IMG/VR virus record: IMGVR_UViG_3300028410_000746
Direction: 5' to 3' (one strand)
Length of the DNA: 64,000 bases
Source: a virus
Lineage: Duplodnaviria; Caudoviricetes
The translations under genes were made by a program, and so were the position numbers. Below the pieces are notes generated by a model. That model had not been told where the DNA came from. It made no database searches and saw only the letters and a program-made list of their open reading frames with translations. Shown in pieces: positions 1 to 64,000 of this stretch. Numbering within the stretch: the first letter of the stretch is position 1; each line of letters starts with the position of its first letter.

Positions 1-1484
1 CTGCGCGCGGAGAGGGTCAGGGACGTGGTACAGCGTGATCCATACCCGAAGCTGTGTGAGATGCCCTCCACGTAGTAGTACGCGTCCTTGCCCTCCACAT
101 AGACCGGGTACCCCAGGCGAAGCTCGGGTCGAAACGGGATCGTGACCGTGCCGCTGTTGATGCGCGCGTTCTGCTGATCCAGGATGTCGACGAGGTGGTA
201 GAAGAGCGCCTTGGGCCCTCCGTTCTCCTTGGACCCAATGAACTCGGAGCTGAACGCTCCTGGACGCCATCCGTACTTCTGGACGAGCCTGTAGTCGACG
301 TACGTAGCCTTGGTCTGTGCCAGGGAGGAGAGCCCGACCTCGACGTTCTGTGTGTAGCGTCCCGTGGCCTCCACGAAGGTCGCTTCCGGAGGGTTCTCCG
401 AAAAGTTCCAGGAGATCACGTCAACGTCTCGAATCCAACTCACGGGGAAATTCAGCCGGGTGTCCATGTTGAAGAACGGAGGCTTGAAGATGATCTCCCC
501 CGTGACGTCCATGTAGAACTCGTAGTTGATCGCCTCCTTGGTCTGCAAGGCGAGGTTGAGCTTGTTCTCGAACTCACTGTTCTCGATCTCTACCGCACCG
601 AGCTGACTCAGCTTCTGGCTGAAGGGGGCGATGGCGCTCACGTCGAAGAAGTCCTGCTTGAAGGGCTCGTAGTCCTTGAGCTTGGTAGCCTTGGCGGACC
701 CCTTGCGCTGGCGAAGGAAGAAGTCTCGGTTCTCGCCCGAGAGCACGCTCGCGAGCTGGCCACCCTGGAGGACGTTCCCGGAGGGGCCATACATCTTGAT
801 GTTCTGCGTGATCCGACCCCACTTGGCGCTCCAGTAGGCCATCATCCTCTTGGTGTCCGCTCCCGAGATCGGCTCGGTACGGGCTTCGCGGTTTGGGACC
901 GACTGATTACGCACGTTCATCGAGTCCCCATACACGTAGCGTGAGAGGCTGTAGATGATGTCGAAGGCGTTCATGCCCGTGAACGTGTGTCCTCGCAGGT
1001 TGACCTGTTGGGTCTGGTCCTTCAAGGTCGCCAGATACGACGGGTTGATGTTGATCTGCGAGACCTGCCACCAGTACAGGATGTCCGAACAGCTCAAGCT
1101 GACCGTCTGCTCGCCGGCCGAGTAGCTCTCCTGCAAGCTCGTGACGACGCCCCAGAAGATCGGGTAGTACCGTGGCGATCCGCCCACCGAGAAGTGACCC
1201 TTGGCGTAGATCTGGACCTCCATCATCGTGGTCAACGTGAGCTGACCCCCCACATAGATGTCACCCAGGTAATGTGCCGGGATGTGCAGGTCAATGGAGG
1301 CGCTGCCGGGCACCGAGTTGACCCCCAGGTTGACCGAGATCGTGTTGATCAACGGCTGCAAAGGCACGCGTCGGTTCGGGTTGGCTCCGCTTGGGAGGCT
1401 CAGCTCTCCGTTGATGTAGACCAGACAGTCTGGCGCCGTGGTGACGACGGGGCGGCGGTTTGGCTTGTAGGTCCCTTGGTACAC
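1..1484 (-). CDS. Baseplate hub / tail-associated protein (runs off left edge; absent from ORF track)
   Basis: Manual translation: GTG at 1484 after AAGGAG, open to position 1. C-terminal part reads NARINSGTVTIPFRPELRLGYPVYVEGKDAYYYVEGISHSFGYGSRCTTSLTL, typical of gp27/gpD-like hub folds. Confidence 0.65.
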   Translation of the reverse strand, partial: MYQGTYKPNRRPVVTTAPDCLVYINGELSLPSGANPNRRVPLQPLINTISVNLGVNSVPGSASIDLHIPAHYLGDIYVGGQLTLTTMMEVQIYAKGHFSVGGSPRYYPIFWGVVTSLQESYSAGEQTVSLSCSDILYWWQVSQININPSYLATLKDQTQQVNLRGHTFTGMNAFDIIYSLSRYVYGDSMNVRNQSVPNREARTEPISGADTKRMMAYWSAKWGRITQNIKMYGPSGNVLQGGQLASVLSGENRDFFLRQRKGSAKATKLKDYEPFKQDFFDVSAIAPFSQKLSQLGAVEIENSEFENKLNLALQTKEAINYEFYMDVTGEIIFKPPFFNMDTRLNFPVSWIRDVDVISWNFSENPPEATFVEATGRYTQNVEVGLSSLAQTKATYVDYRLVQKYGWRPGAFSSEFIGSKENGGPKALFYHLVDILDQQNARINSGTVTIPFRPELRLGYPVYVEGKDAYYYVEGISHSFGYGSRCTTSLTLSAR

Positions 1485-1542
1485 GCAGCACTCCTTGACG
1501 TGGGGTCCTTCACCCTGCGCACAAAAAGGTTAGGCATGGCGC

Positions 1543-1572
1543 TTGACACTCACGTTGCAGTTGCAGTATACC
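1543..1572 (+). promoter_or_regulatory. Sigma70-like promoter upstream of leader and solitary repeat
   Basis: TTGACA-N18-TATACC. Confidence 0.5.
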
Positions 1573-1610
1573 TTGAGACGTCAAGTGGGCGCGGTACCAC
1601 AGAGTAAGAG

Positions 1611-1703
1611 TTGGTAAAGTAAAACGGCGAACCTCATGCTAACAGGATTCCCCTTATGAATCAAGGAGTTAGGTACACTTCCGAAGGCTTGAACATTTGA
1701 AGA
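1611..1703 (+). promoter_or_regulatory. CRISPR leader copy (array-1 family)
   Basis: 77/93 nt identical, ungapped, to the reverse complement of 22491-22583; the last 36 nt are identical. Confidence 0.9.
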
Positions 1704-1732
1704 GTGTTCCCCGCGCGAGCGGGGAAGTTCCT
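1704..1732 (+). CRISPR. Solitary type I-E repeat
   Basis: GTGTTCCCCGCGCGAGCGGGGAAGTTCCT; 24/29 to the array-1 repeat, stem intact, no second repeat 32 nt downstream. Confidence 0.85.
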
Positions 1733-1772
1733 ACCTTCTACTACGACCACACCTTCTGTGGGGGATGAGACC

Positions 1773-1970
1773 ATGAAGATCAAGACACGGATTCAGCGAG
1801 ACGACAAGCCCACGGTCATCATCCGAATCGTCCGCACGGAAGATGGGACGGTCACGTGGCAGAGCAAGATAGCACGCACGGGTCGAATCATCGGCACCGG
1901 TACGTGCGATACGGTCGAAGATGCGCTCCTGGAATCGTCCAAGGGGATGTTCGAGGTCCCTGATTCATGA
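1773..1970 (+). CDS. Hypothetical protein (65 aa)
   Basis: ATG after GGGGA; stop overlaps next start (ATGA). Confidence 0.55.
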   Translation: MKIKTRIQRDDKPTVIIRIVRTEDGTVTWQSKIARTGRIIGTGTCDTVEDALLESSKGMFEVPDS

Positions 1971-2845
1971 GCTACTACAAGACCAAAGGTCGCTGCACGC
2001 TCCAGGTACAGAAGCACGGCGGCGTGTGGATGGCCGAGGTCGACGTCTCTCAGGAGCATGGTCCGATGGCCGAGCTGTGCTGTGCTCCGGCGACGTCCTA
2101 CACTCAGGCCGTCAAGATGGCCCACGCGGTGGAGAAGCAAGTAGAGGAGGGCTCACTCTTGCGCCTCCCCGAACAGGCGATTGAAGAGCACTACACCTCT
2201 TATCCCAAGCTGTACTATACGCGGTGGTGCGCCCTCTCTTGGATTCTGGGCTATTACGGTATGGATTGGCTCGACGGACAGAAGGTCTCAACCTGCGACC
2301 TTCACCCGGACGGGACGCAAGCGCTGGACCTCTACTCCGAAATCTCTGACGAGCTGGAGGGTCTTGAGCGGCGGGCCTTCGCGCCGTTGAAACACGATGA
2401 GCCTCTTGAAGACTATCTCTCCAGGTACTACAAGGAGGAACAGTTTCAAGCCTATAAGGCCGAGTCCAAGGCGTTCTTTGAGCGGCCTTACCCCCTCGAT
2501 GATACCGGCTACGCGGTTCATGACGCACATCTGCGAGACCTCGAAGTCCCTGACAACATCCACCCCAAGTGGTTGGAAGCCGTCCGTGAGCTGCTCATCA
2601 TCTGCGGCACGAGGTGCACGGAGACCTCGGCTCGGCTGTGGGCCGACGAACAGGGCAAGACACTCGAAGCTCGTTTCCCTACACGCTTCGAGCCCTTGAA
2701 CCTGGACATGACCTCTCACCCCACTCGGCCCGTGTTTTCGAGCTTCAGCTTGACGCAGAGGAGCGCGGAGAAGACGGCGAAGCTCTTGACCGCCAAAGAG
2801 CGTGAGCGTCTCCTTTGTGCCTATCCCAAGAGGTTCTCAGTATGA
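1967..2845 (+). CDS. Hypothetical protein (292 aa)
   Basis: Long ORF with ATGA overlaps at both ends. Confidence 0.75.
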   Translation: MSYYKTKGRCTLQVQKHGGVWMAEVDVSQEHGPMAELCCAPATSYTQAVKMAHAVEKQVEEGSLLRLPEQAIEEHYTSYPKLYYTRWCALSWILGYYGMDWLDGQKVSTCDLHPDGTQALDLYSEISDELEGLERRAFAPLKHDEPLEDYLSRYYKEEQFQAYKAESKAFFERPYPLDDTGYAVHDAHLRDLEVPDNIHPKWLEAVRELLIICGTRCTETSARLWADEQGKTLEARFPTRFEPLNLDMTSHPTRPVFSSFSLTQRSAEKTAKLLTAKERERLLCAYPKRFSV

Positions 2846-3102
2846 ACGAGTTGACCTACCTTAGAAGCGTTCTTGGAATCCTGGGAGCCTTTATGGCGGC
2901 CATGTTCTTCACGAGCTTCCTGATGTTGGCCTTGCCGGCTGAAGAGGACCTGACGGGGTGGCACTTTGTGTTCTACTTCTTCTCCTGGACCTGCATCTTC
3001 ATTGCGCGTGGTGCACGGGGAGTGGTCCTGTCACATCTGGTCGAGCTGGAAGCGGCCATGAAAGACCAGGGCGTCGATGCACCGGAAGACCTCGTGATGT
3101 GA
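2842..3102 (+). CDS. Small membrane protein with two hydrophobic segments
   Basis: ILGAFMAAMFFTSFLMLAL and WHFVFYFFSWTCIFIA segments; coupled start. Confidence 0.6.
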   Translation: MNELTYLRSVLGILGAFMAAMFFTSFLMLALPAEEDLTGWHFVFYFFSWTCIFIARGARGVVLSHLVELEAAMKDQGVDAPEDLVM

Positions 3103-3123
3103 GATTGTCTTTGTTCGCCGTGG

Positions 3124-5307
3124 TTGAAGAGACCTCAACCGTGGAGTCGTGCTGTGACCAGACGCTATGGAACCCCCCTCCCTCTCGGCCAGAAGCCCCT
3201 CAAGACCAAGATGGTGGGAGGCAAGGGCGCGTTGCGCTTCTCGTTGCGCATCGGTGAGATCACGCGGGTAGACTACGAGAGCATGGTCTGTGACATCTCC
3301 TGGATACAGGGTCGGTATCCGCCCTCTCTTGATGTCCCCTTGACCTCGGCCTACTGGTCGGCGCGTAGCTTCCTTGGAGTGATGCCAGAAGAGGGCGCGC
3401 TCGCTGTATGCGGCTTCAGCGCCGTGCACGAGAGTCAGGGCACCCGTCCCTATGTCCTGGCGTACATCCCCAATGGATACCGAACCGCCCTCGGGTTCCA
3501 ACCGTTCGGGGTCGCCCCTCGTAATGCTCCCGAACTCAACGCCCCTCTTGACGACATCCAACGTCAGCTCCAGGGTCAGTATGGCCCTACTCGCTACAAG
3601 ATGCGCAAGCTCTACGGTGGTGACGCCTACATGGCCTCCACGCATGGCGCCGAGCTTCTGGTGAACCGGGACGTCCGGCTCCTGGATGCTTCAGGTGGAG
3701 AGCTGTGGCTGCGAGGGGAAGACAGCTCACTGACCACGACCTCCCTGGACCATTACTCGACCACGGCAGCCGGCCGGTCCAGGACGGGTCGCATCTCTCG
3801 CGGAGCCCTGACTCTTCCTGCCGACGTCGAGAGTCGCCTCACGCCAGGGACCGAGCTGTTCGAGTACCTCCTGTCAGCCGGACTCGTCTTTGAGGACGGC
3901 GCGCTGGCCCCCGACATCAACCGCCTCCCTTATCTGGTGCTGGAGTCCGGGGAGCGTCTGACTCTGATCACGGACAACGGGGTCGACCCTTCCCTCCCAT
4001 CCTCGCGCGCCTTCACGGAGTCTCGTCACGAGATTCAGGAGTTCGATGCGGGCATCCTGGGACATCCCGATCACTACGGGTTTGACTCGGACCTCCTCGC
4101 CCCTTCGCCCAACTACGCCCCCTTCATTGAGCGGGTCCACGGCACCGTCGTGGGCAACGACCCCTACACCCTGCGAGGAAGGGCCCAATATGGCAGCCTC
4201 CTGCGTCCCTCGGTGTTCTCCAGCCCCTCAGCCACGACAGGCTCTCCAGGCCTGGAGGCGGTCGCCAACGACGCCGAGGAGACTCAGAAGTCCATGGTCG
4301 CTGCCAGCCTCTACCGTATGCGACGCCCTGATGGTCTCGGAGAGCTGTTCTTTGCTCATGACAAGGAAGGCCATGTCTACCTCTCTATCCCCGGCTCGAC
4401 CTCAAAGCCGGCCAGCCTTGGGGGCAACCGCAGCGTCGAAGCCGACATCAAGGGGTCCATCAAGGCCGTGCTCGGAGCCAACACGAACGATACGCAGTCC
4501 CTCGACCTCTTCGCGCGTGGTGGGTTCCTGTGGTCCCTGGGGACCCTCGCGTCGTCGCGACGCTCTCTTGATCTGACAGCTCGGGGAGGCATCAACATCA
4601 AGGTCGAGCGGCCCGACGTCAACGGGTACGCGATGCAATCTACCCTCAACGGAGACGTAGGGCTCTCCGCGCGCGGTTCGATGGGCGTGGCCCTGACGGG
4701 AGATCTTCTCGAAGACATCCAGGGGTTGCGCGAGACCAACGCGGAAGCGGTGAGCGTGAACGTTGGCGTGGGAGGCAAGACGGAGACGATTCAAGGTGAT
4801 CGCCAGTCGGTCGTCACAGGCAACGAGCAGCTCAAGATTGGACAGGGGCGTGACGTCACGATCACGGGACCCTCTCCTCAGAGTCCCTACGCAGACCGTC
4901 TGGAGATCCTCGCCGGGAGCCGGCTTGAGACCTTCGCAGGACCGGCCACCGACACGATCCAGTACCAGTCCGCCGCCACGAGGTCTATCGAAGCCACGGG
5001 GGCCCTCAACGCCACATGGTCCTCGGCCGGCGTGGGCACATACAGCTTCTCCTCCGCGTCAGGCTCGTTCGCCGTCAACGTCGGCACAGGTGCGATCTCG
5101 TTGAACGCGGGCGGCGCGGTCTCGATCAACTCGGGAGCTGCGATCACGATGGCGGCCTCCAACATCAACCTCACCGGCTCGGTTGGCCTGGGTACAGGTG
5201 CGGCGGCGGTCAACGCGGTCGTGGGCGGCGTCCCCGGTCCAAGCCCCTCCATCGACCCCTTGACGGGTATCCCCGCCACAGGTAACCCTCTCGTGCGTAC
5301 GGCTTGA
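3124..5307 (+). CDS. gp5/VgrG-like baseplate central spike protein (start uncertain)
   Basis: N-terminal OB-like region (GEITRVDYESMVCDI...GVMPEEGALAVCGF); C-terminal beta-repeat region (GDRQSVVTGNEQLKIGQGRDVTITG). Confidence 0.65.
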   Translation: MKRPQPWSRAVTRRYGTPLPLGQKPLKTKMVGGKGALRFSLRIGEITRVDYESMVCDISWIQGRYPPSLDVPLTSAYWSARSFLGVMPEEGALAVCGFSAVHESQGTRPYVLAYIPNGYRTALGFQPFGVAPRNAPELNAPLDDIQRQLQGQYGPTRYKMRKLYGGDAYMASTHGAELLVNRDVRLLDASGGELWLRGEDSSLTTTSLDHYSTTAAGRSRTGRISRGALTLPADVESRLTPGTELFEYLLSAGLVFEDGALAPDINRLPYLVLESGERLTLITDNGVDPSLPSSRAFTESRHEIQEFDAGILGHPDHYGFDSDLLAPSPNYAPFIERVHGTVVGNDPYTLRGRAQYGSLLRPSVFSSPSATTGSPGLEAVANDAEETQKSMVAASLYRMRRPDGLGELFFAHDKEGHVYLSIPGSTSKPASLGGNRSVEADIKGSIKAVLGANTNDTQSLDLFARGGFLWSLGTLASSRRSLDLTARGGINIKVERPDVNGYAMQSTLNGDVGLSARGSMGVALTGDLLEDIQGLRETNAEAVSVNVGVGGKTETIQGDRQSVVTGNEQLKIGQGRDVTITGPSPQSPYADRLEILAGSRLETFAGPATDTIQYQSAATRSIEATGALNATWSSAGVGTYSFSSASGSFAVNVGTGAISLNAGGAVSINSGAAITMAASNINLTGSVGLGTGAAAVNAVVGGVPGPSPSIDPLTGIPATGNPLVRTA

Positions 5308-5340
5308 CTCTAATCCACCTCTTGGGATACACTCTCGGCT

Positions 5341-5619
5341 ATGAACACATCCGAAGTCGAAAAGTTCTGCGAGGACACCAAGGCCTCTGGCTTCTATGTC
5401 CACCGACCACACCCGACGATGATCATCGCCGCGCGGAAACAGAAGCTCTTATTTGGGGTGCCCATCCTCTATGGCGCTCGCTTCGCCGTGGTGGTCAACC
5501 CGGAAGGCGGATGGCTCATGGAGCATGTCCTCGGTCACCCGAGTGGTGACTTCATGTCTCGGGAGATGGATACCCTGGAGGAAGTTCTCGCGGTCGCGCG
5601 TCAGCTCCAGTCCGACTGA
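5341..5619 (+). CDS. Hypothetical protein
   Basis: 92-aa ATG ORF filling the gap between genes. Confidence 0.55.
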   Translation: MNTSEVEKFCEDTKASGFYVHRPHPTMIIAARKQKLLFGVPILYGARFAVVVNPEGGWLMEHVLGHPSGDFMSREMDTLEEVLAVARQLQSD

Positions 5620-5629
5620 ACAATATTCT

Positions 5630-5658
5630 TTTACGGTACGGTCTTCTTGTGGTATAGA
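5630..5658 (+). promoter_or_regulatory. Repeated phage promoter P1
   Basis: TTTACG-N17-TATAGA with CTTGTGG before the -10. Confidence 0.75.
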
Positions 5659-5687
5659 GGTCGTACACACCAATATGGAGGTACTCG

Positions 5688-6116
5688 ATGAGTAATGAGA
5701 AGAAAGACAACGTGGTGAAGGTGCAGTTCGGAAAGATCGCGTCGCGAGACGACGGCTTCTTCAAGGACCTCATGTCCTTGGAGGCACCCGAGCAGGATTA
5801 CGACAAGCCGAGCAAGCAGCGGGTCTGCGAGGATTTCCTCGCGAGCGGCATCGTGCATGTGGCGCTGATCATGAGCGCGCCGGGGGTCGTGGTCCCGGAG
5901 CACCTGGGAAATACGGGCATCGGCGTCCTGACCTTCTCGTACGCTTACGGGCTGGTCGACTTCGAGGTGGACGGCGAGGGCTTGAGAGCCTCGCTGTTGT
6001 TCTCGGGTCGCAAGGTCTTCTGTGACATCCCCTGGAGCGCCGTGGTGAACCTGAGCAGCAAGGATCAAAGGCTCTCCGTGAACTTCGTCGAGGAGTTTCC
6101 GAATGTCCTCAACTGA
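5688..6116 (+). CDS. sspB: SspB-like ClpXP adaptor core
   Basis: PGVVVPEHL...LTFSY...DFEVDGEGLRASLLFSGRKVFCDIPWSAV matches the SspB core; GGAGG RBS. Confidence 0.75.
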   Translation: MSNEKKDNVVKVQFGKIASRDDGFFKDLMSLEAPEQDYDKPSKQRVCEDFLASGIVHVALIMSAPGVVVPEHLGNTGIGVLTFSYAYGLVDFEVDGEGLRASLLFSGRKVFCDIPWSAVVNLSSKDQRLSVNFVEEFPNVLN

Positions 6117-6510
6117 AGCTGAACAGCTCGAAGCCATCTCCTCGGAGATGGCTTCTCTCATCGTTGCGGCGTGCTCCAAGCTCCACACGGAAGCGCACAC
6201 GCCTCATGGCGTCACCCTGCGGACTCAAGGGGAGCTGACAAGGGCTACCCTTCGCAAGGATGCCTGCAACGCTCCCCACCCCACACCCGCTCAGAAGCTG
6301 CTGCGGGCGGCGGAGCTGCTCTACTACCAGACTTGCCAGGAGATCCAGGAGGCCGAGAAACTCGTAGGAGAGACGCCAGAAGCGGTCGAGATGCTGGACG
6401 TTCGCTGGGCGCGTCTCTACCAGCTCATGCGAGAGGCGGACAAGGCTCGTGCGGTGGGGGCCGACGCGGTGGCGTTGGAAAACCGAGTCAACGACCTTGG
6501 CACATCTTGA
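6103..6510 (+). CDS. Hypothetical helical protein
   Basis: 135-aa ORF overlapping the sspB end, GAGGAG upstream. Confidence 0.6.
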   Translation: MSSTEAEQLEAISSEMASLIVAACSKLHTEAHTPHGVTLRTQGELTRATLRKDACNAPHPTPAQKLLRAAELLYYQTCQEIQEAEKLVGETPEAVEMLDVRWARLYQLMREADKARAVGADAVALENRVNDLGTS

Positions 6511-7033
6511 GCGTGTAGGAGGGCCTCTCGTCCTCCCCTGTCGCGCCCTCCTCCGCATAGTTCAGGTACCGGGTCAGGGGCCTGAAGTTCACAATCTCCG
6601 GCCTGTCGGGGTACGCGTTGAGGATGCAGTCGTCGAGGTGGCCGTTGTAGCGGTCGATTTGTGCAAGGTAGAAATGCCTCGCCTCGTCCTTGAAGTGCGG
6701 GAGGACCTCCTCGTAGCGCTCTAGCTGATCACTGTAGCTCGCCTTGGATTTGAGACCGGAGATGCCGTACATGAGGAGGTCTCGTATCTTGTGTGTATGG
6801 ATTCGGCGTCGCGGAGAGCGTCTCCCTTGAATCACCGCCTTGTACGCAAAGAAGAGGGCGTTGAGGCAGGCGTATTCATTATGCGCCTCCCGAGCTTCCA
6901 GGAGGCGTGCAGTGGCCTCCACATTGTGATCCAGGTCCTTGAGGGTCTTGACCCATGTGTATGTGGAGTGGATCTCTTCGATGTGGTGGGAGAAGAGGTA
7001 AGAGGGCGTGAACTTGAAGGCGTGTGTTGTCAT
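6488..7033 (-). CDS. Hypothetical protein
   Basis: ATG at 7033 overlapping the upstream stop. Confidence 0.6.
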   Translation of the reverse strand: MTTHAFKFTPSYLFSHHIEEIHSTYTWVKTLKDLDHNVEATARLLEAREAHNEYACLNALFFAYKAVIQGRRSPRRRIHTHKIRDLLMYGISGLKSKASYSDQLERYEEVLPHFKDEARHFYLAQIDRYNGHLDDCILNAYPDRPEIVNFRPLTRYLNYAEEGATGEDERPSYTLKMCQGR

Positions 7034-7406
7034 TCTTCTTCGTCTCTGTTGTAGACTTCGTGGTACCACTCCTCAATGTCGAGGCTGAGCTTGGTCTGTC
7101 GGTAATACTCGAATTTACCTCGGGTTTCGGTCTCAAGCCATCCGCACATGCCGAGCAGGTCGCAGATATTTGTCAGCTCCTTGGAGAGCTTTGACACGGG
7201 GCCTAACTCCTCAAAGGTAATCTGCGTCAGGATGTGCCCGTAGACCAAGTACATGTGCATCTCGGTATTACGGAGGCGGCGCAGGATATACAGGGGGGTC
7301 CAGGTTATAGCAGCTATGCAGCACATCCCTGGAGTCCAGGTATGCCTCATGCTCGCTGATACGCGCTGATACGCGCTGATACTCTCTCTAGCTTCTTTTG
7401 GTTCAT
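7030..7406 (-). pseudogene. Frameshifted hypothetical gene
   Basis: GGAGG-ATG at 7406 hits an early stop after the 10-nt repeat GCTGATACGC x~3 (7355-7382); the downstream frame stays open to 7030. Confidence 0.5.
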
Positions 7407-7483
7407 GCTGCACCTCCAAGGTGTTTATACCTTATAGCCTCTTATTCGGTCAAGCCGCGATTCCTTCTATCAGCCGGGTGACT

Positions 7484-8071
7484 ATGCCTGTGACACCACT
7501 ACAGCTCGTACCTGCGTTGACCTCTTCCCTGGCGAGCGTGGGGATTCAAGGGGTACGCGCGCCCGCGCTCGCGCAAGCTCTCTCCCAAGGTGTGATCGCC
7601 TCTCTGGCCGTCGCGCGGGTCGTGACGGCAGCAACAGGAGTCTCGGGAGTGGGCACCGGCAACGGCCGCATCTTGCTTGACCCCGTGTCGGGTATTGCCA
7701 CCCTCGCAGCGACTCTCTCTGCCCGTGGACTCAATGGATACTTGACACCGGGATTGGCTCAAGGCATCATCACAGGTATTGCGCTCACGCTCAATACGCA
7801 GGCAACCGTGGCGACTGTAACGCCTGGAGTCGCCACGGGAGTGGGTGTGGGCAGTTTGCAAGGTCTCAACCCGGCTACAATGGCTCCGCTATTTTTGGCC
7901 GGGTTGGCCAGCACAGGAATCATTGGACCCCAAGCCTCCGCCCTTGCGTCTGCCCTGGGTGAAGGCCTGTCGGTTTGGATGTCAACGGGCGTCGTCACTA
8001 CCGTCATCACCGGGGTACCCAGCGTACCTCCTATCGCCCTCGTCCTCGCCGGGACGGGTCAAATCTTCTGA
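7484..8071 (+). CDS. Gly/Ala-rich probable virion structural protein
   Basis: Internally repetitive LA(Q/P)ALxQG motifs; same strand as structural genes. Confidence 0.55.
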   Translation: MPVTPLQLVPALTSSLASVGIQGVRAPALAQALSQGVIASLAVARVVTAATGVSGVGTGNGRILLDPVSGIATLAATLSARGLNGYLTPGLAQGIITGIALTLNTQATVATVTPGVATGVGVGSLQGLNPATMAPLFLAGLASTGIIGPQASALASALGEGLSVWMSTGVVTTVITGVPSVPPIALVLAGTGQIF

Positions 8072-8079
8072 GGTACCAC

Positions 8080-8616
8080 ATGAGCGATTACACACTACCC
8101 CCTACCCATGACTTGAGGTACCCCTTCTTGCGTGAGGATAGTGGTGGGGACTACGCCAAGTACAACAACATCCCCTACATCTGGCCGTTTGGCGGGTATG
8201 AGCACTCGTACCCCTACGACACGATGCCCATGCCCCCCTCTACGGCCCCCCCGTTTACGCTCCCTCCCCAGAACATGGCGCCCCCGATCGTGTCCACCTC
8301 TCTCGTGGCGCATACGCTCTACGACCTCCGCATCGTGTGGCATGATGCGGAGAGCGCGTACCTGCAATGCGAGTACGCGATGGCCATGCTTGGCGGTGAC
8401 GATGTGCGACGCGTTCTGCTCGTGCCCATAGCCGAGGTAGGGCTTGTTGATGGGTCGCTAGCCGACCTTACCTTCAGGGCTCAAGACCGTACGTACTGGT
8501 TCACGCGTCCCGAGGAGTCCTACCGATATCAGTATGAGATGGACCGTGAGGGTGGAGAGCCGATCAACCTCGCGTTGTTGCTGTACTCGCTCCGAGACGC
8601 GTGGGCACAGCAGTGA
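8080..8616 (+). CDS. Hypothetical protein
   Basis: GAGG-ATG at 8080. Confidence 0.6.
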   Translation: MSDYTLPPTHDLRYPFLREDSGGDYAKYNNIPYIWPFGGYEHSYPYDTMPMPPSTAPPFTLPPQNMAPPIVSTSLVAHTLYDLRIVWHDAESAYLQCEYAMAMLGGDDVRRVLLVPIAEVGLVDGSLADLTFRAQDRTYWFTRPEESYRYQYEMDREGGEPINLALLLYSLRDAWAQQ

Positions 8617-9104
8617 CCGACATGACGCTCGAAGAATTCTTCGCACTCGAAGAGCACGAGGAGTCCTTGAGACCTCCCCTTCGGCTTGGCATCGTGGGCT
8701 CACGAGACTGGCCCGAAGAGCGCAAGGAGTTCTTCGTGCGCGAGGTCCTGGCGATGCTCAAGCTCCACCCGAGCATCAACACGATCGTCTCGGGAGGGCA
8801 GGCCAAGGGCGTGGACGGCTGGGCAATGCGCATCGCGCGCCACTTTGGCATGAAGCCGGTTGAGCATCTCCCCGCACACTACCTCCCCAAAAACGACCCT
8901 CGGTATCTCCCTTATTCTCCTGGCCACTACCACGCGCGCAACGAGAAGATCGCACAGGACAGCGACCTCATCCTCGCGTTCCGACACAAGATGTCAGGAG
9001 GCACATCCTCGACGATTCGATACGCTCAGAAGCTCTTGCCTCCTGAGCGTGTGATCATCCATGACTGGCCCCTTCGGGCCGCCACAACGGAGCCTATCAA
9101 ATGA
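8613..9104 (+). CDS. SLOG-family (YspA/DUF2493-like) protein
   Basis: GIVGSRDW, IVSGGQAKGVDGWA, RNEKIAQDSDLILAF, SGGTSSTI. Confidence 0.75.
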   Translation: MTDMTLEEFFALEEHEESLRPPLRLGIVGSRDWPEERKEFFVREVLAMLKLHPSINTIVSGGQAKGVDGWAMRIARHFGMKPVEHLPAHYLPKNDPRYLPYSPGHYHARNEKIAQDSDLILAFRHKMSGGTSSTIRYAQKLLPPERVIIHDWPLRAATTEPIK

Positions 9105-9421
9105 GCCTCAAGAACATCACCACCGAGACTCACGACCAGCACGTCTTCTCGGACGACCTCAAGCGCGTTGTCGTCCTGGACTTCTACGCCGACTGGTGCG
9201 GCCCCTGTAAGGGGATCATGCCTCAGGTCGAGAAGATGGCACAGGACCGCAACGCCTCCTTCTTCAAGGTCGACACGGACAAGGAGAACGAGTTGGCCTC
9301 GGAGTACGGCATCAAGAGCCTCCCCACGTTCATCGTGATCCAGGGTGGGGAGGTGGTCGAGTATTGCATCGGCGCCAACCTCGACAAGCTCAACGAGGTC
9401 CTTGACGGCCTGGGTGCTTGA
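9101..9421 (+). CDS. trxA: Thioredoxin
   Basis: VVLDFYADWCGPCK, cis-Pro motif IKSLPTF. Confidence 0.95.
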   Translation: MSLKNITTETHDQHVFSDDLKRVVVLDFYADWCGPCKGIMPQVEKMAQDRNASFFKVDTDKENELASEYGIKSLPTFIVIQGGEVVEYCIGANLDKLNEVLDGLGA

Positions 9422-9422
9422 C

Positions 9423-9884
9423 ATGTGGGTTCCCCTGTCCTTTGGCTTCGTGTTGGGTGCGGTGTTTGCCCTGCTCTGCGTTTGGTCTCGCTATGGCGAA
9501 CAGCTCCAGGCTGCAACGGCTACCCTGTTGGATAGTAGACAGAGGCGACAGTTACTGTTGGAGTGGGGGCAACTTGAAGTAGGTGACCGGTTCAAGTCCA
9601 AAGCGACGTGGCACGAGATCGACCAGATTAAGGTCCGTGAGCGTACCCAGCGTTACGCTGCGCCTCAAGACGATGAGGTCTTCGTCTTGACCACCCAGGG
9701 GGAGATGATGCAGCATACCCTCGACAAAGTGTTTGTGGTACAGAGGATTGTGGACCAGCCCATTCAAGGGGCGCTGTCCCATCCTGAGACGCCTCTGGCG
9801 CTCTCGCATGAGGACCTCTTTGATAGTGACGCGGAACGTGAGGACCTCACCTCACGCGAGGCGGAGCATGACATCTGGAAATAG
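9423..9884 (+). CDS. Membrane-anchored hypothetical protein
   Basis: N-terminal hydrophobic helix MWVPLSFGFVLGAVFALLCVW. Confidence 0.6.
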   Translation: MWVPLSFGFVLGAVFALLCVWSRYGEQLQAATATLLDSRQRRQLLLEWGQLEVGDRFKSKATWHEIDQIKVRERTQRYAAPQDDEVFVLTTQGEMMQHTLDKVFVVQRIVDQPIQGALSHPETPLALSHEDLFDSDAEREDLTSREAEHDIWK

Positions 9885-9886
9885 AC

Positions 9887-12800
9887 ATGACAGGCGACTT
9901 CAACGGCTGGGTGCTTCGTAAGCCACGGGTAGCAGCTTCCAACGCCAACACCACCGCTGAACCTGATGTCGTCGTGCGCGAGCAGGATGAGGCCGCGTAT
10001 CGCGCCTCCTACCTCGACAACGTGAGCGCTACGGGGTCGGAGTACCTCGTCCGTACTGCACAGACCGGTGACCTCGTGGTCCCCTCGTCGATCACCGAGA
10101 TTGCGAGCCCCTTTGATGGCTCCTTGCCGACCGCGCTCGTCTTCACGTTCAACACGCAGGGTCGCGCCGTCGCTGCGCCCGTGCTCCCCGCAGATGTGAC
10201 GCCCCTTCCGGACAGCGTGGACACGTCTGCCGGCCTGATCACCTATCTGGTCGCCCCTGGTGTGGCACCCACCGTCACCTTTGTACCTGCACCCCTGTCT
10301 GTCGAGTACACCCGCAACGACTCGGGGCGTACGCGCTTTGGATACGATGCGCGCGTGTCCCGTTGGGAGACCCTCCCCGGAGGCTCACCCGAGTCCCTCG
10401 GTCTGGTGCCTGAAACCGGCCTCCTCACGCTCCCTCTCGTTGAAGCTGATGCAGCGGGCGCGCCGGCCCCTCCTCGCGTCCTGCTTGGCAATCCGGACCG
10501 TCTGTTGGGGACCCTCGTGGACGTCACACAGCTCCTGGGTGAAGACGCGTTCGCGGATTACCGTGATGGCATCCTTGACCCTGCGTCTGGAGAAGGGGCG
10601 CTGAACGTGGAGACGGGGGAGCTTCGACTCGCCCCGTCCTTGACGGTAGGATTCGAGGCTCAGGAGGCCTTCTTTACCCGGCGCAACTTCTTCGCCTTTG
10701 ATGCGTCAACGGGACGCGTCGGGATCATCGGAGAGGACCTCCTCTTGAACCCGTTGCCCCTGGTCGGAGAGGAGCCCCTGCTTCGCGTAGGGTACGGCTC
10801 GTATCTAAACGCGTCCGTAGGGGCGGGCTCTCCGGTGGGCAGCGAGCAGGCACGTGTTGATCCGCTCACGGGTCGAGTCAACTTGAGCGCGGCTCTTGAG
10901 GCTCAATCAGAGGGCTTAGCTCTCTACTACGATGGGGTTCTTACGGGGACCGCGACGCCTCAGGCTCCTACAGTGCTCGGAGACCTCCTCTCCAACCAAT
11001 CGGGCCTCTCCAATGTGGACCTCCTGGAGTACGAGCCGGAGGCGCTGGTGCTCTATATCGAACAGACCGGGGAGGCGGTGCGCGAGCTGGAGTTCGTGGC
11101 CGACCCGTCGGACTTCACTGAGGCGCGCAACCTCCCTCCCACGAAGGCGCAGGTCGCCCGGTCAGATGGGTCCGTTCGCTTGAGCCAGCGTTTCGTTTCG
11201 GCCAACCTCTCGCGTGATCTTGTGGCGGGCTCCACGGACCTCACGCTCGAACGTGGGCTGACGTTTCGGATGGGCCGATCACCCCTTGACCCAACCAACG
11301 CAGCCGGGCTCCCGGACGGCCAAGGCGTCTTGCGCCTGGAAGATGAGCTGCTGGGCCCCGTTCGCAGTGGGCCTTCCGCGTTCCTGACTCAGGTGCCCCT
11401 GGTCGACGTCGCAGGTTATGCGGCAGACACCTTTTACCGTCTGGGGAGCGGGGCCCAACGGCGCGTACTCGTCCCGGATGAGGAGGTGATCTATGATTTT
11501 GATACCCGTCAGCTCCTGTGGGCCCAGCGTCGTACCACCTCACAGACGATCTCTCAGCGCACGTTCTCCGTACGCGTCCCGGATCAGGTCCTGCTCAACC
11601 GTAACTACAGCTTCGAGCTGAACCGGGGCAGCGGCTTTGAGGCCCTGGAGGATGGCGTCAACGCCTCCGTGGACTTCGACATTGGGGAGATCCGCTTCAC
11701 CCAGACGCAGGGTGAGGTTCTGATTGAAGACGTCGCGACCGTGGCGGGACAGGAGTTCACGTTCTTGACCGAGGACCTCTCCGGGGTCGTCATTTCGCTG
11801 GTGGACCTTGACCGGCCCCTGCTTCGTACAGGCCTGAACGCCTACACGATCACGGGCATCGCGGGTAGCGTGGTGACCGTGGAGGGGGACGTCCAGGAGA
11901 GCGGCTCCGTCGCTGTCGAGATCATCTCCGCGCCCGAGCCCGTGTACGCGTACGCGCTCGCGCAGGTGAACCTCAACCCGGACATCGTGGCGGCGTTCCT
12001 GGTCCGCGAGGTGGACAGCTCCGGGACCGTCTACGCTCCGGGGACCACAGGAGAGGTCTATGCGGTCTCGGGCGGAGTCCGTCGTGATGTCGTACGGCTC
12101 GCCTCAACCGTTCTCGGAGAGGCACAGGATGCCTTGACGCTTCCTGCGTTTGCACAGGGGGCCGAGGCTGTCTTTGAGATCTACCTTGGGAGTGATCTCC
12201 TGGTAGAGGTCGGCGGGACGCCCAACCAGGGTGAGTACCGCATCATGGGCGTGGACTTGGTGCTCTCCTCGGCGGACGTGCTGGCCAACCCCAAAGAGCT
12301 GGTTACGCTGGACCCGAGCCTGAGCACGGCGCGCGCGACCGGGGACGTGGAGCTGCTGGTCGCTACCCGCGAGCTGGGGTTCCCTCTTGACCTCGCAGTC
12401 GTAGACCTCTACGTACAGGTCGAGGCGCGTATCCAGGACCGCCTCCTCTACTTCTCCCAGCCTTTCGCTGCGGGAGATCGCCTGAGGGCGCGCTACCGTA
12501 CCGCTGATGAGGTTGAGGTGGAGGAAGAGGTAGGCTTTCGCGTCGTGGAGGATGCCGTGATCGTGAGCGCGACCGAGGCGACCTACGGGGCTGGACGCCT
12601 CCTCGACCCGAACCGCGCTCCTATCATACTCGTCAATGGAGCACGCACAGACCTCCCGGTAGATCCGGTGGCGGGCACCATCAACACCAGCTCGGTTCGT
12701 ACGGGGCGCACGATCAGCGTGAGCTACGCCGCACTCGATGCCAAGGGTGGGGAACAGACCGCGAGCCTTCTCCAGACGCCCGTGTCTCCTGATGTGGTGT

Positions 12801-15800
12801 TCGCTCCTGGGACCAGCCAGACCTTGCGCGGTGATCAGACCGACGACCTCTTCCTGGGTGCGTTTGTCCAGGCGGGCTCAACGAGCTTCACCGTGGCGAG
12901 CGTGCCGACCTATGATGGAACGCAAACCACCTTCGAGGTCGAGCCTTCGCTCCCTCAAGAGGTACGCAATCCGATCACTCTTGTCAGCGGGACGGTGTTT
13001 GACTTCGAGGTACTCCCCACGCTTGCCTTTGATGCCCCCGTGCAGGGCTCGACAACCTTGCGCGTCTTCTCAGACGTGACAGGCCTCCTCAAGGCGCAGC
13101 GGGTGCTCGTGCTCGACTCGGACGCTTACTACGTCACCGACGTCACCTTCGACGGTGGCCAGACTGTCCTCTCCTTGGCGAGCCCGCTCGCGCGCGCATA
13201 CAGCTCTCCCCTGGCGTCTCAGTCCGTGTTTACGGTGTATGGCCCCGGTGCTCAGGTCCTGTTGACCGAGAAGACGGGACTCGACGGAGGCCTCGTTGAG
13301 GTGATCCGCCGCGCCGCAAATGGAGACCTTACGGTAGTAGATCCCTCGACCTACCTGTTTGAGCCTGCGGGTCGTCTCACTCTGGACCCTACCCTGACGG
13401 CTCCGCTGTCTCGGGGAGAGGTGGTCTTCTTGCGGTACACCGCGCTCGATCCGGTAGGCCCCACGACTCTTGGGGGACAGCTCTTCTTGCCTCGCTTCCG
13501 TGGGACCTACACGCAACGGGTCAACGCCTCCGAGACCAATGGCTACCTGGGGTCGAACCTGTACGTGAGCGCGACCTTGCGCGCGCCTGACACCTTCTAC
13601 TTTCGCGTCCTCCCTCTCGCGGAATGGTCCGAGGAGGTCGCTCAAGGCTTGACGACCTCTTCAGGCACGGGCCCCGTGGTCTCTTCGTTCGCGACGACGC
13701 CCCTGTCAGATCAAGGTATCCAGACCCTGGTTGGGGAAGGGGGAGACCTCTACGATACCGACCGCGCCGCGCGTCGCTACCTTTCGTTCTACAATGACCT
13801 CGTGACCGCCTTCGAGAACGTCCAGGAGGTCCTGGATGGTCGAGTGATCGGAGACCGTGACGGCAAGTTCCGCTTCACCGTCCGTGCAGACTCGACCCCT
13901 GGAGGTGAGGACCCGATCACGGGACGCCTGCTTCCCTACTACATCAACCCGGCCAACCCTGGAGTGCGTCCGACGAGCGTTCAGATCGGGGACACGGGAG
14001 ACCTGACCTTGCAGACCGGGCTCGTCCAGAACAACCTCGACGACATCCTGCTCACCTCCAAGCGCCCCTTCTCCCTGAACATCCTCGGGTTCACGATCGA
14101 CTACACAGGCACGTTCAAGCGTGCCTGGGAGCCCTCACGCCTCTCGCGTCTCTACCCCGAAGAGTCCACGGTCCAGACGATCACGGTGCCCCCTCTTGGC
14201 GGAGGCGGCAGCTACACGTTTGGAGACGATGGCGGGCAGATCCTGGCAGACTCGGGCGTCACGGGGGTCCTGGCGATCAAGGGTATCCGTCCGCGCGGGT
14301 CCGCCGCCACGGTTACGAAGGTGACGCCCGGAGATCCGCTCGTGCTGTCTTGCGCGCAGACCTATGACCCGATCACAGGCGACCTCTCCAACGCTCCCTA
14401 TGACCTCACCACAGGTGACCCCTCGCGCGCGCGCCCGCCGTTTGAAGTAGGTAGCCGGGTCGACATAGGCCGGGTCGTCTTTAGCCGAAACGGTGAGGAT
14501 GTCACGAGGACCGAGGTGCTCGTGGCTCGGGACTTGGTGGTCGACTCGGTGACCGCTTCAACTCTTGAGCTGGTCGAGGGTGCAGGCACGGCAATCGGTT
14601 CGGTAAATACACGAGCGGGAGATACGGTGTACGAGGCTACGCCTCTGGACCTCCCCGGAGTCGCAGACTTGGCATCGCTCGACCCGGCCGACATGCCCTT
14701 CTACCGCAACCCACTGGACGTGACCCTGGACGGAGCGACTGGAGAAGTCATTAACCCGACCCTACCCGGATTCTTTGCGACCTTGCTCGGTCAGAAGGTG
14801 CCTCCTCCCGGCACTCTGCTCGATCTGACCGTGAGCTACCAGAATACGAACACGTCTCCTCGTCGTCCTCCCGCTCTTGATGGAGGTGCGGCCAATGACG
14901 ATGGGGACCTCAGCGTCCCGTTCGTCTCTCCAATGCCGGACTCGGAGCTGTCTCGTCTGCCTGCCGAGCTGGCTGCGATCACGACGCTACTCTCCAACAC
15001 GGAGCCCGGCGTCTACGTGTCCGCGGCGACGCGTCTCTCGGCCACGACCCTCTCGACGTCTCTGGACCTCACTGGCCTTGGAGTGGGAGTCCAGGGGTTC
15101 ACCCTCCTTGAAGGTTCTCCTGTGGTCTACTCCTCTTCGGAGGTGCCGGGACCCAACGTCTTGACCCTGGCAGCGTTTGAGTATGAGGACCTGACGGCTC
15201 CCTTTGAGGTGCCTGACCTCTTCGCGGGTTCTGGTACCGTAGCGGGCGCGGTCCTTACCGACGCGGGCACGGACTTCACCGCGTTCTCGGGAGCGACGAT
15301 CACCCTCAATATTGACGGCGGAGCCTCTTACCCGGTGAGCGTGCTCTCCAACGGGTCTCTTACGGCTACGGGCGTGATCGCGGAGACGGGCGCGCAAAGC
15401 TACACGTTGAGTGCGAGCGGGGTAGGCTCCATCTCCACGGACTTGACCACTCTGGAGGCTCCTGGAGTTGACTTCACCTCGGCGTCCGGGCCCTTCACCG
15501 TCGCACGTCCGTTCAATGGCGGCCTCTCTCCCATCACCTTCCTCGTGGGAGAGGGCTCAGACGGATCTCTCGTGCCAGACCTCATCCCTTCAGGCTTCAA
15601 CGGACCGTTGGCAGTGGGTCCACTGGTGCCGGTAGCCTCAGGGACCGCTCAGGTGTCTGTCACAAACGTGCTCAGTACCCTGGACTCCCTGGCATCTGTG
15701 GCTCCAGGAGACACGCTCATCATTGCCTCTTCGTCTCCCAACGCTGGCCGCTACCGGGTGGGTGCAGTAGGCGCGACGACGTTGACCCTGGATGTGGGAG

Positions 15801-16720
15801 CGGACGCGAGCATCTGGAACACCTTCTTCTGGGACAATGAGGGCGGAGGCATCACTTACCCTGTGGACTACACGGTCGTGCGTCCTCGCCGCTACAGCGT
15901 GGAGATGGAAGACTACCGCGAGGAGCTGGCACGTCAGCGGGTGATCTATGAGGACAACGCCAACGCGCCGGCTGACATCATTGGCTTCCTCACGGCGACG
16001 TCTTCCAACCCCGCCACGCCCTTGAAAGAGCGGCTGGACGCTCTTGACGCCCTCCTGTTGCCGGCTCCTTTCCTTACGCTTACCGGCGTGGCGGAGACGG
16101 GCGCGCAGACCTTGACCGGTGGCGTGGACTTCGTGGTGGAGGGGGTGGAGACGGGAGACCTCGTGCGCGTGGACGCGGGTATCAATCGAGGCTTCTACTT
16201 CGTCACTGGAGTCTCCAGCGCAGCGATCACCCTGGACGGCTCGAACCCTTACGTCACCTACACGCTGAGCAACGACGGCGCTACGGACTACACGGTCACC
16301 AAGGCGGAGGGGTTCCAGGACCTCACGTACCAGCTCGTGCTCTCGGAGATCTACGGACTTGACCAACGCATCGAGCGTCTGGACGCGGGTATCCGAGGGG
16401 TCGACACGGACACGGACGACCTTCTGGGAGTGCTTCCGTACGGTAGCCTGACAGGAGACTACACCGACGACACCCTCACGGCCCACCAGACGCAAGCTCA
16501 GGCGAGGTTGGACCGTCTACAGGTGGTTCCCACGCTTGCTCAGGACATCGAAGGCATCTTGAAGGGGTCTGAGGCCCTGTATGATACGCGGTATGCCTGG
16601 GTAGACTATCGCGCGAACCTTGAAACAGGTACCCTGCCAAGAATCCGTCGATACCTTGCTACGGTAGACAAAGAGAAGGAGCGACGCTTGAGGGAACTCA
16701 CTCGCGCCGGTTCAACTTGA
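9887..16720 (+). CDS. Very large virion structural protein (2277 aa; putative baseplate/tail)
   Basis: Uninterrupted, acidic, beta-rich ORF within the baseplate gene neighbourhood. Confidence 0.65.
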   Translation: MTGDFNGWVLRKPRVAASNANTTAEPDVVVREQDEAAYRASYLDNVSATGSEYLVRTAQTGDLVVPSSITEIASPFDGSLPTALVFTFNTQGRAVAAPVLPADVTPLPDSVDTSAGLITYLVAPGVAPTVTFVPAPLSVEYTRNDSGRTRFGYDARVSRWETLPGGSPESLGLVPETGLLTLPLVEADAAGAPAPPRVLLGNPDRLLGTLVDVTQLLGEDAFADYRDGILDPASGEGALNVETGELRLAPSLTVGFEAQEAFFTRRNFFAFDASTGRVGIIGEDLLLNPLPLVGEEPLLRVGYGSYLNASVGAGSPVGSEQARVDPLTGRVNLSAALEAQSEGLALYYDGVLTGTATPQAPTVLGDLLSNQSGLSNVDLLEYEPEALVLYIEQTGEAVRELEFVADPSDFTEARNLPPTKAQVARSDGSVRLSQRFVSANLSRDLVAGSTDLTLERGLTFRMGRSPLDPTNAAGLPDGQGVLRLEDELLGPVRSGPSAFLTQVPLVDVAGYAADTFYRLGSGAQRRVLVPDEEVIYDFDTRQLLWAQRRTTSQTISQRTFSVRVPDQVLLNRNYSFELNRGSGFEALEDGVNASVDFDIGEIRFTQTQGEVLIEDVATVAGQEFTFLTEDLSGVVISLVDLDRPLLRTGLNAYTITGIAGSVVTVEGDVQESGSVAVEIISAPEPVYAYALAQVNLNPDIVAAFLVREVDSSGTVYAPGTTGEVYAVSGGVRRDVVRLASTVLGEAQDALTLPAFAQGAEAVFEIYLGSDLLVEVGGTPNQGEYRIMGVDLVLSSADVLANPKELVTLDPSLSTARATGDVELLVATRELGFPLDLAVVDLYVQVEARIQDRLLYFSQPFAAGDRLRARYRTADEVEVEEEVGFRVVEDAVIVSATEATYGAGRLLDPNRAPIILVNGARTDLPVDPVAGTINTSSVRTGRTISVSYAALDAKGGEQTASLLQTPVSPDVVFAPGTSQTLRGDQTDDLFLGAFVQAGSTSFTVASVPTYDGTQTTFEVEPSLPQEVRNPITLVSGTVFDFEVLPTLAFDAPVQGSTTLRVFSDVTGLLKAQRVLVLDSDAYYVTDVTFDGGQTVLSLASPLARAYSSPLASQSVFTVYGPGAQVLLTEKTGLDGGLVEVIRRAANGDLTVVDPSTYLFEPAGRLTLDPTLTAPLSRGEVVFLRYTALDPVGPTTLGGQLFLPRFRGTYTQRVNASETNGYLGSNLYVSATLRAPDTFYFRVLPLAEWSEEVAQGLTTSSGTGPVVSSFATTPLSDQGIQTLVGEGGDLYDTDRAARRYLSFYNDLVTAFENVQEVLDGRVIGDRDGKFRFTVRADSTPGGEDPITGRLLPYYINPANPGVRPTSVQIGDTGDLTLQTGLVQNNLDDILLTSKRPFSLNILGFTIDYTGTFKRAWEPSRLSRLYPEESTVQTITVPPLGGGGSYTFGDDGGQILADSGVTGVLAIKGIRPRGSAATVTKVTPGDPLVLSCAQTYDPITGDLSNAPYDLTTGDPSRARPPFEVGSRVDIGRVVFSRNGEDVTRTEVLVARDLVVDSVTASTLELVEGAGTAIGSVNTRAGDTVYEATPLDLPGVADLASLDPADMPFYRNPLDVTLDGATGEVINPTLPGFFATLLGQKVPPPGTLLDLTVSYQNTNTSPRRPPALDGGAANDDGDLSVPFVSPMPDSELSRLPAELAAITTLLSNTEPGVYVSAATRLSATTLSTSLDLTGLGVGVQGFTLLEGSPVVYSSSEVPGPNVLTLAAFEYEDLTAPFEVPDLFAGSGTVAGAVLTDAGTDFTAFSGATITLNIDGGASYPVSVLSNGSLTATGVIAETGAQSYTLSASGVGSISTDLTTLEAPGVDFTSASGPFTVARPFNGGLSPITFLVGEGSDGSLVPDLIPSGFNGPLAVGPLVPVASGTAQVSVTNVLSTLDSLASVAPGDTLIIASSSPNAGRYRVGAVGATTLTLDVGADASIWNTFFWDNEGGGITYPVDYTVVRPRRYSVEMEDYREELARQRVIYEDNANAPADIIGFLTATSSNPATPLKERLDALDALLLPAPFLTLTGVAETGAQTLTGGVDFVVEGVETGDLVRVDAGINRGFYFVTGVSSAAITLDGSNPYVTYTLSNDGATDYTVTKAEGFQDLTYQLVLSEIYGLDQRIERLDAGIRGVDTDTDDLLGVLPYGSLTGDYTDDTLTAHQTQAQARLDRLQVVPTLAQDIEGILKGSEALYDTRYAWVDYRANLETGTLPRIRRYLATVDKEKERRLRELTRAGST

Positions 16721-16737
16721 ATCCAAAGGTAGTTCTG

Positions 16738-17092
16738 ATGGAAGATAGGCGCACCTGGGTAAGCCAGGACATCAAGCGATCACAGACCCTACGTGATCGC
16801 CTCAAGGAGATCCGGGAAGGCCTCTCGGATCTCAGGGACCAGCTAAGGCGAACACCTGATGATCGACATGACACTGGAGATGGGGCCGACGCCTCTACGG
16901 CAAGACCCCTGGAATGATTATTACGAGCGCCTCGGTGAGCTGGCCTGCAAGCTCGACCTGGACGAAGATGAGGAGGGGGAGTACCGCACCCTCTCAGCGC
17001 TTCTGAAGGTACACATGGAGCTGATGGCCGAGAGCGCGGTCCCGGAGACTGGATCAGTCGAAGCCCTGAAGGGCCGGTACGGAGTGTCTTGA
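16738..17092 (+). CDS. Two overlapping small ORFs (16738-16917, 16859-17092) or one frameshifted gene
   Basis: Fill the gap between two structural genes; boundaries ambiguous. Confidence 0.35.
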
Positions 17093-19324
17093 ATGGCAGA
17101 TTGGCAGAATCTGGAGGTAGACCTCTCGGGGGTACAGGCGGGGGTTGATGGTACACAGGCGGTCTCGGACGCGGTGAGTGCCGTGGGGCAGATTGCGTCG
17201 GCTTTGCTTGGCCTGTTGCGGACCTTCACCGTCCCTTCCTTGCCCAATCCCATCGCCGGCGCAACCATGTTGCTGATCGCACAGCTTGAGGACCTCCTGG
17301 AGAGCCTGGGAGATACCGGAGCGTTTGGGCTCTTCCTGTTGCCCACGACTCTGGACGACCTCGCAGACAGCGCTGGTGGGTACGCACGCTTCGAGCAGCG
17401 CGTGGTAGCGTCCTTCTACGACACGGCGGACGCCGAGCGTCCTCAGGTGGGCCAAGCAGGTACGCTGGGCGGGCTAGTGATCTACGTCAACGCTCCCAGT
17501 CCGGCCGGCATCATCGAGAAGGCCTTGGCCCTGGCGAGGCTCTTTGGCCAGCGTCCGGAGGTGTCTTACCCCTCCCCCATAAGCCTTCGAGCTACCCCCG
17601 CGTCAGACCTCGGCGTGGCCATCCCCGGCGTGATCGACATCTACACGCAAGGCATCGACCCGCCCACCACGATCCTGCTGGAGTGGGAGGAGCCCAAGAG
17701 CACGCAGAACATCTTCTTCGACCTATTCGCGGCCAACAAGTTCTACATCGAACGCTCCCGATCACGGGAAGGCAAGCGCCTCACCGTGACTCAACCCTCT
17801 ACCATTCAGATCGACCCTCTCGCGCGTCGCCGTAACGCGCCACCGGAGTATCGCGAGCCCGTGCTCGATGAGAAAGGCGCCGTGACGACCGTGTGGGAGC
17901 CCCTCGACCCCTCCAACCCGTTCCTCGACGCAGACGACGCAGACGAGGGAGAAGGCCGCCTCGGAGCCAACTTCCTCGCGGGAACCTACTCGACCGTCTT
18001 GCGCGGCCTCACTCCGGGACAGGATGAGGGGTATTACTACCGTATCCGGAGTGTCCCCGAGAACACCGTGTTGGCGAGCCGACCGGTCGAGACGACTGAT
18101 GCCGGGGGCGTGACCGCACAAGAGATCGCGTATGAGTTGAAGCTGGACGGCAAGCCTTATCAGGGCTCTCCCCCCTCGTCTCCCGTCTATGGATTCATCC
18201 CGGAGATCCCCAAACAGACGGGGGGCGCAGCGTTCGACCTCCCCACGGCCCTGCTCAACGTCTACCGCGCCGCGTACCTGCTACGCTTTGACACCACGGT
18301 CTTTGACGACAGCTCTCAGCCCTTGACGGGCTCGGGTATCCTCAACCCGATCACGCCACAGACGATCCTTGACCTCCCCCCGGACGACTTCGACTTTGAC
18401 GGTACGGGCTCAGTCTCGGCGGCGTTCGAGTCGCAGTCTCCAGGTGGCTTTCGATCCACCGAAGACGGCGTGCGGTACTTCTCGGGTGAGTTCTTTCCGG
18501 AGGTGTTCTTTGAGCAGGGACCTCCAGGCTACGCAGACTCGAAGCGGAACGTGGCAACGCTGGGGGCGATCACGTCGTCGTCAGCTCTGGAAGATGACCC
18601 GTTCGCAGGAGCGCGTGAGCTGTTTGCGGCCAAGCTCGGCCTTACCGTTCGGGAGCGGTATCGCCTGTATGTGGACGAGGTGGCCACAGATAAGATCGAA
18701 CGGATACTACCCCTCATCGCACGCAACGAGACGCTCCTGGGGGCTATACGGACATCCTACGTTGGATTCGAGGCGGACCTTCTGGAACTCCTCACGGGAT
18801 TCACGACAGACTTCACGCTGATCGAGCGTGAGGACCTGCGAATCGCCGTGGCGAGCCTGATGGTCCTCTTTGATGGGCAGATTCGCCCCGGTCAGCCTCC
18901 CAACTGGAGATCTGTCCGGCTCTTCAAGGACGTTCTGCCTGAGGTTGATCGCGTGGGCGCGGAGCTTCTGGCTGCCATACAGAGCATCGAGCTGGCGACC
19001 GCCGACGTGAGCACACGCCTTGACGCGACAGTGGAGGGCTTGCAGAACCGTTTGGCCGCGCTCGACGCGGTAGTAGACGCCCTTGATGAGATCATTTCGT
19101 TCCTGGATGCGGTCTCCGGGACGGCGCTCACGGCTTCGATCCTATTCATCCCGCCTCAGACTGGAGGCGCTCCTGCGTTCGTGAACGAGGTCCTCGCGGC
19201 ACAGGACAAGCCCACGAGCGAGCCCACCGACTACGGCGGAGGTTTCGTGCTCGCAGCCGGAGGGGCGGGTCCTGGGGACGGCGCCGCGCTCTTTGATGCG
19301 CTACGGTTCGTCTTCGGCTTCTAG
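17093..19324 (+). CDS. Probable virion structural protein (743 aa)
   Basis: Long acidic ORF with helical termini; in the structural cluster. Confidence 0.6.
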   Translation: MADWQNLEVDLSGVQAGVDGTQAVSDAVSAVGQIASALLGLLRTFTVPSLPNPIAGATMLLIAQLEDLLESLGDTGAFGLFLLPTTLDDLADSAGGYARFEQRVVASFYDTADAERPQVGQAGTLGGLVIYVNAPSPAGIIEKALALARLFGQRPEVSYPSPISLRATPASDLGVAIPGVIDIYTQGIDPPTTILLEWEEPKSTQNIFFDLFAANKFYIERSRSREGKRLTVTQPSTIQIDPLARRRNAPPEYREPVLDEKGAVTTVWEPLDPSNPFLDADDADEGEGRLGANFLAGTYSTVLRGLTPGQDEGYYYRIRSVPENTVLASRPVETTDAGGVTAQEIAYELKLDGKPYQGSPPSSPVYGFIPEIPKQTGGAAFDLPTALLNVYRAAYLLRFDTTVFDDSSQPLTGSGILNPITPQTILDLPPDDFDFDGTGSVSAAFESQSPGGFRSTEDGVRYFSGEFFPEVFFEQGPPGYADSKRNVATLGAITSSSALEDDPFAGARELFAAKLGLTVRERYRLYVDEVATDKIERILPLIARNETLLGAIRTSYVGFEADLLELLTGFTTDFTLIEREDLRIAVASLMVLFDGQIRPGQPPNWRSVRLFKDVLPEVDRVGAELLAAIQSIELATADVSTRLDATVEGLQNRLAALDAVVDALDEIISFLDAVSGTALTASILFIPPQTGGAPAFVNEVLAAQDKPTSEPTDYGGGFVLAAGGAGPGDGAALFDALRFVFGF

Positions 19325-19663
19325 TTTCGGCGTTGGGAAGATGAGAGCGTCTTTCAGGATCTCCTGGATCTCCCGATCGCACCGTCGTATCCGAATCTCC
19401 AGCTCTCGGAACTGTATCATGAGCTGCCAGAACTCCGAGAGGTTGCGGTCCTTCACGGCAACAGGCATCCCCGACAGTCGAATCTTCAGGTGTTCCGTGC
19501 CTCGCTCGACGAGCAGGCAAGGGGTAAATCTAACAACCTCGGCGCCCCAAACAATGTAACTTTTGCGGGTGTTTATGACCCGGACGCCATATGGCGTCAG
19601 GTTCAGGGTGACGCCTTCCCCCAGAAGGTCCTGGAGGCGTCTGAGGGTTTCCGTGTCGCTCAT
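19301..19663 (-). CDS. Hypothetical protein
   Basis: GGAG-ATG at 19663, coupled to the upstream ORF. Confidence 0.55.
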   Translation of the reverse strand: MSDTETLRRLQDLLGEGVTLNLTPYGVRVINTRKSYIVWGAEVVRFTPCLLVERGTEHLKIRLSGMPVAVKDRNLSEFWQLMIQFRELEIRIRRCDREIQEILKDALIFPTPKLEAEDEP

Positions 19664-19917
19664 GACTCCGGGAGGTTGTCCAGCTCCTCCTGGAGCAGGT
19701 CTCGCGCCCACTGCGGCACCGTCTTGCGGTACGAGTCACCACCCGTAAGCAGGGTCAGCGTGAGGGCGTCTCCCGAAGGCGCCTCACCCTTGCGCACTCC
19801 CCAGAAGAGGGCGCTGTAGGCATCGCCACCGGGAGCGCACGCGGTGGGTGCGCCCTTGGCGAGCTTTCGGAGCGCGACGCGGTGTGCTTCAGGGTTCGAG
19901 CTGGCATGAAATCCCAT
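19660..19917 (-). CDS. Hypothetical protein
   Basis: GAGGA RBS, 85 aa. Confidence 0.55.
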   Translation of the reverse strand: MGFHASSNPEAHRVALRKLAKGAPTACAPGGDAYSALFWGVRKGEAPSGDALTLTLLTGGDSYRKTVPQWARDLLQEELDNLPES

Positions 19918-20044
19918 GATGTGTTCCTCTTAGCGTTGTGTGTATGTAGGAGAGTCTACGCGTTACGTGGGGCGGACACTTAGCGCTGGACCACGTGCCA
20001 GACCCGTGGGCGCGTCTGCTTGTGACTGTAGGTGTTTGTCGAGG

Positions 20045-20182
20045 TCAGTGAGGACAGGCGGCCCCCAGGGTGCGACACCACTTACCGCTCAAGAGCTTGA
20101 CGAAGTGGAATTTCTTGGCCCAGCTCTCGTGGTAGTCCAGGCGGGTGGTGCTGCGCGCGTGGTTGAGCGTGTTGAACGTCAT
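20045..20182 (-). CDS. Small ORF (45 aa, not in track)
   Basis: GGAG-N7-ATG; MTFNTLNHARSTTRLDYHESWAKKFHF... Confidence 0.4.
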   Translation of the reverse strand: MTFNTLNHARSTTRLDYHESWAKKFHFVKLLSGKWCRTLGAACPH

Positions 20183-20224
20183 GGTCTTGTCTCCGTGTCT
20201 GAATGTTCGTGGTGCGGGAAGCTC

Positions 20225-20491
20225 TCAGCGGTAGCGGATGAAGTTCTCCGCCTCTTCGTGGAAGGACTGCCAGCGCTCCTCCATATGCTCCTCTTCCAGC
20301 TCTTTATCGCAGTGGCGGCAGTGGTCTCGCCACTCCTGGAGACAGTGCACCGAGTCTTCCGGGCTCAAGCCCTTGACCGACTCAAGGATCTCTTCCTTGC
20401 TCTTGGGTGCCTCGTCCGGGTCGAAGCTGTTGAGCAGCTCAAGGGCGAGCTGCTTGAACTGGAAGCGAAGCTCCTGAATCGAGTTGTCCAT
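20225..20491 (-). CDS. Acidic hypothetical protein
   Basis: AGGAG-ATG directly after promoter P2. Confidence 0.65.
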   Translation of the reverse strand: MDNSIQELRFQFKQLALELLNSFDPDEAPKSKEEILESVKGLSPEDSVHCLQEWRDHCRHCDKELEEEHMEERWQSFHEEAENFIRYR

Positions 20492-20532
20492 GTCGTCGTC
20501 TCCTGCGGTGTGTCGTTTCGTCTTACACACCC

Positions 20533-20561
20533 TATATACCACAAGGAGGGGGGGTCGTAAA
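20533..20561 (-). promoter_or_regulatory. Repeated phage promoter P2
   Basis: TTTACG-N17-TATATA with CTTGTGG. Confidence 0.8.
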
Positions 20562-20563
20562 AA

Positions 20564-21250
20564 CTATTCGACAGGTTCCACGCGACGGCGGTACTGGACT
20601 CCTCGGCGGTACTTCCCCCTTAAAGCCTTCAAGGGTGTGAGATCTTGGATGTGGTTGTAATCCAGGGATATCCATCCCGCCTTCACCATGCTTGCGAGAG
20701 GCTCCACGTCGTCGATGTGGTTCCCCCCAAGGTCGAGTTCCACCATCTCTACCATTCCCGCAAGGGGCGATACGTCCTCTATTTTATTGTCCGAGAGCGT
20801 CAGGTATTCAAGCTTGGTCAGCCCTGTGATCGGGCGGGAGATCTTCGATGGCATTTCTGTCCAGGGACGGATGCAGCATTCCGACCATCTGCGCGATAGG
20901 GGTGAGGTCTTTGATGTTCAGCTCCATCGCCTCCAACTCGACGACGTTCGTGAGGCCATGCAGCCGCGCGAAGTCCTCGGCTTCGTAGAGCGCCAAATCT
21001 GTTGTGATCTTGGGGCACAGCTCCTGGAGTTCAAAGGCGCGCTCGACCTTGCTGTGACATAAAACGGGTCTGGAGACCTTGAAGTCGAGTCCCATGACGT
21101 AGGGGAGCACCTGATCCGCGTAACGCGTCGGGTCCTCTTCCCTCATGCGGTACAGGATGTGGTACAAGTGCGGTGCCTCCACCGGGTTCCCGGAGTGCAG
21201 GAGGCTACGGAGGTCGTGAAAAGCTTCGGCTTGCAGGGTTCGTCTCGCGT
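20564..21250 (-). pseudogene. Internalin-like leucine-rich-repeat gene, frameshifted
   Basis: LRR units (LTNVVELEAMELNIKDLTPI; LTKLEYLTLSDNKIEDVSPL; VELDLGGNHIDDVEPL) split over two frames by a +1 near 20838; no clear start codon. Confidence 0.7.
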
Positions 21251-21648
21251 CAGGTGTGTGTGGCGGCAAGATGAGCAAGGAAGGCTTCCACCTTGAACGG
21301 TGTGAACGTTCCGGGACCGTCCCAGTCGTCCTCAACATGTAGGTCCAAGTGCGGGCGGCCTTTGCATCGGAACGAGTAGCCCTTGTGTCCTGAGTTCGTG
21401 CGCTCAATCTCAAGACGCCAGCCCTCCTCTAGCCAGACAGCGATGGCGCCGCCCTCCAAAGATAGTGTCAGCACGTAGGGGTCACCCAGATGTGCTTGGA
21501 AGGCGTCCACGTCGCAAAAGAAGGCATCGAGGGCATCCGAAGAGGGCTCGGGCCAGTCTTCCTCATCCTCCCACCGATAGCTCAAGATCGTCATGAGGTC
21601 GGACGTGGTGTCCTGCGCTCGTGTTTTATCCCAAAAATCCCAAAACAC
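21250..21648 (-). CDS. Acidic hypothetical protein
   Basis: AAGGAG upstream of GTG. Confidence 0.55.
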   Translation of the reverse strand: MFWDFWDKTRAQDTTSDLMTILSYRWEDEEDWPEPSSDALDAFFCDVDAFQAHLGDPYVLTLSLEGGAIAVWLEEGWRLEIERTNSGHKGYSFRCKGRPHLDLHVEDDWDGPGTFTPFKVEAFLAHLAATHT

Positions 21649-21703
21649 ACGCTCTCCTTGGGTAGTGTAAGGTGGCGAGCGTACCTTGAGATGTGGGAAC
21701 CTG

Positions 21704-21898
21704 TCAAGCGGGGTCTACGGGCTGGTCGCACACATCACACTTCTCGGTGTTGTGGGGGCCGGTATCTCCCCACACCACGTTCCCGTGGTTGACGGCACAT
21801 GCCATACAGCGGAGGTACCCCAGGTTGTCAACGACGCCGACGGCGCCTTGTTTGTAGAGCTTCTCCCGGTCTTCCTTCTCAATGCGCTTTGCGTTCAT
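21704..21898 (-). CDS. Small zinc-finger-like protein
   Basis: CMAC...CDVC; AGGAG RBS; follows P3. Confidence 0.6.
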   Translation of the reverse strand: MNAKRIEKEDREKLYKQGAVGVVDNLGYLRCMACAVNHGNVVWGDTGPHNTEKCDVCDQPVDPA

Positions 21899-21938
21899 GG
21901 CTCGTCTCCTCTCGTGGCGTGTTGTTCCTTACACACAT

Positions 21939-21967
21939 CATATACCATAGGAAGCCTGGAGCGTAAA
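21939..21967 (-). promoter_or_regulatory. Repeated phage promoter P3
   Basis: TTTACG-N17-TATATG. Confidence 0.75.
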
Positions 21968-22034
21968 AACTATCTCAGTCTTCGAGGCTTCGAATGCCCA
22001 CGGTCTGGTAGGTCTCAAAGCCCACAACCTCTTC

Positions 22035-22490
22035 TGGGACATCCCCGCGTGCGCGGGGAACACGCTCCCCTTCGATACAGAGATCTTCTTTCTACCGGGA
22101 CATCCCCGCGCACGCGGGGAACACGGGTAGAACAAGAAGATGTATGAGAGGGGATCCGGGACATCCCCGCGCACGCGGGGAACACCGGACGAGCATGGGG
22201 AGACGTATTCGCCCTACCGGGACATCCCCGCGCACGCGGGGAACACTTGAAGCTGGAAGGATGCACGAGATGTGCGTGCGGGACATCCCCGCGCACGCGG
22301 GGAACACACAGGTGTGATCACAAGAGCATGTCGCCTCATCGGGACATCCCCGCGCACGCGGGGAACACGTCAAAGCTGGTCACCTTTGGAGCGTGAACGG
22401 CGGGACATCCCCGCGCACGCGGGGAACACCATGACACCGACACACCCGCACTTGGTGCATCCGGGACATCCCCGCGCACGCGGGGAACAC
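22035..22490 (-). CRISPR. CRISPR array 1, type I-E: 8 repeats, 7 spacers of 32 nt
   Basis: 29-nt repeat GTGTTCCCCGCGTGCGCGGGGATGTCCCG with a 61-nt period. Confidence 0.99.
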
Positions 22491-22583
22491 TCTTCAAATG
22501 TTCAAGCCTTCGGAAGTGTACCTAACCCCCTGTATTCGCTCAGGAATTCTGTTGGCATGGGGTACACCGTTTTACTTTACCAA
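22491..22583 (-). promoter_or_regulatory. Leader of array 1
   Basis: Begins TTGGTA and ends AGA before the first repeat; TTGTAC-N17-TAAAGT overlaps its start. Confidence 0.85.
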
Positions 22584-22609
22584 ATCGTACCCTGCGGTAC
22601 AAGCCTGAA

Positions 22610-24817
22610 TCAGGAGGCCTTCTTGGTGGGGGCGCGGTAGTAGGTGCGCGTCCACTCCATCTGCGTCTGAGAGCCCCAGGTGAGGAGGCTCAGGATGAGG
22701 TCGTTGGCGTCGGCACCCTGACCCTCAATGCGTCCGAGGACGTTGCGGAGCTGGCGCCAGTGGCCGTTCAAGGTGCCTCCCGAACACAGGCGCTCGAACG
22801 AGCGCTCCTTGATGTCACGAGACTGCGCGAGGACGCGCGCGACGGGGCGGTTGCCCTTGAAGCCGGTGGGCTTGAGGCCCGCGAGCAGGACCGCCAGGAG
22901 GAACACGCGCTCCTGCAACTCGGGGGCGTTCTCACCAAGGTTACGCTCCACCACCTTCTCCAGGGCCTTCTCCAGCAGGATGGCGGGGCGCATGTAGCGT
23001 ACGTCCTGGAGGTTCTTGGCGCGAGAGAGCGCGACGCGGCCGGAGCCCTTGTCGTGGTGGAGGTTGCGCCACCACTTGTGGACCACGGAGAGGATCTCAT
23101 CCTTGTGGGCGTATACGATGTTGTTCATGGGGTTCTTCTCTCTCTTGGTGGAGGTGCCGCAGAGTTTGAGGAGCTGCTTTTCGAGCCCGGCTCGTTCCCT
23201 CACGGCGGATGTGATGGTGCGGGTGTTCATGCGCGATTTGCGAGTGACACGGCCTCCAACGAGGGAGTCGAAGATCGTGAGCGCGGTGGTCGCGAGGAGG
23301 CGCTTGTAGGGCGTATAGACCATCTCCTCAAGCTCCTCCCGGTTGGTCGTGAGCTTGACCTTGGCGAGCGCGTCGTATGCAGCCTGTTCGGTGTGTGACC
23401 ACAGCTCGGAGTTGTTCCGGCCTCCCAGGCAGGCGACCTTCGCGCGGAGCACCTTATCCACCTCGGACGTGAGCTTGACCAGCGCCCCGAAGGTGTCCTC
23501 ATCACGCAGAGCCTGTGAGCCCTCGAAGATGAAGATGTACTTCTCGAAGAAGCTCACCGTCTTGCCCGCAAACATGTTGAATCCGAAGACACGCAGCGGG
23601 GGAAGCCCTCCCCATACCTCATCCCAATGCTCCGCGACCTCATCGTACAGGAAGGCCTTGCGCTTGGTGTGGGTGATGATTGGGGGCGTGTGGAGGGTCT
23701 CGGAGTAGGCGTGGGAACCCAGAACGTTCCACGTGCGCCTGTTGGTGACGGTCTGCACAGCGCGGACATCTTTCACATCTTTGGGGGTCCACTTGCCGTT
23801 GACGCCCATCGTCTTGAGGTTCTTGAGGGTGGTGGCGTTGTTGGGGAGCTGCCAGACACCCGACATGGGGATGCACTGACGAGACCCCGGCAGACCTTCC
23901 CACTTCTCGGACTGCGCTGTGTAGCGCTGCCGGTTGCCCCAGGGCTGCGCATCCACGTAGTCCAGGAGCCCGTCCTCATCCGGCTCCGGCAGGACCCACT
24001 CACGCGTGAGGTGCCAGAACGCGGTCAAGGGGTGGTAGTCCAGGTCGTGAGCGCGCCACCCCTCGATCTGACTCTCTTCGACCCAGGGGAACTCGAACTC
24101 GGGGACGGTCTCCTGTCCCCACAGAGCGTTGATTTCAGGTTCAGTGAGGATGTTGTTGAGGACCTCCTCGCAGAGGTCGCGGCCGCTGAAGACGTACCAC
24201 AGGCTGCCGTTGTTTCCGTAGCCGGGTCGCGATGTGCCACGTGAGAACTTGTTCCCCGCGTCCATGCGAAACTCGGCCGCCAGGATGAACGCGATGGCGT
24301 CCCCAGGCGTCAGACGCTGCCGGGGATCACGGCCCAAGTCCATGCTGAAGGGGAGCGGCCGCGTGACCTTCTCCGAGTCGAAGTCGAAGCCTGAGGAGGA
24401 GGACCCCAGCGCGTGCGTGTTGAAGCGGTAGCGGCCTATCTCAGTGGCGCACGGCAGGTCGGACTTCTTGATCTTTCTGATATCTTCGGTCCACTCGCGC
24501 AAGGCGGGCGTGGCCTGGAACGCACGGTACCCCGGCCCGTAGACGTCGAAGAAGTCTTCCTCACTCAGAAAGCGCTTCTTGAAGTCGAGGTTCTCGCCGC
24601 GCGTCAGGTGCATCTCGACCCACTCGTCGTCGTCCTTGGGCGCGGCCACCGTCTGGACCAGTGCCTGAATGAAGTGTCGGACGCCCTCATTCATTACGGA
24701 GTGGGGGTAGTCGAGCTTGAGGCCGGGTTCCGTGAACTCGTGCGGTCGGATGAGCTTGGACTTTCCCGTGGCGTCCTGAACCCGAATCCAAGCGTCGGTC
24801 ATGAGATTGAGTGACAT
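22610..24817 (-). CDS. cas8e-cas11: Cas8e (Cse1)-Cas11 (Cse2) fusion protein
   Basis: N-term MSLNLMTDAWIRV (Cse1-like). C-terminal ~170 aa WWRNL...GRVALSRA...ERSFERL...WRQLRNVL...DLILSLLTW...EWTRTYY (Cse2-like). No stop codon between them. Confidence 0.85.
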   Translation of the reverse strand: MSLNLMTDAWIRVQDATGKSKLIRPHEFTEPGLKLDYPHSVMNEGVRHFIQALVQTVAAPKDDDEWVEMHLTRGENLDFKKRFLSEEDFFDVYGPGYRAFQATPALREWTEDIRKIKKSDLPCATEIGRYRFNTHALGSSSSGFDFDSEKVTRPLPFSMDLGRDPRQRLTPGDAIAFILAAEFRMDAGNKFSRGTSRPGYGNNGSLWYVFSGRDLCEEVLNNILTEPEINALWGQETVPEFEFPWVEESQIEGWRAHDLDYHPLTAFWHLTREWVLPEPDEDGLLDYVDAQPWGNRQRYTAQSEKWEGLPGSRQCIPMSGVWQLPNNATTLKNLKTMGVNGKWTPKDVKDVRAVQTVTNRRTWNVLGSHAYSETLHTPPIITHTKRKAFLYDEVAEHWDEVWGGLPPLRVFGFNMFAGKTVSFFEKYIFIFEGSQALRDEDTFGALVKLTSEVDKVLRAKVACLGGRNNSELWSHTEQAAYDALAKVKLTTNREELEEMVYTPYKRLLATTALTIFDSLVGGRVTRKSRMNTRTITSAVRERAGLEKQLLKLCGTSTKREKNPMNNIVYAHKDEILSVVHKWWRNLHHDKGSGRVALSRAKNLQDVRYMRPAILLEKALEKVVERNLGENAPELQERVFLLAVLLAGLKPTGFKGNRPVARVLAQSRDIKERSFERLCSGGTLNGHWRQLRNVLGRIEGQGADANDLILSLLTWGSQTQMEWTRTYYRAPTKKAS

Positions 24818-24858
24818 GGTGTGTCTCGTAGGTAGAGAGGGGAGGTGGGGAGGCGCGC

Positions 24859-25569
24859 TCAGAGCGTGTGCATGTGGGCGCTAAACTCGCGCCGCACCTT
24901 GTGGGACCCTTGACGGGTCAGATCGTGGGGCACATCACGACGGAAGGTTGACCGTCGGCTACCTTCGAGGCCAAAGTCTTCATCCCAGAACACCTGTCCC
25001 GGCACCACGGTTCGGTCAAGGTAGTAGAAGCTACTCGCCACGGCCTCCTCCAGACACTCACGCGGCGTGGTGGACTGTAGGACCCGTGGATTGAGAGGCG
25101 CGCTTGGCGGACAGCTCTTGCGGCCAAAGTAGATAGGCCAGTAGGGACGCTGGAGCGCCGCGATGATACCGTCGACGTCCTCGTCGGGTACCTGGAGCAG
25201 GACCACCCAGGTCTGGTCCTGGAGGTAGTACCTCTCCGAGGTCAGGGAGTCCGTCTTGGGGCTTTGCGGGTCCAGCTCCTCCTGGCGCGTGGTCACGTAG
25301 CCCTTGAAGCAGCGGATGAGGTGGTAGTCTCGAAGCGGCGGGGGGCTCACCGAGGCTCCCTCAAGCTGGAGCTGGACGCACGCCATCTTGATGGTGTTTG
25401 CCAGCCTCTGGTGGTGAGCCTGATCGTCACGCTCGATGCCTTGCGCGCACGCGATCATCCCGAGTATGGCCGATTTCGTCGGGCTCTGGTCCGTCGTGCG
25501 CAGCGCCGCGCGCGCCGCGTTTCCGAAGCTCATGAGAGGGGCTCGAATGTCGCAGGCGAGTGTTTGCAT
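24859..25569 (-). CDS. cas5e: Cas5e (CasD)
   Basis: APLMSFG...RTTDQSPTKSAILGMIACAQGIER...RYYLQD...YFGRKSCPP. Confidence 0.95.
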   Translation of the reverse strand: MQTLACDIRAPLMSFGNAARAALRTTDQSPTKSAILGMIACAQGIERDDQAHHQRLANTIKMACVQLQLEGASVSPPPLRDYHLIRCFKGYVTTRQEELDPQSPKTDSLTSERYYLQDQTWVVLLQVPDEDVDGIIAALQRPYWPIYFGRKSCPPSAPLNPRVLQSTTPRECLEEAVASSFYYLDRTVVPGQVFWDEDFGLEGSRRSTFRRDVPHDLTRQGSHKVRREFSAHMHTL

Positions 25570-25577
25570 AGGTACCT

Positions 25578-25623
25578 CCTTTGTGGTACTCAAAAGATAC
25601 CACAAGGTTCAAGATGGGGTCAA
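25578..25623 (-). promoter_or_regulatory. Internal promoter for cas5e-cas8e/11 overlapped by an inverted repeat
   Basis: TTGACC-N18-TATCTT with CCTTGTGG; TTGTGGTA-N9-TACCACAA spans the -10 and abuts the AGGAGG RBS. Confidence 0.6.
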
Positions 25624-25633
25624 GTGGTTCGAT

Positions 25634-26365
25634 TCAGAGGGCCACAAGGGCGGCGGCGGGCTTGAGAAGGACAAGGCCGGCCCCGAAGGCCTTGCCCCGA
25701 CCGATGCCGTTGCGCCACAGGGTCACGAACTTCTCGGGGTCGGTGACCTCGACGCGCGCCTCAAGCTGCACGAAGTCCATCGTAATGGGGTTGCGCCGTC
25801 CCACGCCCTGCTCGGAGAACACGGGGGTCAAGGCGGTGACCCTGTGCAGCTTGAAGCCGCCGTCCTCCGAGCGCCTCTCAAGCCACTCGAAGAGGAGGGC
25901 GTCGAGGTCGCGAGGCGTCTCCCCATTCGCTTCGCACATGAGCTTCTCGTAGGTCTGGAGACCCAAACGCTTGGAGCGCCCCTTGGGCACGATCCGCTCG
26001 TCACGGGTACAGACGGTGGCGTTGACCCATGCTCGGAGGTCGAGGCCGGCACCCATGTGCATCGTGGGCTGCTCGATCGTCTTGGTCAGAAGCTTCACGT
26101 AGCCGTGAGGGTCCGAGGGGATCTCCGTGGACTGGATGTAGAAGGAGGAGCCCTTGAAGGGGGTGAACATGAAGGGTCGGTCTTTGCGGTCCTCCACCGG
26201 GTCGAAGAGGTCCCAGACGAACTGGTGTGCGGTGTAGATGCCCTCGGACGTGTAGCGGGAGAGCTGCTCGATTCCCTTGGCCGTGAAGGTGGCGCGTGAG
26301 ATGTAGAGAGGGGTCGAGGTGGGGGGTGTGGTGGTGTTGAACGGGATGTTGACTTGCGTGCTCAT
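25634..26365 (-). CDS. cas6e: Cas6e (CasE) crRNA-processing endonuclease
   Basis: YTAHQFVWDLF; Gly-rich loop GIGRGKAFGAGLVLL; GGAG-ATG at 26365 (the track start at 26593 overextends). Confidence 0.95.
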   Translation of the reverse strand: MSTQVNIPFNTTTPPTSTPLYISRATFTAKGIEQLSRYTSEGIYTAHQFVWDLFDPVEDRKDRPFMFTPFKGSSFYIQSTEIPSDPHGYVKLLTKTIEQPTMHMGAGLDLRAWVNATVCTRDERIVPKGRSKRLGLQTYEKLMCEANGETPRDLDALLFEWLERRSEDGGFKLHRVTALTPVFSEQGVGRRNPITMDFVQLEARVEVTDPEKFVTLWRNGIGRGKAFGAGLVLLKPAAALVAL

Positions 26366-26375
26366 TGATAACTCC

Positions 26376-26403
26376 AAAAATACCCCCGCACGAGGCGGGG
26401 AGG
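26376..26403 (-). terminator. Repeat-like hairpin plus U-tract upstream of cas6e
   Basis: CCCCGC-CTCGT-GCGGGG followed by GTATTTTT. Confidence 0.5.
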
Positions 26404-26407
26404 TTGA

Positions 26408-26436
26408 GAGGGGACCCCCGCGTGAGCGGGGAAAGG
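26408..26436 (-). repeat. Degenerate CRISPR repeat between cas7 and cas6e
   Basis: CCTTTCCCCGCTCACGCGGGGGTCCCCTC; first 21 nt match the array-2 repeat at 19/21. Confidence 0.75.
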
Positions 26437-26441
26437 GGCAC

Positions 26442-27788
26442 TCACTCGGCGGCGGCGGTCTCGGAGGCCTCCACGGCGATACCGAGCGTCTGGTAGATGG
26501 CATCCACGATGTCATCCAGGGTCGTACACACCTCGCCGCCCGACTCCAGGGCCGTGAGGTCCTTGGTCGAGGACCACGTGAGGACACGCTCATGGTCGAC
26601 GCCCACGCGGGTCACGATGCGGTTGTGGTGGTCCTCCAGGCGCGTGAGGGCCATCTGAAGAGGATCGTTGGACTCCACAGGCACCAGGAACGCGTCGGTG
26701 TACTGAGTGTTCTGGGTCTCCCCGATGGTCACCATCAGGTAGGGGGACGGGATGCTCGCAGCCATCGTGGACTGGTTACCCGAGGGGCGCACCATCACGA
26801 GAGCCTTGACGAAGGCGTGGATGGTCTCACGGAGGAGGTCCTCCTGACCGCTCCCGAAGCGGCGAGCCAGCTCACCGATGTGGAGGCCCACGTAGGCGTA
26901 GTTGACGCCCGAGGTGAAGCTCTTGTGGCCCATATGCGAGGCGCCCGTATTGGAGTTGAAGCAGTCCTGAGCCGAGAAGAAGTCGTCCTCCTCGGGCATC
27001 ACGCCGACGCCGATGGTGTGCGCGAACTGGACGCAGGCCGCTTCATTGTCCTGTGCGAGCTGCGCGACCATGCGGCCGAAGAGGCTCACGTCGACGTTGG
27101 GCATCCTCGTGAGGTCCGTGAAGCTCTTCGCGGTCTCAGTCAGGCTCTCGAAGACGACGGAGGGGTCCGTGAAGTCCAGACCCACCAGCGCCTCGAAGCC
27201 CAGCGTCAAGACCTCCTGCTCCGCCTGCTTGAGCTTGATGGCCGAGCCGAACATGCGGCCGTCCTTCTTGTCGCTCTTTTTGTTCTTCTTCTTCTTGGTG
27301 TCTCCTTCGGACTCGTTCGACTCGTCGTCGAGAGCGTCCTTGGTCGAGTACGGCGTGATGCCTCCCTCGGCGTACAGGGTACCATCCGCGATGAGGCCCT
27401 TGAGGAGCGTGAGAAGCGCCGCTTCGGTCTTCTTGGTGAGCTTGGCGCCCTTGAAGCACTGCGTGAAGAAGTTCGGCGTCGTCATCATGTAGGCGAGCAG
27501 CGCGGCGGCTCGATACGACCTCTCAGCCTCCTGGCCCGCCTCGACGGCCTTCTCACTCTTGAAGACCAGGAACGATCTCGTGTTGTCGCTCATGACCTTG
27601 CGCTGACGGAGCACATCGAAGTGCATGGAGGCACGAATCGCCGCCTTCTCCGCTTGGCTGGAGATGCGGTAGCGCATGGCGTTCCCGAAGAAGGAACTCT
27701 TGGGGTTACCCGCGTCATCGCGGTTGATGTTGCTGGGGGGCAGCACACCGAGCATGTGGAACTGGAGCTTTGTTTTCACGTTCATCAT
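26442..27788 (-). CDS. cas7: Cas7e (CasC)
   Basis: HMLGVLPPSNINRDDAGNPK...RISSQ; DVSLFGRMVA; QFAHTI; EDDFFSAQD; TSGVNYAY. Confidence 0.97.
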   Translation of the reverse strand: MMNVKTKLQFHMLGVLPPSNINRDDAGNPKSSFFGNAMRYRISSQAEKAAIRASMHFDVLRQRKVMSDNTRSFLVFKSEKAVEAGQEAERSYRAAALLAYMMTTPNFFTQCFKGAKLTKKTEAALLTLLKGLIADGTLYAEGGITPYSTKDALDDESNESEGDTKKKKNKKSDKKDGRMFGSAIKLKQAEQEVLTLGFEALVGLDFTDPSVVFESLTETAKSFTDLTRMPNVDVSLFGRMVAQLAQDNEAACVQFAHTIGVGVMPEEDDFFSAQDCFNSNTGASHMGHKSFTSGVNYAYVGLHIGELARRFGSGQEDLLRETIHAFVKALVMVRPSGNQSTMAASIPSPYLMVTIGETQNTQYTDAFLVPVESNDPLQMALTRLEDHHNRIVTRVGVDHERVLTWSSTKDLTALESGGEVCTTLDDIVDAIYQTLGIAVEASETAAAE

Positions 27789-27859
27789 GTCTGGACTCTC
27801 ACTACAGTGGGTAAAAGGACCTTCGAGCTTTCAGAGGCTTCGTGCCTCGACGGAAACGA

Positions 27860-27915
27860 CACTAACTCCGATGTTAGAGCAGTGTCAAGCGGTTTCTTTA
27901 ACGCTTGACACTGCT
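27860..27915 (-). promoter_or_regulatory. 14-bp inverted repeat containing a putative cas7 promoter -35
   Basis: AGCAGTGTCAAGCG-N10-CGCTTGACACTGCT; minus strand reads TTGACA-N18-TAGTGT. Confidence 0.55.
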
Positions 27916-27935
27916 GTGCGGTATGAAAAAAAGAC

Positions 27936-30566
27936 CTAGAGGACTTGGAGTCCCAGGATGTGGTCGTAGATGAGGGTGACGGATACCGGGGCGCCCTTGG
28001 GGGAGAGCTTGGTCATGTTGACCCTCCACGCGTCGGCGGGTGCGCTGAGGTCGTCCACGGTCACGATCAACACGGAGTCGGTAGAGTGGAACGGGAGCTG
28101 CGCCAAAAGTTCGTGCTGCTCCGGGCTCGGGTCGAGCCGCTCTCCGGCCATGTACATGGGGATAGCGATGCCAGAGGCCTTGATGCCTCCGTTGTGGATA
28201 CGCCGGAGTCGATCGCCGTCAACGAAGTGGACCTCCCAGATGCACGTAGGGATGGCGTCTCGGGTGTGTATGGCCACGTTCTTACCCCACTTGCTGACCG
28301 ACTCACGGTAGCTGCGGGTGAAGTCGAGAGACCCCAAAACAGCCGATGCTCGCGTCTCCTGGTCACGGGCGGTGGAGGCTTGGTGCGAGCGGGCCAGACC
28401 GGCCGGAATCAGTGCGTTGATGTCGTCCAGGATCTCACGCGTATGGGTGGGAAGCTCCCAGGACCTCAAGGCACACATCGCCGCGCTGGCGTACACACGG
28501 CCTGCATCCCCATAGACGTAAGATGTCCCCCCATGATGAGGGGAGCCGCTGAGCCATTGAGCGTGTGGAGTCCCGGCCAAGGAGGGCGTGAACAGGCCCA
28601 TCTCGACGTGCACCTCTTCCCCACTCTCGTGACGCAGGACGCGACCCGAGCGCTGAATCAGGAGGTCGGCCTCGCATACATCGGAGACGCCCCAGTCAAA
28701 GCTGACATCCAAAGACTCCTGGAGCACCTGCGTGCATATGACGATGTAGCCCTCACGCTCTTGGGGATCGGCGCCCTTACCGAAGCGACGCAGCACCTCG
28801 GCGTCACGTACCTCACGGTGTCCGACCGTGTAGCGAGAGTGCAGCAAGAGCACTCGGTCATACCCTGACAAGGCTTCATAGGCCGCACAGGCGGCGCGCA
28901 CGGTGTTTCGGAACCACACCACCGCCTCACCTCGGTTGGCTCGCCGGTGCAGCTCTTCCACGATGGGGTCGAGCCCACGCCGATCCTCTTCAAAGACGTT
29001 CCAGTGCACGTGCCGGATCTGGTGTGCGTCCACCGAGACCACGTTGATGTGGCCGCTGGAGCTGACGTGCGTGAGCGCGGGCAAGGGGACATCGGGGAGG
29101 TCTACAACCTCTCCTCGATACGCGGAGGCGAGCGCGCGGCGTGTCTTGGAGTCGCAGGTGGCGCTCATGGCGATCACGGGCTGTCCCTGTCGCCCGCAGT
29201 AGGCGAGCAGGTTACAGAGCAGAGGGAGCATGTGAGCGTCGAAGGCGTGGACCTCATCTATCAGAAGCACGGTACGGGTGAGCGCGCTCAGTCGCATGGG
29301 CGCAAAGTATCGCCCGATCGTCGCCAGGAGGGCTTGGTCTATTGTGCAGACATTGATTTGCGAGAACATGCTCTGTCGGGAGGACTTGAGCAGCCACTCG
29401 GAGGCGCTAATCAGGCCTCCATTCGAGTTGCGTTGAGCCTTCCACGGCTTGAATTCACTTCGAGTCGAGTGAATGAGCGCCATCGTGACGGGCTCATCAA
29501 AGGTTGCCTCCGTCCAGGCGTGCGCACGCCCGTAGAGGCCGTTGGCGGTAGCGCGAGTAGGCAACGCCAACGTCAGCCCTTTGTAGTCGCCATCACGCAT
29601 CATCTGACGCGCGAGCGCGAGCCCTACCTCCGTCTTACCCGCCCCCGTAGAGGCCTCGATGAGGACAAACCCGTCCGCAGAACTCAAGAGGGTCTCAGCA
29701 CCTACCTGGAGAGGCCGAGGTTCCCAGGTATCGTCGAGGAGACCGCTCCAGAAGGAGTAGGTGGTAGAGAGGGGCGTGTAGAGGATCTCCACGTCTGTAC
29801 ACGCCCTCTCCGCTTGAGGCTGTGCGATGGTCTCCCAATAAGCTCTCGGGTCCATACGCGCGCCACGCAGCGGGAAGTATTCAGGCGTGGAGCCCAGCCA
29901 ATCCGAGATCATCCCGACGCCCGCCAGGAGGTAGCTCGCGAAAGGCAGGTCCGGAGGGTTGGAGTAGTCGCCACGCATGGGTCCAAATACGCCCTGGATG
30001 ATTTCGGAGAGGTACGCAGTCAGGCGCTCGTCGCACCCAGGCACTCCCCACTGGAGCTGAGCCGTACGTGGGGTGGCGCCTTCTCGCTTCTGATGAGGCA
30101 AGGCGTAGCCGTGATGGCTCAGCGCGCTATGCAGCAGCGTCGTGATGTGGCGTCGTTCCTGACGCCCAGTACCGCTCTTGAGGTACTCCCGGATCACGTT
30201 CCTGCGTTCCCATCCCACCAGATCGTGACGGGCTTCGGTCTCACGCGCACCATCAGGCTGGGGGGTGATATCCAGGAGCGTACAGGCGGGTGCGCTTCGA
30301 GCCTGGAAGTTGTCCGTGAGCTTACCGATGTCATGGCAAGCGTAGAGCATGGGGAGGTCATGCCACAGGTCGTACATGCTCACACCCAAGGCCTCCGACA
30401 AGGGACGCCACCAACGCTCCTCGTGCCTGAGCAAGTGATTCACGACCGCCGCGACGTCGAGGTTATGATACACCACGCGGTGAATGGCAGTCACGGCCTC
30501 TTGTGAGCCGGGAGGCTGGTCTGTCTTGGCCCAACAGTCCCACATACCGATAGGTTTGGTCGTCAT
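27936..30566 (-). CDS. cas3: Cas3 HD nuclease-helicase
   Basis: YHNLDVAAV, CHDIGK, SHHG; EASTGAGKTE, IDEVH, MSAT, TQVLQESLDV, QRSGRVLRH. Confidence 0.98.
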   Translation of the reverse strand: MTTKPIGMWDCWAKTDQPPGSQEAVTAIHRVVYHNLDVAAVVNHLLRHEERWWRPLSEALGVSMYDLWHDLPMLYACHDIGKLTDNFQARSAPACTLLDITPQPDGARETEARHDLVGWERRNVIREYLKSGTGRQERRHITTLLHSALSHHGYALPHQKREGATPRTAQLQWGVPGCDERLTAYLSEIIQGVFGPMRGDYSNPPDLPFASYLLAGVGMISDWLGSTPEYFPLRGARMDPRAYWETIAQPQAERACTDVEILYTPLSTTYSFWSGLLDDTWEPRPLQVGAETLLSSADGFVLIEASTGAGKTEVGLALARQMMRDGDYKGLTLALPTRATANGLYGRAHAWTEATFDEPVTMALIHSTRSEFKPWKAQRNSNGGLISASEWLLKSSRQSMFSQINVCTIDQALLATIGRYFAPMRLSALTRTVLLIDEVHAFDAHMLPLLCNLLAYCGRQGQPVIAMSATCDSKTRRALASAYRGEVVDLPDVPLPALTHVSSSGHINVVSVDAHQIRHVHWNVFEEDRRGLDPIVEELHRRANRGEAVVWFRNTVRAACAAYEALSGYDRVLLLHSRYTVGHREVRDAEVLRRFGKGADPQEREGYIVICTQVLQESLDVSFDWGVSDVCEADLLIQRSGRVLRHESGEEVHVEMGLFTPSLAGTPHAQWLSGSPHHGGTSYVYGDAGRVYASAAMCALRSWELPTHTREILDDINALIPAGLARSHQASTARDQETRASAVLGSLDFTRSYRESVSKWGKNVAIHTRDAIPTCIWEVHFVDGDRLRRIHNGGIKASGIAIPMYMAGERLDPSPEQHELLAQLPFHSTDSVLIVTVDDLSAPADAWRVNMTKLSPKGAPVSVTLIYDHILGLQVL

Positions 30567-30829
30567 GTAGCTCTCAGCTTGGCGAGATGAATGGCGTGCT
30601 TGTATTTGGCCGATTCCACGTAGGTGGAGCTTCCCAGGAGCTTCGAGCCTCCTGACGAAGAGAAGAAGCGGGCGAGGTAGGGGGGGTTCTTCTTGTAGGA
30701 GGTCTCGGAGCGGTGAATCTCCATACGACCCTCGGGGACCTCACATGTGAAGTAGCGCGTAAGCCCAGCGGGACCGTGAACTTCCCATTGCAGCGTCTTG
30801 GAGAGCTTCTCGGCAGCCGTGATTTCCAT
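30563..30829 (-). CDS. Hypothetical protein coupled to cas3
   Basis: TGATG overlap upstream and ATGA overlap with cas3. Confidence 0.65.
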   Translation of the reverse strand: MEITAAEKLSKTLQWEVHGPAGLTRYFTCEVPEGRMEIHRSETSYKKNPPYLARFFSSSGGSKLLGSSTYVESAKYKHAIHLAKLRAT

Positions 30830-31197
30830 CAAGCCACCTCTACGGGCGCGCCGCACAGGTGGCAGAACTGCGAGGCGGGGATCAGCTCAGTCCCGCAGTT
30901 GTGGCAATACACGGCCTTACGGGGACCCTCCACCTCGAACTCCCCGAGCAGGTCGAGGTACGTATCATCCCTGCATCCCGCCAAGGAGAGTCGAATGCCG
31001 GGGAGGAGGTCGTCGTGGTGGTAGTCATGACCCTTGTGCAACAAGGTCGCGTTGTCTGCGTTGGGGGGACCCTGGAGGTCATTGACCCTACGCCCTCCAG
31101 GCTTGAAGACCCATAGCCGCACGGGGTACCCTCGATCAAACTCCAGCTCTCCGGTGCGACCTGTTGTGGATGCGACTTCATACTCATGATGTTTCAT
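30829..31197 (-). CDS. Protein with C-terminal double zinc ribbon
   Basis: CHNCGTELIPASQFCHLCGAPV; GGAGG RBS. Confidence 0.7.
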   Translation of the reverse strand: MKHHEYEVASTTGRTGELEFDRGYPVRLWVFKPGGRRVNDLQGPPNADNATLLHKGHDYHHDDLLPGIRLSLAGCRDDTYLDLLGEFEVEGPRKAVYCHNCGTELIPASQFCHLCGAPVEVA

Positions 31198-31200
31198 ATC

Positions 31201-31247
31201 TCAACCTCCTGTGGTCTGTATATACCACAGGAGGTTGAAGCTGTAAA
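31201..31247 (-). promoter_or_regulatory. Repeated phage promoter P4 with a 14-bp inverted repeat
   Basis: TTTACA-N17-TATATA; TCAACCTCCTGTGG-N10-CCACAGGAGGTTGA covers the -10 and the RBS. Confidence 0.75.
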
Positions 31248-31580
31248 AGGAAAACCCCACGTGTGTGGGGAAGGGGCGCGTAACTGCGGGGGAGGTCGTA
31301 GGAGCAGGGGAACATCCCCGCGTGTGCGGGGAAGGGCAACTGTATCAACTCAGCGTCCGGGAGTACGTGGGAACATCCCCGCGTGTGCGGGGAAGGGTTT
31401 TTGGGCGATCTTGCCCCTTTGGATGATCGGGGAACATCCCCGCGTGTGCGGGGAAGGGTTGAGCGTGTCGGCGGCGTCGTCGAGGGCGTAGGGGACATCC
31501 CCGCGTGTGCGGGGAAGGGGCGCTGACGCGCTCCCCCAAGACCGTGATCGTGGGGACATCCCCGCGTGTGCGGGGAAGGG
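31247..31580 (-). CRISPR. CRISPR array 2: 5 repeats plus 1 degenerate trailer, 5 spacers of 32 nt
   Basis: Repeat CCCTTCCCCGCACACGCGGGGATGT(T/C)CCC with a 61-nt period. Confidence 0.98.
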
Positions 31581-31725
31581 TCTGTGCCAAGAAGTCACAT
31601 GCGTTAGATCGCGTAAGTATTCGGTTTTCAAAGACTTCTCAGATCCAGCGCCGTTCGGTGCCACCCTTGAGCGACCTCTCCGAGGTCCTTATGGTAACCT
31701 TGGAGAGGGAGACCTGTCAAGCCTC
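31581..31725 (-). promoter_or_regulatory. Promoter and leader of array 2
   Basis: GAAAGAGGC-TTGACA-N18-TACCAT; homologous to 33545-33712. Confidence 0.8.
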
Positions 31726-31751
31726 TTTCACAGCCTCGAAGAACACGGGGA

Positions 31752-31780
31752 GGGGACATCCCCGCGTGTACGGGGAAGAG
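31752..31780 (-). CRISPR. Solitary repeat upstream of the array-2 promoter
   Basis: CTCTTCCCCGTACACGCGGGGATGTCCCC preceded by the leader end TGGCACAGA. Confidence 0.85.
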
Positions 31781-31927
31781 TCTGTGCCATACGTGTGAAC
31801 TTGAGCATGGGGAAGTCCTCAAAGAAGAAGTAGGGGTCCACGGATTTTCGAGGGTAGCGAAAAAAGCAGCATTGGTAACCTCTTTTGGCAGGGATACCAC
31901 AACCACCTCCCCCACGTCAAGGGGGTA

Positions 31928-32524
31928 TTACGTGCTCCAACGTGCGCCGTGGAACGTGTGCTCCACATCTCGTCCAGCCTGATCCGGGAAGACGGGATGC
32001 TGGGCAGAGTAGCCCAAGGTCAGGAGCTTGAGGTAGGCCATGTAGCAGGGGTTGAACAGGACCTTGATGTCGAAGTGGTTGAGCCCTGACCCCTTACACT
32101 TCTGCTCCAGCGTGGAGATGTAGGGACACGTGATCTCCGTGCTGTCCCAGTTGTATCCTTCCACGAAGGCGGAAGCGGCGGCATCCTCCGCCCACTGTCG
32201 AACCTTGGTGAGGGTGTCCAGGGGGCGATCACGAACTCGTCGGTGCTTGATCGCCTCCTCAAACACCAGATCGTATTCACGCTGGAGGTAGTCCTGAAGA
32301 CGCAACCCCTTCGAGGCGGAGGTACGACGTGGGCGAGCCCCAGCACCAAGAGCTGCTTCACGTGCAAGCGTGAGGGTCTCCTCCTTGGTTCGGTAGCTCG
32401 GATCTTCGGCCGTGATCAGGCCCGCCTGGATGGCGGTCGTAATCGCGACGCGGTAATGCGCGGTCTCTGGCTTTGTATCGTAGAACTCGACAGCTTCCAG
32501 GACGTCTTGTGCGGTGGGCTTCAT
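31928..32524 (-). CDS. Hypothetical protein
   Basis: 198-aa ATG ORF. Confidence 0.65.
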   Translation of the reverse strand: MKPTAQDVLEAVEFYDTKPETAHYRVAITTAIQAGLITAEDPSYRTKEETLTLAREAALGAGARPRRTSASKGLRLQDYLQREYDLVFEEAIKHRRVRDRPLDTLTKVRQWAEDAAASAFVEGYNWDSTEITCPYISTLEQKCKGSGLNHFDIKVLFNPCYMAYLKLLTLGYSAQHPVFPDQAGRDVEHTFHGARWST

Positions 32525-32577
32525 TTGAAGGCTCCAGGTTGTAGATAGAGTTAAGGATCGCGCTCTTGTTGCTTGCC

Positions 32578-32952
32578 TCAGGATTTACTTCCAATGCGTA
32601 GGGCGGTACCCGAGCGCGCGTTGCCACCCACGCTCAAGCATGTGAGAGAGGTACCCGCGCGTACATCACCTGCGATGCCCTCCCCTACAGTCACGCTGCC
32701 TCCCGCCTTCACCTCTCCCGTCACACTGCCCCTTTCCACGTGTACGGACCCCACATCGCCAGGGAGGGTCACGCGGAACTCTTCATTGTCCGTGACCACC
32801 TCTCCATGCACTTCATCATCGACGAGGATTGTGTACCGTACGACGACCTTCACGCCCTTCCGCTCTTCGCGCGTCCCACCTCCAATAGAAATGTGCGCGC
32901 CCGAGATGGTAGAGTTGGAGATGTTCCCCGAGATCGTGATGTTCTTGCTCAT
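32578..32952 (-). CDS. Beta-helix (bactofilin-like) protein
   Basis: ISGNISNSTISG and VTGEVKAGGSVTVGEGIAGDVRAG repeats; AGGAG RBS. Confidence 0.55.
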   Translation of the reverse strand: MSKNITISGNISNSTISGAHISIGGGTREERKGVKVVVRYTILVDDEVHGEVVTDNEEFRVTLPGDVGSVHVERGSVTGEVKAGGSVTVGEGIAGDVRAGTSLTCLSVGGNARSGTALRIGSKS

Positions 32953-33085
32953 GTGCCTTTCTCCTGAGTGTGAAACGGGTCAGATAGGATGTACCACAGC
33001 ACATGAGCGATGGTAAAGCACGAAAAAGCCCCTCCGTGCGGCAGCTCTTCAGCTACGACATGGAGGGGCTTTGAGGGGTCGATCT

Positions 33086-33445
33086 TCAGACGCTCAGGGA
33101 GGCCTTGCCGTAGTACGAGTTGGACATCGCGGACGCCTTCCAGCCCCACTCGTCACGGCAATACTGCAAGAACTGAGACCGCTCCAGAACCACCTCTTCC
33201 TTGACAGACATGCTGAACATGTCGATCACCTCCTCGTAGTCCTTGACATGGCTCGTAGGGCACTGACCCTCAAGCCTCTTGAGCTTCCGGGGGAAGGACG
33301 TGAGGTCCGAGACATCCATCTCCTCACACGTCTCCTGGAGGTCCTCGCGCCACAGCTTGAGCGCCTCCAGGTAAGTCTTCTCGTGCGTCTCCATGTTAGC
33401 TTCGAGTCGCTCCAGCAACTCCTCCGTCTTGACCGTAACCTGCAT
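33086..33445 (-). CDS. Hypothetical protein
   Basis: GAGGTGGAG-ATG; MQVTVKTEELLERLEANMETHE. Confidence 0.65.
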   Translation of the reverse strand: MQVTVKTEELLERLEANMETHEKTYLEALKLWREDLQETCEEMDVSDLTSFPRKLKRLEGQCPTSHVKDYEEVIDMFSMSVKEEVVLERSQFLQYCRDEWGWKASAMSNSYYGKASLSV

Positions 33446-33544
33446 CTCTCCACCTCTGTACATGCCCATCTTGATATCCTCGATCGCGAGTGAGCGTCGA
33501 AGGTAACTCAGACATGCCTCGCCGTCAAGTCGGGGGGTATCTTG

Positions 33545-33712
33545 AAAGAGGCTTGACACATCCGGCGTGTTGCGGTTACAGTAATGAAGCCTGGAGCGGT
33601 GGAGAGCGGTGGAGAGCGGTGGAGAGCGGTGACCTTGTTTGGCACCGAACCTGAGAAGTCTTTGAAAACCGAATACTTACGTCATTCCGCTCATGTGACT
33701 TCTTGGCACAGA
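33545..33712 (+). promoter_or_regulatory. Promoter and leader of array 3 (contains GGAGAGCGGT x3 at 33601-33630)
   Basis: GAAAGAGGC-TTGACA-N18-TACAGT; shares GAGAAGTCTTTGAAAACCGAATACTTACG and CATGTGACTTCTTGGCACAGA with the array-2 leader. Confidence 0.8.
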
Positions 33713-34312
33713 CCTTTCCCCACGCACGTGGGGATGTTCCCATGTAGCAAGACATGTAGTAGGAGGCGCTGGGCCTTTCCCCACGCACGTGGGGATGTTC
33801 CCTACAGGAGTTCCTTGGGGGCTATCTGAGGGGGCCTTTCCCCACGCACGTGGGGATGTTCCCGTGGGGCGGTCTGGATGAGGCAGGCATCCTCACCTTT
33901 CCCCACGCACGTGGGGATGTTCCGCGTCCGCATCAAGGGCCGCAACCTGGGTGGGCCCTTTCCCCACGCACGTGGGGATGTTCCCTCACCTCGAAGGGTC
34001 CCCGCCCCCTCAAAGTCCCTTTCCCCACGCACGTGGGGATGTTCCCTTCCTCCAGGATCTCAGTGTCTTCGGGAACGTCCTTTCCCCACGCACGTGGGGC
34101 TGTTCCTGTTCCTGTTCCTGTTCCTGTTCCGCCTTGGCTCCCAGGACCATCGCTCGTGACGAGCCCTTCCCCGTACACGCGGGGGTGTTCCCTCTGTGCT
34201 ACCGCAGCGTCGACCTTGGCCCCCTTCCCCGCACACGCGGGGATGTCCCGTCCAAAATCGTCCGTGGTCCCCCGTGAGGCCCTCTTCCCCACGCACGTGG
34301 GGACTTTGTTCC
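33713..34312 (+). CRISPR. CRISPR array 3: 10 repeats, 9 spacers
   Basis: Repeat CCTTTCCCCACGCACGTGGGGATGTTCCC. Repeat 7 is expanded by CTGTTC x5; the last three repeats diverge. Confidence 0.98.
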
Positions 34313-34361
34313 TCTCCTTATATGCTGTATCCCTGGAGACCCACCACTTTGGAGCAGGCAC

Positions 34362-34982
34362 ATGGCTTTTGATTTTCTCGGTACCTTTACGCGACCTCAG
34401 CTCGACGCGTTGGATACGTTCGTCCGTGCTCATGCCGTCAACGCGGCTCAGCGGATCACGGCTATCAAAGGGGAGATAGAGCGCCTCGGATGGCTGGAGT
34501 ACGACTTCAATGAGGAGGGACAACGCGTGGGATACCGCGTCGCTCCGGAAGGCAGCACGCTCCACAGGTACGCGATGGCGTTTGCCTATGAAGGGGGAGA
34601 CCTCAACGCCTTGCAGATCCGATCACGAGGAGACTGGATCTACCAGATCAAGGGGGAGTGGGACCTTCGAGAGGACGTGGCCTATGCCGGAGGCGTCCCC
34701 TCGGAGGGTGAGTACCGGGACAGCGGCGGGCTCTACAATGATCAGGAGCCCGGCACAGAGGTGGAGAGGTTCAAGGAGCTGGTGATCCCGAGCCTGAAGC
34801 GCCGGCGCGAAGACTCCGAATACCGCGTCAAGAGGACCGTGGACCGCTCCGACCAGCTCATAGAGGAGTTGATCCTGCTCATCAAGAGGACCACAGGAGC
34901 CGAGACCCTGGACGCGTTGCGCATCAACCTGGACTTCATGCTCGCGTCCGGGGACTATCCCTCGGCCACCAGCGACACCTGA
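34362..34982 (+). CDS. Probable virion structural protein
   Basis: GGAG-ATG; MAFDFLGTF; resumes the + strand structural module. Confidence 0.55.
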   Translation: MAFDFLGTFTRPQLDALDTFVRAHAVNAAQRITAIKGEIERLGWLEYDFNEEGQRVGYRVAPEGSTLHRYAMAFAYEGGDLNALQIRSRGDWIYQIKGEWDLREDVAYAGGVPSEGEYRDSGGLYNDQEPGTEVERFKELVIPSLKRRREDSEYRVKRTVDRSDQLIEELILLIKRTTGAETLDALRINLDFMLASGDYPSATSDT

Positions 34983-35251
34983 CCCCCCGGAGACCTAATC
35001 CAGATGGAGTATGTTTCCGTCTTTGAGGGCCAACAGGTCAAGACCTGCCAGAAGGGCCTCAATGTCTATGTGCTCAGGGAGAGTCAAGACGAACATCTCT
35101 TCAACCTCCTGTAGAAGAGAGTTCTTGGGAAGACGCTTTGTGATTTCGTTCCGCGCTTCGTCCCGCCTTTTGGCGAGCTGGGCCGGAGTCTCCTCTTCAA
35201 GGGGGGGTCGGAGGGCGAAGAGATGTCTGCTCAGTGCGGCCTGCGAGTGTG

Positions 35252-35575
35252 TCAGGGCTGTATCTCTTGATTGTGTTGAGCTACGGCACTGGGCCAGTGT
35301 TTGAGGAGCGCCTGAGCGGCCTCCTCGAAGTCCCCCGTAGTATGTAGCTTTTCATCCCAGGATGCAACCGTCCACAGCTTCGTCTCTCGGTTCTGGGTCA
35401 CCTCAAGCAGGGTCTCCCACTCGCCGCCCAGCTCTTCGTGTTCCCACCAGATGCAGCAGAAGATGGGGTCGTGACAGCGACGCATGGCTTGCACCGACCC
35501 ATGCGTCGCTTCGTACACGTGGCAGTCCTTTGGGAGCAGCTCCTTGAGGCGTGCGACTTGTTCATCCAGGGTCAT
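35252..35575 (-). CDS. Hypothetical protein
   Basis: ATGA overlap with the upstream ORF. Confidence 0.55.
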   Translation of the reverse strand: MTLDEQVARLKELLPKDCHVYEATHGSVQAMRRCHDPIFCCIWWEHEELGGEWETLLEVTQNRETKLWTVASWDEKLHTTGDFEEAAQALLKHWPSAVAQHNQEIQP

Positions 35576-36081
35576 CGTACCACCACCTCGCTGTAGGCCT
35601 TCTTTTCTTTGGGCGCAGGCATGACCGGCACTCCGATTGTGTACTCTTCGGGAGGGTCTTCGGGAGGGTCTTCGGGAGGGTCTTCGCGGCGTGTCGAAGT
35701 CTCAACATGTGGGGGAGAGGGAGGGTTCTCTATTATGGTGAGGGTACGTGTGACCGGCATGAGGCGGTCGTAAGGTCTCGTAAGCGCGAAGAAGGTGAAG
35801 ACCGTGAGAAGTGCCTCCATATCCCCCTGATAAACCAGGAGAATCACCATCAGGACCTCCGCCACGAACAGCGTAGGCTCCTTGAAAGGCGCCAGGAGAG
35901 GCCGCGCTTCCCCCCCTGTCCACCATCCCCACGCATCATACAGGGTGAAACAGACGAGGCTGAGTATGACCAGAGGGGGTCCAGATAGTCGGCGTAGTAG
36001 AAGGCGACCGCATACACAGGGCGCAGTAAGAGCGAACACAGTACGCGGGGGGAAGGGAGGGTATAGGTTTTCACAGGACAC
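35572..36081 (-). CDS. Membrane protein with a PPED repeat
   Basis: Hydrophobic segments; 12-nt repeat x3 near 35650-35685; start uncertain. Confidence 0.5.
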   Translation of the reverse strand: MSCENLYPPFPPRTVFALTAPCVCGRLLLRRLSGPPLVILSLVCFTLYDAWGWWTGGEARPLLAPFKEPTLFVAEVLMVILLVYQGDMEALLTVFTFFALTRPYDRLMPVTRTLTIIENPPSPPHVETSTRREDPPEDPPEDPPEEYTIGVPVMPAPKEKKAYSEVVVR

Positions 36082-36157
36082 CTCGTGTGTGGGTCAGGCC
36101 TTCTTGATACTGCAAACGGCTCGCGCCCGTCAAGTCAGATCTTCGTGTGAAATAGTT

Positions 36158-36186
36158 TTTACGACCCACCCCCCTTGTGGTATATG
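36158..36186 (+). promoter_or_regulatory. Repeated phage promoter P5
   Basis: TTTACG-N17-TATATG with CTTGTGG. Confidence 0.8.
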
Positions 36187-36241
36187 ATGTATGTAAGACA
36201 ACACAGCGCCCCAACGGCGCACCACGACACAGGAGCTTCTC

Positions 36242-36517
36242 ACGTCTGATCTCAACTACATCGCTCTCGGCCCCAAAAAACAGATCCTCAACAAGGGTCG
36301 CATCACCGACATCAATGAGTTCATGAAGCGCAAATGGCACCGCGAATGTGAGATCGTGGGTGTCGATGAGGACGGCATCATCATGGGCCACGTCCACGTC
36401 AACAGCAAGAGGGCGGGCTTGACCAACCTCACCAAGGTGAAGGGTACGCCCCTCAAGGTCTACCTCGCCCAGAACGGCTACCCGGAGGCGCCCGAGGCGT
36501 TCCTCAAGGGCGACTGA
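36242..36517 (+). CDS. Hypothetical protein (ACG at the expected start; first ATG at 36323)
   Basis: AGGAG-N6-ACG in frame with the ORF. Confidence 0.5.
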   Translation, partial: TSDLNYIALGPKKQILNKGRITDINEFMKRKWHRECEIVGVDEDGIIMGHVHVNSKRAGLTNLTKVKGTPLKVYLAQNGYPEAPEAFLKGD

Positions 36518-36532
36518 CCCCACCGGCCCTCC

Positions 36533-36570
36533 ACGTAAGCCTTGACAGCTTCGGCCGTCAAGGCTTACGT
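36533..36570 (+). terminator. Long hairpin with a cUUCGg loop
   Basis: ACGTAAGCCTTGAC...GTCAAGGCTTACGT; no U-tract. Confidence 0.45.
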
Positions 36571-36601
36571 ACGTGTACACGCTTTGACGACGAGGTATAA
36601 A

Positions 36602-36910
36602 ATGAGCGATGAGAAACAGTTTTTCTGGTGCGGTTGGAACGTACCGTTTGCCGCAGCCGAACACGGAGGGGGGGTCTTCCCTTCCAACATGACGGGTTGG
36701 TGTACGGGCGAGGGAGGAGATTACGAGACCTGGGTAGGGGCGGTATGGGCTACGGACGCGGGGGCGGCCATGCAAACCGTGTATTCGTACTACGGAGAGG
36801 CTGCCAACCTCCTCAGCCCCCGTTGGGATGCAGACCCGAGAGGGACAGTGTTGAAGTTGAGTGACCGCTTCGGTACCACCCCGGAAGAGTTTGAGTGTCT
36901 CAAGGGGTGA
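36602..36910 (+). CDS. Hypothetical protein
   Basis: GAGG-ATG at 36602. Confidence 0.6.
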   Translation: MSDEKQFFWCGWNVPFAAAEHGGGVFPSNMTGWCTGEGGDYETWVGAVWATDAGAAMQTVYSYYGEAANLLSPRWDADPRGTVLKLSDRFGTTPEEFECLKG

Positions 36911-36972
36911 TGGCGGTTATGTCCCTATGCCGAGGGTGCGTAACGCTCTAGCCCCTCACCCTCGGCATTCCC

Positions 36973-38046
36973 ATGACACAAGACCTACGACTCAGGAACA
37001 TCTGTCCACACCGCGTCGCATGTGAGGCGCTGGCATTGGATGAAGACCGTCGCACGCTGCGTACGGTCATTCCACCCAGCTCCACCTCCGTGGAAGTGTG
37101 CGTGAACGGAAAGGCCGTCCCACCTGGAGGCATCCTGACCGCCGTGCAGATCTCAGGCCTCCAGCCGGGACCTTTCACCATCGAAGCCGACGACAACGCT
37201 GAGGTCCTCATCTCGGTCAACGGAGGGGCGACACAGAGCGTGACGCTCCCGACCGGAGTAGCCGTGTCTGCGGCTCTTGTGGCGAGCGCGATCAACGATG
37301 GTGTGGAGGGGATCTCGGTTGAGTCCGAGCGTGGTCGGATCGTGATCACTCAGGACCTCAAGGGGGAGTCGGCTACGGTCCTTCTTGATGGAGGCAACGC
37401 GCACGCGACCCTTGGCTTCCCAGAAACGCGTCTCTATCGTGGCCGCGTGGGCTTTCCAGGATGGCGGCTGGTCCGTGATCCCCTCTCCCCCGTATCCTCG
37501 GATCGTGTGGTGTACTTCGACCGCGCGCTCCCCGCCTCGGACGACAGGTTCGAGCTGAGCTACCTCACGCAGCGCTCGCTGTGTCGTCGCTGTGGAGGCC
37601 TGGGGATCGAGAACGACTTCCGCTACGGCACTCAGGGTGACGTGATCTTGATCCAGAACGAGAGCTTGCTGCTCCAGGAGGTCGAGAAGATCGTGTTCAC
37701 CATCCAGGGCTCCAACGTCTTCCACCAGTGGTACGGCACCAGCCTCATCAACCTGATTGGAACCAAGATCTCGGGGCCCAACGGCGGGCAGTTCCTGGAG
37801 ACACGTCTCGTCTCCGAGATCCAAACAGCCCTTGACAGATACATCAGCATCAAGGCTCGTCAGGCTACCGAGCAGCCGGTCACCACCCGTGAGCAGCTCT
37901 CACGTATCGTGTCGATCGAGGTCATACAGGATCGCGTGGACCCTACCATCTTCCGGGTCAAGGTGGCGCTGGAGAACCGGGCCAACCAGCTCGTACGCTT
38001 CGAGGACACCCTGTTCGTGCTCGACGCACCGCTGCGCATCAACTGA
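36973..38046 (+). CDS. Baseplate wedge protein with a C-terminal gp25-like domain
   Basis: LLLQEVEKIVFTIQGSNVFHQWYGTSL...RIVSIEVIQDRVDPTIFRVKV. Confidence 0.75.
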   Translation: MTQDLRLRNICPHRVACEALALDEDRRTLRTVIPPSSTSVEVCVNGKAVPPGGILTAVQISGLQPGPFTIEADDNAEVLISVNGGATQSVTLPTGVAVSAALVASAINDGVEGISVESERGRIVITQDLKGESATVLLDGGNAHATLGFPETRLYRGRVGFPGWRLVRDPLSPVSSDRVVYFDRALPASDDRFELSYLTQRSLCRRCGGLGIENDFRYGTQGDVILIQNESLLLQEVEKIVFTIQGSNVFHQWYGTSLINLIGTKISGPNGGQFLETRLVSEIQTALDRYISIKARQATEQPVTTREQLSRIVSIEVIQDRVDPTIFRVKVALENRANQLVRFEDTLFVLDAPLRIN

Positions 38047-38198
38047 CGCGCTTGAGGAACTCCCCCAAGGGCTCTCCCACGATCCGCTCCCACGCCCGTG
38101 CAGCCTGCGTCATGTCGGCAGTATGGCTTTAGAATGTGCTTATAGACTGCGATCTGTGAAAGCCGACGTACCCGTACACGTTTCAGGAGATCACAGTC

Positions 38199-41100
38199 AT
38201 GGCCTTGACCCCCACCATTGCTCTAGAGGGCGCCTCGACGTTTGCGGAGCGGCTCGCCGTGGTGACCTCGATACGAGACCAGACGATCGTAGGAGAGCTG
38301 GCGGAGGCCGTGGTAGACATTCAGGTTCGGGTCAACGGAGGGGCGTTTCGCTCGGACGCCTCTCTGGTAGCGTTTGATCAGACGGGGTTCACGGTCCCGA
38401 ATCCATCAGCGCTGCCGGAAGGGTTGAGGCTGGCGTTCGGGCCCAACACGATTGAGATCCGCACGGTCGACGTCACGGGAGCGGTTAGCACTCCCGCCAC
38501 CGCTCAGATTGAAGTGACGCGCGCCCAAGACCTTGACCTCCTGGTCTCGGCTCCCACCGGTCTGCGTGTCCGCCGTCGCTCCAGCGCTGTGGAGGTCGTA
38601 TGGGCGGAGAACCTCGAAACGTCCGTGATCGGGTACAACGTCTGGGCCTCGACGGAGGCCGGTGGAGGTTCAGCGGGATACTTCCGACTCAACCCCAACC
38701 TCATCACCACGCCCGCCTTCTCCGAGGATGAGCTGGTGGACGTGGAGTCGGCTACGCTGACCTACACCTCCACGGCCGGCTCGCTTCGGATCGCCTTGAC
38801 CGAGGAGGACTTTGAAGACGTCACCGTGGCGACGGTTGGAAACTTCACCCTGGATACGTCGCTGGCCAGTGACCCCTTGCAGGTGACTACGAACGTCCAG
38901 TCGATCCAGACCATCATCTACCTCAACTTCGTGCACGACCGGGAAGACAGCGCCACGCTCAACAACGAGCAGTTCGTGGCGATCCCCAACGATGAGCCTC
39001 TCTACTACGTGATCACAGCCCTTGCGCTGGACCCCGTGACCAACCAGCAGGTGGAGAGCGTCTACAGCTCCGAGCTGGTAGGCCTCCCGCTCGTGCTGGA
39101 TACCTCGTTGACTGAGGTGCGACCCAGGACGCGTGAGGAGATCATCCGTGACTACCTCACGACCCTGGTGACCGAGAACAATCAGATCAGCGGCATCCCC
39201 GGCTCGGTCACTCGCGACATCCACATCGAGCCCCCGGCATCCGAGGCCGAGCGTCTGCACTTCGTGGCAGACTTCGTACGTCGCTCAAGGTCCTTTGCGA
39301 CCCTGGTAGCCATTGACGATCTTGATGGAGATGGCATCACCGACGTGACCAACTCCTACAAGGTAGCTCTCCAGGCTTCCTTGGGTCTGACCGACCTTGC
39401 GGATGTCCAGACGCTCATTGACGACTCCTTCGACGCGCTCGCGTCAAACGTGCAGGTGACCCGTGGCGGCCAGACGCAGGCCGTTGGACAGGCCGTGTTC
39501 TTCACCCGCAGCGAGCCTACCACAGATCGAGTGGTTGAGGCGGGCACGGTCATTTCGACCCAGGGGACACCTGCCATCACGTTCGAGACGACCGCGCGCG
39601 TGGTGCTGCCCTTTGCGGACCGGGAGAGCTACTTCAACCTCTCGACGAACCGCTGGGAGATCGTCTCACCCATCCGTGCCATCAACGCCGGCCTCGCTGG
39701 GAACGTCACCTCAGGACAGATTGATACGGTGATCGGCTCAGGTACCAGCCTCCAGGTCGTCAACACGGAGGTCACTCGCTTTGGCCGAGACGAGGAGTCG
39801 AACCTGGACCTCGCAGAGCGTGGCATCCTCGCCTTCTCTTCGGTGGACTCGGGTACCGCAGGGGGCTATCTGGCGACCGCGCTCAAGCAGATCGGAGTCT
39901 TCCGGGCCCTGGTGGTCAAGTCTGGCGACGACTCCATGGTTCGCGATTGGGACCCCGTGAGGATGAAGCAGATCGGAGGCAAGGTCGACGTGTGGGTTCA
40001 GGGGAGCGACCTCAACACAGTCACGGAGCCCTTCGCGCTGACGTTTAGCGTCGCGCGTGGCATTCAGTTCGTGCTCGACTCCAACCCCGCCGACCTCACC
40101 TTCATCACCAACGATCCCCGGATCACCCCGACGAGCCCGATCACTGAGGTGCTGGGAAGCACCGCGTCTCAGATCGCACAGGGCTTCGCCTTCCGTAACG
40201 CGACCACGGCGCAAGACTTCAACCTCACCGGCGTGGTCATTCTGGACTACAACCGCGTCCGGCTCGACTCAGGGCTCGCCCAACCCGTCCTGGCAGTCAA
40301 CGACGTGGTGCTCGGGGATGTCCGCTTCCAGTCTGGTGCCTCCTACGAGCCGCGCCGTCAGCCTATCTTCGACGTGGACAGCCTACGCTCGACCACCGAC
40401 AACGTGGCCTTGACCGAGGACAGCAACTTCCGCTTCATTCAGGACGATGACCCTTTGCTCACGGGGCGCTCTCCTCGCGCACAGGACCGCATCCTGATCA
40501 CGCCCGTGGGCGGCGTGCCTTCAGGTGCTCAGGTGCAGGTCAACGACGAGAGGCGAGTCCTGGTAGGCCAGAACCCCGTCGCGTTGGCCAACCTGGGAAC
40601 CAACAGCCTCACGGTACGAGTCTTCGACCTCACACGCACCGTGGAGTACGCCGGGCCGTCTGCGGCCAGCCCCGACTTCTTGCTCGTTGAGGGAGACGAG
40701 AGGACCCCTGTGAGGCTCCAACGCGTAGCCAGTGGGCTCATCGGCAACGGTGAAGAGGTCTCGGTCGACTACCTCCATGACGAGAACTTCGAGCTGGTCT
40801 ATTCGGTCAATGATCTCCCGGCGCGCGTTCAGAGTGCGGTGGACATCCAGTCGCACGTCACCGCTGACGTACTGGTCAAGAGCGCTATCCCTCTTGAGGT
40901 CGACCTCGAAATGACCGTACGTCTCCAGGACTCAGCCTCTCAGGCGGTCGTGGACGCAGCCCTGAAGACCCAGATCTCCCAGCTCCTCAACTCCAAGGGG
41001 ATCGGAGAGGGCATCTACCAGTCCGACGTGGTGCGTGTGGTCGAGAATACGGCTGGCGTGATCTTCGTGGTGGTGCCCTTCGCGCGCATGGCGGCCGCTG

Positions 41101-41597
41101 ACGACGCTCTAATCGTTCGCGAGACCCTGAACACGGCCTCGACCTTCCTGGAGCAGAGAGGGGCAGTGAAGGCGTACCTGCTCACGGACGCGCTGGACTA
41201 CCCGACCACGGACGGCGGGGGACCGGTAGACAGCGCGCGCGGGATCTTCGTGGACACGCAGGCCCGTACCCTCGTGGACACATACGATGAGCTGTTTGTG
41301 AGCGGGACGCGCGCGCTTATCCTCGGCAACCTGGGACGCGCCATTCCAGGGTACTCGGACGACGTGACCTTGACAGCTCAGGGCTTCACGACACCTGAAG
41401 AGCGAGACCAGGAGCGATCACGCTTGACCGCCAACAAGGTCCTCGTGAGCTTGCCCGATGGCAGCGTGCCGGATCTCTTCTCGTGGGCGGCGACGTACGT
41501 AGTATCTGGCGACTCGGGAGCCACGTCTATCGTCCCCAGCCCGATCAGCTACGTTGAGCTTGGCGACCTCTCCATCACCTACACCAAGTCCACGTAA
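38199..41597 (+). CDS. Baseplate J-like protein with an N-terminal FnIII-like region
   Basis: PGSVTRD, AVGQAVFF, AINAGLAGNVTSG, RDEESNLDLAER, GKVDVWVQG. Confidence 0.85.
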   Translation: MALTPTIALEGASTFAERLAVVTSIRDQTIVGELAEAVVDIQVRVNGGAFRSDASLVAFDQTGFTVPNPSALPEGLRLAFGPNTIEIRTVDVTGAVSTPATAQIEVTRAQDLDLLVSAPTGLRVRRRSSAVEVVWAENLETSVIGYNVWASTEAGGGSAGYFRLNPNLITTPAFSEDELVDVESATLTYTSTAGSLRIALTEEDFEDVTVATVGNFTLDTSLASDPLQVTTNVQSIQTIIYLNFVHDREDSATLNNEQFVAIPNDEPLYYVITALALDPVTNQQVESVYSSELVGLPLVLDTSLTEVRPRTREEIIRDYLTTLVTENNQISGIPGSVTRDIHIEPPASEAERLHFVADFVRRSRSFATLVAIDDLDGDGITDVTNSYKVALQASLGLTDLADVQTLIDDSFDALASNVQVTRGGQTQAVGQAVFFTRSEPTTDRVVEAGTVISTQGTPAITFETTARVVLPFADRESYFNLSTNRWEIVSPIRAINAGLAGNVTSGQIDTVIGSGTSLQVVNTEVTRFGRDEESNLDLAERGILAFSSVDSGTAGGYLATALKQIGVFRALVVKSGDDSMVRDWDPVRMKQIGGKVDVWVQGSDLNTVTEPFALTFSVARGIQFVLDSNPADLTFITNDPRITPTSPITEVLGSTASQIAQGFAFRNATTAQDFNLTGVVILDYNRVRLDSGLAQPVLAVNDVVLGDVRFQSGASYEPRRQPIFDVDSLRSTTDNVALTEDSNFRFIQDDDPLLTGRSPRAQDRILITPVGGVPSGAQVQVNDERRVLVGQNPVALANLGTNSLTVRVFDLTRTVEYAGPSAASPDFLLVEGDERTPVRLQRVASGLIGNGEEVSVDYLHDENFELVYSVNDLPARVQSAVDIQSHVTADVLVKSAIPLEVDLEMTVRLQDSASQAVVDAALKTQISQLLNSKGIGEGIYQSDVVRVVENTAGVIFVVVPFARMAAADDALIVRETLNTASTFLEQRGAVKAYLLTDALDYPTTDGGGPVDSARGIFVDTQARTLVDTYDELFVSGTRALILGNLGRAIPGYSDDVTLTAQGFTTPEERDQERSRLTANKVLVSLPDGSVPDLFSWAATYVVSGDSGATSIVPSPISYVELGDLSITYTKST

Positions 41598-41608
41598 GGG
41601 AGGCCTTC

Positions 41609-42892
41609 ATGGCCAACAGCTTCCAGGGAGGCCGTCAGACACCAACCCCTCTCGTCGAGAGTGGTAAGGGATACGACCGCGCGCTCGCCGCCCGTGGGCG
41701 CGCGATCACCAGCGCGCTCATGAACCTCCTCCCTTCAAACTACGAATCGACCGTCATAGGGCCCAACTACACGCTCTTCCTCAAGGCGTTCGGAGTGGAG
41801 CTGGCGAGGGTCACCCTCGTGCTGGAGCGGGTAGCCGAGGGGATGAGCTTTGAGCGGGTCCCTTCGGAGTTCCTTTGGGAGACGCTGGGCTACCTCGTCT
41901 TCCTGAACGGGCAGATCCCCGACCTGGGATTTGACGATGAGAGCTTCCGCGCGTTCCTGCTCGCGGTCGTCAGGATCTACTTCCAGGGCTCGACCCCTGA
42001 GGCCATCGCGGAGGGTATCGCGTTGTTTACAGACGCGACGTTCACGATCCGAGAGCTGTACGAAGAGGCTCAGGACCCCGGTTCCATCTACGACATCTCC
42101 GACCAGTTCGGCTTCCTCGTGGACTTCGAGGTCCAGGGGCAGTTCCCCACCAACCCCTTCGAGCTGGATGCAAACACGAGGCTCCTGCTCGAAATCATCC
42201 GGCCGGCGCACACGCTCTACCGCCTACGCTTCGTCTTTGGTGAGGACGTGGGGGAGATCATCCGGAACATCACCGACGACCTCTCCTGGGAACTACGCGT
42301 CTACCACTACGAGGAGGTTCGCAAATACTGCGAGGGTCTTCTGGGGTTCACCTCTTCCACCGGTGCCGTTGCCTCGCCCAACCTCAACCTGATCACCGAC
42401 CTCAACCACCTCCTGGAGTCCGTCCACGCTGGAGCCCGGCTTACGGTGTTCTCCGGGCCCAACACGGGCATCTACGAGGTCGTCAGTGTGGTAGGTTCTG
42501 CGCTAGACGTCTACCCTCCCTTGCGGGTGCCGCAGACCGACATCGCCTACAAGGTCGAGAGGGATCGTCTGGGGCACAAGAAAGAGATCTCGGTGGTGGG
42601 AGAGGTGGGCCGAACGTCCATAGCCCCCTCCAGGCTCGTGGCTGATGCGGGAGGTCCGTACTCCGTCGCGTCTTCAGGCTCAGTGGTCTTGGCACCTGTG
42701 ATCACAGGCGCAGCCGGGGCGTTGACCTATGCGTGGGACCTGACGGGCGACAACGTGTACGACGACGCCCTCATCGAAACGCCTACCTTCACGGCAGGGG
42801 TCGGCCCAGACTCTCAGGTGGTGTCTCTACGCGTCGTGGACGATCTTGGGAGAGAGACCAAGGCCTTCGCTACCATCACCATCCTCCCCTGA
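41609..42892 (+). CDS. Baseplate wedge / tail protein I-like with a C-terminal PKD-like domain
   Basis: YRAFLL-like RAFLLAVVRIYFQGSTP; IIRPAHTLY; LTYAWDLTGD. Confidence 0.7.
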   Translation: MANSFQGGRQTPTPLVESGKGYDRALAARGRAITSALMNLLPSNYESTVIGPNYTLFLKAFGVELARVTLVLERVAEGMSFERVPSEFLWETLGYLVFLNGQIPDLGFDDESFRAFLLAVVRIYFQGSTPEAIAEGIALFTDATFTIRELYEEAQDPGSIYDISDQFGFLVDFEVQGQFPTNPFELDANTRLLLEIIRPAHTLYRLRFVFGEDVGEIIRNITDDLSWELRVYHYEEVRKYCEGLLGFTSSTGAVASPNLNLITDLNHLLESVHAGARLTVFSGPNTGIYEVVSVVGSALDVYPPLRVPQTDIAYKVERDRLGHKKEISVVGEVGRTSIAPSRLVADAGGPYSVASSGSVVLAPVITGAAGALTYAWDLTGDNVYDDALIETPTFTAGVGPDSQVVSLRVVDDLGRETKAFATITILP

Positions 42893-43307
42893 TGCTCTTG
42901 AGGGCGTGGTAGGTCATGTGCCATTTCCAGTCTTCAAACCAGAACTCACGCTCCTTCATCTCCCGGTAGTTGGGGTCGGAGCTGTGGGCGGAGACAGGGC
43001 AGAACTCGGAGGTTGGGCAGACAGCGGAGACCGCAGAGCGAACAATTCCGAAGATCTCATGCCAAGCACGGTTTGGGTCGTCCTCACGGGGTAGGTGGGA
43101 GGCCCGCCAGCAGGTAGACACGACGTAGTACGTCTTCTCAGCCGGAGGTAAAACCCCACCGGTGTGCCTAGTTATAAGTCGCAGGTCTCCAGGCGATGCC
43201 TCTCTTCGGAAGTAGGCTCCAATCGCTTCAAGTCTCCGGATCAGATTTTCCTGATCCGCTTTTTCCAGGCCTCGGACCCAGGGGTCAGACTCCCAGAGGT
43301 CGAGCAC
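42876..43307 (-). CDS. Hypothetical protein
   Basis: 143-aa ORF; start uncertain. Confidence 0.45.
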   Translation of the reverse strand: MLDLWESDPWVRGLEKADQENLIRRLEAIGAYFRREASPGDLRLITRHTGGVLPPAEKTYYVVSTCWRASHLPREDDPNRAWHEIFGIVRSAVSAVCPTSEFCPVSAHSSDPNYREMKEREFWFEDWKWHMTYHALKSIRGGW

Positions 43308-43371
43308 AATAATCTTCTTGTAAGAGCGGGTGAGTGTTGACTACCAAGACCCCCCTTCGGAGAATCCCCAC

Positions 43372-44412
43372 ATGTCCCACGTCAAGCTGGCTCAGCGTGT
43401 CGCGTACCTCTACTCCCACCGCCACGCCGCGCAGTTCAAGTATGCGGGGCCTCTCACCGACGTGAGCAAGCTCCGGTACCAAGCGGTGTTCCTGATGGGG
43501 CCTGCGGGGTCGGGCAAGTCGTACCTCGTGGACGGCATGTATATGAAGTACATGCCCGGAGCCCCTCCGGAGGGCGTCAAGAGAGAGAACCTGTCCAAAT
43601 ACTTTGAGCGTGATCTTAGCGAGGCCGAGCGAGGCCTCACCAACGTCACCTTTGACAAGGCCGTGGAGTCGCTCCGTTCTCGGGGATTCGAGATTGAGTT
43701 GGCCCAAGGAGGAGGAAGCGCGCGTATCCCCTTCCGCCTCTACACCTACGACGAGACGGGAGGTGAGGCCCTGATCGACCCTTCGGACTATGGTAACGCC
43801 CTCCCCAAAGACATTTACCAGGAGGTCAAGGAGCTGGAGTCTGTGATCTATCGCGCTCCCAAGCGTGAGCTGCCCTCATACTGGCGTCAGGTGAACCCGG
43901 ACCTCTACAAGGAGGAGCTTATAGGTTACCGAGAGGGTCAGCCGGGCTTTGTCCATGAGATGTCTTCTCAGATGTCGAAGGGCTACTTCGCGGCCGCTCT
44001 TGAGTCCGGAGATCCGATGGTCGTGGACGGTACGGGCACGAACCTGCGCAAGATGACCCGGCAGATCGCGGAGGCGAAGGCCGAGGGATATCAGACCAGC
44101 GTGGTCTACGTCTACGTACCTTTGACCATCTCCCTTCTGCGCAACGCAGCCAGGGCGCGCAAGGTAGACCCCTTCGTCGTCTTGAACCAGTGGAAGGCTG
44201 TACACAAGAACTACCCCAAGCTCCGTGGCTTCGCAGACAAGGCCAAGCTCATCGACAACTCCAACCCTTCCTACGATGCCAAGCTGTACCAGACCAAGGG
44301 GGAGGGTGTAGACCAGTTCATGCGTCAGAAGACCAACATGTCCCTCGCGGAGTTCGTCATGGCCGAGGCGCCACAGGAGCGCTCGGTGCTCAAGAAGTTG
44401 GGCGCTCTCTGA
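43372..44412 (+). CDS. Zeta-toxin-like / AAA_33 P-loop kinase
   Basis: VFLMGPAGSGKS; VNPD; MVVDGTG; VVYVYVPLTISLLRNAARARKV; LIDNS. Confidence 0.8.
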   Translation: MSHVKLAQRVAYLYSHRHAAQFKYAGPLTDVSKLRYQAVFLMGPAGSGKSYLVDGMYMKYMPGAPPEGVKRENLSKYFERDLSEAERGLTNVTFDKAVESLRSRGFEIELAQGGGSARIPFRLYTYDETGGEALIDPSDYGNALPKDIYQEVKELESVIYRAPKRELPSYWRQVNPDLYKEELIGYREGQPGFVHEMSSQMSKGYFAAALESGDPMVVDGTGTNLRKMTRQIAEAKAEGYQTSVVYVYVPLTISLLRNAARARKVDPFVVLNQWKAVHKNYPKLRGFADKAKLIDNSNPSYDAKLYQTKGEGVDQFMRQKTNMSLAEFVMAEAPQERSVLKKLGAL

Positions 44413-44434
44413 GACCTTGACCCGACTACGCAAG

Positions 44435-44470
44435 AAGAGGCCCTCCTGAATCAAATCAGGAGGGCCTCTT
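44435..44470. terminator. Bidirectional terminator between convergent genes
   Basis: AAGAGGCCCTCCTGA-ATCAAA-TCAGGAGGGCCTCTT then GTTTTT. Confidence 0.8.
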
Positions 44471-44475
44471 GTTTT

Positions 44476-44757
44476 TCACGCCCACAGCGGCCGTTTCTTC
44501 TCACACATGAAGTCCACGGACAGCCCCTCTCGGACCCTGACCAGCTCCTCCCGGTCAAACACATCATCGACGAAGACGGCCTCCTTCATCTTCTCTTGCA
44601 GGGCTTTATCAGCGGACACGAAGGCTCTTACGGCCTCCTCCAGCTCTGCCAGAACGTCGACTCCTCTCTTAACCCGGTCACGTCGGGCTTCCACCTCAAC
44701 ATGACCGGCCAGCTCTTCGACCATACAGGCCACGACCAGCTCGAACATTTTTTCCAT
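44476..44757 (-). CDS. Hypothetical protein
   Basis: GGAGAGG RBS; downstream of P6. Confidence 0.6.
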   Translation of the reverse strand: MEKMFELVVACMVEELAGHVEVEARRDRVKRGVDVLAELEEAVRAFVSADKALQEKMKEAVFVDDVFDREELVRVREGLSVDFMCEKKRPLWA

Positions 44758-44832
44758 TCGGACACCTCTCCGGCAGTCTCTCTGGCCCCCAGGAGTACCT
44801 GAGAGGGCGGTCAAGAACTCTCCGCCACCACT

Positions 44833-44861
44833 CCTATACCACAAGGAGAGTTTGTCGTAAA
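44833..44861 (-). promoter_or_regulatory. Repeated phage promoter P6
   Basis: TTTACG-N17-TATAGG with CTTGTGG. Confidence 0.75.
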
Positions 44862-44868
44862 AACTTAC

Positions 44869-45297
44869 TCAGGTAGACCAAACGACGTCGTACCCCATCA
44901 CGTAGTAGGAGTAGAACCGAAACACCTCCTTTCTCTTCCCCTGTCGGTAGTGGTCCCCGGCCCACGCATCCGCAGATCGGTCCTGTGGAAAACTCGAATG
45001 CTCCAGCAGCTTCGTGCACATCTCAAGCGTCATAAGGTATCCGCGTCCGTTGCTCCAGCCCTTCTCGCAGTCTCTCCAGTAGGTGTGGTCAAACACACCC
45101 TCTTCACCCTTGTCCAGCTCTGCCAGGACCTCCCTCAGGATCTGGATGCACTGTTCATGGTCACAGTCCTCCAACAGCGGGTAGCCCAGCGCCTTGCCCA
45201 TCGAGAGCGCCGAACCTCTATGCACGCTCATACTGCTGATAGGCTCCCTCGCGTCTACAAGGCTGCCCGTCGTCTCAACGTCTACTGATCTCGCCAT
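44869..45297 (-). CDS. Hypothetical protein
   Basis: GAGGA RBS; downstream of P7. Confidence 0.6.
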   Translation of the reverse strand: MARSVDVETTGSLVDAREPISSMSVHRGSALSMGKALGYPLLEDCDHEQCIQILREVLAELDKGEEGVFDHTYWRDCEKGWSNGRGYLMTLEMCTKLLEHSSFPQDRSADAWAGDHYRQGKRKEVFRFYSYYVMGYDVVWST

Positions 45298-45328
45298 GTC
45301 CTCACCTCTTGAAGTGGTTGTTGCCTTC

Positions 45329-45358
45329 CTTATACCACAAGAGAGAGAGGCGAGTAAA
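45329..45358 (-). promoter_or_regulatory. Repeated phage promoter P7 (variant)
   Basis: TTTACT-N18-TATAAG with CTTGTGG. Confidence 0.65.
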
Positions 45359-45363
45359 GAGAC

Positions 45364-45930
45364 TCAGTTCACGATACCGTCGTGCGCGTGATCCATGACC
45401 GAAACGCTCCAGAACATGAGCAGCGTGTGGAAGTCCGGGAAGACGGTGACGAACACCGGCTCGGCCTGAGCGTGGACGCTCTGGAGGATACGCGCGCCTG
45501 ACTTGAAGGGGAGAGGGTCGCTGGGGAGGAGACGAAGCGTGAGCCGGGTGAAGACCTCACGCACTTCAACCTTTTGAAGGGGAACCGTGGTCTCCTCATA
45601 CAGGACGGTCATGTGGTTGTCCTGGTGGCGCAGCATTGGGACGTGTGGGGTCCCGGCATCTTCGCACGGCTTGAGCAGCATGGAGCGCATGTTCATGTCC
45701 GAGACCGCGCTGTTGAGCAGGTTGAGCTTGTTGAGGTACAAGAAGGCCTGCTGGTAACGGTGCACGTGTTGATCAAAGATCTCCATGAAGTCTTCGCTGG
45801 AAGCCTCCTGGAAGTTTGGCAGCGTGTGTAGAGGGATCTCCTGGAGCTTGTCCACCTGCTGCGAGTAGTTCTCTCGCCACCGCTCCAGGGTCTGTCTCAT
45901 CACCGGGTTCTCGTACAGCATCTTCGTCAT
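45364..45930 (-). CDS. Hypothetical protein
   Basis: GGAG-ATG, 188 aa. Confidence 0.65.
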   Translation of the reverse strand: MTKMLYENPVMRQTLERWRENYSQQVDKLQEIPLHTLPNFQEASSEDFMEIFDQHVHRYQQAFLYLNKLNLLNSAVSDMNMRSMLLKPCEDAGTPHVPMLRHQDNHMTVLYEETTVPLQKVEVREVFTRLTLRLLPSDPLPFKSGARILQSVHAQAEPVFVTVFPDFHTLLMFWSVSVMDHAHDGIVN

Positions 45931-45984
45931 GGGGGACTCCAGGTCAGGGGGTTACCTGACACAGACCACCAAAACATCACCGTC

Positions 45985-46275
45985 TTACGCCAGCGCTCGC
46001 TTGACAGACGCTCGGACTGCCTTCGCGAACTTCAAGCAGGTCGACTTATCGGGCTGTGTGTACGTCTCGTAAGCCCCGGTCCGGTGAATCCGGATGCTCC
46101 ACATGAGCATGTTTACGTCGTACGACACGTCAATGGCGTTGAACGTCCTTACATGCCAGGACGTCTCGATCCTGCCGTTGGCGGGGTTGGCCATCGGGCC
46201 CGAGATGACCACGAGAGGTCCCTCAGTCATGATGAGGTTCTCGCCTATCGTTGTTGCTTTTCCGTCCATGTTCAT
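45985..46275 (-). CDS. Hypothetical protein
   Basis: GGAG-ATG. Confidence 0.6.
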   Translation of the reverse strand: MNMDGKATTIGENLIMTEGPLVVISGPMANPANGRIETSWHVRTFNAIDVSYDVNMLMWSIRIHRTGAYETYTQPDKSTCLKFAKAVRASVKRALA

Positions 46276-46306
46276 ATCTCCGTGTCAGTAAAGGGGTTTA
46301 TTGAAG

Positions 46307-47023
46307 TCATGGCGCCAAGAAGGAGGTCTCGGGTTGGGGCTCTCCCGTCTCCGAAGGCACGCTCACCAATACTCTGGACGGCCATCGCAGCGCTGTCAAA
46401 GCTCCCCCTCGCACGCATGAGGTGTCCAGGCATGCCCAGAACGTGTGAGCCTTGGTCTCATTGAGCCAGTAGTGCCCAAAGGCCACGAACTCGGGCCCTT
46501 CCCACGCCTCCCACCACCGGACGCGCTCGCGCTCAGCATTGACGAGACCGTAGATGCACTCTCGCGTCTCCCCCGGATAGGCGTGGACACACAACAGGCT
46601 GCCCCCATCCACCTCCAGGACGTGCGGGAGGTCCTTGAGCATACAGACGCCAAAGGCTTCCAGCTCTTCGGGAGTATAGCGCTCCCGGAGCTGTGTGATG
46701 GTGCCCTGGAGGCCGTGAGCTATCGTGACCGGGTTGCCCATCATCCAGCGCGCGAGCATGTTGTCGTGGTTGCCCATGACCCACTCGACACGACCCGCCC
46801 TCCAGTTGGTGTATACCAAGTCGAAGACGTCCGCGTTGCTCGGGCCTCGGTCACACAGGTCTCCCAGGAAGACGACCTTGCGACCTTTTGGATGACTGAT
46901 CACGCCCTCTTCCAACACGTACCCCAGCTTCTCCAGGAGCTTGAGCAGCTCCACGTAGCAGCCGTGGACGTCCCCTATGACATCACATTCGACCAGTTCG
47001 TGCCTGTTTACTCGCCTCGTCAT
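46307..47023 (-). CDS. PPP-family metallophosphatase (PrpE/ApaH-like)
   Basis: IGDVHG, FLGDLCDRG, GNHD, VAFGHY, LDTSCVRGGALTA. Confidence 0.92.
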   Translation of the reverse strand: MTRRVNRHELVECDVIGDVHGCYVELLKLLEKLGYVLEEGVISHPKGRKVVFLGDLCDRGPSNADVFDLVYTNWRAGRVEWVMGNHDNMLARWMMGNPVTIAHGLQGTITQLRERYTPEELEAFGVCMLKDLPHVLEVDGGSLLCVHAYPGETRECIYGLVNAERERVRWWEAWEGPEFVAFGHYWLNETKAHTFWACLDTSCVRGGALTALRWPSRVLVSVPSETGEPQPETSFLAP

Positions 47024-47102
47024 TCGTATTGTCCTTATACTCGATGCTCTACGTAAGGTTCGTATACCTCAACTTACGTCAACCTGTCAAGGATTCTTCC
47101 TC

Positions 47103-47495
47103 ATGTCCAACCAACGTAAGATTGCCCAGCGCGTCGCCCGCCTCGCCGGAGCCCCCCAGGTCCGAACCGCATCCATGGATGCCATCATGGATGGCATCAA
47201 GATCGTGCGTCAAGGGCGTGATCGAACCCAGAAGGAGCTGAACAAGCTCTCCGAGAAGGTCCGCCGAGAGATGGAGAAGCTTGGCTTCGAGGTCAAGTCG
47301 GTCGCCATCTTCCCGTATAATTCGGGGAGCGATGGTATCCACATCGAAGGGGAGGTGAAGTTCGACTTCGGGCGTGATCAGGAGTTCATGGAGCGTCACG
47401 TCCTCAAAGACCTCCTCTACGACCACATCGGCTCAATGAGCGTGGACATGAACCGCAGCGGAAGCGGTTACGTCCTCACCCTCGACTCGAAGTGA
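47103..47495 (+). CDS. Possible virion/head-associated protein
   Basis: MSNQRKIAQRVA N-terminus shared with the 43372 protein. Confidence 0.5.
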   Translation: MSNQRKIAQRVARLAGAPQVRTASMDAIMDGIKIVRQGRDRTQKELNKLSEKVRREMEKLGFEVKSVAIFPYNSGSDGIHIEGEVKFDFGRDQEFMERHVLKDLLYDHIGSMSVDMNRSGSGYVLTLDSK

Positions 47496-47857
47496 GAGCT
47501 TCTGACACAGGGGGCACGAGGTCGAGCACTCCTTACCGGGCTGATGATGCGTCAACGCAGGCTTGAGTTCTTTGCGTGGGGTGACCCACAGTTCGAGGTC
47601 GATGCTGTTCTCGGACCAGGGCCTCGCATCCAGTATGCGTACCCTCCCGAACGCATACTGCTCCTCCCATAGATCACCCGACAGCCAATGTCCCCACCAT
47701 CCGATAGTTGGCCCCGCAGGTCGTGACCACAGGGCGGCCTATGTCGCGTGCCGTGATGAACACCATCAATGGCAGCGCCACGAAGACGAGGAGACCGGCC
47801 ACCAGCTTTTCTATTCGATCGCTTCCGTTCATACCACTCTCCTTGAGTGTTGGTGCC

Positions 47858-48214
47858 TCAACCCAGGCTGAATCCCAGCTCTTGGGCCTTGGCGTGTTTT
47901 TCTACGTTGGCAGCGAAGGAGCGCAAGAAGACAACCTCTCCGTTAAGGCGGAGCTGGTACCGATGGTAACCTCCCGCCCCATACAGGACCGCGACCACCT
48001 CATGTTCCATTTCAGGAGGCATCTCATCCTCCTCCCGGAGGAGCGTCTTCCAGGTGCTCGCGACGTCTCGTAACGTCGCTACCTGCATGGTCTCAGGGAT
48101 AGAGTGGTCGTCAAGGGCCTCCTGGAACCCCAAAGACTGGAGAGACCGCCAACGCGGCCCCTCCAGCTCTTCGAGCTTGTCCAGGAGTTTTGGGTCGTCG
48201 ATAAAGACGCTCAT
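47858..48214 (-). CDS. Hypothetical protein
   Basis: ATG at 48214. Confidence 0.6.
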   Translation of the reverse strand: MSVFIDDPKLLDKLEELEGPRWRSLQSLGFQEALDDHSIPETMQVATLRDVASTWKTLLREEDEMPPEMEHEVVAVLYGAGGYHRYQLRLNGEVVFLRSFAANVEKHAKAQELGFSLG

Positions 48215-48254
48215 CAAGGCTCCGTGGGGGCCCCCGTCAAGGGGCCCGGTGAGG

Positions 48255-48869
48255 TCAGCGGGCGGGGACCGTGAAGACCCCCTGAGGTCCGAGGCCCAGC
48301 GTTCCGGGGTAGGCCGCCTGGATGGCCTCCCACGCCGCCCTCTTCTCGGTCTTCGGGACGCTCCAGCGCTTGGAGTCGCCATCGAACTTGCGGCCCTTCA
48401 CCTTGCGAATGGCGTCTACGAATCCCTCATCGTAGGTCGTGTCGAGGAAGAGACGGTCGCCCTCGACCTCGATTCGGACGTCGGCCAGCTTGCTACCGAC
48501 CTTGGTGGCCAGCACCGTGTAGCCCATCTGGGTGAGGGCCTTGAGGCACACGATGGCGTCGTCCTGGTGGGTCTTGGCCTTGCGCCACACGGCGAGCGCA
48601 ATGTTGAGGGCCTTGGCTGCCGACCTGGAGTCGTTGTCCAGGACCGCCTTCATCGTGCGGTCTGCGAGGCCGTCGACCGTGAGGTCCTGGAGGGTCTTGG
48701 ACACCTCCTTCGCGGTGCGGTCGTCGATGTCGTGGGCATCCTCGTACCCGTACTTGCCCCTGCAAATCGGGCCGATGCCGAACTCGATCGAGGTGGGGTC
48801 CGTGAGGGCCCGGCCGCAGCACGAGCAGTGTGTGGGTATGACGTTGTAGATGCGGTAGTCAATGGCCAT
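48255..48869 (-). CDS. DUF6011-like zinc finger plus C-terminal HARP-like domain protein
   Basis: CSCCGRALTDPTSIEFGIGPIC; YDEGFVDAIRKVKGRKFDGDSKRWSVP. Confidence 0.7.
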   Translation of the reverse strand: MAIDYRIYNVIPTHCSCCGRALTDPTSIEFGIGPICRGKYGYEDAHDIDDRTAKEVSKTLQDLTVDGLADRTMKAVLDNDSRSAAKALNIALAVWRKAKTHQDDAIVCLKALTQMGYTVLATKVGSKLADVRIEVEGDRLFLDTTYDEGFVDAIRKVKGRKFDGDSKRWSVPKTEKRAAWEAIQAAYPGTLGLGPQGVFTVPAR

Positions 48870-48933
48870 GGTATTCTCTCCCGTCGTGTTGCGCCGTTGG
48901 GGCGCGGTGTGTCTCGCTTCGTCTTACACACTC

Positions 48934-48962
48934 TATATACCACAAGGGTGGGGGACCGTAAA
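48934..48962 (-). promoter_or_regulatory. Repeated phage promoter P8
   Basis: TTTACG-N17-TATATA with CTTGTGG. Confidence 0.8.
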
Positions 48963-49169
48963 AACAAATGCACAAATCCCCCATACGATTGGCGTCGCAT
49001 GGGGGATTCCGGCTAGCCGGACGTGCGCCGTGTGGATTGCAGGATACTACGGCTCTTCCTGGCAAGATCACCCGACCCCGTGAGGGGAGGAAGGTTTCCG
49101 GCATACTAATACCGAATTCGGTCTCTTGCTGCGGGCGATACTGGCGCCTCCACCCGCTGGGCTGCTATC

Positions 49170-49639
49170 TCAAATCGAATAGGTGTAGCTCTCGCTGTCC
49201 CATGTGGTGTTAAAGCTGACGACCATTGGGGAGTCTCTTTTGGTACATCCCCAGGGGAGGATCTCCCAACCGTTACCCGAGTAGCCTCCATATCCTCGAA
49301 AATCATGGTCTATGATGTACCCCGCTCTCGTTGGGTCCTGGAGGATGGCCCACGCACATCCGGCGCGAAACCACGCACCGGGTGTGAGGGTCTCACCCTT
49401 GCGGGTGGGATGTGTACCTTCGGCACACATCCATGTCACGAGGTCACCCAAGGCCACGCTCTTGTGTGTGTGTACCCCTCCAGACTCTCTACTACATAGG
49501 CCACCATGTGGTCCCACTCGTCGGTTGGCCGTTTATATTCGGCCAACAGCCAGACCACTCGTGAAATGTTCTCCGGCACGCTACGAGTGTCCTGGAGCGC
49601 CTGTCGTAGCGCGCCCCATACGAGCTTCATGTCTTCCAT
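49170..49639 (-). pseudogene. Gene split at a (GT)5 microsatellite
   Basis: TGATG-coupled start at 49639; removing one dinucleotide at 49464-49473 joins both track ORFs into 156 codons. Confidence 0.55.
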
Positions 49640-50031
49640 CAGGAAGCCTGCTGTGTGGTCTTGGAGGGGGTGTAGGACTTCTGGAGGACCTTCCACAGCT
49701 CCCGGCCCCTCTCCAGGGTCACGATGGTGGAGCCGCGCACTTGACCTCGCGTGTCGAACTTGCGCATCTGCACCAGCTCACCACGCGCCTCGAACTCGAC
49801 GCGGGGGTACTGCACGTTCACGCCGAGCTTGGCCTTGAACGTGTGGACCGTTCCGCCCTCCGAGTTGAGGTACCCCTCACGTGCGTTCAGCCTCTCCCGC
49901 TGCGCCCTGAGGATTTCCCGGCTCTCGTCGAGGGCCTTGTCCACTTCGGGAACCTTCTCCACCGCGTTCGCAATGGCGGCGCCGATTCCGATCATCATCC
50001 CTACGTCCTTGCTCCAGCTCTTCGTATCCAT
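49639..50031 (-). CDS. Hypothetical protein
   Basis: GGGAG-ATG after P9. Confidence 0.65.
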   Translation of the reverse strand: MDTKSWSKDVGMMIGIGAAIANAVEKVPEVDKALDESREILRAQRERLNAREGYLNSEGGTVHTFKAKLGVNVQYPRVEFEARGELVQMRKFDTRGQVRGSTIVTLERGRELWKVLQKSYTPSKTTQQAS

Positions 50032-50073
50032 CTTATGCTCCCTTGTCGTGGTGTGTCGTTCTATCTTACCTCC

Positions 50074-50102
50074 TATATACCACAAGGACGTGAGGTCGTA
50101 AA
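50074..50102 (-). promoter_or_regulatory. Repeated phage promoter P9
   Basis: TTTACG-N17-TATATA with CTTGTGG. Confidence 0.8.
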
Positions 50103-50110
50103 AAGAATCT

Positions 50111-50386
50111 TCAAAGGAGGCGTGCGCGAAGCTCCTCAAGACAGAAGAGACGTCTTTGGGTCACCACTTCGGTCTGCGTAGCGTAGAAGGCCTTCTCCTG
50201 GGGCGGCACCTTGAGTACCAGCCGGGACGCGAACGCGTCGTCTGTGTAGCCTTGGGCGTCGAAGCGGATACCGCTGGAGTTGAACGTACCGTCTTCGCGT
50301 TGAGTGACGACGCGAAAGCATCCTGCGCCGTCGGCGTAGGTGGCTCCGTCTTCGAGCCGGAAGGATTCATCAGGGTAGAACTGCAT
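50111..50386 (-). CDS. Hypothetical protein
   Basis: GGAG-ATG. Confidence 0.55.
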   Translation of the reverse strand: MQFYPDESFRLEDGATYADGAGCFRVVTQREDGTFNSSGIRFDAQGYTDDAFASRLVLKVPPQEKAFYATQTEVVTQRRLFCLEELRARLL

Positions 50387-50586
50387 GGGGGTTACTCCGT
50401 AGAGGCTCTTGAGCGGAGAAGGTAAAGCGCTCTCACGGCCTCTTCATGGGTAGGGTAAGAAACAGGGTCTACGGACGATCCAACATATGTGCGAACCTTC
50501 GGCTGCGTGGCAGTTGCAAGGGTAGCATTGAATCCACCCGGACGGGTGGTAGGCCTCGTCCATCGTGACGTCGTAGTGAGGCGCGT

Positions 50587-51091
50587 CTACGCCCCCGTTA
50601 AGGTCCTGGGTCCTCGGTGGGAAACCGGCGAGCTACCAAGGTCCCACATGGCCACGAGCCCTTCCAGAAGGCTTGCGCTTTTACCGGCTGTGTGTTGGAG
50701 GATGCCCTCTGGTTCAATCACAGGTACCACGCGGATAGAATGCACATGCGTGCCCAGGAGATCGGTGAGCTTGTCGTGAGTCTCCTCCACTCGGTTGATG
50801 TCCCTCACCACGCAGTTGAGACGGCCCTCCTGGCCGCTCACAAAGAGGACACCTCGGAACAGTTTGGGATACGTGACGTAGAACATTTCCATATAGCGCA
50901 CGCAAGCGTTACGCGAGTCGAACGCGATGAACGTATGTGCTCGGAGATGCTCGGAGATGCTCGTCAGCGCCGGGATACACAGCCTGGAGGACCTTGTAGG
51001 CTGGGATGTTGCGTTGGGCGGGCGGCTGAAGTATTCCATGCTCCAAGGGCTTGTGGTCCACATATGCGATTTGGTGGAAGATGTTTGACAT
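50587..51091 (-). pseudogene. Gene split by a 10-nt tandem duplication
   Basis: GCTCGGAGAT x2 at 50939-50958; removing one copy gives a 165-codon ORF (…DEHLRAHTFIAFD…). Confidence 0.65.
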
Positions 51092-51122
51092 GTAAACGCT
51101 CCTACTCAAGAAAGGGTGTGGG

Positions 51123-51341
51123 TTACTTGGAGCGGTACGTGATGCGGCCCCTCGTGAGGTCGTACGGAGACAGCTCGACGGTCACCATATCCCCTGGGAG
51201 GATCTTGATGTTGAACTTGCGGATCTTCCCGGACACGTGGCCGATCACCGTATGCCCGTTCTCGATCTCAATGGAGAACTTCGCGTTCCCCAGGGCCTCG
51301 ATCACCTTGCCCTCTACCTCTACTGCCTCTTCTTTGGCCAT
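51123..51341 (-). CDS. infA: Translation initiation factor IF-1
   Basis: [22 protein letters not shown]...[37 protein letters not shown]. Confidence 0.98.
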
Positions 51342-51463
51342 GACGCTACGCTCCTCAGTTGGTCGCCGTGAGGAAGTCTCACGGCGGATTGAGAGGGAAC
51401 TTAGCACAAGAGGTTAGAGGTCGTCAAGAGGTCGGTTAATCTATTGTTCGGGCCTGTGGGTGG

Positions 51464-52189
51464 TCACGGGCAAGGTACCGGGACGTAGTGAAGGTCAGGC
51501 CAAGTCTTTGCGAGGTGAGGCAAGGCCGACGTGGGAAGCCGCTTGATGGCGAGCATATAGTCCCCCACCTCGGAGACGGATTCAGCGCTGTACGTCGAAG
51601 CCCATTTGAGAACGTCCCCCAAGAGTCGTGAGTCGCATTGCAAAAGCACATCACAATGTGTGATCTCTCCCGAGAGCAGGACGTCCGCGTCTGCTACGCC
51701 CTCCCACAGGTGGGTCTCATCACCGACCTCTCCCCACACCAGATCAACCTCCCAGTCCGGCCAGAAGCGGTTGGTCCAGCCGCGTACAGCGCGCACGACC
51801 TCATCGGGGTCGACGGGATCAGGCCACCTCACGAGCGGGTTGCTGAAGGGGTCCTCGACGTGGCTGAATTGGACCCCGCTGTCCAGCTCCTCCTCTCCGA
51901 AGTCCCTGGCGATCTCCTCCTGGGAGCGTACGAACTCGTCGGTGATCAGGCTCATCAGGTAGACCTGCCTGGACCCGTAGCGCGTGGAGACCTCGACCTG
52001 CACGTCGCAGTAGTGGCGCTCCCCCATGCTGGCGTCCTCACTCCACACGAGGACTCGGCTTGGGCCTGGAGACTTCAGCCACCGCTCCATGCCGGTAGCG
52101 AGCACACAGGGCTCATCTCCAGCCCATTTGCGCCACGTGTGCATCGCCCGAAAGGGCACCCTCTTCAATTCACCCATCTCACCCGCCAA
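51464..52189 (-). CDS. Hypothetical protein
   Basis: 241-aa ORF; start 52189 or 52177. Confidence 0.65.
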   Translation of the reverse strand: MAGEMGELKRVPFRAMHTWRKWAGDEPCVLATGMERWLKSPGPSRVLVWSEDASMGERHYCDVQVEVSTRYGSRQVYLMSLITDEFVRSQEEIARDFGEEELDSGVQFSHVEDPFSNPLVRWPDPVDPDEVVRAVRGWTNRFWPDWEVDLVWGEVGDETHLWEGVADADVLLSGEITHCDVLLQCDSRLLGDVLKWASTYSAESVSEVGDYMLAIKRLPTSALPHLAKTWPDLHYVPVPCP

Positions 52190-52287
52190 CGCTCAAGATC
52201 ACAGGAGGTCCGAGCCGCCTACTTATGATGGTGTGAGTATCAATACCGTATTGACCAGAACCCTCTACCCTCCCCCTGGAGCCTACC

Positions 52288-53190
52288 GTGATTTTGCAAG
52301 ATGTGACCGTTGATCCGACCCCTGGAAAGAGCCTGCGCACCCTGGAGGTCGATTCGAGGATGATCCTTCAGCTCTTTGACACGGGAAAGGTCGCCATCCC
52401 CGAGGAGCTTCCGGAGGGCCTGGAGCTTTGGCCCAACCAGCCGGTGGTCTTGCGCAGCGGCCAGACGTCGGCTGTTGGTCTGGTGGATTCAAGAGGTCAA
52501 AACATCATCCGGGTCAACGAAGAGCTGGAGTTCTTCGGCATCCGGGGGCGAAACAAGGAGCAGCAGGGACTGCTTCACCTCCTGCGTAGCCAGGGCGTAC
52601 GCGTCATGGTGATCACGGGCCCGGCCGGAACGGGCAAGAGCCTCCTGGTCAGCGCGTGGGCGCTTCACATGCTCTTGAACGAAAAGAAGTGGAGCAAGCT
52701 CATGCTCTCCAAGCCGTTGGAGATCACCACGGGCACGAGGTACTGGGGGACGGTCCCAGGCGACGCAGACGACAAGTTCGCCCCCTTCCTGCGCTCGTAC
52801 ATGATGACCTTCGAGAGCCTTGTGGGAGAGAAGGGCATGGAGTACATCCACACGGCCCGTGACAAGGGTGCGATTGAGTTCTTCCCCCTGGAGCTTATGC
52901 GTGGCGTGTCCATCCGTAAGGCGCTCGTATGGTACGATGAGGTCCAGAACCTGAACGCCCATGAGATGCAGACGCTGGGATCACGTATCGACGACGTGGG
53001 CGGGACCAACCTCATCATCTCCGGCGACATCAAGCAGCGAGACAAGGACATCGACATCCGACAGACCGGCTTGAGCAAGATGGTCAGCTCCAAGGCCTTC
53101 CTGAAGTCGCCATTGACTGCACACGTCCACCTCTCTCGAATCGAGCGCGGCGCGGTTGCGCAGCTCTTCCACGACGTCTTCGACCGCTGA
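52288..53190 (+). CDS. phoH: PhoH-family ATPase
   Basis: GPAGTGKS; LMRGVSI; DEVQNL; ISGDIKQRD; RIERGAVA. Confidence 0.93.
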   Translation: MILQDVTVDPTPGKSLRTLEVDSRMILQLFDTGKVAIPEELPEGLELWPNQPVVLRSGQTSAVGLVDSRGQNIIRVNEELEFFGIRGRNKEQQGLLHLLRSQGVRVMVITGPAGTGKSLLVSAWALHMLLNEKKWSKLMLSKPLEITTGTRYWGTVPGDADDKFAPFLRSYMMTFESLVGEKGMEYIHTARDKGAIEFFPLELMRGVSIRKALVWYDEVQNLNAHEMQTLGSRIDDVGGTNLIISGDIKQRDKDIDIRQTGLSKMVSSKAFLKSPLTAHVHLSRIERGAVAQLFHDVFDR

Positions 53191-53206
53191 ATCCTCCCAA
53201 TACGAG

Positions 53207-53244
53207 AGAGGCCCCCGATGAGTCAAATCTCATCGGGGGCCTCT
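53207..53244. terminator. Bidirectional terminator (same family as 44435)
   Basis: AGAGGCCCCCGATGAG-TCAAAT-CTCATCGGGGGCCTCT. Confidence 0.8.
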
Positions 53245-53261
53245 TTGCTTCGGGTCGAGCG

Positions 53262-54980
53262 TCAGTTGACTTGATTGAGGTCGGTTCCTGCCAGGAGCGA
53301 AGCCATGCGGTCGCGGTTCTCGGCCGGCACGAAGTCGCCTTCCAGCTCCACGATGCGAGCCGAAGACGCGTACTTCGCGCGGACACCCTCACGACGAACC
53401 GGATCGTAGCCGACCCATCCGAGGATGGTGCGGATCTCCTCTTCCATCGTCTGAATGAGCGGCGGCTTGGTCCGCACCACCTCCTCCAGGATCTCGGTCG
53501 TGAGCACCTTCTCCTCGGTCATGTAGGCCTTGCGCATGCCGTCACACACCACCTGCTCAATCTCACGGCCCGTCAGGTTGGACGAGGACGCAGCCAGGAG
53601 GTTCGTATCCACCGCATCCTTCTTGCCCATGCCATCCCTCCAGTATTTGGAGAGCTGGATGTCGAAGCAGATCTTGCGCGCCTCGACGTCCGGGAGCCCG
53701 ACGAAATACTTCTCCTCGAAGCGAGAGACCAGCTCGGGCGGAAGAGACGTGATGCCGTTGGCGGTCGCGATGACGAAGATGTCCTCAGCGTGGTCCTGGA
53801 ACCAGCTCAGGAACGTACCGATGACGCGCGCCGTCGTGCCCGAGTCCGAGAACGACGAGGACTGACTCCCCGCGAGACCCTTCTCAATCTCATCCACGAA
53901 GACCACGGCAGGGGCCACCGCTTCGATGTCCTGAAGCGCGCGCCTCATGTTGGCCTCGGAGTCACCCACGCGCGCCGAGAAGAGCGCCGACGGGTCGAAA
54001 CGTACGAACGAGACGCCCATCTCCTTGGCCAGCGCCTTGGCCATCAGGGACTTGCCGCAGCCGGGGACGCCGATCATCAGGAGGCCACGGGAGTTGGGGA
54101 CTCCCCACGCACGCCCCTCCGGGGTCCACGCCTCGCGCACTTCCATCAGGCGACCCTTGAGCGCGTCCAGACCGGCTACGTCGTCAAACGTGAGCATCGG
54201 GTCGACCAGCTCCAGCAGGTCGGACTTCTCGATGATGGCCCGCCTCTCTTGAACCATGCTGTCGAGGGTGACCTTGTAGTCCGGGGAGGAGATCGTCAGC
54301 CGCGTGACGATCTCACGCACTTGGTGTAGCGTCAGACCCCGACACGCCTTCACGAAGTCTTCGCCCACCTCTTCCTCGGCGTCTCGGCCGGCCGGGAGCG
54401 TGTAGTCCGGCATGTAGGCCTGGAAGTGACTCTCCAGGCTCGTCAGGTAGCTCTTGAGGTGGGGGTCGCTCGGGTTGCCGTAGTCCAACACCGAGACGTA
54501 CGGCTCCAGCTTGGGAGGGAGCTTACCCGTGGGACTCACCAGGATCAGCATGCGCCTCATGCTCGTGTTGCGGCCCGAAGAGCACGCGATGTTGAGGATG
54601 CGCCGCTGCACCTGCGCATCGTTGAGGTACACGTCCGCGTCCAGCATCAGGTAGAAGAGGTCCGCGCCCTTGTTACCCTGGCGCGTCTCATACACCGTCT
54701 GTAGCATTTGCAGCGGGTTGCGCGATGCGGCATCGTCCACCGTGCTCGCGAGCGTGTTCATCTCGTCGAGGTAGCCTCCGGCCGCGCGCGTGCCGAACGA
54801 AGGGTTCCAGACCTGTAGCTCATACGGCGGTGAGACGTCCTTACCCTCCCTCTCACGCGCCGCCTCCGCCGCCTTGAGGAACTTGCCATGAAGCTCCTCA
54901 ACCAGCCTCACCTCATCATTGGTCTTAACCATGAGGACGGGTGTGAGTGAGCGGAGATAATCGAGAAGCGGTGCGGCCAT
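53262..54980 (-). CDS. Ycf46-like AAA+ ATPase
   Basis: FDDVAGLDALK; GVPGCGKSLMAK; VFVDEIEK; IATAN...LPPEL..RFEE; degenerate N-terminal AAA domain. Confidence 0.9.
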   Translation of the reverse strand: MAAPLLDYLRSLTPVLMVKTNDEVRLVEELHGKFLKAAEAAREREGKDVSPPYELQVWNPSFGTRAAGGYLDEMNTLASTVDDAASRNPLQMLQTVYETRQGNKGADLFYLMLDADVYLNDAQVQRRILNIACSSGRNTSMRRMLILVSPTGKLPPKLEPYVSVLDYGNPSDPHLKSYLTSLESHFQAYMPDYTLPAGRDAEEEVGEDFVKACRGLTLHQVREIVTRLTISSPDYKVTLDSMVQERRAIIEKSDLLELVDPMLTFDDVAGLDALKGRLMEVREAWTPEGRAWGVPNSRGLLMIGVPGCGKSLMAKALAKEMGVSFVRFDPSALFSARVGDSEANMRRALQDIEAVAPAVVFVDEIEKGLAGSQSSSFSDSGTTARVIGTFLSWFQDHAEDIFVIATANGITSLPPELVSRFEEKYFVGLPDVEARKICFDIQLSKYWRDGMGKKDAVDTNLLAASSSNLTGREIEQVVCDGMRKAYMTEEKVLTTEILEEVVRTKPPLIQTMEEEIRTILGWVGYDPVRREGVRAKYASSARIVELEGDFVPAENRDRMASLLAGTDLNQVN

Positions 54981-55058
54981 GTTCTTACCCTTTGATTGAC
55001 TTCTGTACTGGAAACGAATGGTCAGCGACGATACCGTACTACAGCGGAGCGGTCAACG

Positions 55059-55595
55059 TCAAGTAGTAGACTCAACGGTCTTCCAAGTGTCCATCGGATG
55101 CTGGATGAAGTACACCCGGTTGATGGGGACAGGGGTGTTGATGAGGTCGCCTCGGTCGGGGTCGTGCTCGTAGTCTCCAGCAATCACGCTCTTCTCATCC
55201 TTGGCGAGCGCGACGTCGTTCACCATTCCGCAGCTCGGGCACGTGCACCGGAGCACCTTGTCACCTGCCAGGGAGAAGTTGCTCCAGATCGGGGCCTTAC
55301 CCTCCACCACCTCGCAGGAGGCCGCCGTGAACGTCAGCTCCTTGGGGATGCCCATGTCAATGCCCACCGGGAGGTTGTAGTCCGGGTTGATGAAGTAGAA
55401 GAGCGGCTCCGTACATGAGCTACTACAGCAGCGCTGCACGTAACACGAGTAGGACTCCTGAGAGTACGAAACCGTGCTCTCGTAGTAGGAGAGGGAGGCG
55501 TCCCCCGAATCGAGCCCACGACCCACATACGTGGAGGTCTCCGTATCCTCCGACAACAGGTCATGGTTCTTGAACATCTGGTCAAGTCGTGACAT
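55059..55595 (-). CDS. Cys-rich hypothetical protein
   Basis: CCSSSC and CPSC motifs; AAGGA RBS. Confidence 0.65.
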   Translation of the reverse strand: MSRLDQMFKNHDLLSEDTETSTYVGRGLDSGDASLSYYESTVSYSQESYSCYVQRCCSSSCTEPLFYFINPDYNLPVGIDMGIPKELTFTAASCEVVEGKAPIWSNFSLAGDKVLRCTCPSCGMVNDVALAKDEKSVIAGDYEHDPDRGDLINTPVPINRVYFIQHPMDTWKTVESTT

Positions 55596-55776
55596 GGCTT
55601 CCTTCCTTCAATCTCTCTGTTATTCTAGACCCCGGTGAGGGACTATACCCTAGCCGGCAGGGTAGCGTCAACTCTTTTTGCGACCGGGCAGCTTAAAAGA
55701 CCCCTCAAACGAAGAGAGGAGGCTCAACCCGTCTCCGGGGGGCCTCCTCTCTCACTCGCTCCTGATTCGGAGACGC

Positions 55777-56202
55777 TCAGCCGTACATGGGCTTGGTGCT
55801 GACATACACGATGTCACCCTGGCTCAGCTTGCCGCCGTAGCCCTCGATGTAGGGGATCTCGTCACCCACGGTGTACGAGTTCTCGATGATGTCGCCGTCC
55901 TCGCTGGCGTTCAGGAGGAACGTGTGGTTGGAGTACGCCTGCTTGAGGGGACCCTCGACGAACGCCTTGGCCGAGGTGCAGTCCTCGTCGAAGGAGCACG
56001 ACTCCGCGTTGGTGTCGATGGTGACGCCCGTGTAGCGGAAGCGCTCCACCTCGGCCCCGTCCATCTTGTAGTCGAGCTGGCCGTTGGTGACCTTGAAGTA
56101 GTGGTCCTTGGTGCGCGTGTAGGCGCACTTAAGCTCCTTGAGCGCAGCCTCGACGGCCTCGGGGTTGTTGTACTTGGTCTGGATCGTGATTTTGCGGGAC
56201 AT
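55777..56202 (-). CDS. DUF1257 (Ycf35)-like protein
   Basis: MSRKITIQTKYNNPEAVEAALKEL; position in the AAA module. Confidence 0.6.
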   Translation of the reverse strand: MSRKITIQTKYNNPEAVEAALKELKCAYTRTKDHYFKVTNGQLDYKMDGAEVERFRYTGVTIDTNAESCSFDEDCTSAKAFVEGPLKQAYSNHTFLLNASEDGDIIENSYTVGDEIPYIEGYGGKLSQGDIVYVSTKPMYG

Positions 56203-56334
56203 GTCCTGCTCCTCTATGGATGGATGGATGCACATGCAGCCCGGCTACATGCTCTTGTTCTGTGACTCGCGGTAGACACACCAAGGAGTCAACTATGGTG
56301 CCAGGAGGTTTGCTTCCCTGGCAAGGCGTAGAAC

Positions 56335-56544
56335 TCAGCTATCCGAGCCCTGGACGAACGCGGTATCGTGCACCGGAGCACAGTCGCCGTCAGGGATGTC
56401 CTCGTCAGACGTGATGGTACCCATGCGATTGGCCGCCACGTAGATCTCTCCGCAAAGGTGCTGGCCTCGTGCGACCACCTGCTGAGTGACCTCTCCGTCC
56501 TTGTGAATGACCGTGATGTACTTCATCCCTTGCTTCGTGCTCAT
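56335..56544 (-). CDS. DUF2997-like small protein
   Basis: ITVIHKDGEVTQQV...GQHLC; adjacent to the DUF1257-like gene. Confidence 0.55.
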   Translation of the reverse strand: MSTKQGMKYITVIHKDGEVTQQVVARGQHLCGEIYVAANRMGTITSDEDIPDGDCAPVHDTAFVQGSDS

Positions 56545-56625
56545 AATGTACTCCCGTGATATGTTTTGGCTACAACCCTGCAACCGAGGAAGACCTTACC
56601 GCAACCCAATGCAGAAGGTCAAGAG

Positions 56626-57450
56626 CTATTTGTCGTCAGCCTTCCCCGATTTTCCCAGACGAACGCGGAGCTTTGATCCCCCTCTCTTCGACTTGGAGTC
56701 GTCAGCGGGGTCTGTCACCGCCCACGGGTTCGGTTGAATCACCTGGACGTTACCGGCAGGCTGGGGGGACTTGGCGTGTGTCCCCGGTGCCCCTGGGAGA
56801 ATGATACCGCTCTTTGGAGCTGGGGTGTTGTAGGTCGACGCCGCGCCGAGTCTCTTGGACGCATCCCCTTCTAGTACAGGCGCGCTCGCGGGCGCGGGCT
56901 CGTGTGCGCGCTCGCGGGCGGGTGCAGGCTCACGGGCGGGCTCGTGCGCGGGTGTGGGCTCGTGCGCAGGCTCGTGCGCAGGCTCGGGCGCGTGTGCGGG
57001 CGAGTCTCCCTTGAGCAGCGACACCGCGCGCTCTAGCTTTTCGGGGGACTCAGTACGCGTGTCCAGCATTCCGTGGTGTACCCGACGGTCCGCAGCAGGT
57101 GTGGAGGTGTCGAGTACCGCTGCATCCCCCTCGACCGTGATCGGGGAGAGCGACCAGTCGGACACTTGCGCGACGCTCTGCTTGAAAGACTTGAAATCCT
57201 GAGAGGAGAGCGTCGCGAACAGCGGATCATCAGATGCCAGGAAGGTCGGACTGTTGAGGCCCTCAAGCTGGCGCTTCATCCTCCGTGTCCACGAGAGGCC
57301 GTGGTACGACGACCGGTGACACTCCGGGTTGAGGCATCGGTTGCAAAAGGCCTGCTCGAATTGTTCGATCGTCGCCTGCACGCCCGTGTCCTGAAGACAC
57401 TCGCGTACGAAATCACCCTTGGTGTCACTCGACATACCCACACCTCGCAT
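56626..57450 (-). CDS. Hypothetical protein with CxxC motif and PAHE repeats
   Basis: FCNRCLNPEC; imperfect 12-nt repeats at ~56885-57000. Confidence 0.65.
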   Translation of the reverse strand: MRGVGMSSDTKGDFVRECLQDTGVQATIEQFEQAFCNRCLNPECHRSSYHGLSWTRRMKRQLEGLNSPTFLASDDPLFATLSSQDFKSFKQSVAQVSDWSLSPITVEGDAAVLDTSTPAADRRVHHGMLDTRTESPEKLERAVSLLKGDSPAHAPEPAHEPAHEPTPAHEPAREPAPARERAHEPAPASAPVLEGDASKRLGAASTYNTPAPKSGIILPGAPGTHAKSPQPAGNVQVIQPNPWAVTDPADDSKSKRGGSKLRVRLGKSGKADDK

Positions 57451-57477
57451 AGTCCTCTTACCCCTCCTACAAGAGGA

Positions 57478-60400
57478 TTAGGGCGTTCGGATCTCGCCTC
57501 GGAGCCCCAGGAAGTCTGCGAGCAGTCGGACCGCCTCCGTCTCGACACCCCACCCCACGTCCTCCGAGACGAGCACCTCGCCGTCCCAGCTCTCCAGTCT
57601 CAGGGTCTGGTTGGCGATCTCTCGGGTGGCACAGAAGTCCCGGATCTGTCGGAAGACCATGACCGAGTGCATCGAACCTCGCTCGTCCAGGGGGGCCAGC
57701 GGATTGCCGTGGAGTCGGTACGTCAAGATGGGACCCCCAAGGTACTTGCTCGTCTTGTTCTGGTAGCTCATGTATGCGTCTCCAAAGTCGCAGATGTCGT
57801 CCTTAACGAGGACCTCGGCGCCCGTCTCCTCATCTACCGCGAGGAGACCCCTCGGCAGGACCTCCTCTCCTTGCTCGTTGATATACCACATCCCCGGCTC
57901 GAACTCGATGTGGCGCCAGAGGGACTCGGGCACCGGCTCCGGCGCGCGTACGGACGGGTTGTAGGGGTGGAACTCGGACCAGTTATAGCACACGTCAAAA
58001 GTCGGCCCAAGCTCAATATCACAGCGCAAGGGCACCGGCCACTTGAGCGCTCGCCCGAGGTCGGTCATCTTCTCGACGATCACCGGCACCAGCTCGTCGA
58101 GCTTGTCCTTGCGCATCTCGAAGACAAGCTCATCGTGAATGCAGATCATGAGGCGGCAGTCGTCGAGCTTGTCGTTCGCTTTGAGCCAGTCAAAGATCCT
58201 CCACATGCCGTACTTGGTCAGGTCTCCCGTCGCGCTGCCCTGGATGATGCCGTTGACCGCGTTACGCTGCGCCTTGGCCGAGATCCAGGAGTCGTGGTTG
58301 TCAATGTCTGGCAGGCGGATGCGACGCCCGACCGCCGTTTTGACTTGCTTGTTTTGTGCGCACTCCTTGTGAATGTCGCTGATCCAGGCTCGCAACTTCG
58401 GGAGCCCACTGAGCATCTTCTCCTTGATCTCTGCGCCTTCATCACGGGACACGCCCGTCGCGCGCGCCACCGCTGACCCGCCGCCTCCGTAGAGGACCGA
58501 GAAGTTGGCGCCCTTGGAGTTCTGGCGGTACTTCTTGAAGTCAGGCTTGCGCAGGACCTCATCCCCATACACGATCTGGGTCGTGAGCGTGTGCAGGTCA
58601 CCGATCTTGTCGCTGCCGCACTTGGGACACAGCGCCGGGGGAGTCCCCACCGGCGTGCTGTAGCGCTCATCGTTGAACTCGTGCTTACACGTCGAGCAGC
58701 GGAAGAACTCGTTGATCCAACGCGGCTCCCCGGACAGGTTCGCCGCGAGACGAAGCTCGACGCCGCTCTGGTCGATTGCGACGATCACAAACCCAGGGCG
58801 CGCCTTGATGGCGGGACGCACTGAGGAGTCCAGGCTCAACATCTTCGTGTTCGGCTTGGCGATGCCCTCCTCGTTCACGAAGGGCTCATCCTCGTACGTA
58901 CAGGACTCCTGGAAGGGGCAACCCTCACACGACTTGGCGACGCATCGCTCTTCGTTCTTGTACGTATCGAGCACGAAGTGGTTGTCGTAGACGCGCGCCA
59001 GGAAGTCCACCCCTCGGAGCTTGTCAAAGCTCTCGTACCAGACGGCATCCGGATTGCCCGGCCCCTTGGGGCGAGAGATGATGAGCTTGGATGCGAACTT
59101 GCCCCGGTTGTAGCACGCAGGCGCCGACTGCACGTTGATCCCCGAGTACCCGTGATCCCACTTGCCCTTGGACGCGGCGAAACGTCCCGTATCCACTCGG
59201 TGCGGGTTGAAGGAGAAGTGGGTGGATTCATCCTGGAGAACGTGCGACGGGTTGCGCGGCAGCGCGTCATTGCGGTAGCCGTCCGTGTTGGTCTGGAGCG
59301 GCCCAAGGTAGGTCGAGTCAACCTTCTGGAGACCGCGATAGGTCCGAATGAGCTTCAAGAAGGGGAAGGTGTCTCCGACCTTCTCGCACAAGGCCTCGAT
59401 CACATCGTCTGAGGTTTTTACCTGACCGGACTTCTCCGTCCGAACCAGTTCGGCCTTGATGAGCCCCTTGCCGTGGAGGTAGTCCATACCCGCTCCCAGC
59501 GTGGCGGGCTTGCTCACGTCGTTCACCGTCATGGGGAACCCAAAGCCGGAGAACCCCTGGGCGATCTGCTCGCACACCTCCTGAGTGTACTCCTGCACCT
59601 CGTAACGCACTCGGGAGAGGTAGTCCAGATCAATGTGAGGCCGGTTACGTTCCATCCACCGCGTCGCCGCGACGTTACCCCTCTCCAGACTGTAGACCCC
59701 CTTCTGCTCGGCGCGCACGCTCGGAGGCGACCCCTTCTCACAAGGCTCCAGGTCCACGACTCGGAGCTGTTTGGCCCCCTTTACGACCTTGCCGTGCTCA
59801 TCTCGGGGATACTCCAGCCGAGGCACCGCGTAGTGGGTATCAAACAGCACGTAGAGCTTGTAGGTGCAGATGGCGTCCGCGCCCGCGTACCACAGCGTAG
59901 CCATGTCAGACGGGTCCAGCGTGGAGAAGTTGTAGTCCTTCAGGCTCTCGTCGAACAGCTCCGGCAGCTCGATCATCTCCAGGCCGAGGTGGCGGGAGGA
60001 CAGACTCTTGAGGCCATGTCGCTTGCTGGACGAGTCGTGGAGGTAGCTCAGGATCAACGTGTCCTCGAAATCCTCGATGCCTCCCACCTCGTAACCGGCG
60101 CCTTCGAGGATCTCATGGTCAAAGAGCGTGTTGTGGAAGATGCACACGCAGACGTCGAGCAGGCGTTGGATGTGTGGGAAGACGACATCGGGCTCCAGGT
60201 TGTGCGACGCTCCTCCCTGGCGATGCCGCACAGGCACGTACACACCTTCGTGGCCATCGTAGCTCATGCAATACCCGACGATCTGGTCGACCGTCTCTCC
60301 GGAGGGCCTCCGGCGCGTATCGAGGCCCGTCGTCTCAATGTCCAACGCACACAGCTTCGAGGCGCACGCCCGGTCCACGTAGGCCTTGAGGGCTTCCTCC

Positions 60401-60504
60401 GTGTCGAGCAGCGTGAACTCGTGATCGTGCATCCACTCCTTGGGCTTGACCTCGACGACTTCGCGTAGCCCGAAGAACTCGTCCAGGCCCATCTGATCAC
60501 TCAT
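57478..60504 (-). CDS. polA: Family A DNA polymerase with a 3'-5' exonuclease domain
   Basis: ALDIETTGL, FHNTLFD, YAGADA; DQSGVELR (A), RQNSKGANFSVLYG (B), IHDELVFE (C). Confidence 0.97.
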   Translation of the reverse strand: MSDQMGLDEFFGLREVVEVKPKEWMHDHEFTLLDTEEALKAYVDRACASKLCALDIETTGLDTRRRPSGETVDQIVGYCMSYDGHEGVYVPVRHRQGGASHNLEPDVVFPHIQRLLDVCVCIFHNTLFDHEILEGAGYEVGGIEDFEDTLILSYLHDSSSKRHGLKSLSSRHLGLEMIELPELFDESLKDYNFSTLDPSDMATLWYAGADAICTYKLYVLFDTHYAVPRLEYPRDEHGKVVKGAKQLRVVDLEPCEKGSPPSVRAEQKGVYSLERGNVAATRWMERNRPHIDLDYLSRVRYEVQEYTQEVCEQIAQGFSGFGFPMTVNDVSKPATLGAGMDYLHGKGLIKAELVRTEKSGQVKTSDDVIEALCEKVGDTFPFLKLIRTYRGLQKVDSTYLGPLQTNTDGYRNDALPRNPSHVLQDESTHFSFNPHRVDTGRFAASKGKWDHGYSGINVQSAPACYNRGKFASKLIISRPKGPGNPDAVWYESFDKLRGVDFLARVYDNHFVLDTYKNEERCVAKSCEGCPFQESCTYEDEPFVNEEGIAKPNTKMLSLDSSVRPAIKARPGFVIVAIDQSGVELRLAANLSGEPRWINEFFRCSTCKHEFNDERYSTPVGTPPALCPKCGSDKIGDLHTLTTQIVYGDEVLRKPDFKKYRQNSKGANFSVLYGGGGSAVARATGVSRDEGAEIKEKMLSGLPKLRAWISDIHKECAQNKQVKTAVGRRIRLPDIDNHDSWISAKAQRNAVNGIIQGSATGDLTKYGMWRIFDWLKANDKLDDCRLMICIHDELVFEMRKDKLDELVPVIVEKMTDLGRALKWPVPLRCDIELGPTFDVCYNWSEFHPYNPSVRAPEPVPESLWRHIEFEPGMWYINEQGEEVLPRGLLAVDEETGAEVLVKDDICDFGDAYMSYQNKTSKYLGGPILTYRLHGNPLAPLDERGSMHSVMVFRQIRDFCATREIANQTLRLESWDGEVLVSEDVGWGVETEAVRLLADFLGLRGEIRTP

Positions 60505-60522
60505 CGCATCTCTCCTTCGTAT

Positions 60523-60990
60523 TTACGTAAGCCAGCGGAACACCCAGATGTCTGAGCGCCACAGCTCCACGATTCGGTTCAAACATACCAACGCATCCTG
60601 AGCGCATTCGACCCCCACGTCGTAGCACGGAGGCTGATTCTTATGGTCCGCCACGCACTTGCGCGAGTCCCACGTTGGACACGTCGCGCGGTGTTGGCAG
60701 GGGTGGTACGCCTTGGGCAGTCGTCTCAAGCAGTTCTGAGGCGCAAGGGCTCCCGCGTCAATCAGGGGCCGCGCGTAGTTCTGTCTCAAGCTGAGGTAGT
60801 CATGATGCCCCAGTTCCGGAATCAGGTCTACCATCTCTTCCAGGCCTCCGGGATCTTTCGCGCTCCGAGCCTCAAGCTCCAGGCGCAACGGCTCCCACTC
60901 AGGCTCCCACGTCCCGTCTTCCATCGTCTGAATGCCGTAGACCTTGATGGAGCCCCATCCCGGATGCGCGGCGGTAAATTGTGTCGGCAT
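60523..60990 (-). CDS. Cys-containing hypothetical protein in the replication operon
   Basis: 155-aa ORF between primase-like and polymerase genes. Confidence 0.65.
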   Translation of the reverse strand: MPTQFTAAHPGWGSIKVYGIQTMEDGTWEPEWEPLRLELEARSAKDPGGLEEMVDLIPELGHHDYLSLRQNYARPLIDAGALAPQNCLRRLPKAYHPCQHRATCPTWDSRKCVADHKNQPPCYDVGVECAQDALVCLNRIVELWRSDIWVFRWLT

Positions 60991-60999
60991 GTCGAGGTC

Positions 61000-61662
61000 C
61001 TACAGGTTGCGCACGACTTCCCAGACGCGCCCTACGAGCATCTTGGCCTTGTCGGGCGGGAGGGTGTCATGTTCAAGCGCGAAACGCGCCGTGTCGAGGG
61101 CATAGTACAGACGATTTGCCCTCTCCATCCCCACAGCCTCGGGCCGGACCTTGACGATGCGCGTCAGAACGCTCTCTACGGTCTCCACAGCCGTCTCAAC
61201 CGACGCCTTGAGGTTGGACCCGCCCTGAAGCCCTTGAGCGCCTCCAGCGGCCTGTGAGCCCCCAAGGGTCGGTGCCTTCTCTCCCTTGGACGGATCAAAG
61301 GAGAAGTCGGCTCTTGGGATGTTCTTGATGTGGAAGGATCGCTCGATGTGTGAGAGCCCCTTTCCAAAAGAGAGGCCTTCTTTGTCCTGGACCCACCTCA
61401 CGCAGTCTCGGGACTTGTGGCAAGCGAAGCAATAGGTGCCCCCAGAGCCGTTGTCGTTGTCCGGATACATGCGCGCCGAGTAGGAGTTGTCCTGTCCGTC
61501 TCCGTGCAGCGGGCACGGGAACTGGAACTCCCGGTCCACCGCTCGAACGTCGATGCCGTAGTGCGCCAGGACGCTGGCCACGGTCAACTGCCGCTTGATG
61601 TTGTCCACCCGGAGTCGCATGTACTCCTTGATGGCCGGATCGACTTCTCGGTTGATGGACAC
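61000..61662 (-). CDS. CHC2 zinc-finger primase-like protein
   Basis: FPCPLHGDGQDNSYSA...YCFAC. Confidence 0.85.
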   Translation of the reverse strand: MSINREVDPAIKEYMRLRVDNIKRQLTVASVLAHYGIDVRAVDREFQFPCPLHGDGQDNSYSARMYPDNDNGSGGTYCFACHKSRDCVRWVQDKEGLSFGKGLSHIERSFHIKNIPRADFSFDPSKGEKAPTLGGSQAAGGAQGLQGGSNLKASVETAVETVESVLTRIVKVRPEAVGMERANRLYYALDTARFALEHDTLPPDKAKMLVGRVWEVVRNL

Positions 61663-61665
61663 CTA

Positions 61666-64000
61666 TCACGCCTCCTCAGACTCGTCGGAAGCGTCCGGCA
61701 CGTCTTCGAGGCTCATGCGAGACGGCCTGGACGTACGGGCGTGGGTGCGACGCTCGGCCTGCGCCTCTTCTCGCTCGCGTTGAGTGGTCTCCACGCGCGC
61801 CGTATCAGCGGCCATGATGTTCTCGATCTCATCGTCGGTGGCCGCGTTGAGCAAGGACGCGTGGTTGCCAAAGTCAACCTCGTTGGCCATGTACCGCGTG
61901 TCCCAGTCAATCAGCGCCGTGAACGGCAGGAAGTGAGGGTTGTCTCGATTCTTCAGACAGCCAAACTTCGTACGCCCGCGCGCGCGCAGCTCCGCGTTGA
62001 GGTAGGTCGTCGTGATCACGTCCGAGGACCTCTCCGCCTCGTTTGCGTCGGCCAGCGCCTGCGTGCGGTACACGCCATCGCTCTTGTCTGCGTCGAGCTT
62101 ACCCTGGCGGTTGATCTGGAGCAGCCCCAGGACGCCCACGCGCTCTCCCTGGTTGAACGTCAGGGCCAGCCTCTTGGCATCCCTCAGGATGGAGTTGAGG
62201 TCGGTGTAGTAGTTGCCCGAGAACTCGGCCGGCTTCAGGAGCGCGAAGTGGTCGATCACGCACATGTGAATGGGCGTCTGTGCGTGTCGCATCTCCATGG
62301 CCTGCTTGAGCTTGGGGATCGTCATGTCCTCGTCCGGGGAGTGCACGTAGACTGACCCGTAGCTGTGGCCCCGGTTCGCTTCGATGTCGTCGATGATGTG
62401 GTCGTAGAATGCGATCTGCTCCGCCGTGATCGGATTGCCCGCCTCGTCCTCGCCATCACGGATCACCCGGTACGTGAGCTTGGGCCACCCCTGACCCTGA
62501 AACTTCGGGTGGTTGGAGTGCATCACGTACATGATGCGCTGGAGGTGCTCGACCGACATCTCCATTGACAGGTAATAGACGTTGTACTGGAGGAGGAAGG
62601 CGGCGCGGTAAATCCAGTTGAGCGCGAACGACGTGTTGTGGGTGATGATGTCGTTGACCACGAAGCTGTGGTGCTCGGGCACGCTCAGATCATAGGTCAT
62701 TTCCACGCCCTTGGGGGTGATGGACTCGATCTGCTCCCAGGCTACCTCACCCCCCAGATGGCGCTCCAACTCCGGCTTGAGTGTCGTAAATAACGCCAAG
62801 GAATCCGCAGTCAAGCCCGCCCTTTTGCGTGCCTGACCGACATAACGCCAGGAACCTGTATCAGTGGCGACTCTATGGTTGTCTTCCAACCCCGCAAGTA
62901 GCTCACTGGGGAACACCCGGTCATCCCCACAAGGCAAACGATTCGCCAGTACCTCGAAACGCTCACGCTTCCCCGGCACGACCACCTGAGCACAGAACTG
63001 CTGCTTACCCGGCCGGGTAATCACTCGCACGGTGTAGAAAAGGTACGGCTCGTCTTTATAGGTAGTCGCAACAGGGCGCACCGTAGACGGAATGCCCAGA
63101 CGCAACAGCAAACCCTGGACTCCCACGGCCAACTTCCGGCTCACCGATGTGTAAGTGATGTCGTTGCGACGGCTATCGGAGGTTCGGTCAGGGCGTTCAT
63201 GATCACCGGTGTGGCAGGACCCGTCAGTAGCCCAGAGAGCGCCCAACAGGAGCGCAATCTGCGTATCGGGGAGACCAAACAGTTCCCCAGGGATGAACTT
63301 TTCATGTGAGCCTACCTGCCACAACCCAAGAGACCGCAAACGCGCCGCAAGAGGCGACACCATCTCCGAATTCCCGAGCCCCAAGCTCCGGCTCACTCGC
63401 AGGAATGGCGCCCGGTCCGAGGTCTCCTCCCGACACCAATTGAGGGTCTCATAAGTGGCAGGACCCTCCTGGTAACCCAGCACCTCCAAACAAGCGATGA
63501 ACACGTCTTGCACTTCTGTACAGGTCGCAGTCAAGCCAAACGTTGACTTGCCCAGAGTCCCATCCCCCAGGAGCAAACCGATTGCCTGCACTTCCGCGTC
63601 GGAGAAGTCCGTGCGGGGCTGAGGCACTTTCATCACAGACGGTACACCTACCCAAGTACCTTCGGACAGCTCTCCAACTTCACGCCACGAGCCGCCACCC
63701 TCCGCAGTCCACAGAGGGTGATTTGCAGTAAGCGTAACGGTACGCCCCGAGGAGGTTCGCACCTCAAAAACCTCGCGCTCCCCATTCTCTACGAGATGCG
63801 AGGCCTGCGCCTGTACCAACAACGGCTCGGCGCCTTCGTGTTTGAGGGCCGTGACTACAGGGAGTGCGTTGTGGTTATAGAGGTCTCGCACGCTCTCCAG
63901 CTTTTTGGTGTCGTGGTTGAAGACTAACGTATCCCCTGCCATGCACTTCAGCTCTCCGGTTGAGGCGGCGTGGGTCCACATCTCACCCGGCTTGAGTCCT
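61666..64000 (-). CDS. dnaB: DnaB-like replicative helicase (runs off right edge) with an intein
   Basis: GLKPGEMWTHAASTGELK|TSFALNW; YYLSMEM; CVIDHFALL; LLQINR; ANEAERSSDVI; LKNRD. Confidence 0.9.
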   Translation of the reverse strand, partial: GLKPGEMWTHAASTGELKCMAGDTLVFNHDTKKLESVRDLYNHNALPVVTALKHEGAEPLLVQAQASHLVENGEREVFEVRTSSGRTVTLTANHPLWTAEGGGSWREVGELSEGTWVGVPSVMKVPQPRTDFSDAEVQAIGLLLGDGTLGKSTFGLTATCTEVQDVFIACLEVLGYQEGPATYETLNWCREETSDRAPFLRVSRSLGLGNSEMVSPLAARLRSLGLWQVGSHEKFIPGELFGLPDTQIALLLGALWATDGSCHTGDHERPDRTSDSRRNDITYTSVSRKLAVGVQGLLLRLGIPSTVRPVATTYKDEPYLFYTVRVITRPGKQQFCAQVVVPGKRERFEVLANRLPCGDDRVFPSELLAGLEDNHRVATDTGSWRYVGQARKRAGLTADSLALFTTLKPELERHLGGEVAWEQIESITPKGVEMTYDLSVPEHHSFVVNDIITHNTSFALNWIYRAAFLLQYNVYYLSMEMSVEHLQRIMYVMHSNHPKFQGQGWPKLTYRVIRDGEDEAGNPITAEQIAFYDHIIDDIEANRGHSYGSVYVHSPDEDMTIPKLKQAMEMRHAQTPIHMCVIDHFALLKPAEFSGNYYTDLNSILRDAKRLALTFNQGERVGVLGLLQINRQGKLDADKSDGVYRTQALADANEAERSSDVITTTYLNAELRARGRTKFGCLKNRDNPHFLPFTALIDWDTRYMANEVDFGNHASLLNAATDDEIENIMAADTARVETTQREREEAQAERRTHARTSRPSRMSLEDVPDASDESEEA
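62635..63945 (-). mobile_element. Intein (437 aa) with a LAGLIDADG-type homing endonuclease, in the helicase P-loop
   Basis: Starts C(MAGDT); VFEVRTSSG...TANHP; LLLGDG and LWATDG; TYDLSV...HN followed by T. Confidence 0.93.

What the first reader, a model, noticed from the sequence alone, without database searches (positions are those of the whole stretch)
1543..3102. Leader plus a single repeat, 20 kb from the cas genes, heading a three-gene operon
Seen: a promoter, then a 93-nt leader 83% identical to the array-1 leader (last 36 nt identical), then one repeat with an intact stem but altered loop and 3' handle (AAGTTCCT vs ATGTCCCG), then three coupled ORFs starting 40 nt later. It sits between divergent baseplate genes. 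Established: solitary repeat units on MGEs can act as RNA anti-CRISPRs (Racr). Inference: possible roles are a Racr-like decoy against host I-E, a Cas6-gated 5' UTR controlling the operon, or an empty array ready to acquire spacers. A collapsed array is the null model.
Basis: partly seen in the sequence, partly recalled or inferred. Interest (0 to 1): 0.7.

Follow-up and report, generated by a model that had tools for sequence, protein, structure and literature searches.

The report
Spacer-less CRISPR array heading phage operon
A huge lake-water phage that carries its own CRISPR system has one extra copy of a CRISPR array's promoter box, leader and first repeat, with no spacers, just ahead of three unknown genes in its baseplate region; it is a real array-derived unit, but nothing yet shows that it does more than start and mark that transcript.

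Summary
Window 1594-1703 is a copy of the array-1 leader (95 of 108 aligned bases identical, E 2.7e-38). The identical run is 48 nt long and reaches into the repeat. One type I-E repeat follows at 1704-1732, and three translationally coupled ORFs start 40 nt later.

New findings:
- The unit also carries the promoter-like box found upstream of all five "family A" arrays of the only CRISPR-bearing relative, a 437-kb phage. Array 1 of this genome lacks that box. The unit is therefore a complete array module without spacers.
- It lies beside a lineage-specific rearrangement. In all 19 relatives the 1242-aa upstream gene points the same way as the gp5-like spike gene and directly precedes it. Here that single gene is inverted.
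- No relative has a CRISPR element at this site. ORF2 has only two weak relatives.
- The repeat's 3' handle (AAG instead of AUG) resembles a decayed terminal repeat. Its hairpin core equals the commonest bacterial I-E core.
- The sequence after the repeat has no target in either phage.

Best reading: an emptied or never-filled array module that now serves as promoter and Cas6e-cuttable 5' leader. No RNA data exist. This scan has noted similar lone repeats in mRNA leaders of other cas-bearing phages.

The parts
1..1484 (-). N-terminal part of a 1242-aa tail/baseplate-module protein (P0004). The gene runs on beyond the window start. It is inverted here relative to all 19 relatives.
1543..1572 (+). 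Promoter-like box: TTGACA, 18 nt, TATACC (or TACCTT at 20 nt). It is homologous to the box upstream of the five family-A arrays of the relative G001.
   Evidence: not called by the consensus scan
1594..1703 (+). CRISPR leader, family A. 95 of 108 aligned positions are identical to the array-1 leader; the last 36 nt are identical.
1704..1732 (+). Single type I-E repeat (GTGTT, stem CCCCGC/GCGGGG, loop GCGA, 3' part AAGTTCCT). The expected Cas6e cut lies between 1724 and 1725, by analogy with E. coli Cas6e.
1733..1772 (+). 40-nt stretch between repeat and start codon: small hairpin 1747-1761, then a G-rich ribosome-binding site. It is not a spacer with any detectable target.
1773..1970 (+). ORF1, 65 aa, no known family.
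1967..2845 (+). ORF2, 292 aa. Only two weak relatives are known, in unrelated phage contigs. The N-terminal 63 aa are predicted as a three-strand sheet plus helix.
2842..3102 (+). ORF3, 86 aa, hydrophobic (two likely membrane helices, judged by eye). It sits where G001 has an 80-aa membrane ORF upstream of the spike gene.
3154..5307 (+). gp5/gpV-like baseplate spike gene (717 aa). Same strand, 51 nt after ORF3, no terminator found between them.
22035..22600 (-). Array 1 (8 repeats, 22035-22490) and its leader (22491-22600), the paralogue of the solitary unit. The leader starts right after the cas8e-cas11 stop codon and lacks the promoter box.

Best explanation
The unit is a spacer-less copy of the phage's own 'family A' CRISPR array module: promoter box, about 110 nt of leader, and one repeat. 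In this phage lineage such modules and arrays appear at different places in different genomes, and arrays shrink to bare repeats. This copy either lost its spacers or never gained any. It lies in a lineage-specific stretch between an inverted baseplate-module gene and the gp5-like spike gene.

Inferred, not shown: transcription from the conserved box runs through leader and repeat into ORF1-3, and probably on into the spike gene. The repeat hairpin then sits in the 5' untranslated region. The phage's Cas6e would cut after G1724. That cut would release the leader with the hairpin and leave an mRNA that starts with AAGUUCCU, 48 nt before the ORF1 start codon. The unit would thus act as the promoter and processed 5' leader of this operon. 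Whether the cut changes expression is unknown.
For: - Leader paralogy with array 1 is beyond chance: E 2.7e-38, 95 of 108 identical.
- The promoter-like box is shared with all five family-A arrays of G001, a genome only about 70% identical in DNA. Array 1 of this genome lacks it.
- The repeat stem is intact and folds stably.
- The phage encodes Cas6e, Cas7, Cas5, Cas8e-Cas11 and Cas3.
- ORF1-3 are coupled by ATGA overlaps, have native GC3, and start 40 nt after the repeat. No terminator was predicted between 1300 and 3400, and the spike gene follows 51 nt after ORF3.
- The last 8 nt of the repeat are degenerate in the same way as terminal repeats of arrays in both phages. The best internal match of its 3' half is the terminal repeat of array A0, 13 of 14.
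- Bare repeats occur elsewhere. This genome has a repeat-like hairpin between cas7 and cas6e, where G001 has arrays. G001 has a promoter-leader-single-repeat-terminator unit, and lone repeats beside tRNA genes.
- Array positions are not conserved between the two phages.
Against: - There is no RNA evidence at all.
- The second promoter hexamer lacks the conserved final T, and the consensus scanner does not call the site.
- The whole 5' region is not unusually structured (z +0.74), and alternative pairings compete with the repeat hairpin.
- The U-to-A change next to the cut site lengthens the stem by one pair and might hinder Cas6e (inference).
- No relative carries this locus, so conservation cannot be tested.
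- Intactness of the stem and of the -35 hexamer is not statistically distinguishable from neutral survival (own arithmetic).
Confidence: 0.5

Rival explanations
1. Inert remnant. An array that once stood here collapsed by recombination between its first and last repeats. The leftover is silent or has no effect, and ORF1-3 and the spike gene are expressed from other (late) promoters.
For: - The repeat looks chimeric. Its 5' 12 nt and the adjacent 36 leader nt are identical to array 1, while its 3' end resembles a decayed terminal repeat.
- Array collapse is seen elsewhere in this genome.
- The weak second hexamer is not called by the scanner.
- No statistical sign of selection on the hairpin.
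Against: - The distal leader is about 18% diverged from array 1, yet a perfect TTGACA and the box shared with G001 arrays persist.
- No other promoter-like site was found between 1300 and 3400, and after the inversion the operon has no upstream co-oriented gene to read in from.
- No relative shows an array at this site.
Confidence: 0.25
2. Racr-like RNA decoy. The leader-plus-hairpin RNA binds the Cas6e and Cas7 of a host or of a competing phage and blocks their type I-E immunity. ORF1-3 might be accompanying anti-defence genes.
For: - It is a solitary repeat behind a promoter-like site on a phage, as described for viral solitary repeat units (PMC10651486).
- The hairpin core (19 nt) is identical to the commonest bacterial I-E repeat core, found in at least 120 genome stretches of many phyla. 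The nearest bacterial repeats match 27 of 29, against 24 of 29 for the phage's own array 1.
- It is followed by small genes of unknown function.
Against: - The unit is a paralogue of the phage's own array leader, so no host mimicry is needed to explain it.
- The phage's own Cas6e and Cascade would be titrated as well.
- No terminator defines a small RNA.
- Loops vary freely among this lineage's repeats, so a GCGA loop may be one variant among many.
- The host is unknown.
- ORF1-3 match no defence or anti-defence models searched.
Confidence: 0.1
3. Functional empty array. Leader plus one repeat is kept as an acceptor for new spacers, added in trans by a host Cas1-Cas2, since the phage has none in the sequence seen.
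For: - The leader-proximal 36 nt and the first 12 repeat nt are identical to those of an active-looking array. Given 13 of 72 differences further upstream, the chance of this is about 7e-5 under uniform divergence.
- The last 15 leader nt are also kept in G001.
- A leader with a single repeat suffices for acquisition in E. coli (own knowledge, not checked here).
Against: - The same identity is explained by recent gene conversion between the two copies, because positions -36 to -17 are not conserved in G001.
- Contigs from four lake samples show the same sequence and no expanded form.
- New spacers would lengthen the 5' leader of an operon in the baseplate module.
- No cas1 or cas2 was looked for or found by me.
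Confidence: 0.1
4. Guide-like regulatory RNA. After the cut, AAGUUCCU plus the next 32 nt acts as a crRNA-like guide that directs Cascade to a partly matching promoter, like CreR/CreA or viral crRNA-like RNAs.
For: The layout, a repeat followed by unique sequence, resembles single-repeat units discussed in PMC10120712 and in bioRxiv 10.1101/2024.10.29.618823.
Against: - There is no second repeat or terminator hairpin to end the guide.
- The handle departs from the AUG start seen in the array repeats of both phages (their degenerate terminal repeats excepted).
- The best match of the 32 nt elsewhere in the 125-kb record or in G001 has 10 or more mismatches. Seed matches number 8, against 15 expected by chance.
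Confidence: 0.03

Closest known systems
Viral solitary repeat units (SRUs) and RNA anti-CRISPRs (Racrs), Camara-Wilpert et al. 2023 (PMC10651486)
   Same: A single CRISPR repeat on a phage, outside any array, behind a promoter-like site, with an intact Cas6-type hairpin.
   Different: SRUs are described as not associated with cas genes and as mimics of host repeats, and RacrIF1 is a small non-coding RNA. This unit copies the leader of the phage's own array, the phage has its own I-E cas genes, no terminator is seen, and a coding operon starts 40 nt later. No inhibition has been tested.
Standalone repeats, SRUs and mini-arrays in CRISPR-cas loci, Shmakov et al. 2023 (PMC10120712)
   Same: An ectopic repeat nearly identical to array repeats in a genome with an active-looking system. 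That paper also notes dynamic gain and loss of ectopic repeats.
   Different: Those elements lie inside cas loci, and many have a spacer partly complementary to a cas or cargo promoter. This one is 20.8 kb from the cas genes, in a structural-gene module, and has no detectable target.
Viral crRNA-like regulatory RNAs (Cracr), bioRxiv 10.1101/2024.10.29.618823
   Same: Phage-borne repeat-derived RNA units, some for type I-E.
   Different: [quoted passage not shown] Neither feature is present or testable here.
Minimal CRISPR array (leader plus one repeat) used as acquisition substrate in E. coli type I-E
   Same: Leader plus a single repeat with an intact leader-repeat junction.
   Different: No Cas1-Cas2 is known on this phage, and the unit is fused to an operon.
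Engineered Cas6/Csy4 cleavage sites in 5' untranslated regions used to insulate gene expression
   Same: A Cas6-type hairpin between promoter and ribosome-binding site, with the cognate endoribonuclease encoded in the same genome.
   Different: That is a synthetic design. Natural use for non-CRISPR genes is not established here.

Membership tests
Type I-E CRISPR repeat (Cas6e substrate) | 29-nt unit with a G+C stem of 6-7 pairs, a 4-nt loop and a 5' GTGTT-type flank | tested here: met
   The first 22 nt are identical to the commonest bacterial I-E repeat form. The hairpin folds at -17.1 kcal/mol.
Type I-E CRISPR repeat (Cas6e substrate) | 8-nt 3' part (the future 5' handle) of the AUxxxCCx type | tested here: not met
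   The unit has AAGTTCCT. The array repeats of both phages (apart from their degenerate terminal repeats) and the common bacterial repeats retrieved start this part with AT.
Type I-E CRISPR repeat (Cas6e substrate) | Cleavage by Cas6e | not testable with these tools
   Needs an enzyme assay or RNA 5'-end data. No RNA run was listed.
CRISPR array | Leader homologous to that of a working array | tested here: met
   95 of 108 identical to the array-1 leader, and the promoter box is shared with G001 family-A arrays.
CRISPR array | Two or more repeats separated by spacers | tested here: not met
   No repeat-like sequence lies at 61-nt spacing or anywhere nearby.
Viral SRU / Racr | Solitary repeat on a mobile element with a promoter upstream | tested here: met
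   Single repeat. A promoter-like box lies 160 nt upstream and is conserved in a relative's arrays. The box is not called by the consensus scan.
Viral SRU / Racr | Element lacks its own cas genes and mimics the host's repeat | tested here: not met
   The phage has a full I-E interference set 20.8 kb away. The leader is the phage's own. The host repeat is unknown.
Viral SRU / Racr | [quoted passage not shown] | tested here: inconclusive
   No terminator is predicted and an ORF starts 40 nt later. No RNA data exist.
Viral SRU / Racr | Inhibits CRISPR interference by sequestering Cas6/Cas7 | not testable with these tools
   Needs a phage or plasmid challenge assay.
crRNA-like regulators (CreR/CreA, Cracr) | Spacer-like part with PAM-proximal pairing to a promoter | tested here: not met
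   No such match exists in the 125-kb record or in G001. The host and the remaining 248 kb of the phage were not searched.
Tyrosine recombinase (considered for ORF2) | Match to the catalytic-domain profile PF00589 | tested here: not met
   No Pfam hit at E up to 5 for the protein, and no PF00589 hit at E up to 10 in the record, while the control genomes all hit. The only support is language-model similarity of 0.93 with a low count of shared features.

The most novel reading that the evidence does not exclude
The phage uses its own Cas6e, and perhaps Cascade subunits, as a post-transcriptional control device for ordinary genes. A CRISPR repeat placed in the 5' leader of the ORF1-3/spike operon is cut or bound, so that expression of these genes is tied to the level of the phage's Cas proteins. 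Lone repeats inside the cas mRNA of this phage and beside tRNA genes of its 437-kb relative would belong to the same habit.
Probability: 0.2. Interest if true: 0.75.

Novelty: new member of a known kind. Interest (0 to 1): 0.4.

Why it matters
If the unit is only a spacer-less array, it documents how freely array modules (promoter, leader, repeat) move, empty and decay in huge phages that carry CRISPR systems without acquisition genes. It also shows that such a module can end up as the head of a structural-gene operon after a rearrangement.

If Cas6e cutting affects expression, it would be a natural case of a CRISPR RNA-processing enzyme controlling non-CRISPR genes, something so far known mainly from engineered constructs. 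The cloned 300-nt region plus the phage cas6e gene would make this directly testable.

Tried and rejected
- RNA evidence: no RNA holder was listed for window 1400-3300.
- Contigs from four lake-water runs: they cover the locus or small parts of it at 100% identity. They show no alternative joint and no expanded array. Breaks at 1696/1697 are due to the 48-nt run shared with array 1.
- Relatives carrying this locus: ORF2 was not found in viral contigs or metagenome contigs. Word-indexed and exhaustive protein searches give only the protein itself plus two weak relatives, at E 2e-5 and 6.5e-4, in unrelated phage contigs. The leader-repeat junction 22-mer occurs only in this genome and G001.
- ORF2 as an integrase: suggested by the atlas features, but there is no Pfam or PDB sequence match. 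The AlphaFold models are poor, pLDDT 39 and 43. Fold matches of the N-terminal 63 aa to AP2/ERF-type domains, at Z 6.5-7, lie within the noise range. This was kept as a lead only.
- ORF1-3: no match against PHROGs or PADLOC.
- Target search for the 32 nt after the repeat: nothing found. The same holds for the single-repeat unit of G001.
- Rfam: no hit in 1400-3300.
- Inverted repeats flanking the inverted gene: none longer than 9 nt, so neither misassembly nor simple homologous inversion is indicated.
- My crude script for terminators and ORFs after arrays missed a known terminator, so its results were discarded.
- Five other relatives' records have no I-E-type repeats.

Full report
**What the window is.** The window lies in a 125,429-base virus record. 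That record corresponds to the last third of a 373,477-base metagenome contig from lake water. On the minus strand at 22.6-30.6 kb it encodes Cas3, Cas7, Cas6e, Cas5 and a long Cse1-family protein. The 125-kb record holds five arrays of I-E-type repeats. The closest relative I could find is a complete 437,490-base phage with terminal repeats, G001. It is collinear with this record at about 65-85% DNA identity.

**The observation.**
- The solitary repeat is at 1704-1732. It shares 24 of 29 bases with the array-1 repeat.
- The stem is intact. The loop is GCGA instead of GTGC, and the last eight bases are AAGTTCCT instead of ATGTCCCG.
- On its own it folds into an 8-bp hairpin at -17.1 kcal/mol, z -3.6. 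The T-to-A change in the last eight bases adds one pair.
- Upstream, 1594-1703 aligns with the array-1 leader at 95 of 108 positions. The last 36 leader bases and the first 12 repeat bases are identical. A search of the record gives E 2.7e-38.
- With 13 differences in the first 72 aligned positions, a 48-base identical run has a chance of about 7e-5 under uniform divergence. The proximal part has therefore been homogenised recently or is constrained. Positions -36 to -17 differ in G001, so I favour recent gene conversion or recombination between the two copies.

**The unit is a complete array module.** G001 has at least twelve arrays and two leader families.
- The five family-A leaders of G001 end in the same 15 bases as the leader here.
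- All five are preceded by CTTGACA, about 18 bases, then TTGCGGTACCTT.
- The solitary unit has the homologous CTTGACA ... TTGCAGTATACCTT.
- Array 1 of this genome lacks that box. Its homology starts right after the stop codon of the cas8e-cas11 gene.
- The consensus scanner did not call the site as a promoter, because the second hexamer ends in C. Promoter function is therefore inferred from conservation, not shown.

**Genes downstream.** ORF1 (65 aa), ORF2 (292 aa) and ORF3 (86 aa, hydrophobic) overlap by ATGA. Their GC3 of 0.72-0.75 matches the next gene (0.76), and they were called on two other assemblies. No terminator-like site was found between 1300 and 3400. A 717-aa gene follows 51 nt after ORF3. 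Its language-model features match gp5 OB-fold and baseplate gpV families (0.94-0.95, 183-196 shared features).

ORF1-3 have no Pfam, PHROG or PADLOC match. ORF2 has only two weak relatives among 1.8 billion representatives, in accessory regions of unrelated phage contigs. An integrase-like hint from the atlas failed the Pfam test. The structure models were too poor to decide.

**Context: a single-gene inversion.** The gene upstream on the minus strand encodes a 1242-aa protein with only a faint SLT hit. In all 19 related loci, down to 26% identity, its homologue is on the same strand as the gp5-like gene and directly upstream of it, with zero to two small ORFs between. Here that one gene is inverted, and the flanks are collinear with G001.
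- On its 3' side lie array A0 and a 108-aa ORF (record 22767-23416 and 23469-23795).
- On its 5' side lies the solitary module.
- One 4,475-base contig of another assembly spans both junctions.
- No inverted repeat longer than 9 nt flanks the gene, so this is not a misassembly.
- G001 has a 146-aa ORF and an 80-aa membrane ORF at this place and no CRISPR element. ORF3 may be the counterpart of the latter, but only at E 0.027.

After the inversion, the ORF1-3/spike operon has no co-oriented gene upstream. That makes a promoter in the 288-nt gap necessary (inference).

**Collapsed, seeded or in use?**
- The 3' end of the repeat looks like a terminal repeat. In G001 the terminal repeats of the family-A arrays keep the stem but have degenerate last eight bases. 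The best internal match for the solitary repeat's 3' half is the terminal repeat of A0, 13 of 14.
- Bare repeats occur elsewhere. There is a repeat-like hairpin between cas7 and cas6e here, where G001 has arrays. G001 has a unit of promoter, leader, one repeat, 34 nt and a terminator. G001 also has lone repeats next to tRNA genes.
- Array positions are not conserved between the two phages outside the cas region.
- All this fits a lineage in which array modules move and empty. It does not tell whether this copy lost spacers or never had any. No relative has a CRISPR element here, and the same sequence without variants is seen in four lake samples.

**Tests of the other readings.**
- Decoy: the 19-nt hairpin core is identical to the commonest bacterial I-E repeat core. 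It occurs in at least 120 genome stretches across many phyla, and the nearest full repeats match 27 of 29. A host Cas6e could therefore bind it. However, loops vary freely among this lineage's own repeats, the leader is the phage's own, the phage has its own Cas6e, and no small-RNA terminator is present.
- Guide: the 32 nt after the repeat have no target in the record or in G001.
- Structure: the 221-nt 5' region is not unusually stable (z +0.74).
- Rfam: nothing found.
- RNA data: none exist.

**Mechanism proposed.**
- Shown: the anatomy and the paralogy.
- Inferred: transcription from the box near 1543-1572 starts at about 1579 and runs through leader and repeat into ORF1-3 and probably the spike gene. 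Cas6e cuts between 1724 and 1725, by analogy with E. coli Cas6e (my own knowledge). It keeps the leader-hairpin fragment and leaves an mRNA with a 48-nt leader that begins AAGUUCCU.
- Open: whether this stabilises, represses or does nothing.

I give about 0.5 to this reading as a whole. Derivation from the phage's own array module I put at about 0.9.

**Comparison with what is known.** Solitary repeat units on viruses and Racrs (PMC10651486), standalone repeats in cas loci (PMC10120712) and viral crRNA-like RNAs (bioRxiv 10.1101/2024.10.29.618823) are the nearest kinds. This unit shares the single repeat behind a promoter-like site. It fails or cannot be tested on the features that define a Racr or a crRNA-like regulator. 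It is best filed as a leader-bearing solitary repeat, or spacer-less array, of a phage-borne I-E system.

Notes from this scan report similar lone repeats in mRNA leaders of phages that carry Cas12-type or CasPhi effectors. Those are unchecked leads, not support.

Noticed in passing
window 1-1484 and upstream (record G000:C1:23804-27532): The 1242-aa tail/baseplate-module gene is inverted as a single gene relative to all 19 relatives found. In those relatives it directly precedes the gp5-like gene on the same strand. Both junctions carry CRISPR elements: array A0 plus a 108-aa ORF on one side, the solitary module on the other. No flanking inverted repeat longer than 9 nt was found.
   Followed up: partly
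L035:213-241, 3514-3542, 7051-7079, 7167-7195, 7666-7694 (G001 120-128 kb), minus strand: The 437-kb relative has near-perfect lone I-E repeats inside its tRNA gene cluster, 33-41 nt from tRNA ends. One has its own TTGACA box about 100 nt upstream of a CUA-anticodon (amber-reading) tRNA. This suggests Cas6e sites in tRNA operon transcripts.
   Followed up: partly
L049:4935-5125, minus strand (G001 404935-405125): A stand-alone unit of promoter box, about 75-nt leader, one repeat, 34 nt and a strong intrinsic terminator, which would give a crRNA-like small RNA with a terminator hairpin in place of the second repeat. Its 32-nt guide-like part has no match in either phage.
   Followed up: partly
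G000:C1:22767-23416 (2.6 kb before the window start): Array A0 is composite. Six repeats ending ATGTCCCC are followed by a junction at 23128-23177, where a repeat abuts a partial repeat with no spacer. Then come repeats ending ATGTTCCC and a terminal repeat ending ATGTTCCT. A 108-aa co-oriented ORF starts 52 nt after the terminal repeat.
   Followed up: no
window 22491-22600 and the other array leaders; G001 arrays: Arrays of both phages fall into two leader families. Family A ends ...GAACATTTGAAGA before the repeat. Family B ends ...GTGACAAGATGTCTCAGA or a similar sequence. Array positions are not conserved between the phages.
   Followed up: partly
window 1704-1772: The frame of ORF1 is open upstream to a GTG that is the first codon of the repeat itself (an 88-aa ORF, 1704-1970). 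The gene callers use the ATG at 1773, which has a G-rich ribosome-binding site. The open frame is probably coincidental.
   Followed up: no
window 20508-20573, 21914-21979, 44835-44865, 48909-48974, 50049-50114: A dispersed direct-repeat family of about 66 nt (TATACCACAAGGAG ... CGTAAAAAC), all on the plus strand; whether the copies lie between genes was not checked. It may be a phage promoter or start-region motif. G001 has ACCACAAGGAG before an ORF as well.
   Followed up: no
window 1967-2845 (ORF2) and 1773-1970 (ORF1): ORF2 begins with a predicted three-strand sheet plus helix (residues 1-63, pLDDT about 70). This resembles AP2/ERF-type and integrase arm-type DNA-binding domains, at Z values in the noise range. 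By eye, ORF1 has a similar strand-strand-strand-helix pattern. Both may be DNA-binding proteins.
   Followed up: partly
window 19681 and 19698: The window and the laid genome record differ at two bases.
   Followed up: no

What the first reader, a model, noticed from the sequence alone, without database searches (positions are those of the whole stretch)
22035..34312. Phage-borne, rearranged type I-E CRISPR-Cas: full Cascade plus Cas3, three arrays, no cas1/cas2
Seen: the order is cas3, cas7, cas6e, cas5e, cas8e-cas11, leader, array, inserted between two virion genes, with 21 spacers in three arrays. Established: canonical I-E order is cas3-cas8e-cas11-cas7-cas5-cas6-cas1-cas2, and many large-phage CRISPR loci lack adaptation genes. 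Inference: this is a self-sufficient interference module, with intact-looking Cas3 HD and helicase motifs, that borrows host Cas1-Cas2 and targets competing phages/MGEs or host genes.
Basis: partly seen in the sequence, partly recalled or inferred. Interest (0 to 1): 0.85.

Follow-up and report, generated by a model that had tools for sequence, protein, structure and literature searches.

The report
Giant-phage type I-E CRISPR-Cas variant
A giant lake-water phage carries its own complete DNA-cutting CRISPR-Cas system of an unusual, rearranged type I-E form, with no genes for acquiring new spacers; a related, fully assembled 437-kb phage has the same system at the same place in its genome.

Summary
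On the minus strand, HMMs identify cas3, cas7e, cas6e, cas5e and one ORF fusing cas8e to cas11e (window 22610-30566). Three I-E-type arrays flank them (8, 6 and 10 repeats; 21 spacers).

The record is a 125-kb piece of a phage contig of at least 373 kb from lake water. It holds two further arrays and several lone repeats.

Among 1.84 billion representative proteins, only two full-length relatives of the fusion turned up. Both sit in loci with matching gene order. One of these lineages lies in a complete 437-kb phage with terminal repeats, where the locus occupies the same slot in the tail-gene block. That genome has no cas1 or cas2, and it also has arrays between its cas genes.

Intact features:
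- Cas3 HD and helicase motifs.
- The sequence context of the Cas6e catalytic His.
- The repeat hairpin, maintained by compensatory changes.

Met564, preceded by a purine-rich tract, lies where free-standing Cas11 proteins begin, so separate Cas11 may be made by internal translation.

Spacer targets are unresolved. Two spacers give partial, 5'-anchored matches (23-24 nt) to structural genes of unrelated phages. Use of host Cas1-Cas2 is still inference.

Verdict: a new variant of a known kind. The scan has noted Cas8e-Cas11 fusions before, on other DNA.

The parts
22035..22490 (-). CRISPR array A1: 8 repeats of 29 nt and 7 spacers of 32 nt. The degenerate repeat is at the 22035 end.
   Evidence: hairpin fold
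22491..22609 (-). Leader of A1 ('alpha' type). It ends in GAACATTTGAAGA, and the same end precedes three stand-alone arrays in the 437-kb relative.
22610..24817 (-). cas8e::cas11e fusion gene (735 aa). The candidate internal start is Met564, preceded by a purine-rich tract.
24859..25569 (-). cas5e (236 aa as called on the 373-kb contig; the ORF can extend to 25605)
25594..25623 (-). Promoter-like site (TTGACC, 18-nt spacer, TATCTT, with TG before the second hexamer) between cas6e and cas5e, next to a short palindrome
   Evidence: consensus match only
25634..26365 (-). cas6e (243 aa). The His in YTAHQFVWDLF matches the context of the E. coli catalytic His20.
   Evidence: the E. coli sequence context is from my own knowledge
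26383..26436 (-). Degenerate repeat hairpin (26408-26436) followed by a terminator-like hairpin with a T-run (26383-26401), between cas7e and cas6e. Relatives have a 4-6-repeat array in this position.
26442..27788 (-). cas7e (448 aa), about 70 aa longer than solved Cas7e proteins between aa 58 and 229
27936..30566 (-). cas3 (876 aa) with HD nuclease and SF2 helicase motifs present
30563..31197 (-). Two small genes upstream of cas3 with overlapping stop and start codons: a 122-aa protein with a C-terminal zinc ribbon (30829-31197) and an 88-aa protein (30563-30829). Relatives also have two small genes here, one of them a zinc-ribbon protein, but with no clear sequence similarity.
31247..31580 (-). 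CRISPR array A2: 6 repeats and 5 spacers
31581..31720 (-). Promoter (TTGACA, 18-nt spacer, TACCAT) and 'beta' leader of A2, ending in TGGCACAGA
31752..31780 (-). Lone repeat preceded by a copy of the leader end
33553..33712 (+). Promoter (TTGACA, 18-nt spacer, TACAGT) and 'beta' leader of A3, homologous to the A2 leader
33713..34310 (+). CRISPR array A3: 10 repeats and 9 spacers. The last three repeats are of other variants, and one 56-nt interval contains a (GTTCCT)n slippage run.
1704..1732 (+). Lone I-E-type repeat far from the cas genes

Best explanation
[quoted passage not shown] It is carried as a stable, inherited component by a lineage of giant (about 370-440 kb) freshwater phages. Several promoter-driven arrays scattered over the phage genome are transcribed. 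Cas6e cuts the conserved repeat hairpins. Cas7, Cas5e, Cas6e and the Cas8e::Cas11 fusion assemble on each crRNA into a Cascade complex. Free Cas11 is probably also made, from an internal start at Met564, as it is in types I-B, I-C and I-D. Cascade binds matching DNA and recruits the intact Cas3 nuclease-helicase to destroy it. The most likely targets are other phages or mobile elements competing for the same host cell. The phage has no cas1 or cas2, so any new spacers must come from a host type I-E adaptation complex acting in trans on the conserved leaders, or from recombination. Shown: gene identities, motif integrity, array structure, hairpin covariation, phage context, conservation of the locus and its position, and absence of cas1/cas2 in a complete relative. 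Inferred: assembly, internal translation, interference activity, target class and the route of spacer gain.
For: All five cas genes are recognised by three HMM libraries. Cas3 aligns to solved Cas3 (4q2c, E 2e-52) with H, HD, HH and D of the HD domain and the GxGKT, DEvH, SAT and QRxGR helicase motifs in place. These positions are also invariant in the three-sequence clade alignment. The repeats fold into the I-E-type 7-bp hairpin. Among 80 unique repeats from the two phages, pair 10-17 is GC 56, AT 16, CG 3 (98% paired, against 8% when the partner is slid by one), while the loops vary freely. Phage context: the record is an IMG/VR virus record with a CheckV completeness estimate of 27%; the same proteins lie on a 373,477-bp contig; Baseplate_J, a baseplate protein, family A DNA polymerase, DnaB and PhoH are in the window. 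Lineage: a Cas3 profile finds IMGVR_UViG_3300021978_000001, 437,490 bp, with a 149-bp terminal repeat and 100% CheckV completeness. It has the same cas order in the same slot between the 743-aa protein and the baseplate genes. It has no Cas1 or Cas2 by HMM or by tblastn. Two leader-end types are conserved between the two phages, although the Cas proteins are only 27-49% identical. Met564 lies within about 3 residues of where stand-alone Cas11e proteins begin in the alignments. It is preceded by a GA-rich tract like those before the cas3 and cas7 starts, and the L005 orthologue has a Met with an AAGGA tract at the same place. The precedent for internal Cas11 translation is bioRxiv 10.1101/2020.04.18.045682. 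Two spacers match structural genes of unrelated phages over their first 23-24 nt.
Against: No activity has been measured, and no RNA data were found. No full-length protospacer was found: the seven spacer seed scans gave nothing, one chance-like hit, or matches that stop after 23-24 nt. The window's own record is only about a third of the phage, so cas1/cas2 elsewhere in this particular genome is not excluded. The third fusion lineage (L006) has no Met at the junction. The host is unknown: repeats with the same handles occur in Corynebacterium, Gordonia, Pseudoclavibacter and Roseomonas arrays. So the presence of a compatible host Cas1-Cas2 is untested.
Confidence: 0.78

Rival explanations
1. 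The system mainly binds rather than cuts. Guides with only handle-proximal complementarity direct Cascade to sit on target genes (of competitors, of the host, or of the phage's own cas operon) and silence them, in the manner of crRNA-like regulatory RNAs, with Cas3 used rarely or not at all.
For: Most of the target matches found are anchored at spacer position 1 and stop abruptly. The window's A1 spacer 1 matches 23/23 nt and then 3/9. A2 spacer 2 matches 24/24 nt and then 2/8. In relative L001, a spacer matches 27/27 nt of its own cas3 and 26/27 nt of sister phages' cas3. Lone repeats and mini-arrays are scattered across the genome. Regulatory cr-like RNAs are documented in PMC10120712 and bioRxiv 10.1101/2024.10.29.618823; I saw only their abstracts.
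Against: Cas3 is intact and conserved at about 50% identity across the clade, making it the best-conserved Cas protein. That argues it is used. My scans asked only for positions 1-23, so the anchoring is partly built in, and the matches could equally be to homologues of the true targets. None of the window's spacers matches its own cas locus above chance.
Confidence: 0.12
2. It is an ICP1-like counter-defence system, with spacers aimed at a host defence island or a phage-parasitic satellite rather than at other phages.
For: ICP1 is the only experimentally studied phage CRISPR-Cas, and it works this way (PMC11656645). Most of the spacers have no match in the viral collections searched.
Against: No host or satellite match was found, although host genomes could not be searched with the spacers. 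The two partial hits fall in phage virion genes.
Confidence: 0.1
3. It is a decaying relic captured from a bacterium that no longer functions.
For: Adaptation genes are missing. There are degenerate repeats, a slippage run inside A3, and only a remnant where relatives have an array between cas7 and cas6e.
Against: All five ORFs are intact here and in relatives that are only 27-49% identical. Gene order and genomic position are conserved. Catalytic motifs are kept, hairpins are maintained by compensatory changes, and spacer content differs completely between relatives.
Confidence: 0.04
4. The contig is bacterial (a chromosome or plasmid) and the locus is an ordinary host I-E system.
For: The repeats are generic I-E repeats shared with several bacterial genera. 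Pfam models for a tail sheath and for a Terminase_6N domain found nothing.
Against: There are baseplate genes next to the locus, plus phage-type replication genes. The record is classed as a virus. The syntenic relative is a complete 437-kb genome with terminal repeats. No bacterial locus with this gene order turned up among the closest relatives of the fusion in 1.84 billion representative proteins.
Confidence: 0.02

Closest known systems
Canonical type I-E CRISPR-Cas (E. coli K-12, Thermobifida fusca; Cascade = Cse1 x1, Cse2 x2, Cas7 x6, Cas5e x1, Cas6e x1, plus Cas3)
   Same: The same six protein families, 29-nt hairpin repeats, 32-nt spacers, Cas3 with a fused HD domain, and the Cas6e His context.
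   Different: The gene order is cas3-cas7-cas6e-cas5e-cas8e::cas11 instead of cas3-cas8e-cas11-cas7-cas5-cas6-cas1-cas2. Cas8e and Cas11 are one ORF. There is no cas1/cas2. Two small extra genes sit ahead of cas3. Many dispersed arrays each have their own promoter. Cas7 carries an insertion of about 70 aa. The proteins are very divergent: the Cse1 HMM scores below NCBIfam's cut-off and Cas3 scores far below the equivalog cut-off.
Adaptation-less CRISPR-Cas systems of huge phages (Al-Shayeb et al. 2020 Nature; 2022 Cell, both cited from memory and via PMC11656645)
   Same: It is encoded on a phage genome larger than 200 kb and lacks Cas1/Cas2, so it presumably depends on the host for spacers. 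An inter-virus conflict role has been proposed for such systems.
   Different: I could not find this particular I-E arrangement in the searchable literature. The two primary papers are not in the library, so prior description cannot be excluded.
Types I-B, I-C and I-D, where Cas11 is translated from an internal start inside the large-subunit gene (McBride et al., bioRxiv 10.1101/2020.04.18.045682)
   Same: A Cas11-like C-terminal part of the large-subunit ORF, an in-frame Met preceded by a GA-rich tract at the domain boundary, and no separate cas11 gene.
   Different: Here the parts are clearly Cas8e plus Cas11e by HMM. It therefore looks like a secondary fusion within I-E. Internal initiation is untested and is not conserved in one of the three lineages.
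Other Cas8e-Cas11 fusions: P0126 in loci L007-L009, and earlier scan findings e1-371783 and e1-1907854
   Same: A single ORF with Cse1 and Cse2 domains in a phage-like context.
   Different: P0126 sits in the canonical order (cas8e::cas11-cas7-cas5-cas6-cas1-cas2) on 74% G+C DNA, and it aligns to the window's protein only over the Cas11 part. The fusion has therefore arisen more than once, or it predates the rearrangement.
Type IV-A3 plasmid systems that acquire spacers through host I-E Cas1-Cas2 in trans (bioRxiv 10.1101/2023.06.23.546257; PMC11656645)
   Same: A mobile-element system without an adaptation module whose arrays still turn over. This is a precedent for the borrowing mechanism proposed here.
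   Different: It is a different effector type (DinG, no Cas3) on plasmids, not phages. Trans-adaptation is not shown for this phage.

Membership tests
Type I-E CRISPR-Cas | Cas7e (Cse4/CasC) backbone subunit | tested here: met
   TIGR01869 scores 182.1 bits against a cut-off of 178.05; PF09344 E 5.6e-58
Type I-E CRISPR-Cas | Cas8e (Cse1) large subunit | tested here: met
   PF09481 scores 67.6 bits against a cut-off of 24.7, over aa 4-500. The NCBIfam equivalog scores only 41.6 against 70.05, so the protein is divergent.
Type I-E CRISPR-Cas | Cas11e (Cse2) small subunit | tested here: met
   TIGR02548 scores 38 bits against a cut-off of 28.5, over aa 579-729, and three PADLOC Cas11e models also match. 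It is present only as the C-terminal part of the Cas8e ORF.
Type I-E CRISPR-Cas | Cas5e and Cas6e | tested here: met
   TIGR01868 scores 142.1 against 68.95; TIGR01907 scores 72.4 against 45.2
Type I-E CRISPR-Cas | Cas3 with HD nuclease fused to an SF2 helicase | tested here: met
   PF18019, PF22590 and TIGR01587 all score above their cut-offs. The motifs are seen in the alignment to 4q2c.
Type I-E CRISPR-Cas | 29-nt repeats with a 7-bp stem, and 32-nt spacers | tested here: met
Type I-E CRISPR-Cas | cas1e-cas2e adaptation module in the locus | tested here: not met
   None was found in the 125-kb record or in the complete 437-kb relative, by HMM or by tblastn. The rest of the 373-kb contig was not available.
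Type I-E CRISPR-Cas | Canonical operon order cas3, cas8e, cas11, cas7, cas5, cas6 | tested here: not met
   The order is cas3, cas7, cas6e, cas5e, cas8e::cas11. This order is conserved in L005 and L054, and the partial contigs L001 (cas3-cas7) and L006 (cas5e-fusion) are consistent with it.
Type I-E CRISPR-Cas | AAG-type PAM read by Cas8e | tested here: inconclusive
   Only two partial matches were available, with flanks CGC and GGC. That is too few, and they may not be the true protospacers.
Virus-encoded, adaptation-less CRISPR-Cas of huge phages | Located on a bona fide phage genome larger than 200 kb | tested here: met
Virus-encoded, adaptation-less CRISPR-Cas of huge phages | Spacers target other viruses or host genes | tested here: inconclusive
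   There are two 23-24-nt anchored matches to phage virion genes. The other spacers scanned gave no hit or a chance-like hit, and there is no self-target in 125 kb.
Regulatory cr-like RNA (CreR/CreA-type) mini-arrays | A guide with partial complementarity to the system's own cas promoter or gene | tested here: not met
   None of the window's spacers matches its own cas locus above chance. A relative (L001) does have a spacer matching its own cas3 over 27/27 nt.

The most novel reading that the evidence does not exclude
This phage lineage has reorganised type I-E into a 'guide-interleaved' operon. Arrays sit between the cas genes (intact in the 437-kb relative, a remnant here), so that Cas6e processing of one long transcript yields both crRNAs and separated cas mRNAs. 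The phages use the system against close kin, including each other's cas3. One relative carries a spacer matching the HD-motif region of cas3. It is 26/27 identical to the sister phages' copy, where the single mismatch falls at position 12 (an unpaired, every-sixth position by analogy with E. coli Cascade) and the flank is AAC. Its own copy has a repeat-like CCC flank instead. The faster divergence of Cas proteins than of virion proteins would then reflect an arms race between related giant phages.
Probability: 0.25. Interest if true: 0.85.

Novelty: new variant of a known kind. Interest (0 to 1): 0.62.

Why it matters
Phage-borne CRISPR-Cas systems are rare, and only one (Vibrio phage ICP1, type I-F) has been studied experimentally. 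This is a full Cascade-plus-Cas3 system that a lineage of giant freshwater phages has kept at a fixed locus over long divergence while dropping the adaptation genes. It has three unusual features: a rearranged operon, a natural Cas8e-Cas11 fusion, and a dozen promoter-driven arrays spread across the genome. Three questions become directly testable:
- How many free Cas11 subunits does a I-E Cascade need?
- Can a mobile element's arrays be fed by a host I-E integrase through conserved leaders?
- Do giant phages use CRISPR against each other?
The natural fusion and the compact five-gene layout could also interest people who engineer type I systems.

Tried and rejected
- Megablast of the window's left part and of the locus against the 50,697 GenBank phage records: no match.
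- BLAST of array A1 against the same collection: only repeat-like noise.
- The search for related loci with the fusion protein alone in IMG/VR: nothing. The word-index protein search found only the protein itself. The exhaustive HMMER search and a Cas3 profile were needed.
- Six spacer seed scans (positions 1-23, every sixth base free) in IMG/VR. Four gave no hit. One hit (L080) is best read as chance, because all three free positions mismatch and the tail is random. One (L081) is a 24-nt anchored match.
- The one metagenome scan gave L079, a 23-nt anchored match.
- Self-targeting: no spacer of the window's phage matches its own 125 kb or the 437-kb relative, and none of the relative's 53 spacers matches either genome outside the arrays.
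- Host assignment from repeats: ambiguous between Actinomycetota and Roseomonas.
- Rfam: no family at gathering score over the locus.
- Pfam sheath and Terminase_6N models: no hits in either phage.
- The hairpin pair between cas7 and cas6e does not fold better than shuffled sequence (z -0.06), so I do not claim a structured regulatory element there, only a repeat remnant and a terminator-like site.
- The small neighbouring ORFs show no Cas-like or known anti-CRISPR families.
- The two small proteins ahead of cas3 are not detectably homologous to those in the relatives.
- Literature searches found no description of this arrangement, but Al-Shayeb et al. 2022 is not in the library.

Full report
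WHAT IS THERE

The window is bases 26049-90048 of a 125,429-bp IMG/VR virus record, which CheckV rates 27% complete. The same Cas proteins lie on a 373,477-bp ENA contig. Public runs holding the locus are lake-water metagenomes.

Five large ORFs lie on the minus strand between 22610 and 30566. Pfam, NCBIfam and PADLOC recognise them as Cas3e, Cas7e, Cas6e, Cas5e and a 735-aa protein. That last protein matches Cse1 models over residues 4-500 and Cse2/Cas11e models over residues 579-729.

Three arrays of 29-nt repeats at a 61-nt period flank the genes:
- A1, 22035-22490, read on the minus strand: 8 repeats.
- A2, 31247-31580, minus strand: 6 repeats.
- A3, 33713-34310, plus strand: 10 repeats.

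In each array the degenerate repeat is at the end far from the leader. A2 and A3 have homologous leaders behind near-consensus promoters.

- Two small genes with overlapping start and stop codons ahead of cas3: a 122-aa zinc-ribbon protein and an 88-aa protein.
- Lone repeats at 1704, 26408 and 31752.
- Two further arrays in the same record but outside the finding.

IS IT INTACT?

Cas3 aligns with solved Cas3 (4q2c, E 2e-52). It has the HD-domain histidines and aspartates and helicase motifs I, II, III and VI. Cas6e has a His in the sequence context of the E. coli catalytic His20 (the E. coli sequence is from my own knowledge). Cas7 carries an insertion of about 70 residues compared with solved Cas7e proteins.

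All repeat variants fold into the same 7-bp, 4-nt-loop hairpin. Across 80 unique repeats from this phage and its relative, the inner stem pairs covary (pair 10-17: GC 56, AT 16, CG 3) while the loops differ freely. That is what selection for Cas6e recognition predicts.

IS IT A PHAGE, AND ARE CAS1 AND CAS2 REALLY MISSING?

The window holds a baseplate protein and a Baseplate_J protein just right of the locus. It also holds a family A DNA polymerase, an intein-bearing DnaB, PhoH and an AAA ATPase with phage-family matches.

A profile of three Cas3 sequences found IMGVR_UViG_3300021978_000001, which is 437,490 bp with a 149-bp terminal repeat and a CheckV completeness of 100%. I fetched the whole genome. 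Of 111 heuristically picked ORFs in the window's record (longest open frames with high third-position G+C), 64 have homologues there, with a median identity of 58%. The order around the locus is the same: 2277-aa protein, 743-aa protein, CRISPR-Cas, 206-aa protein, baseplate protein, Baseplate_J.

Neither genome gives any Cas1 or Cas2 hit by Pfam HMM. Neither gives one by tblastn with a I-E Cas1 and Cas2, while a Cas7 control is found in both. The adaptation-less state therefore holds for a complete member of the lineage. For the window's own phage it holds only for the third I could read.

HOW RARE IS THE ARRANGEMENT?

An exhaustive HMMER search of 1.84 billion representative proteins found only two full-length relatives of the fusion, at 30-31% identity. 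It also found a third, separate kind of Cas8e-Cas11 fusion that aligns only over the Cas11 part.

Contexts:
- L005 has two small genes, then cas3, cas7, cas6e, cas5e and the fusion, the same order as here.
- L006 shows cas5e followed by the fusion.
- L001 shows two small genes, cas3 and cas7.
- The separate fusion, P0126, sits in the canonical order with cas1 and cas2, on 74% G+C DNA.

So the rearranged order plus the fusion defines a small clade with at least three lineages. In the L005/L054 lineage, arrays also sit between cas7 and cas6e, between cas6e and cas5e, and directly after the fusion gene. The window keeps only a degenerate repeat and a terminator-like hairpin between cas7 and cas6e, and a promoter-like site before cas5e.

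The complete relative has about 75 repeats in some twelve places, all on one strand. Two leader-end types are shared between the two phages, even though their Cas proteins are only 27-49% identical: GAACATTTGAAGA, and GTGAC...TGGCACAGA or its variant ending TGTCTCAGA. That argues the leaders are functional.

The Cas proteins are clearly more diverged than the neighbouring virion proteins, which are 56-85% identical. I cannot explain this. An arms race is one possibility.

THE FUSION

The ORF is identical on the 373-kb ENA contig and the Logan contig L004, and it is a single ORF in all orthologues, so it is not an assembly artefact. Stand-alone Cas11e proteins align from their residues 8-19 to fusion residues 569-579. 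That places their N-termini at about residues 561-567.

Met564 sits there, preceded by a GA-rich tract like those before the cas3 and cas7 starts. L005 has a Met with an AAGGA tract at the same column. L006 does not.

By analogy with types I-B, I-C and I-D (bioRxiv 10.1101/2020.04.18.045682), I think it more likely than not that free Cas11 is made from this internal start and joins one tethered copy. This is inference.

TARGETS

No spacer matches the phage's own 125 kb or the relative's genome, and the two phages share no spacers.

I scanned seven spacers for their first 23 nt:
- Four found nothing.
- One hit looks like chance.
- A1 spacer 1 matches 23/23 nt, then 3/9, in a tail-fibre-like gene with a Peptidase_S74 chaperone domain. 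The gene is on an unrelated phage contig.
- A2 spacer 2 matches 24/24 nt, then 2/8, in the head-scaffolding gene next to the major head gene of a 73% G+C phage.

Exact 23-24-mers are unlikely by chance. The unmatched tails mean these are at best homologues of the true protospacers, or the guides are only partly complementary by design. The flanks, CGC and GGC, are too few to define a PAM.

A relative (L001) carries a spacer that matches the HD-motif region of cas3:
- 27/27 against its own copy, where the flank is the repeat-like CCC.
- 26/27 against the sister phages' copies, where the flank is AAC and the one mismatch is at position 12.

This fits either kin-versus-kin targeting or autoregulation. 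It lies outside the window.

COMPARISON AND VERDICT

Functionally this is a type I-E interference module. It passes every protein and repeat criterion for I-E. It fails on gene order and on the adaptation module, and its large subunit is a fusion.

Adaptation-less CRISPR-Cas systems in huge phages are known (PMC11656645; Al-Shayeb et al. 2020 and 2022, cited from memory). Trans-use of a host I-E integrase is documented for plasmid type IV-A3 (bioRxiv 10.1101/2023.06.23.546257). I found no description of this particular arrangement, but the key survey paper is not in the library. Earlier agents of this scan have already reported Cas8e-Cas11 fusions on other phage-like DNA.

I rate it a new variant of a known kind, of moderate-to-good interest. 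The main reading is well supported. The source of the spacers and their targets remain open.

Noticed in passing
L001:2851-2884 against L001:4062-4088, L005:1324-1350 and L054:10427-10453: A spacer in a related phage's array matches the HD-motif region of cas3. It is 27/27 against its own gene (flank CCC, like the repeat end) and 26/27 against two sister phages' cas3 (flank AAC; the mismatch is at spacer position 12). This is either phage-versus-kin targeting of the rival's CRISPR nuclease or autoregulation.
   Followed up: partly
L005:108-139 against L005:668-699: Another spacer in a relative matches its own zinc-ribbon gene just upstream of cas3 at 29/32. Two of the three mismatches are at seed positions 3 and 8.
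   Followed up: no
L054:14215-14551, L054:15322-15702 and L054:18724-19236; also L005:5107-5320 and L005:6092-6408: In the 437-kb relative and in L005, CRISPR arrays lie between cas7 and cas6e, between cas6e and cas5e, and (in L054) right after the fusion gene. They have the same orientation as the genes, with very short leaders, which implies co-transcription with the cas mRNA.
   Followed up: partly
window 17093-42892 compared with the 437-kb relative (G001): Cas proteins are 27-49% identical between the two phages, whereas the flanking virion proteins are 56-85% identical and the median for 60 shared ORFs is 58%. The cas genes are evolving faster than their neighbours.
   Followed up: partly
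window 61666-63981 (-): The DnaB-like helicase gene is interrupted by an intein with a LAGLIDADG homing-endonuclease domain (Pfam Intein_splicing, LAGLIDADG_3, DnaB_C).
   Followed up: no
L007:5515-11434 and L009: A second, separate kind of Cas8e-Cas11 fusion (688 aa) lies in the canonical order cas8e::cas11-cas7-cas5-cas6-cas1-cas2 on 74% G+C, phage-like contigs. No cas3 is visible upstream.
   Followed up: no
window 34096-34130 (+): Inside array A3, the 3' end of one repeat has expanded into a (GTTCCT)n run, giving a 56-nt interval instead of a 32-nt spacer. The last three repeats of A3 belong to other repeat variants.
   Followed up: no
window 31205-31245 (-) and 25580-25610 (-): Two similar palindromes containing TGTGGTAT overlap the ribosome-binding regions or promoters of the 122-aa gene and of cas5e. 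They may be a shared operator.
   Followed up: no
window 43330-44412 (+) and 20564-20854 (-): There is a 360-aa protein with a Zeta-toxin/AAA_33 kinase-like domain, and a 96-aa leucine-rich-repeat protein among the small genes downstream of array A1.
   Followed up: no
G001 (L057-L078): 110409-110730, 127052-127757, 405004-405817, 408209-408652: The complete relative carries further I-E arrays far from its cas genes, all on the same strand. This matches the dispersed arrays in the window's phage.
   Followed up: partly

Follow-up and report, generated by a model that had tools for sequence, protein, structure and literature searches.

The gene at positions 22610–24817 of the window (the whole 64,000-nucleotide stretch of viral DNA analyzed here) is confirmed as a true fusion of Cas8e (Cse1) and Cas11 (Cse2), the type I-E Cascade's large and small subunits. 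The fusion probably arose by read-through of cas8e into an adjacent cas11, an order still seen in an unfused relative, and the ribosome-binding site and start codon that cas11 had before the fusion, now within a 10-codon linker, are most likely still used. A single mRNA would then give rise to two products, an 84-kDa Cas8e–Cas11 protein and, with Met564 as its first residue, a free Cas11 of 19.6 kDa. Since the old small-subunit start survives inside the gene and has the appearance of a working one, the gene probably makes two proteins.

The phage operon

The fusion is the last gene of an operon with the order cas3–cas7–cas6e–cas5e–cas8e::cas11, followed by a CRISPR array with a period of 61 nt (Table 1), in a phage of ≈373 kb from lake water. 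The identification of this cluster as a type I-E interference operon is fully supported. As in canonical I-E systems, the six protein families scored above their curated cut-offs, except for Cas8e on the NCBIfam Cse1 model (it passes Pfam); the repeats are 29 nt and the spacers 32 nt long, and the structure model matches the Cse1 and Cse2 folds. The operon differs from these systems in its gene order (canonically cas3–cas8e–cas11–cas7–cas5–cas6e), in the fusion of cas8e and cas11, in the absence of cas1 and cas2, in a Cas7 that is longer than the family profile and carries an extra segment, and in being encoded by a huge phage. Neither the 125-kb record containing the window nor a complete 437-kb relative gave a match to Cas1, and the only Cas11 found in either was the fused one. 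The cas5e gene is preceded by a strong Shine–Dalgarno (SD) sequence, AAAGGAGG. The window also contains a second array, whose repeat is I-E-like but different.

Table 1. Positions of the operon features in the window.
Feature	Position	Strand	Description	Evidence
cas3	27936..30566	-	876 aa, HD nuclease + helicase	PF18019 (HD), PF22590, TIGR01587 190.7 bits (cut-off 102.45)
cas7e	26442..27788	-	448 aa	PF09344 E 5.6e-58; TIGR01869 182.1 bits (cut-off 178.05)
cas6e	25634..26365	-	243 aa	TIGR01907 72.4 bits (cut-off 45.2)
cas5e	24859..25569	-	236 aa	TIGR01868 142.1 bits (cut-off 68.95); gene call in L028
cas8e::cas11 fusion gene	22610..24817	-	735 aa, 83.9 kDa	ORF, profile matches, AF2 + Foldseek, three identical assemblies
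Cas8e (Cse1) part	23159..24817	-	residues 1–553, including C-terminal four-helix bundle (helices 442–553)	
Linker	23129..23158	-	codons 554–563 (CGTSTKREKNP region)	AF2 secondary structure + alignment
Candidate SD element	23133..23146	-	purine tract AAGAGAGAGAAGAA	
Candidate internal start	23126..23128	-	in-frame ATG for Met564	
Predicted free Cas11 reading frame	22610..23128	-	172 aa, 19.6 kDa, pI 10.2, including stop codon	
CRISPR array leader	22491..22609			
CRISPR array	22035..22490	-	directly downstream of fusion; 8 repeats of 29 nt (GTGTTCCCCGCGTGCGCGGGGATGTCCCG), 7 spacers of 32 nt	

The Cas8e–Cas11 fusion

The first-pass annotation of the window had described Cse1-like and Cse2-like regions sharing one 735-residue reading frame, and the ORF call, the profile matches and the structure comparison all agree with that description. 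Residues 4–500 matched Pfam CRISPR_Cse1 (PF09481) with an E value of 1.6e-18 (67.6 bits; cut-off 24.7). On the NCBIfam TIGR02547 Cse1 model, the Cas8e part scored below the cut-off (41.6 vs. 70.05 bits), marking it as a divergent member of Cas8e. Residues 579–729 matched NCBIfam TIGR02548 casB_cse2 with 38.0 bits (cut-off 28.5), within a Cas11 part that is complete and begins at Met564. In an AlphaFold2 model of the fusion protein (mean pLDDT 79.6), the four-helix bundle is followed by a coil (residues 554–562), with the Cas11 helices starting at residue 563; the two parts are separated by a coil of 9–10 residues. When this model was searched with Foldseek, it matched both E. coli Cse1 and E. 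coli Cse2, with TM scores by target of 0.71–0.73 and 0.66–0.72, respectively.

A stop codon lost in assembly, or a frameshift, could also have generated a single reading frame. However, the fusion DNA of the window is identical in two further assemblies, over 8.2 kb and 5.3 kb; these are an ENA contig of 373 kb and, from another run, a Logan contig, and the three assemblies come from different samples. Moreover, full-length fusions recur in three lineages that are ≈30% identical to the window. Those at loci L002, L003 and L007 are homologous to the window fusion, and the similarity continues across the junction. The fusion is therefore not an assembly artefact, an explanation to which we give practically no weight.

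Beyond these lineages, the query itself was the only hit of word-indexed protein searches, scans of further viral contigs gave nothing beyond the 437-kb relative, and a search of GenBank phages was without a match. Metagenome and genome scans returned only ordinary Cas8e N-termini, the named records being mostly from Alphaproteobacteria. A distinct Cas8e–Cas11 fusion, P0006, was found at loci L004–L006 and probably arose independently of that in the phage clade.

The candidate internal start

The in-frame ATG at 23128 after a purine-rich tract, and the 172-residue product that would start there, had also been pointed out in the first-pass annotation. Both were recovered here, with the ATG encoding Met564 and a computed product mass of 19.6 kDa. 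The tract AAGAGAGAGAAG lies at 23146–23135, 6 nt upstream of the ATG, and the purine tract includes one of only two AGA codons among the 57 arginine codons of the gene. The Cas11 domain begins with Met564, immediately behind the coil, and in alignments this residue coincides with the N-termini of free Cas11 proteins. A conserved WW motif is located 19 residues after Met564, and 15–21 residues after the start in four free Cas11 proteins of 168–172 residues. Checking the homologs for a conserved internal start gave an in-frame start codon in the same or an adjacent alignment column throughout the phage clade, which comprises the window (ATG), L002/L007 (ATG) and L003 (GTG), at 27–31% identity.

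To compare potential starts, we used an author-chosen, simplified initiation score (SD duplex energy plus a start codon term minus local mRNA folding), by which the junction start ranked first among the in-frame starts in all three phage-clade lineages: first of 29 in the window, and first of 45 and of 52 in the other two. The rank was stable over 15 parameter sets in the window (first in 15/15) and in L002 (14/15), and varied from first to sixth in L003. With a score of −1.0, ATG 23128 beats the true starts of cas3, cas7, cas6e, cas5e and cas8e (1.7 to 8.5), as well as all 623 in-frame internal starts in 14 other long genes of the window, the best of which scored 3.8. When the sequence was recoded synonymously (n = 1000), only 0.2% of the recoded sequences scored as well as the real window sequence (p = 0.002). 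The corresponding value for L003 was 1.3% (n = 1000; p = 0.013), and in L002 the real codons did not outperform recoded ones (p = 0.49). Linkers rich in Lys/Glu/Arg have a high purine and a low G+C content by composition, which alone accounts for part of the signal.

The duplex energy of the purine tract is moderate (−5.2 kcal/mol), and seven further in-frame starts of this gene have one that is equal or better. We therefore rejected SD duplex energy alone as proof of a start at Met564, as it does not single out this codon. Met499 was rejected as an alternative start: it has a strong SD sequence (GGGAGGAG, −10.3 kcal/mol), but the mRNA around it is strongly folded (score 11.0), and the codon is not conserved and is located inside the Cas8e bundle.

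Fused and unfused relatives

The L027 locus is unfused and has the order cas7–cas6e–cas5e–cas8e, followed by a 72-nt gap and then cas11. L002, L007 and L027 share the cas gene order of the window, and because this unfused relative keeps the same order, the fusion is taken to be evolutionarily recent. The L027 cas11 start has the best initiation score of its operon, and its ribosome-binding tract is nearly the same as that at the window junction (GAAGAGAGGAAAGAA-ATG in L027 vs. AAGAGAGAGAAGAACCCC-ATG in the window). L002 and L007, two close relatives, differ in 149 of 726 codons. Their longest stretch without a difference spans 50 codons (152 nt) and has the junction ATG at its centre; permutation P values were 0.0008 for the whole gene and 0.0058 when only the C-terminal third was considered. 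A recombination tract could account for this stretch, which moreover comes from the relatives, not the window.

The proposed internal start at ATG 23128 is thus partly supported, by several independent but indirect lines of in-silico evidence: its position, its conservation, its score, the codon choice, the likeness to the unfused ribosome-binding site and the synonymous constraint in relatives; the purine-tract argument made for it in the first-pass annotation is weak when taken alone.

A less likely alternative, though one that we take seriously, is that the fusion is real and the internal start is a silent relic, in which the ribosome-binding site and ATG persist as linker codons (K-R-E-K-N-P-M) and Cascade contains a single, tethered Cas11. 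Charged linkers lead to purine-rich, weakly folded mRNA by composition, and L002 shows no optimization at the codon level. However, a neutral relic should decay across lineages that are only ≈30% identical, whereas the start codon was kept in three of three; furthermore, the score of ATG 23128 is an outlier against the internal control codons, codon choice is optimized in two of three lineages, and L002/L007 show suppressed synonymous change in the region of the site.

P0006 also bears on this alternative. Its lineage has a GTG without the supporting features, there is no initiation signal at the junction (rank 25 of 33), and no second cas11 was found near the fusion. (A 158-residue gene upstream of it was considered as a hidden Cas11 and rejected, as it has no similarity.) Lacking both an initiation signal and a nearby second cas11, P0006 indicates that a tethered-only design may work. 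E. coli Cas11 was reported to be dispensable in two assays, silencing and plasmid interference (PMC12235044), and according to McBride et al. the I-F Cascade functions with the tethered Cas8f helical bundle alone. In the window fusion, on the other hand, a linker of 9–10 residues would presumably not allow one domain to cover both Cas11 positions.

We also weighed whether free Cas11 might be supplied by proteolysis in the linker, by an internal transcript or by a host I-E system rather than by internal initiation, which we regard as very unlikely. There is precedent for such sources: a C-terminal Cas8b fragment was initially ascribed to proteolysis (McBride et al.), and the passages of Al-Shayeb et al. 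(PMC7162821) considered here suggest that some huge phages make use of the host's Cas proteins. The different, I-E-like repeat of the second array is a further point in favour of this reading. Neither proteolysis nor host supply, however, explains the initiation-like nucleotide features. Because Cas11 proteins diverge fast, a host copy that fits the phage Cascade would be unlikely. As for an internal promoter and a separate cas11 transcript, this candidate was rejected when no sigma-70-like site was found in 22000–25000, although this is a weak test.

A proposed Cascade with one tethered and one free Cas11

The premise of the first-pass annotation, that I-E Cascade has two Cas11 subunits and that subtypes I-B, I-C and I-D make Cas11 by internal translation, holds (McBride et al. 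2020, bioRxiv 10.1101/2020.04.18.045682); Haloferax Cas11b is another report of an internally translated Cas11 (PMC11899642). The canonical I-E Cascade–Cas3 of E. coli and T. fusca contains one Cse1, two Cse2, six Cas7, one Cas5 and one Cas6e. We infer that ribosomes start at Met564 and that the phage complex contains one tethered and one free Cas11. The tethered domain would occupy the Cas11 position beside the helical bundle of Cas8e, with the free copy at the distal one, so that a backbone of six Cas7 and a 61-nt crRNA would again carry the canonical two Cas11.

Like the hidden Cas11 of I-B, I-C and I-D, the candidate start is in frame, follows a GA-rich element at a domain boundary and is conserved among homologs, and the predicted outcome, a full-length large subunit plus free Cas11, is the same. 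In those subtypes, a conserved start and a predicted ribosome-binding site were accepted as evidence before testing (McBride et al. 2020). The present case differs in that it concerns I-E, a subtype whose cas11 normally stands apart as its own gene, in that a bona fide Cse2 domain has been added after a complete Cas8e four-helix bundle, and in that the fusion is evolutionarily recent and the short product is predicted from sequence alone. The I-F Cascade, in which the C-terminal helical bundle of Cas8f replaces Cas11, similarly has a small-subunit-like module tethered to the large subunit, but lacks both a conserved internal start and free Cas11 (McBride et al.), whereas here a full Cse2 domain lies behind a start-like site. 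In our literature searches, we came across neither a described natural I-E Cas8e–Cas11 fusion nor a report of an internal Cas11 start within a fused gene for I-E; such a start, predicted here, is known in other subtypes.

Type I-E serves as the reference for Cascade, and there cas11 is treated as a separate gene. It seems likely that the phage clade represents an evolutionary intermediate, a recent I-E cas8e–cas11 fusion in which the old initiation region still works within the linker and Cascade has one tethered and one free Cas11. If so, internal Cas11 translation would extend to a fourth subtype and to phage-borne CRISPR systems, and the clade would give a direct view of how the hidden-Cas11 gene-within-a-gene of I-B, I-C and I-D arises from separate genes. 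With an unfused relative, a fused form that retains the start and a tethered-only form all available for comparison, the missing intermediate would be supplied. Compact phage Cascades expressed in another host may then need the internal start for the right subunit ratio. The fusion also offers a simple test of the proposal that free Cas11 subunits of the minor filament are nucleated by a tethered one (McBride et al. 2020).

The passages of Al-Shayeb et al. 2020 (PMC7162821) considered here highlight a type I-C variant, type II and type V among huge-phage CRISPR–Cas systems, with no I-E system or Cas8e–Cas11 fusion. As far as described in those passages, the present system resembles them in being carried by a phage of several hundred kb, in the absence of adaptation genes and in its short arrays.

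Structure of the fusion gene and its product

Profile searches and structure prediction bore out the first-pass annotation, which had placed Cse1-like and Cse2-like regions in one 735-aa ORF. Residues 4–500 match Pfam CRISPR_Cse1 (E = 1.6e-18), and residues 579–729 match TIGR02548, the NCBIfam Cse2 model, at 38.0 bits against a curated cut-off of 28.5. In an AlphaFold2 model generated from a 63-sequence alignment (mean pLDDT 79.6, pTM 0.74), the Cas8e four-helix bundle (442–553) is followed by a coil (554–562) and by Cas11 helices from 563. Foldseek matched this model to E. coli Cse1 (TM by target, 0.71–0.73) and E. coli Cse2 (0.66–0.72). From this boundary and the Cse2 match, Met564 is predicted to be exactly where a complete Cas11 domain begins. 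The in-frame ATG behind a purine-rich tract, with its Cse2-sized product, was likewise found as annotated: initiation at Met564 would yield 172 aa (computed 19.6 kDa, pI 10.2), compared to 83.9 kDa for the full-length protein. Met564 precedes the conserved WW motif by 19 residues, compared to 15–21 for the N-termini of free Cas11 relatives of 168–172 aa. The internal start reads ATGA (23125-23128, minus strand), so that the ATG shares bases with a +1-frame TGA, in the manner of gene pairs whose stop and start codons overlap. This arrangement occurs in the window lineage only and may be due to chance.

Features of the window discussed in the text
Feature	Position (nt)	Strand	Remarks
cas3	27936-30566	-	above curated cut-off
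cas7e	26442-27788	-	above curated cut-off
cas6e	25634-26365	-	above curated cut-off
cas5e	24859-25569	-	above curated cut-off
cas8e::cas11 fusion ORF, 735 aa	22610-24817	-	single ORF; Pfam CRISPR_Cse1 and TIGR02548
Met499 SD-like element	23321-23343	-	rejected candidate
Purine tract AAGAGAGAGAAG	23146-23135	-	six bases upstream of Met564 ATG
In-frame ATG, Met564	23128-23126	-	from sequence
CRISPR array, 8 repeats of 29 nt, 32-nt spacers	22035-22490		after leader beyond fusion gene
Second CRISPR-like array	33838-34300	+	61-nt period
2277-aa ORF	9887-16720	+	adjoins baseplate genes
743-aa ORF	17093-19324	+	adjoins baseplate genes
DnaB-like replicative helicase	61666-63981	-	split by intein

Homologous fusions and their origin

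Searched exhaustively with HMMER, a set of 1.84 billion representative proteins contained two fusions at full length: P0002 (726 aa; 31% identical) and P0003 (718 aa; 30%). A third fusion, P0006 (688 aa), matched mainly via its Cse2 part. A copy 94% identical to P0002 (locus L007) is carried by a phage genome that is complete at 437 kb and has terminal repeats. The gene order at L007 and at L002, the locus of P0002, is cas3-cas7-cas6e-cas5e-fusion, as in the window. An array is found 3' of the L007 fusion gene, and the L002 contig stops just past the fusion gene. The P0003 gene sits after cas5e. A frame error as the source of the single ORF was rejected, since the window protein and P0002 remain similar across the junction without a break. 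Assembly error, which the first-pass annotation had named as an alternative, is contradicted by these homologues and by two further assemblies from other samples, in which the fusion-region DNA is identical, with zero differences, over 8.2 kb and 5.3 kb. The Cas8e–Cas11 fusion is certainly real.

The closest unfused Cas8e, P0004 (522 aa), shares the rearranged order cas7-cas6e-cas5e-cas8e with the window. At its locus (L027), cas8e is followed by a 72-nt gap and a separate 175-aa cas11. The ribosome-binding region before this cas11 (GAAGAGAGGAAAGAA-ATG) and its counterpart at the window junction (AAGAGAGAGAAGAACCCC-ATG) are alike, so that the fusion linker, K-R-E-K-N-P-M, resembles a ribosome-binding site that has come to be translated, the intergenic region and the cas11 start having been taken in by the fusion event. 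In L027 (9567-9644), the two genes share a reading frame, and all that keeps them apart is the TAA stop plus a single in-frame TAG.

Candidate signals for internal initiation

The first-pass annotation had suggested a conserved fusion and internal Met in homologues as a check. Besides the full-length fusions P0002 and P0003, an in-frame start was found at the same or an adjacent alignment column in three divergent phage-clade lineages (ATG, ATG and GTG); the GTG is preceded by GGAG at a distance of six bases. Its reading of the purine tract as a start signal held in part: the Shine-Dalgarno (SD) duplex at Met564 (-5.2 kcal/mol) is stronger than those of the true cas3, cas7 and cas8e starts (-2.7 to -3.5), which have similar GAGAG-type elements, but it is matched or exceeded at seven other in-frame starts in the same gene, and SD energy alone is thus not distinctive. 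Of the gene's 57 Arg codons only two are AGA, one of them in the tract; charged linkers are inherently purine-rich and G+C-poor. A strong SD-like element ahead of Met499 (GGGAGGAG...GAGGAG, -10.3 kcal/mol) was rejected, as the mRNA there is strongly folded, the site falls within the Cas8e helical bundle and conservation is lacking; the element arises from Glu-Glu codons.

The junction mRNA ranks among the least folded stretches of the gene, in the top 1% for the window and the top 4–6% for L002, L007 and L003, the third phage-clade lineage. We defined a simple score of our own choosing as SD duplex plus a start codon term minus the folding of -35..+35, by which the junction start ranked 1/29 in the window, 1/45 in both L002 and L007, and 1/52 in L003. 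When window size and anti-SD sequence were varied in 15 combinations, it ranked first in all 15 in the window, first in 14 in L002, and 1st–6th in L003. The window junction score (-1.0) was better than that of any of the five genuine cas starts, which range from 1.7 to 8.5; the best of 623 in-frame internal start codons in 14 other long window genes scored 3.8. In the unfused L027 operon, cas11 scored best (-5.1 vs 0.5 to 2.6), which fits a subunit of which two copies are required.

When the 24 flanking codons were synonymously recoded with the gene's own codon usage, 0.2% of recodings scored as well as the real sequence in the window, 1.3% in L003 and 49% in L002. The L002 score is explained by amino-acid sequence alone, without further optimisation. 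That codon choice there adds nothing beyond charged-linker composition favors an alternative that we consider possible if rather unlikely, namely that the start is a silent relic and the complex contains tethered Cas11 only. Between L002 and L007, 149/726 codons differ, and the longest difference-free stretch (50 codons; 152 nt, -75 to +76) surrounds the junction ATG. It is also the longest identical run across the entire 8-kb operon alignment (permutation P = 0.0008 over the gene; 0.0058 in the less variable C-terminal third). Such a stretch would fit synonymous constraint around the ATG but could also be a recombination tract.

Proposed supply of free Cas11

The complete 437-kb relative encodes no Cas11 other than the fused one. 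Judging from the 29+32-nt repeat-spacer unit and an I-E-type Cas7, the backbone would be the canonical one of six Cas7, with two Cas11 alongside. The linker, at 9–10 residues, would keep the fused domain pinned to the Cas8e bundle, and because of this the distal Cas11 position would stay empty unless a free copy were made. A tethered Cas11 was proposed as nucleator in I-B, I-C and I-D by McBride et al. (bioRxiv 10.1101/2020.04.18.045682), whose criterion before bench work was a conserved start with a predicted ribosome-binding site. The best explanation, and on the sequence signals a reasonably probable one, is a working internal start at Met564. The system's predicted mode of action resembles that of hidden-Cas11 genes in I-B, I-C and I-D, yet by every protein signature it is type I-E. 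In our incomplete coverage of the literature, we found no description of a natural I-E Cas8e–Cas11 fusion or of internal Cas11 translation in I-E. The arrangement is chiefly valuable as an evolutionary intermediate that lends itself to testing.

The silent-relic alternative also draws on P0006 (L004:5515-7581; also L005 and L006). This fusion is probably independent, judging from its locus in canonical I-E order (fusion-cas7-cas5-cas6-cas1-cas2). Its linker is Pro/Ala-rich, its junction start ranks 25/33 by combined score, and its junction mRNA is more folded than the gene average. Neither an initiation-like signal at the junction nor another cas11 nearby was found, and therefore a tethered-only Cascade may be viable. 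In E. coli, silencing and plasmid interference are reported to tolerate Cas11 loss (PMC12235044). No cas3 was found within 11 kb of the P0006-type fusion; the genes upstream look phage-like.

Operon and phage setting

The operon runs cas3, cas7e, cas6e, cas5e, cas8e::cas11, all on the minus strand with the fusion gene last. Cas8e is the sole operon protein below a curated cut-off, and there on the NCBIfam Cse1 model only. Set against canonical I-E, the system has another gene order, a fused cas8e and cas11, no cas1 or cas2, a longer Cas7 and a phage as its carrier. Cas1 was found neither in the 125-kb IMG/VR record that includes the window nor in the 437-kb relative, which fits the account in PMC7162821 of huge-phage CRISPR systems as mostly without adaptation genes. 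Cas7e has 448 aa, compared to ≈360 in the family profile, with a Lys/Glu-rich low-complexity segment around SNESEGDTKKKKNKKSDKK; its homologues are longer still (463 aa in L002, 496 aa in L007). The extra segment might contact the minor filament.

The fusion gene is also present on a 373-kb contig. Phage genes adjoin the operon, including baseplate J, family A DNA polymerase and a DnaB helicase, whose intein has a LAGLIDADG homing endonuclease domain. The two very large ORFs beside the baseplate genes had no match in Pfam or PHROG. In the second CRISPR-like array the repeat, CTTTCCCCACGCACGTGGGGATGTTCC, is again of I-E type but differs from that of the first, and its copies decay toward the 3' end. 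A (CTGTTC)5 microsatellite takes the place of one spacer, and spurious ORFs overlap the array on both strands.

Follow-up and report, generated by a model that had tools for sequence, protein, structure and literature searches.

The window analysed here, a stretch of 64,000 nucleotides, is part of a 125-kb IMG/VR virus record that CheckV estimates to be 27% complete; a 373-kb assembly also carries the same phage, a huge phage from a lake. Its minus strand encodes a type I-E interference module in the order cas3-cas7-cas6e-cas5-cas8e::cas11, with all genes on that strand. After cas3 (27936-30566), the unit opens with cas7 (26442-27788, 448 aa; Pfam PF09344, 5.6e-58), which ends in a TGA stop codon at 26444-26442. 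It continues with cas6e (25634-26365, 243 aa; Pfam PF08798, 1.8e-22; start codon ATG at 26365-26363) and cas5 (24859-25569, 236 aa counted from its ATG), and its last gene is cas8e fused to cas11 (22610-24817, 735 aa; PF09481). The fusion is a single open reading frame both in the window and in the sister clade described below (11700-13877 in L007), and a Cse2 domain lies at residues 621-711 of the relative's orthologue. At least five arrays with slightly differing repeat variants are scattered over the 125-kb record. No Cas1 was detected, either in this record or in a relative whose complete genome has 437 kb.

Because the Cas6e of a relative aligns from residue 1 of the 243-aa protein, and because a Shine-Dalgarno sequence, GGAG (26372-26375, minus strand), stands 6 nt upstream of its ATG, we regard the cas6e start as fixed. 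An N-terminally extended Cas6e (open reading frame 25634-26593), for which the sequence between cas7 and cas6e would be coding, was rejected on the same grounds. The protein keeps the G-rich loop, and its His47 falls on the catalytic His20 of E. coli CasE (PMC5965381), a match that is read from the offset of the alignment ranges (query 36-236 on CasE 9-198) and not from a printed residue alignment. Judged by its sequence, this Cas6e is apparently catalytically intact.

The gap between cas7 and cas6e (26366-26441, minus strand) is 76 nt long, non-coding, and holds two hairpins, H1 and H2, both of which have the CCCCGC/GCGGGG arms of the phage's own type I-E repeats. H1 (26410-26436, minus strand) is a degenerate type I-E repeat that reads, in order, CCTTT, CCCCGC, TCAC, GCGGGG and GTCCCC; its hairpin proper (26416-26431) has 6 bp and a UCAC loop, and its isolated fold is worth -13.1 kcal/mol. 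It is identical to the first 21 nt of the array-2 repeat at 19 positions, the count that an earlier note on this DNA had given for the stem region. The 5-nt flank CCTTT is that of array 3, and the arms are those of arrays 1 and 2. Where nearly all array repeats have an AT directly after the stem (AU in the 5′ handle), H1 has a 2-nt gap, beyond which GTCCCC matches the 3′ part of the repeat. A 15-nt linker (26415-26401, minus strand), the first six bases of which are the GTCCCC tail of H1, separates the two stems. H2 (26383-26401, minus strand) consists of CCCCGC, CTCGT and GCGGGG at 26400-26384, with a 5-nt CUCGU loop and a U·G closing pair. Its arms are followed in order by G, the T-rich tail TATTTTT (26376-26382, minus strand), GGAG, 6 nt and the cas6e ATG, and the distance from the end of its stem to the ATG is 18 nt. 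The coordinates and sequence of the gap hairpins given in the earlier note are accurate when read on the minus strand, and so is its description of a second CCCCGC/GCGGGG hairpin with a U-tract immediately before the cas6e ribosome-binding site.

From the cas7 stop codon onward, both hairpins are predicted to form. When the 3′ end of cas7 is included in the fold, alternative pairings compete with them, and the 101-nt stretch is no more stable than its dinucleotide shuffles (z = -0.7). Because the gap is 100% identical in all four copies of this phage (the window and the copies L002, L003 and L004), there is no covariation within its clade.

We built a covariance model of the repeat from 23 array repeats of the window's phage and one relative. 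Array repeats score 37-45 bits under this model, as against 20.4 and 25.3 bits for the degenerate repeats at the ends of arrays 2 and 3. H1 falls in the range of these terminal repeats, with 23.2 bits (E 8.6e-5) over its full length on the sense strand, and on this score it qualifies as a degenerate type I-E repeat. H2 reaches 7.9 bits (E 6.4) and does not qualify by sequence, a low score that reflects its 5-nt loop and unrelated flanks; all array repeats have a loop of 4 nt, and none has one of 5 nt. The earlier description of both hairpins as repeat-derived is therefore upheld for H1 by the covariance model, and for H2 by its identical arms and its position but not by its sequence. An Rfam search of the gap returned no match, and short repeat families miss the Rfam threshold even for true repeats. 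The window contains 26 copies of the motif CCCCRC-N3-6-GYGGGG, 130-fold more than the expected 0.2, and only three of them lie outside the arrays: H1, H2 and a leader-linked solitary repeat at 1704-1732. The gap does not contain a CRISPR array, which would have unique spacers of about 32 nt; its stems start 31 nt apart, as opposed to 61 nt in all arrays. With its two stems only 15 nt apart, the gap cannot give rise to a guide RNA.

The solitary repeat lies in a region with a layout of its own. At 1594-1775 (plus strand), about 125 nt of the array-1 leader recur at 85% identity, ahead of one full repeat (32.3 bits). After that repeat stands an imperfect 5-nt-loop hairpin (1747-1763); 9 nt further on is the ATG of a 65-aa open reading frame, followed by one of 292 aa, and neither frame has a Pfam match. 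Protein genes here seem to have a CRISPR leader and repeat for their 5′ region.

Exhaustive profile searches recovered a single related clade, whose Cas7 proteins are 34-39% and whose Cas6e proteins are 38-39% identical to those of the window. This sister clade comprises four strains of huge phages: L005 and L029 (from one sample), L024, L031 and L007, the last from a complete 437-kb phage with terminal repeats. The unusual gene order cas3-cas7-cas6e-cas5-cas8e::cas11 is common to the window and to all of these loci. A BLAST search of the cas7-cas6e region against 50,697 phage records gave no match, nor did a single-protein search of IMG/VR with Cas7 or a search of 185,579 prokaryote genomes with a Cas6e profile; a word-based search for Cas6e homologues returned only the query itself. 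The lineage of the window's phage is known only from metagenomes. The long Cas7 homologues P0021 and P0129 and the viral contig L008 belong to canonical type I-E loci and were set aside as relatives.

In all members of the sister clade, a true CRISPR array occupies the cas7-cas6e gap on the coding strand (9402-9733 in L007, 5101-5315 in L024, 5107-5321 in L031, 1-203 in L029 and 7842-7931 in L005). A leader of 45-55 nt follows the cas7 stop codon, then come three to six repeats of 29 nt with spacers of 32-33 nt, and the cas6e ribosome-binding site stands directly after the hairpin of the terminal repeat. In L029, this terminal hairpin is CCCCGC/GCGGGG and lies 18 nt from the cas6e ATG, arms and spacing that are those of H2; in L007, L024 and L031 it is CCCCAC/GTGGGG and lies 19 nt from the ATG. 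The stem has thus undergone a compensatory G-C to A-U change between strains of the sister clade, and the intergenic sequence is otherwise no longer alignable between the two clades. Conservation in related phage loci, by which the earlier note had proposed that its idea be judged, speaks in its favour, in that a Cas6e-type hairpin has been preserved in the relatives at 18-19 nt upstream of the cas6e ATG. The sister clade also has a second array between cas6e and cas5 and a third after cas8e; by contrast with the hairpin at cas6e, the terminal hairpin before cas5 lies about 60 nt from the cas5 start. Strains with 89% identical Cas7 have entirely different spacers, indicating that these arrays are living and fast-changing. 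This turnover takes place despite the absence of Cas1 from the complete 437-kb genome, and host enzymes or recombination may supply the spacers.

Because the relatives carry a real array at this very position, with its terminal hairpin 18-19 nt from the cas6e ATG, the reading of H1 and H2 as the spacer-less remnant of a collapsed intra-operon CRISPR array is well supported, and we conclude that H2 is the positional counterpart of the relatives' terminal repeat. This origin, which is the central point about the gap, had escaped the earlier note. Such a collapse is plausible, since two repeat hairpins only 21 nt apart, with no spacer between them, lie inside another array of the same phage (G000 23133-23169, outside the window). 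The reverse polarity, in which arrays have grown from solitary hairpins, is possible.

We next consider how the unit may be transcribed. In the relatives, a near-consensus promoter (TTGACA-18-TATAGT, 11/12) lies in the cas3-cas7 gap; no other strong promoter-like site is present on the same strand of the relative from cas3 through to the end of cas8e. The window has a candidate promoter of the same geometry (TTGACA-18-TAGTGT, 27859-27888, minus strand); its -10 element is weak, with a 3/6 match, and the promoter scan did not call it. The position of cas7 at the head of the unit, as stated in the earlier note, fits both the promoter of the relatives and this candidate. The cas3-cas7 gap of the window also contains a perfect 14-bp palindrome with a 10-nt centre (27877-27916, minus strand), the right arm of which holds the TTGACA of the candidate promoter; this palindrome, possibly an operator, is absent from the sister clade. 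The stretch from H2 to the ribosome-binding site is too short for a promoter, and we therefore infer from the layout that cas6e is transcribed through the hairpins. A further promoter-like site (TTGACC-18-TATCTT with a TG, 25594-25623, minus strand) lies in the cas6e-cas5 gap, and cas5-cas8e may have a transcription start of their own; this gap also contains a 9-bp hairpin that ends in the cas5 ribosome-binding site. In the sister clade (L007 7820-7879; also L005, L024 and L031), the cas7 transcript has at its 5′ end a solitary repeat-like hairpin, whose loop is 5 nt long and which comes immediately after the promoter. The outer pair of this hairpin changes from C-G to U-A between strains (one compensatory change), and the hairpin is followed by AUGAUCCC, which resembles a crRNA 5′ handle.

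H2 is called terminator-like both by a consensus scan and by our own stricter scan (7 pairs, -12.3 kcal/mol, tail TATTTTT). It has the GC-rich stem of at least 5 bp and the subsequent U-tract of an intrinsic terminator, a consensus match only, and the consensus scan finds such sites at about the rate seen in shuffled sequence (7 versus 6.2). Eight stringent terminator-like sites occur in the 125-kb record. Three of these combine a repeat hairpin with a T-rich tail, namely H2 itself and the terminal repeats that close arrays 2 and 3 (31255-31270, minus strand; 34286-34303, plus strand). Same-strand genes start 57-59 nt beyond the tails of the latter two. The strong terminators of this phage have stabilities of -22 to -27 kcal/mol, as against about -12 kcal/mol for H2. 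None of the relatives has the T-rich tail, although all keep the hairpin, so termination cannot be the conserved role of the hairpin. H2 has the appearance of a terminal repeat that also serves as a weak terminator, and leaky termination at this point would fit a lower need for Cas6e than for the six-copy Cas7. The terminator-like call thus agrees with the suggestion in the earlier note that H2 is an attenuator, but the stem is weak and the relatives have no U-tract, making attenuation at most a feature of this phage.

Would Cas6e act on these hairpins? Among 23 aligned repeats, the stem is followed by a nearly invariant A22 and by invariant U23 and G24; in place of A-U-G, H1 has G-U-C and H2 has G-U-A. 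One array repeat of the window and one of L007 likewise have a G at +1. For T. thermophilus Cas6e, a 21-nt stem-loop suffices, and any +1 base is cut, with A the best (PMC3683919); the +1 G of H1 and H2 is therefore compatible with cleavage. After cleavage, Cas6e remains on the upstream hairpin, and the downstream RNA begins with a 5′-OH (PMC5965381). Because cas6e appears to be transcribed through a substrate of its own product, action of Cas6e on its own mRNA is plausible; we found no case of natural Cas6e action on cas mRNA in the literature searched, coverage of which is incomplete. H2 is the sole repeat-type hairpin with a 5-nt loop in the 125-kb record, and in this record and the 437-kb phage together the only such hairpins are H2 and the cas7-leader hairpin of the latter, a tiny sample which hints that 5-nt-loop hairpins in cas leaders are a specialised class.

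In the uncut RNA of the window, GGAG is predicted to pair with CUCUC (26406-26410) across H2, with a mean unpaired probability of 0.16. This pairing is predicted here but is not conserved in the relatives, where the unpaired probability is 0.36-0.76, and we therefore keep sequestration of the Shine-Dalgarno sequence as a low-confidence idea. With GGAG paired to sequence upstream of H2, a cut could even activate cas6e translation. The earlier note had proposed that Cas6e cuts its own mRNA as negative feedback. The cut is plausible, with the hairpins on the sense strand and before the ribosome-binding site, but nothing points to the negative sign; a cas6e mRNA with a 5′-OH and a free 18-nt leader could as well be stabilised or activated.

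Together, these observations suggest that Cas6e probably processes the messenger RNA that encodes it. Our best explanation of the gap as a whole joins two events, processing of the cas7-cas6e message by Cas6e at the hairpins and leaky termination at H2, and we hold this combination tentatively, at somewhat less than an even chance. According to this explanation, this lineage of huge phages keeps a CRISPR array within the type I-E operon, on the coding strand of the cas7-cas6e gap, and the cas6e message carries Cas6e's own recognition structure. Cas6e would bind and cut at the 3′ base of one or both hairpins. Of the two products of the cut, the cas7 mRNA would end in a hairpin still bound by Cas6e as a 3′ cap, and the cas6e(-cas5-cas8e) mRNA would begin with a 5′-OH and an 18-nt leader. 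In this phage, the T-rich tail of H2 would probably stop a fraction of the transcripts, lowering cas6e relative to six-copy Cas7. We count against this explanation the lack of A-U-G after H1 and H2, the z of -0.7, the T-tail that is not conserved, the 7.9 bits of H2 and the weak -10 element of the window's cas7 promoter. The relatives' hairpin beside cas6e could also be simply the end of an array in a compact genome.

A related proposal, which we regard as somewhat unlikely, has Cas6e double as an RNase that cuts the cas operon into separate messages. By cutting at the hairpin kept 18-19 nt before the start codon, Cas6e would make the 5′ end of its own mRNA. In this phage, the cut would also free the Shine-Dalgarno sequence from the CUCUC upstream of H2, a self-priming switch with positive feedback, and the hairpins would have been retained after the collapse of the array that first supplied them.

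The hairpins might instead be an inert relic, left when the array collapsed by repeat-repeat recombination and merely tolerated in the mRNA. A relic could well lack 2 nt of the handle, as H1 does, or have an odd loop and unrelated flanks, as H2 does; repeat tandems without spacers are found at another place in the same phage, many cas loci have sporadically given rise to standalone repeat-like sequences (PMC10120712), and the copies of the phage offer no sequence variation that would reveal selection. However, both stems are perfect 6-bp copies of the repeat arms though the intergenic sequence of the two clades no longer aligns, and three sequence versions preserve the distance between hairpin and ATG; we therefore consider an inert relic unlikely. 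It is distinctly unlikely, in our estimate, that the hairpins serve solely as a terminator and stabiliser, with H2 leaky and both hairpins protecting the 3′ end of the cas7 mRNA for a high Cas7:Cas6e ratio, and with no role for Cas6e. The 7 pairs, -12.3 kcal/mol and TATTTTT of H2, called by both scans, are what such a role predicts, similar tails occur on the terminal repeats of arrays 2 and 3, and transcription of the genes further on could be supplied by the promoter-like site of the cas6e-cas5 gap. Yet the T-tail is missing in all relatives that keep the hairpin, H2 is far weaker than the strong terminators of the phage, the consensus scan performs about as it does on shuffled sequence, and termination does not need arms identical to a Cas6e substrate.

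Negative feedback of the kind that the earlier note had in mind would also result from translational autorepression, in which Cas6e binds H2 without cutting it, given the 5-nt loop and the +1 G, and blocks the ribosome at GGAG 8 nt downstream. The hairpin abuts the ribosome-binding site of cas6e specifically, that before cas5 in the relatives lies about 60 nt away, and the only 5-nt-loop variants of both genomes are in leaders of cas genes. We nevertheless give autorepression little weight, because the relatives have a normal 4-nt loop and an A at +1 at the cas6e site, which should be cut, and because a +1 base of any kind is accepted by the T. thermophilus enzyme (PMC3683919). A solitary repeat unit carried by a phage can function as an RNA anti-CRISPR (PMC10651486), and other solitary repeats are present in this phage, so the hairpins could conceivably be a Racr-type decoy that soaks up host type I-E Cas6e or Cascade subunits. 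This is very improbable for hairpins that lie inside the phage's own cas message, beside the cognate cas6e and with no promoter of their own, and whose arms are those of the phage's own arrays. Two repeat-like units in a cas intergenic region also recall the published mini-arrays of the CreR/CreA type (PMC10120712; bioRxiv 10.1101/2023.03.10.532045), from which a short guide represses a cas promoter. Here, the likelihood is vanishingly small: the 15 nt between the stems, minus an 8-nt handle and a 5-nt repeat flank, leave a "spacer" of about 2 nt, a geometry that excludes a CreR-type guide from the gap, and the handle bases are not kept.

Several known systems share features with this gap. Like intrinsic (Rho-independent) terminators and attenuators, H2 is a GC stem with a T-rich tail inside an operon; unlike them, its stem is a CRISPR repeat hairpin, it is weak (-12 kcal/mol), a ribosome-binding site follows immediately, and the tail is not conserved. 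Qi and colleagues reportedly engineered, in 2012, Cas6f (Csy4) hairpins that cut operon mRNAs into independent cistrons. Translational repression based on Cas6f is likewise a synthetic device (PMC13478208). As in these Csy4/Cas6f devices, a Cas6 hairpin stands here between two cistrons or beside a ribosome-binding site, where the nuclease would set the mRNA ends or block initiation. Unlike the synthetic devices, the arrangement proposed here would be natural, and the regulated cistron encodes the nuclease itself.

Standalone repeat-like sequences are common in cas loci, and those of type I-E mostly take the form of mini-arrays between cas3 and cas8, whose spacer directs Cascade to a promoter (PMC10120712). 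The gap hairpins resemble these standalone elements and mini-arrays (Shmakov et al. 2023, PMC10120712; CreR, bioRxiv 10.1101/2023.03.10.532045) in being degenerate repeats of their own locus, between cas genes, with a probable role in cas expression. They differ from the published type I-E mini-arrays in that the element has no spacer, is on the sense strand of the mRNA, sits between cas7 and cas6e where it abuts the cas6e ribosome-binding site, and corresponds to a full array in relatives. With the solitary repeat units and RNA anti-CRISPRs (Camara-Wilpert et al. 2023, PMC10651486) they share the character of spacer-less phage repeat hairpins that are expected to bind Cas6-family proteins; unlike Racrs, which mimic host repeats and inhibit the host system, they lie in the phage's own operon and match its own arrays. 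[quoted passage not shown] 2020, PMC7162821), which makes no mention of arrays set between cas genes or of repeat hairpins at ribosome-binding sites.

If Cas6e does act on these hairpins, it would be a natural CRISPR nuclease that shapes the mRNAs of its own operon, including the one that encodes it. Operon mRNA shaped by such a nuclease has so far been exploited only in synthetic biology, and we found no instance for a native type I-E system in the literature searched. Should Cas6e further prove to be the RNase that divides the operon into separate messages, the arrangement would be a natural counterpart of the synthetic Csy4 operon insulators. Because arrays are interleaved with cas genes in one transcription unit, crRNA production and the maturation of cas mRNA would be the same reaction. 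The phage of the window is informative in this respect: its guides are gone from the gap while the hairpins remain, and a possible role in mRNA processing may thus be seen there apart from guide production.
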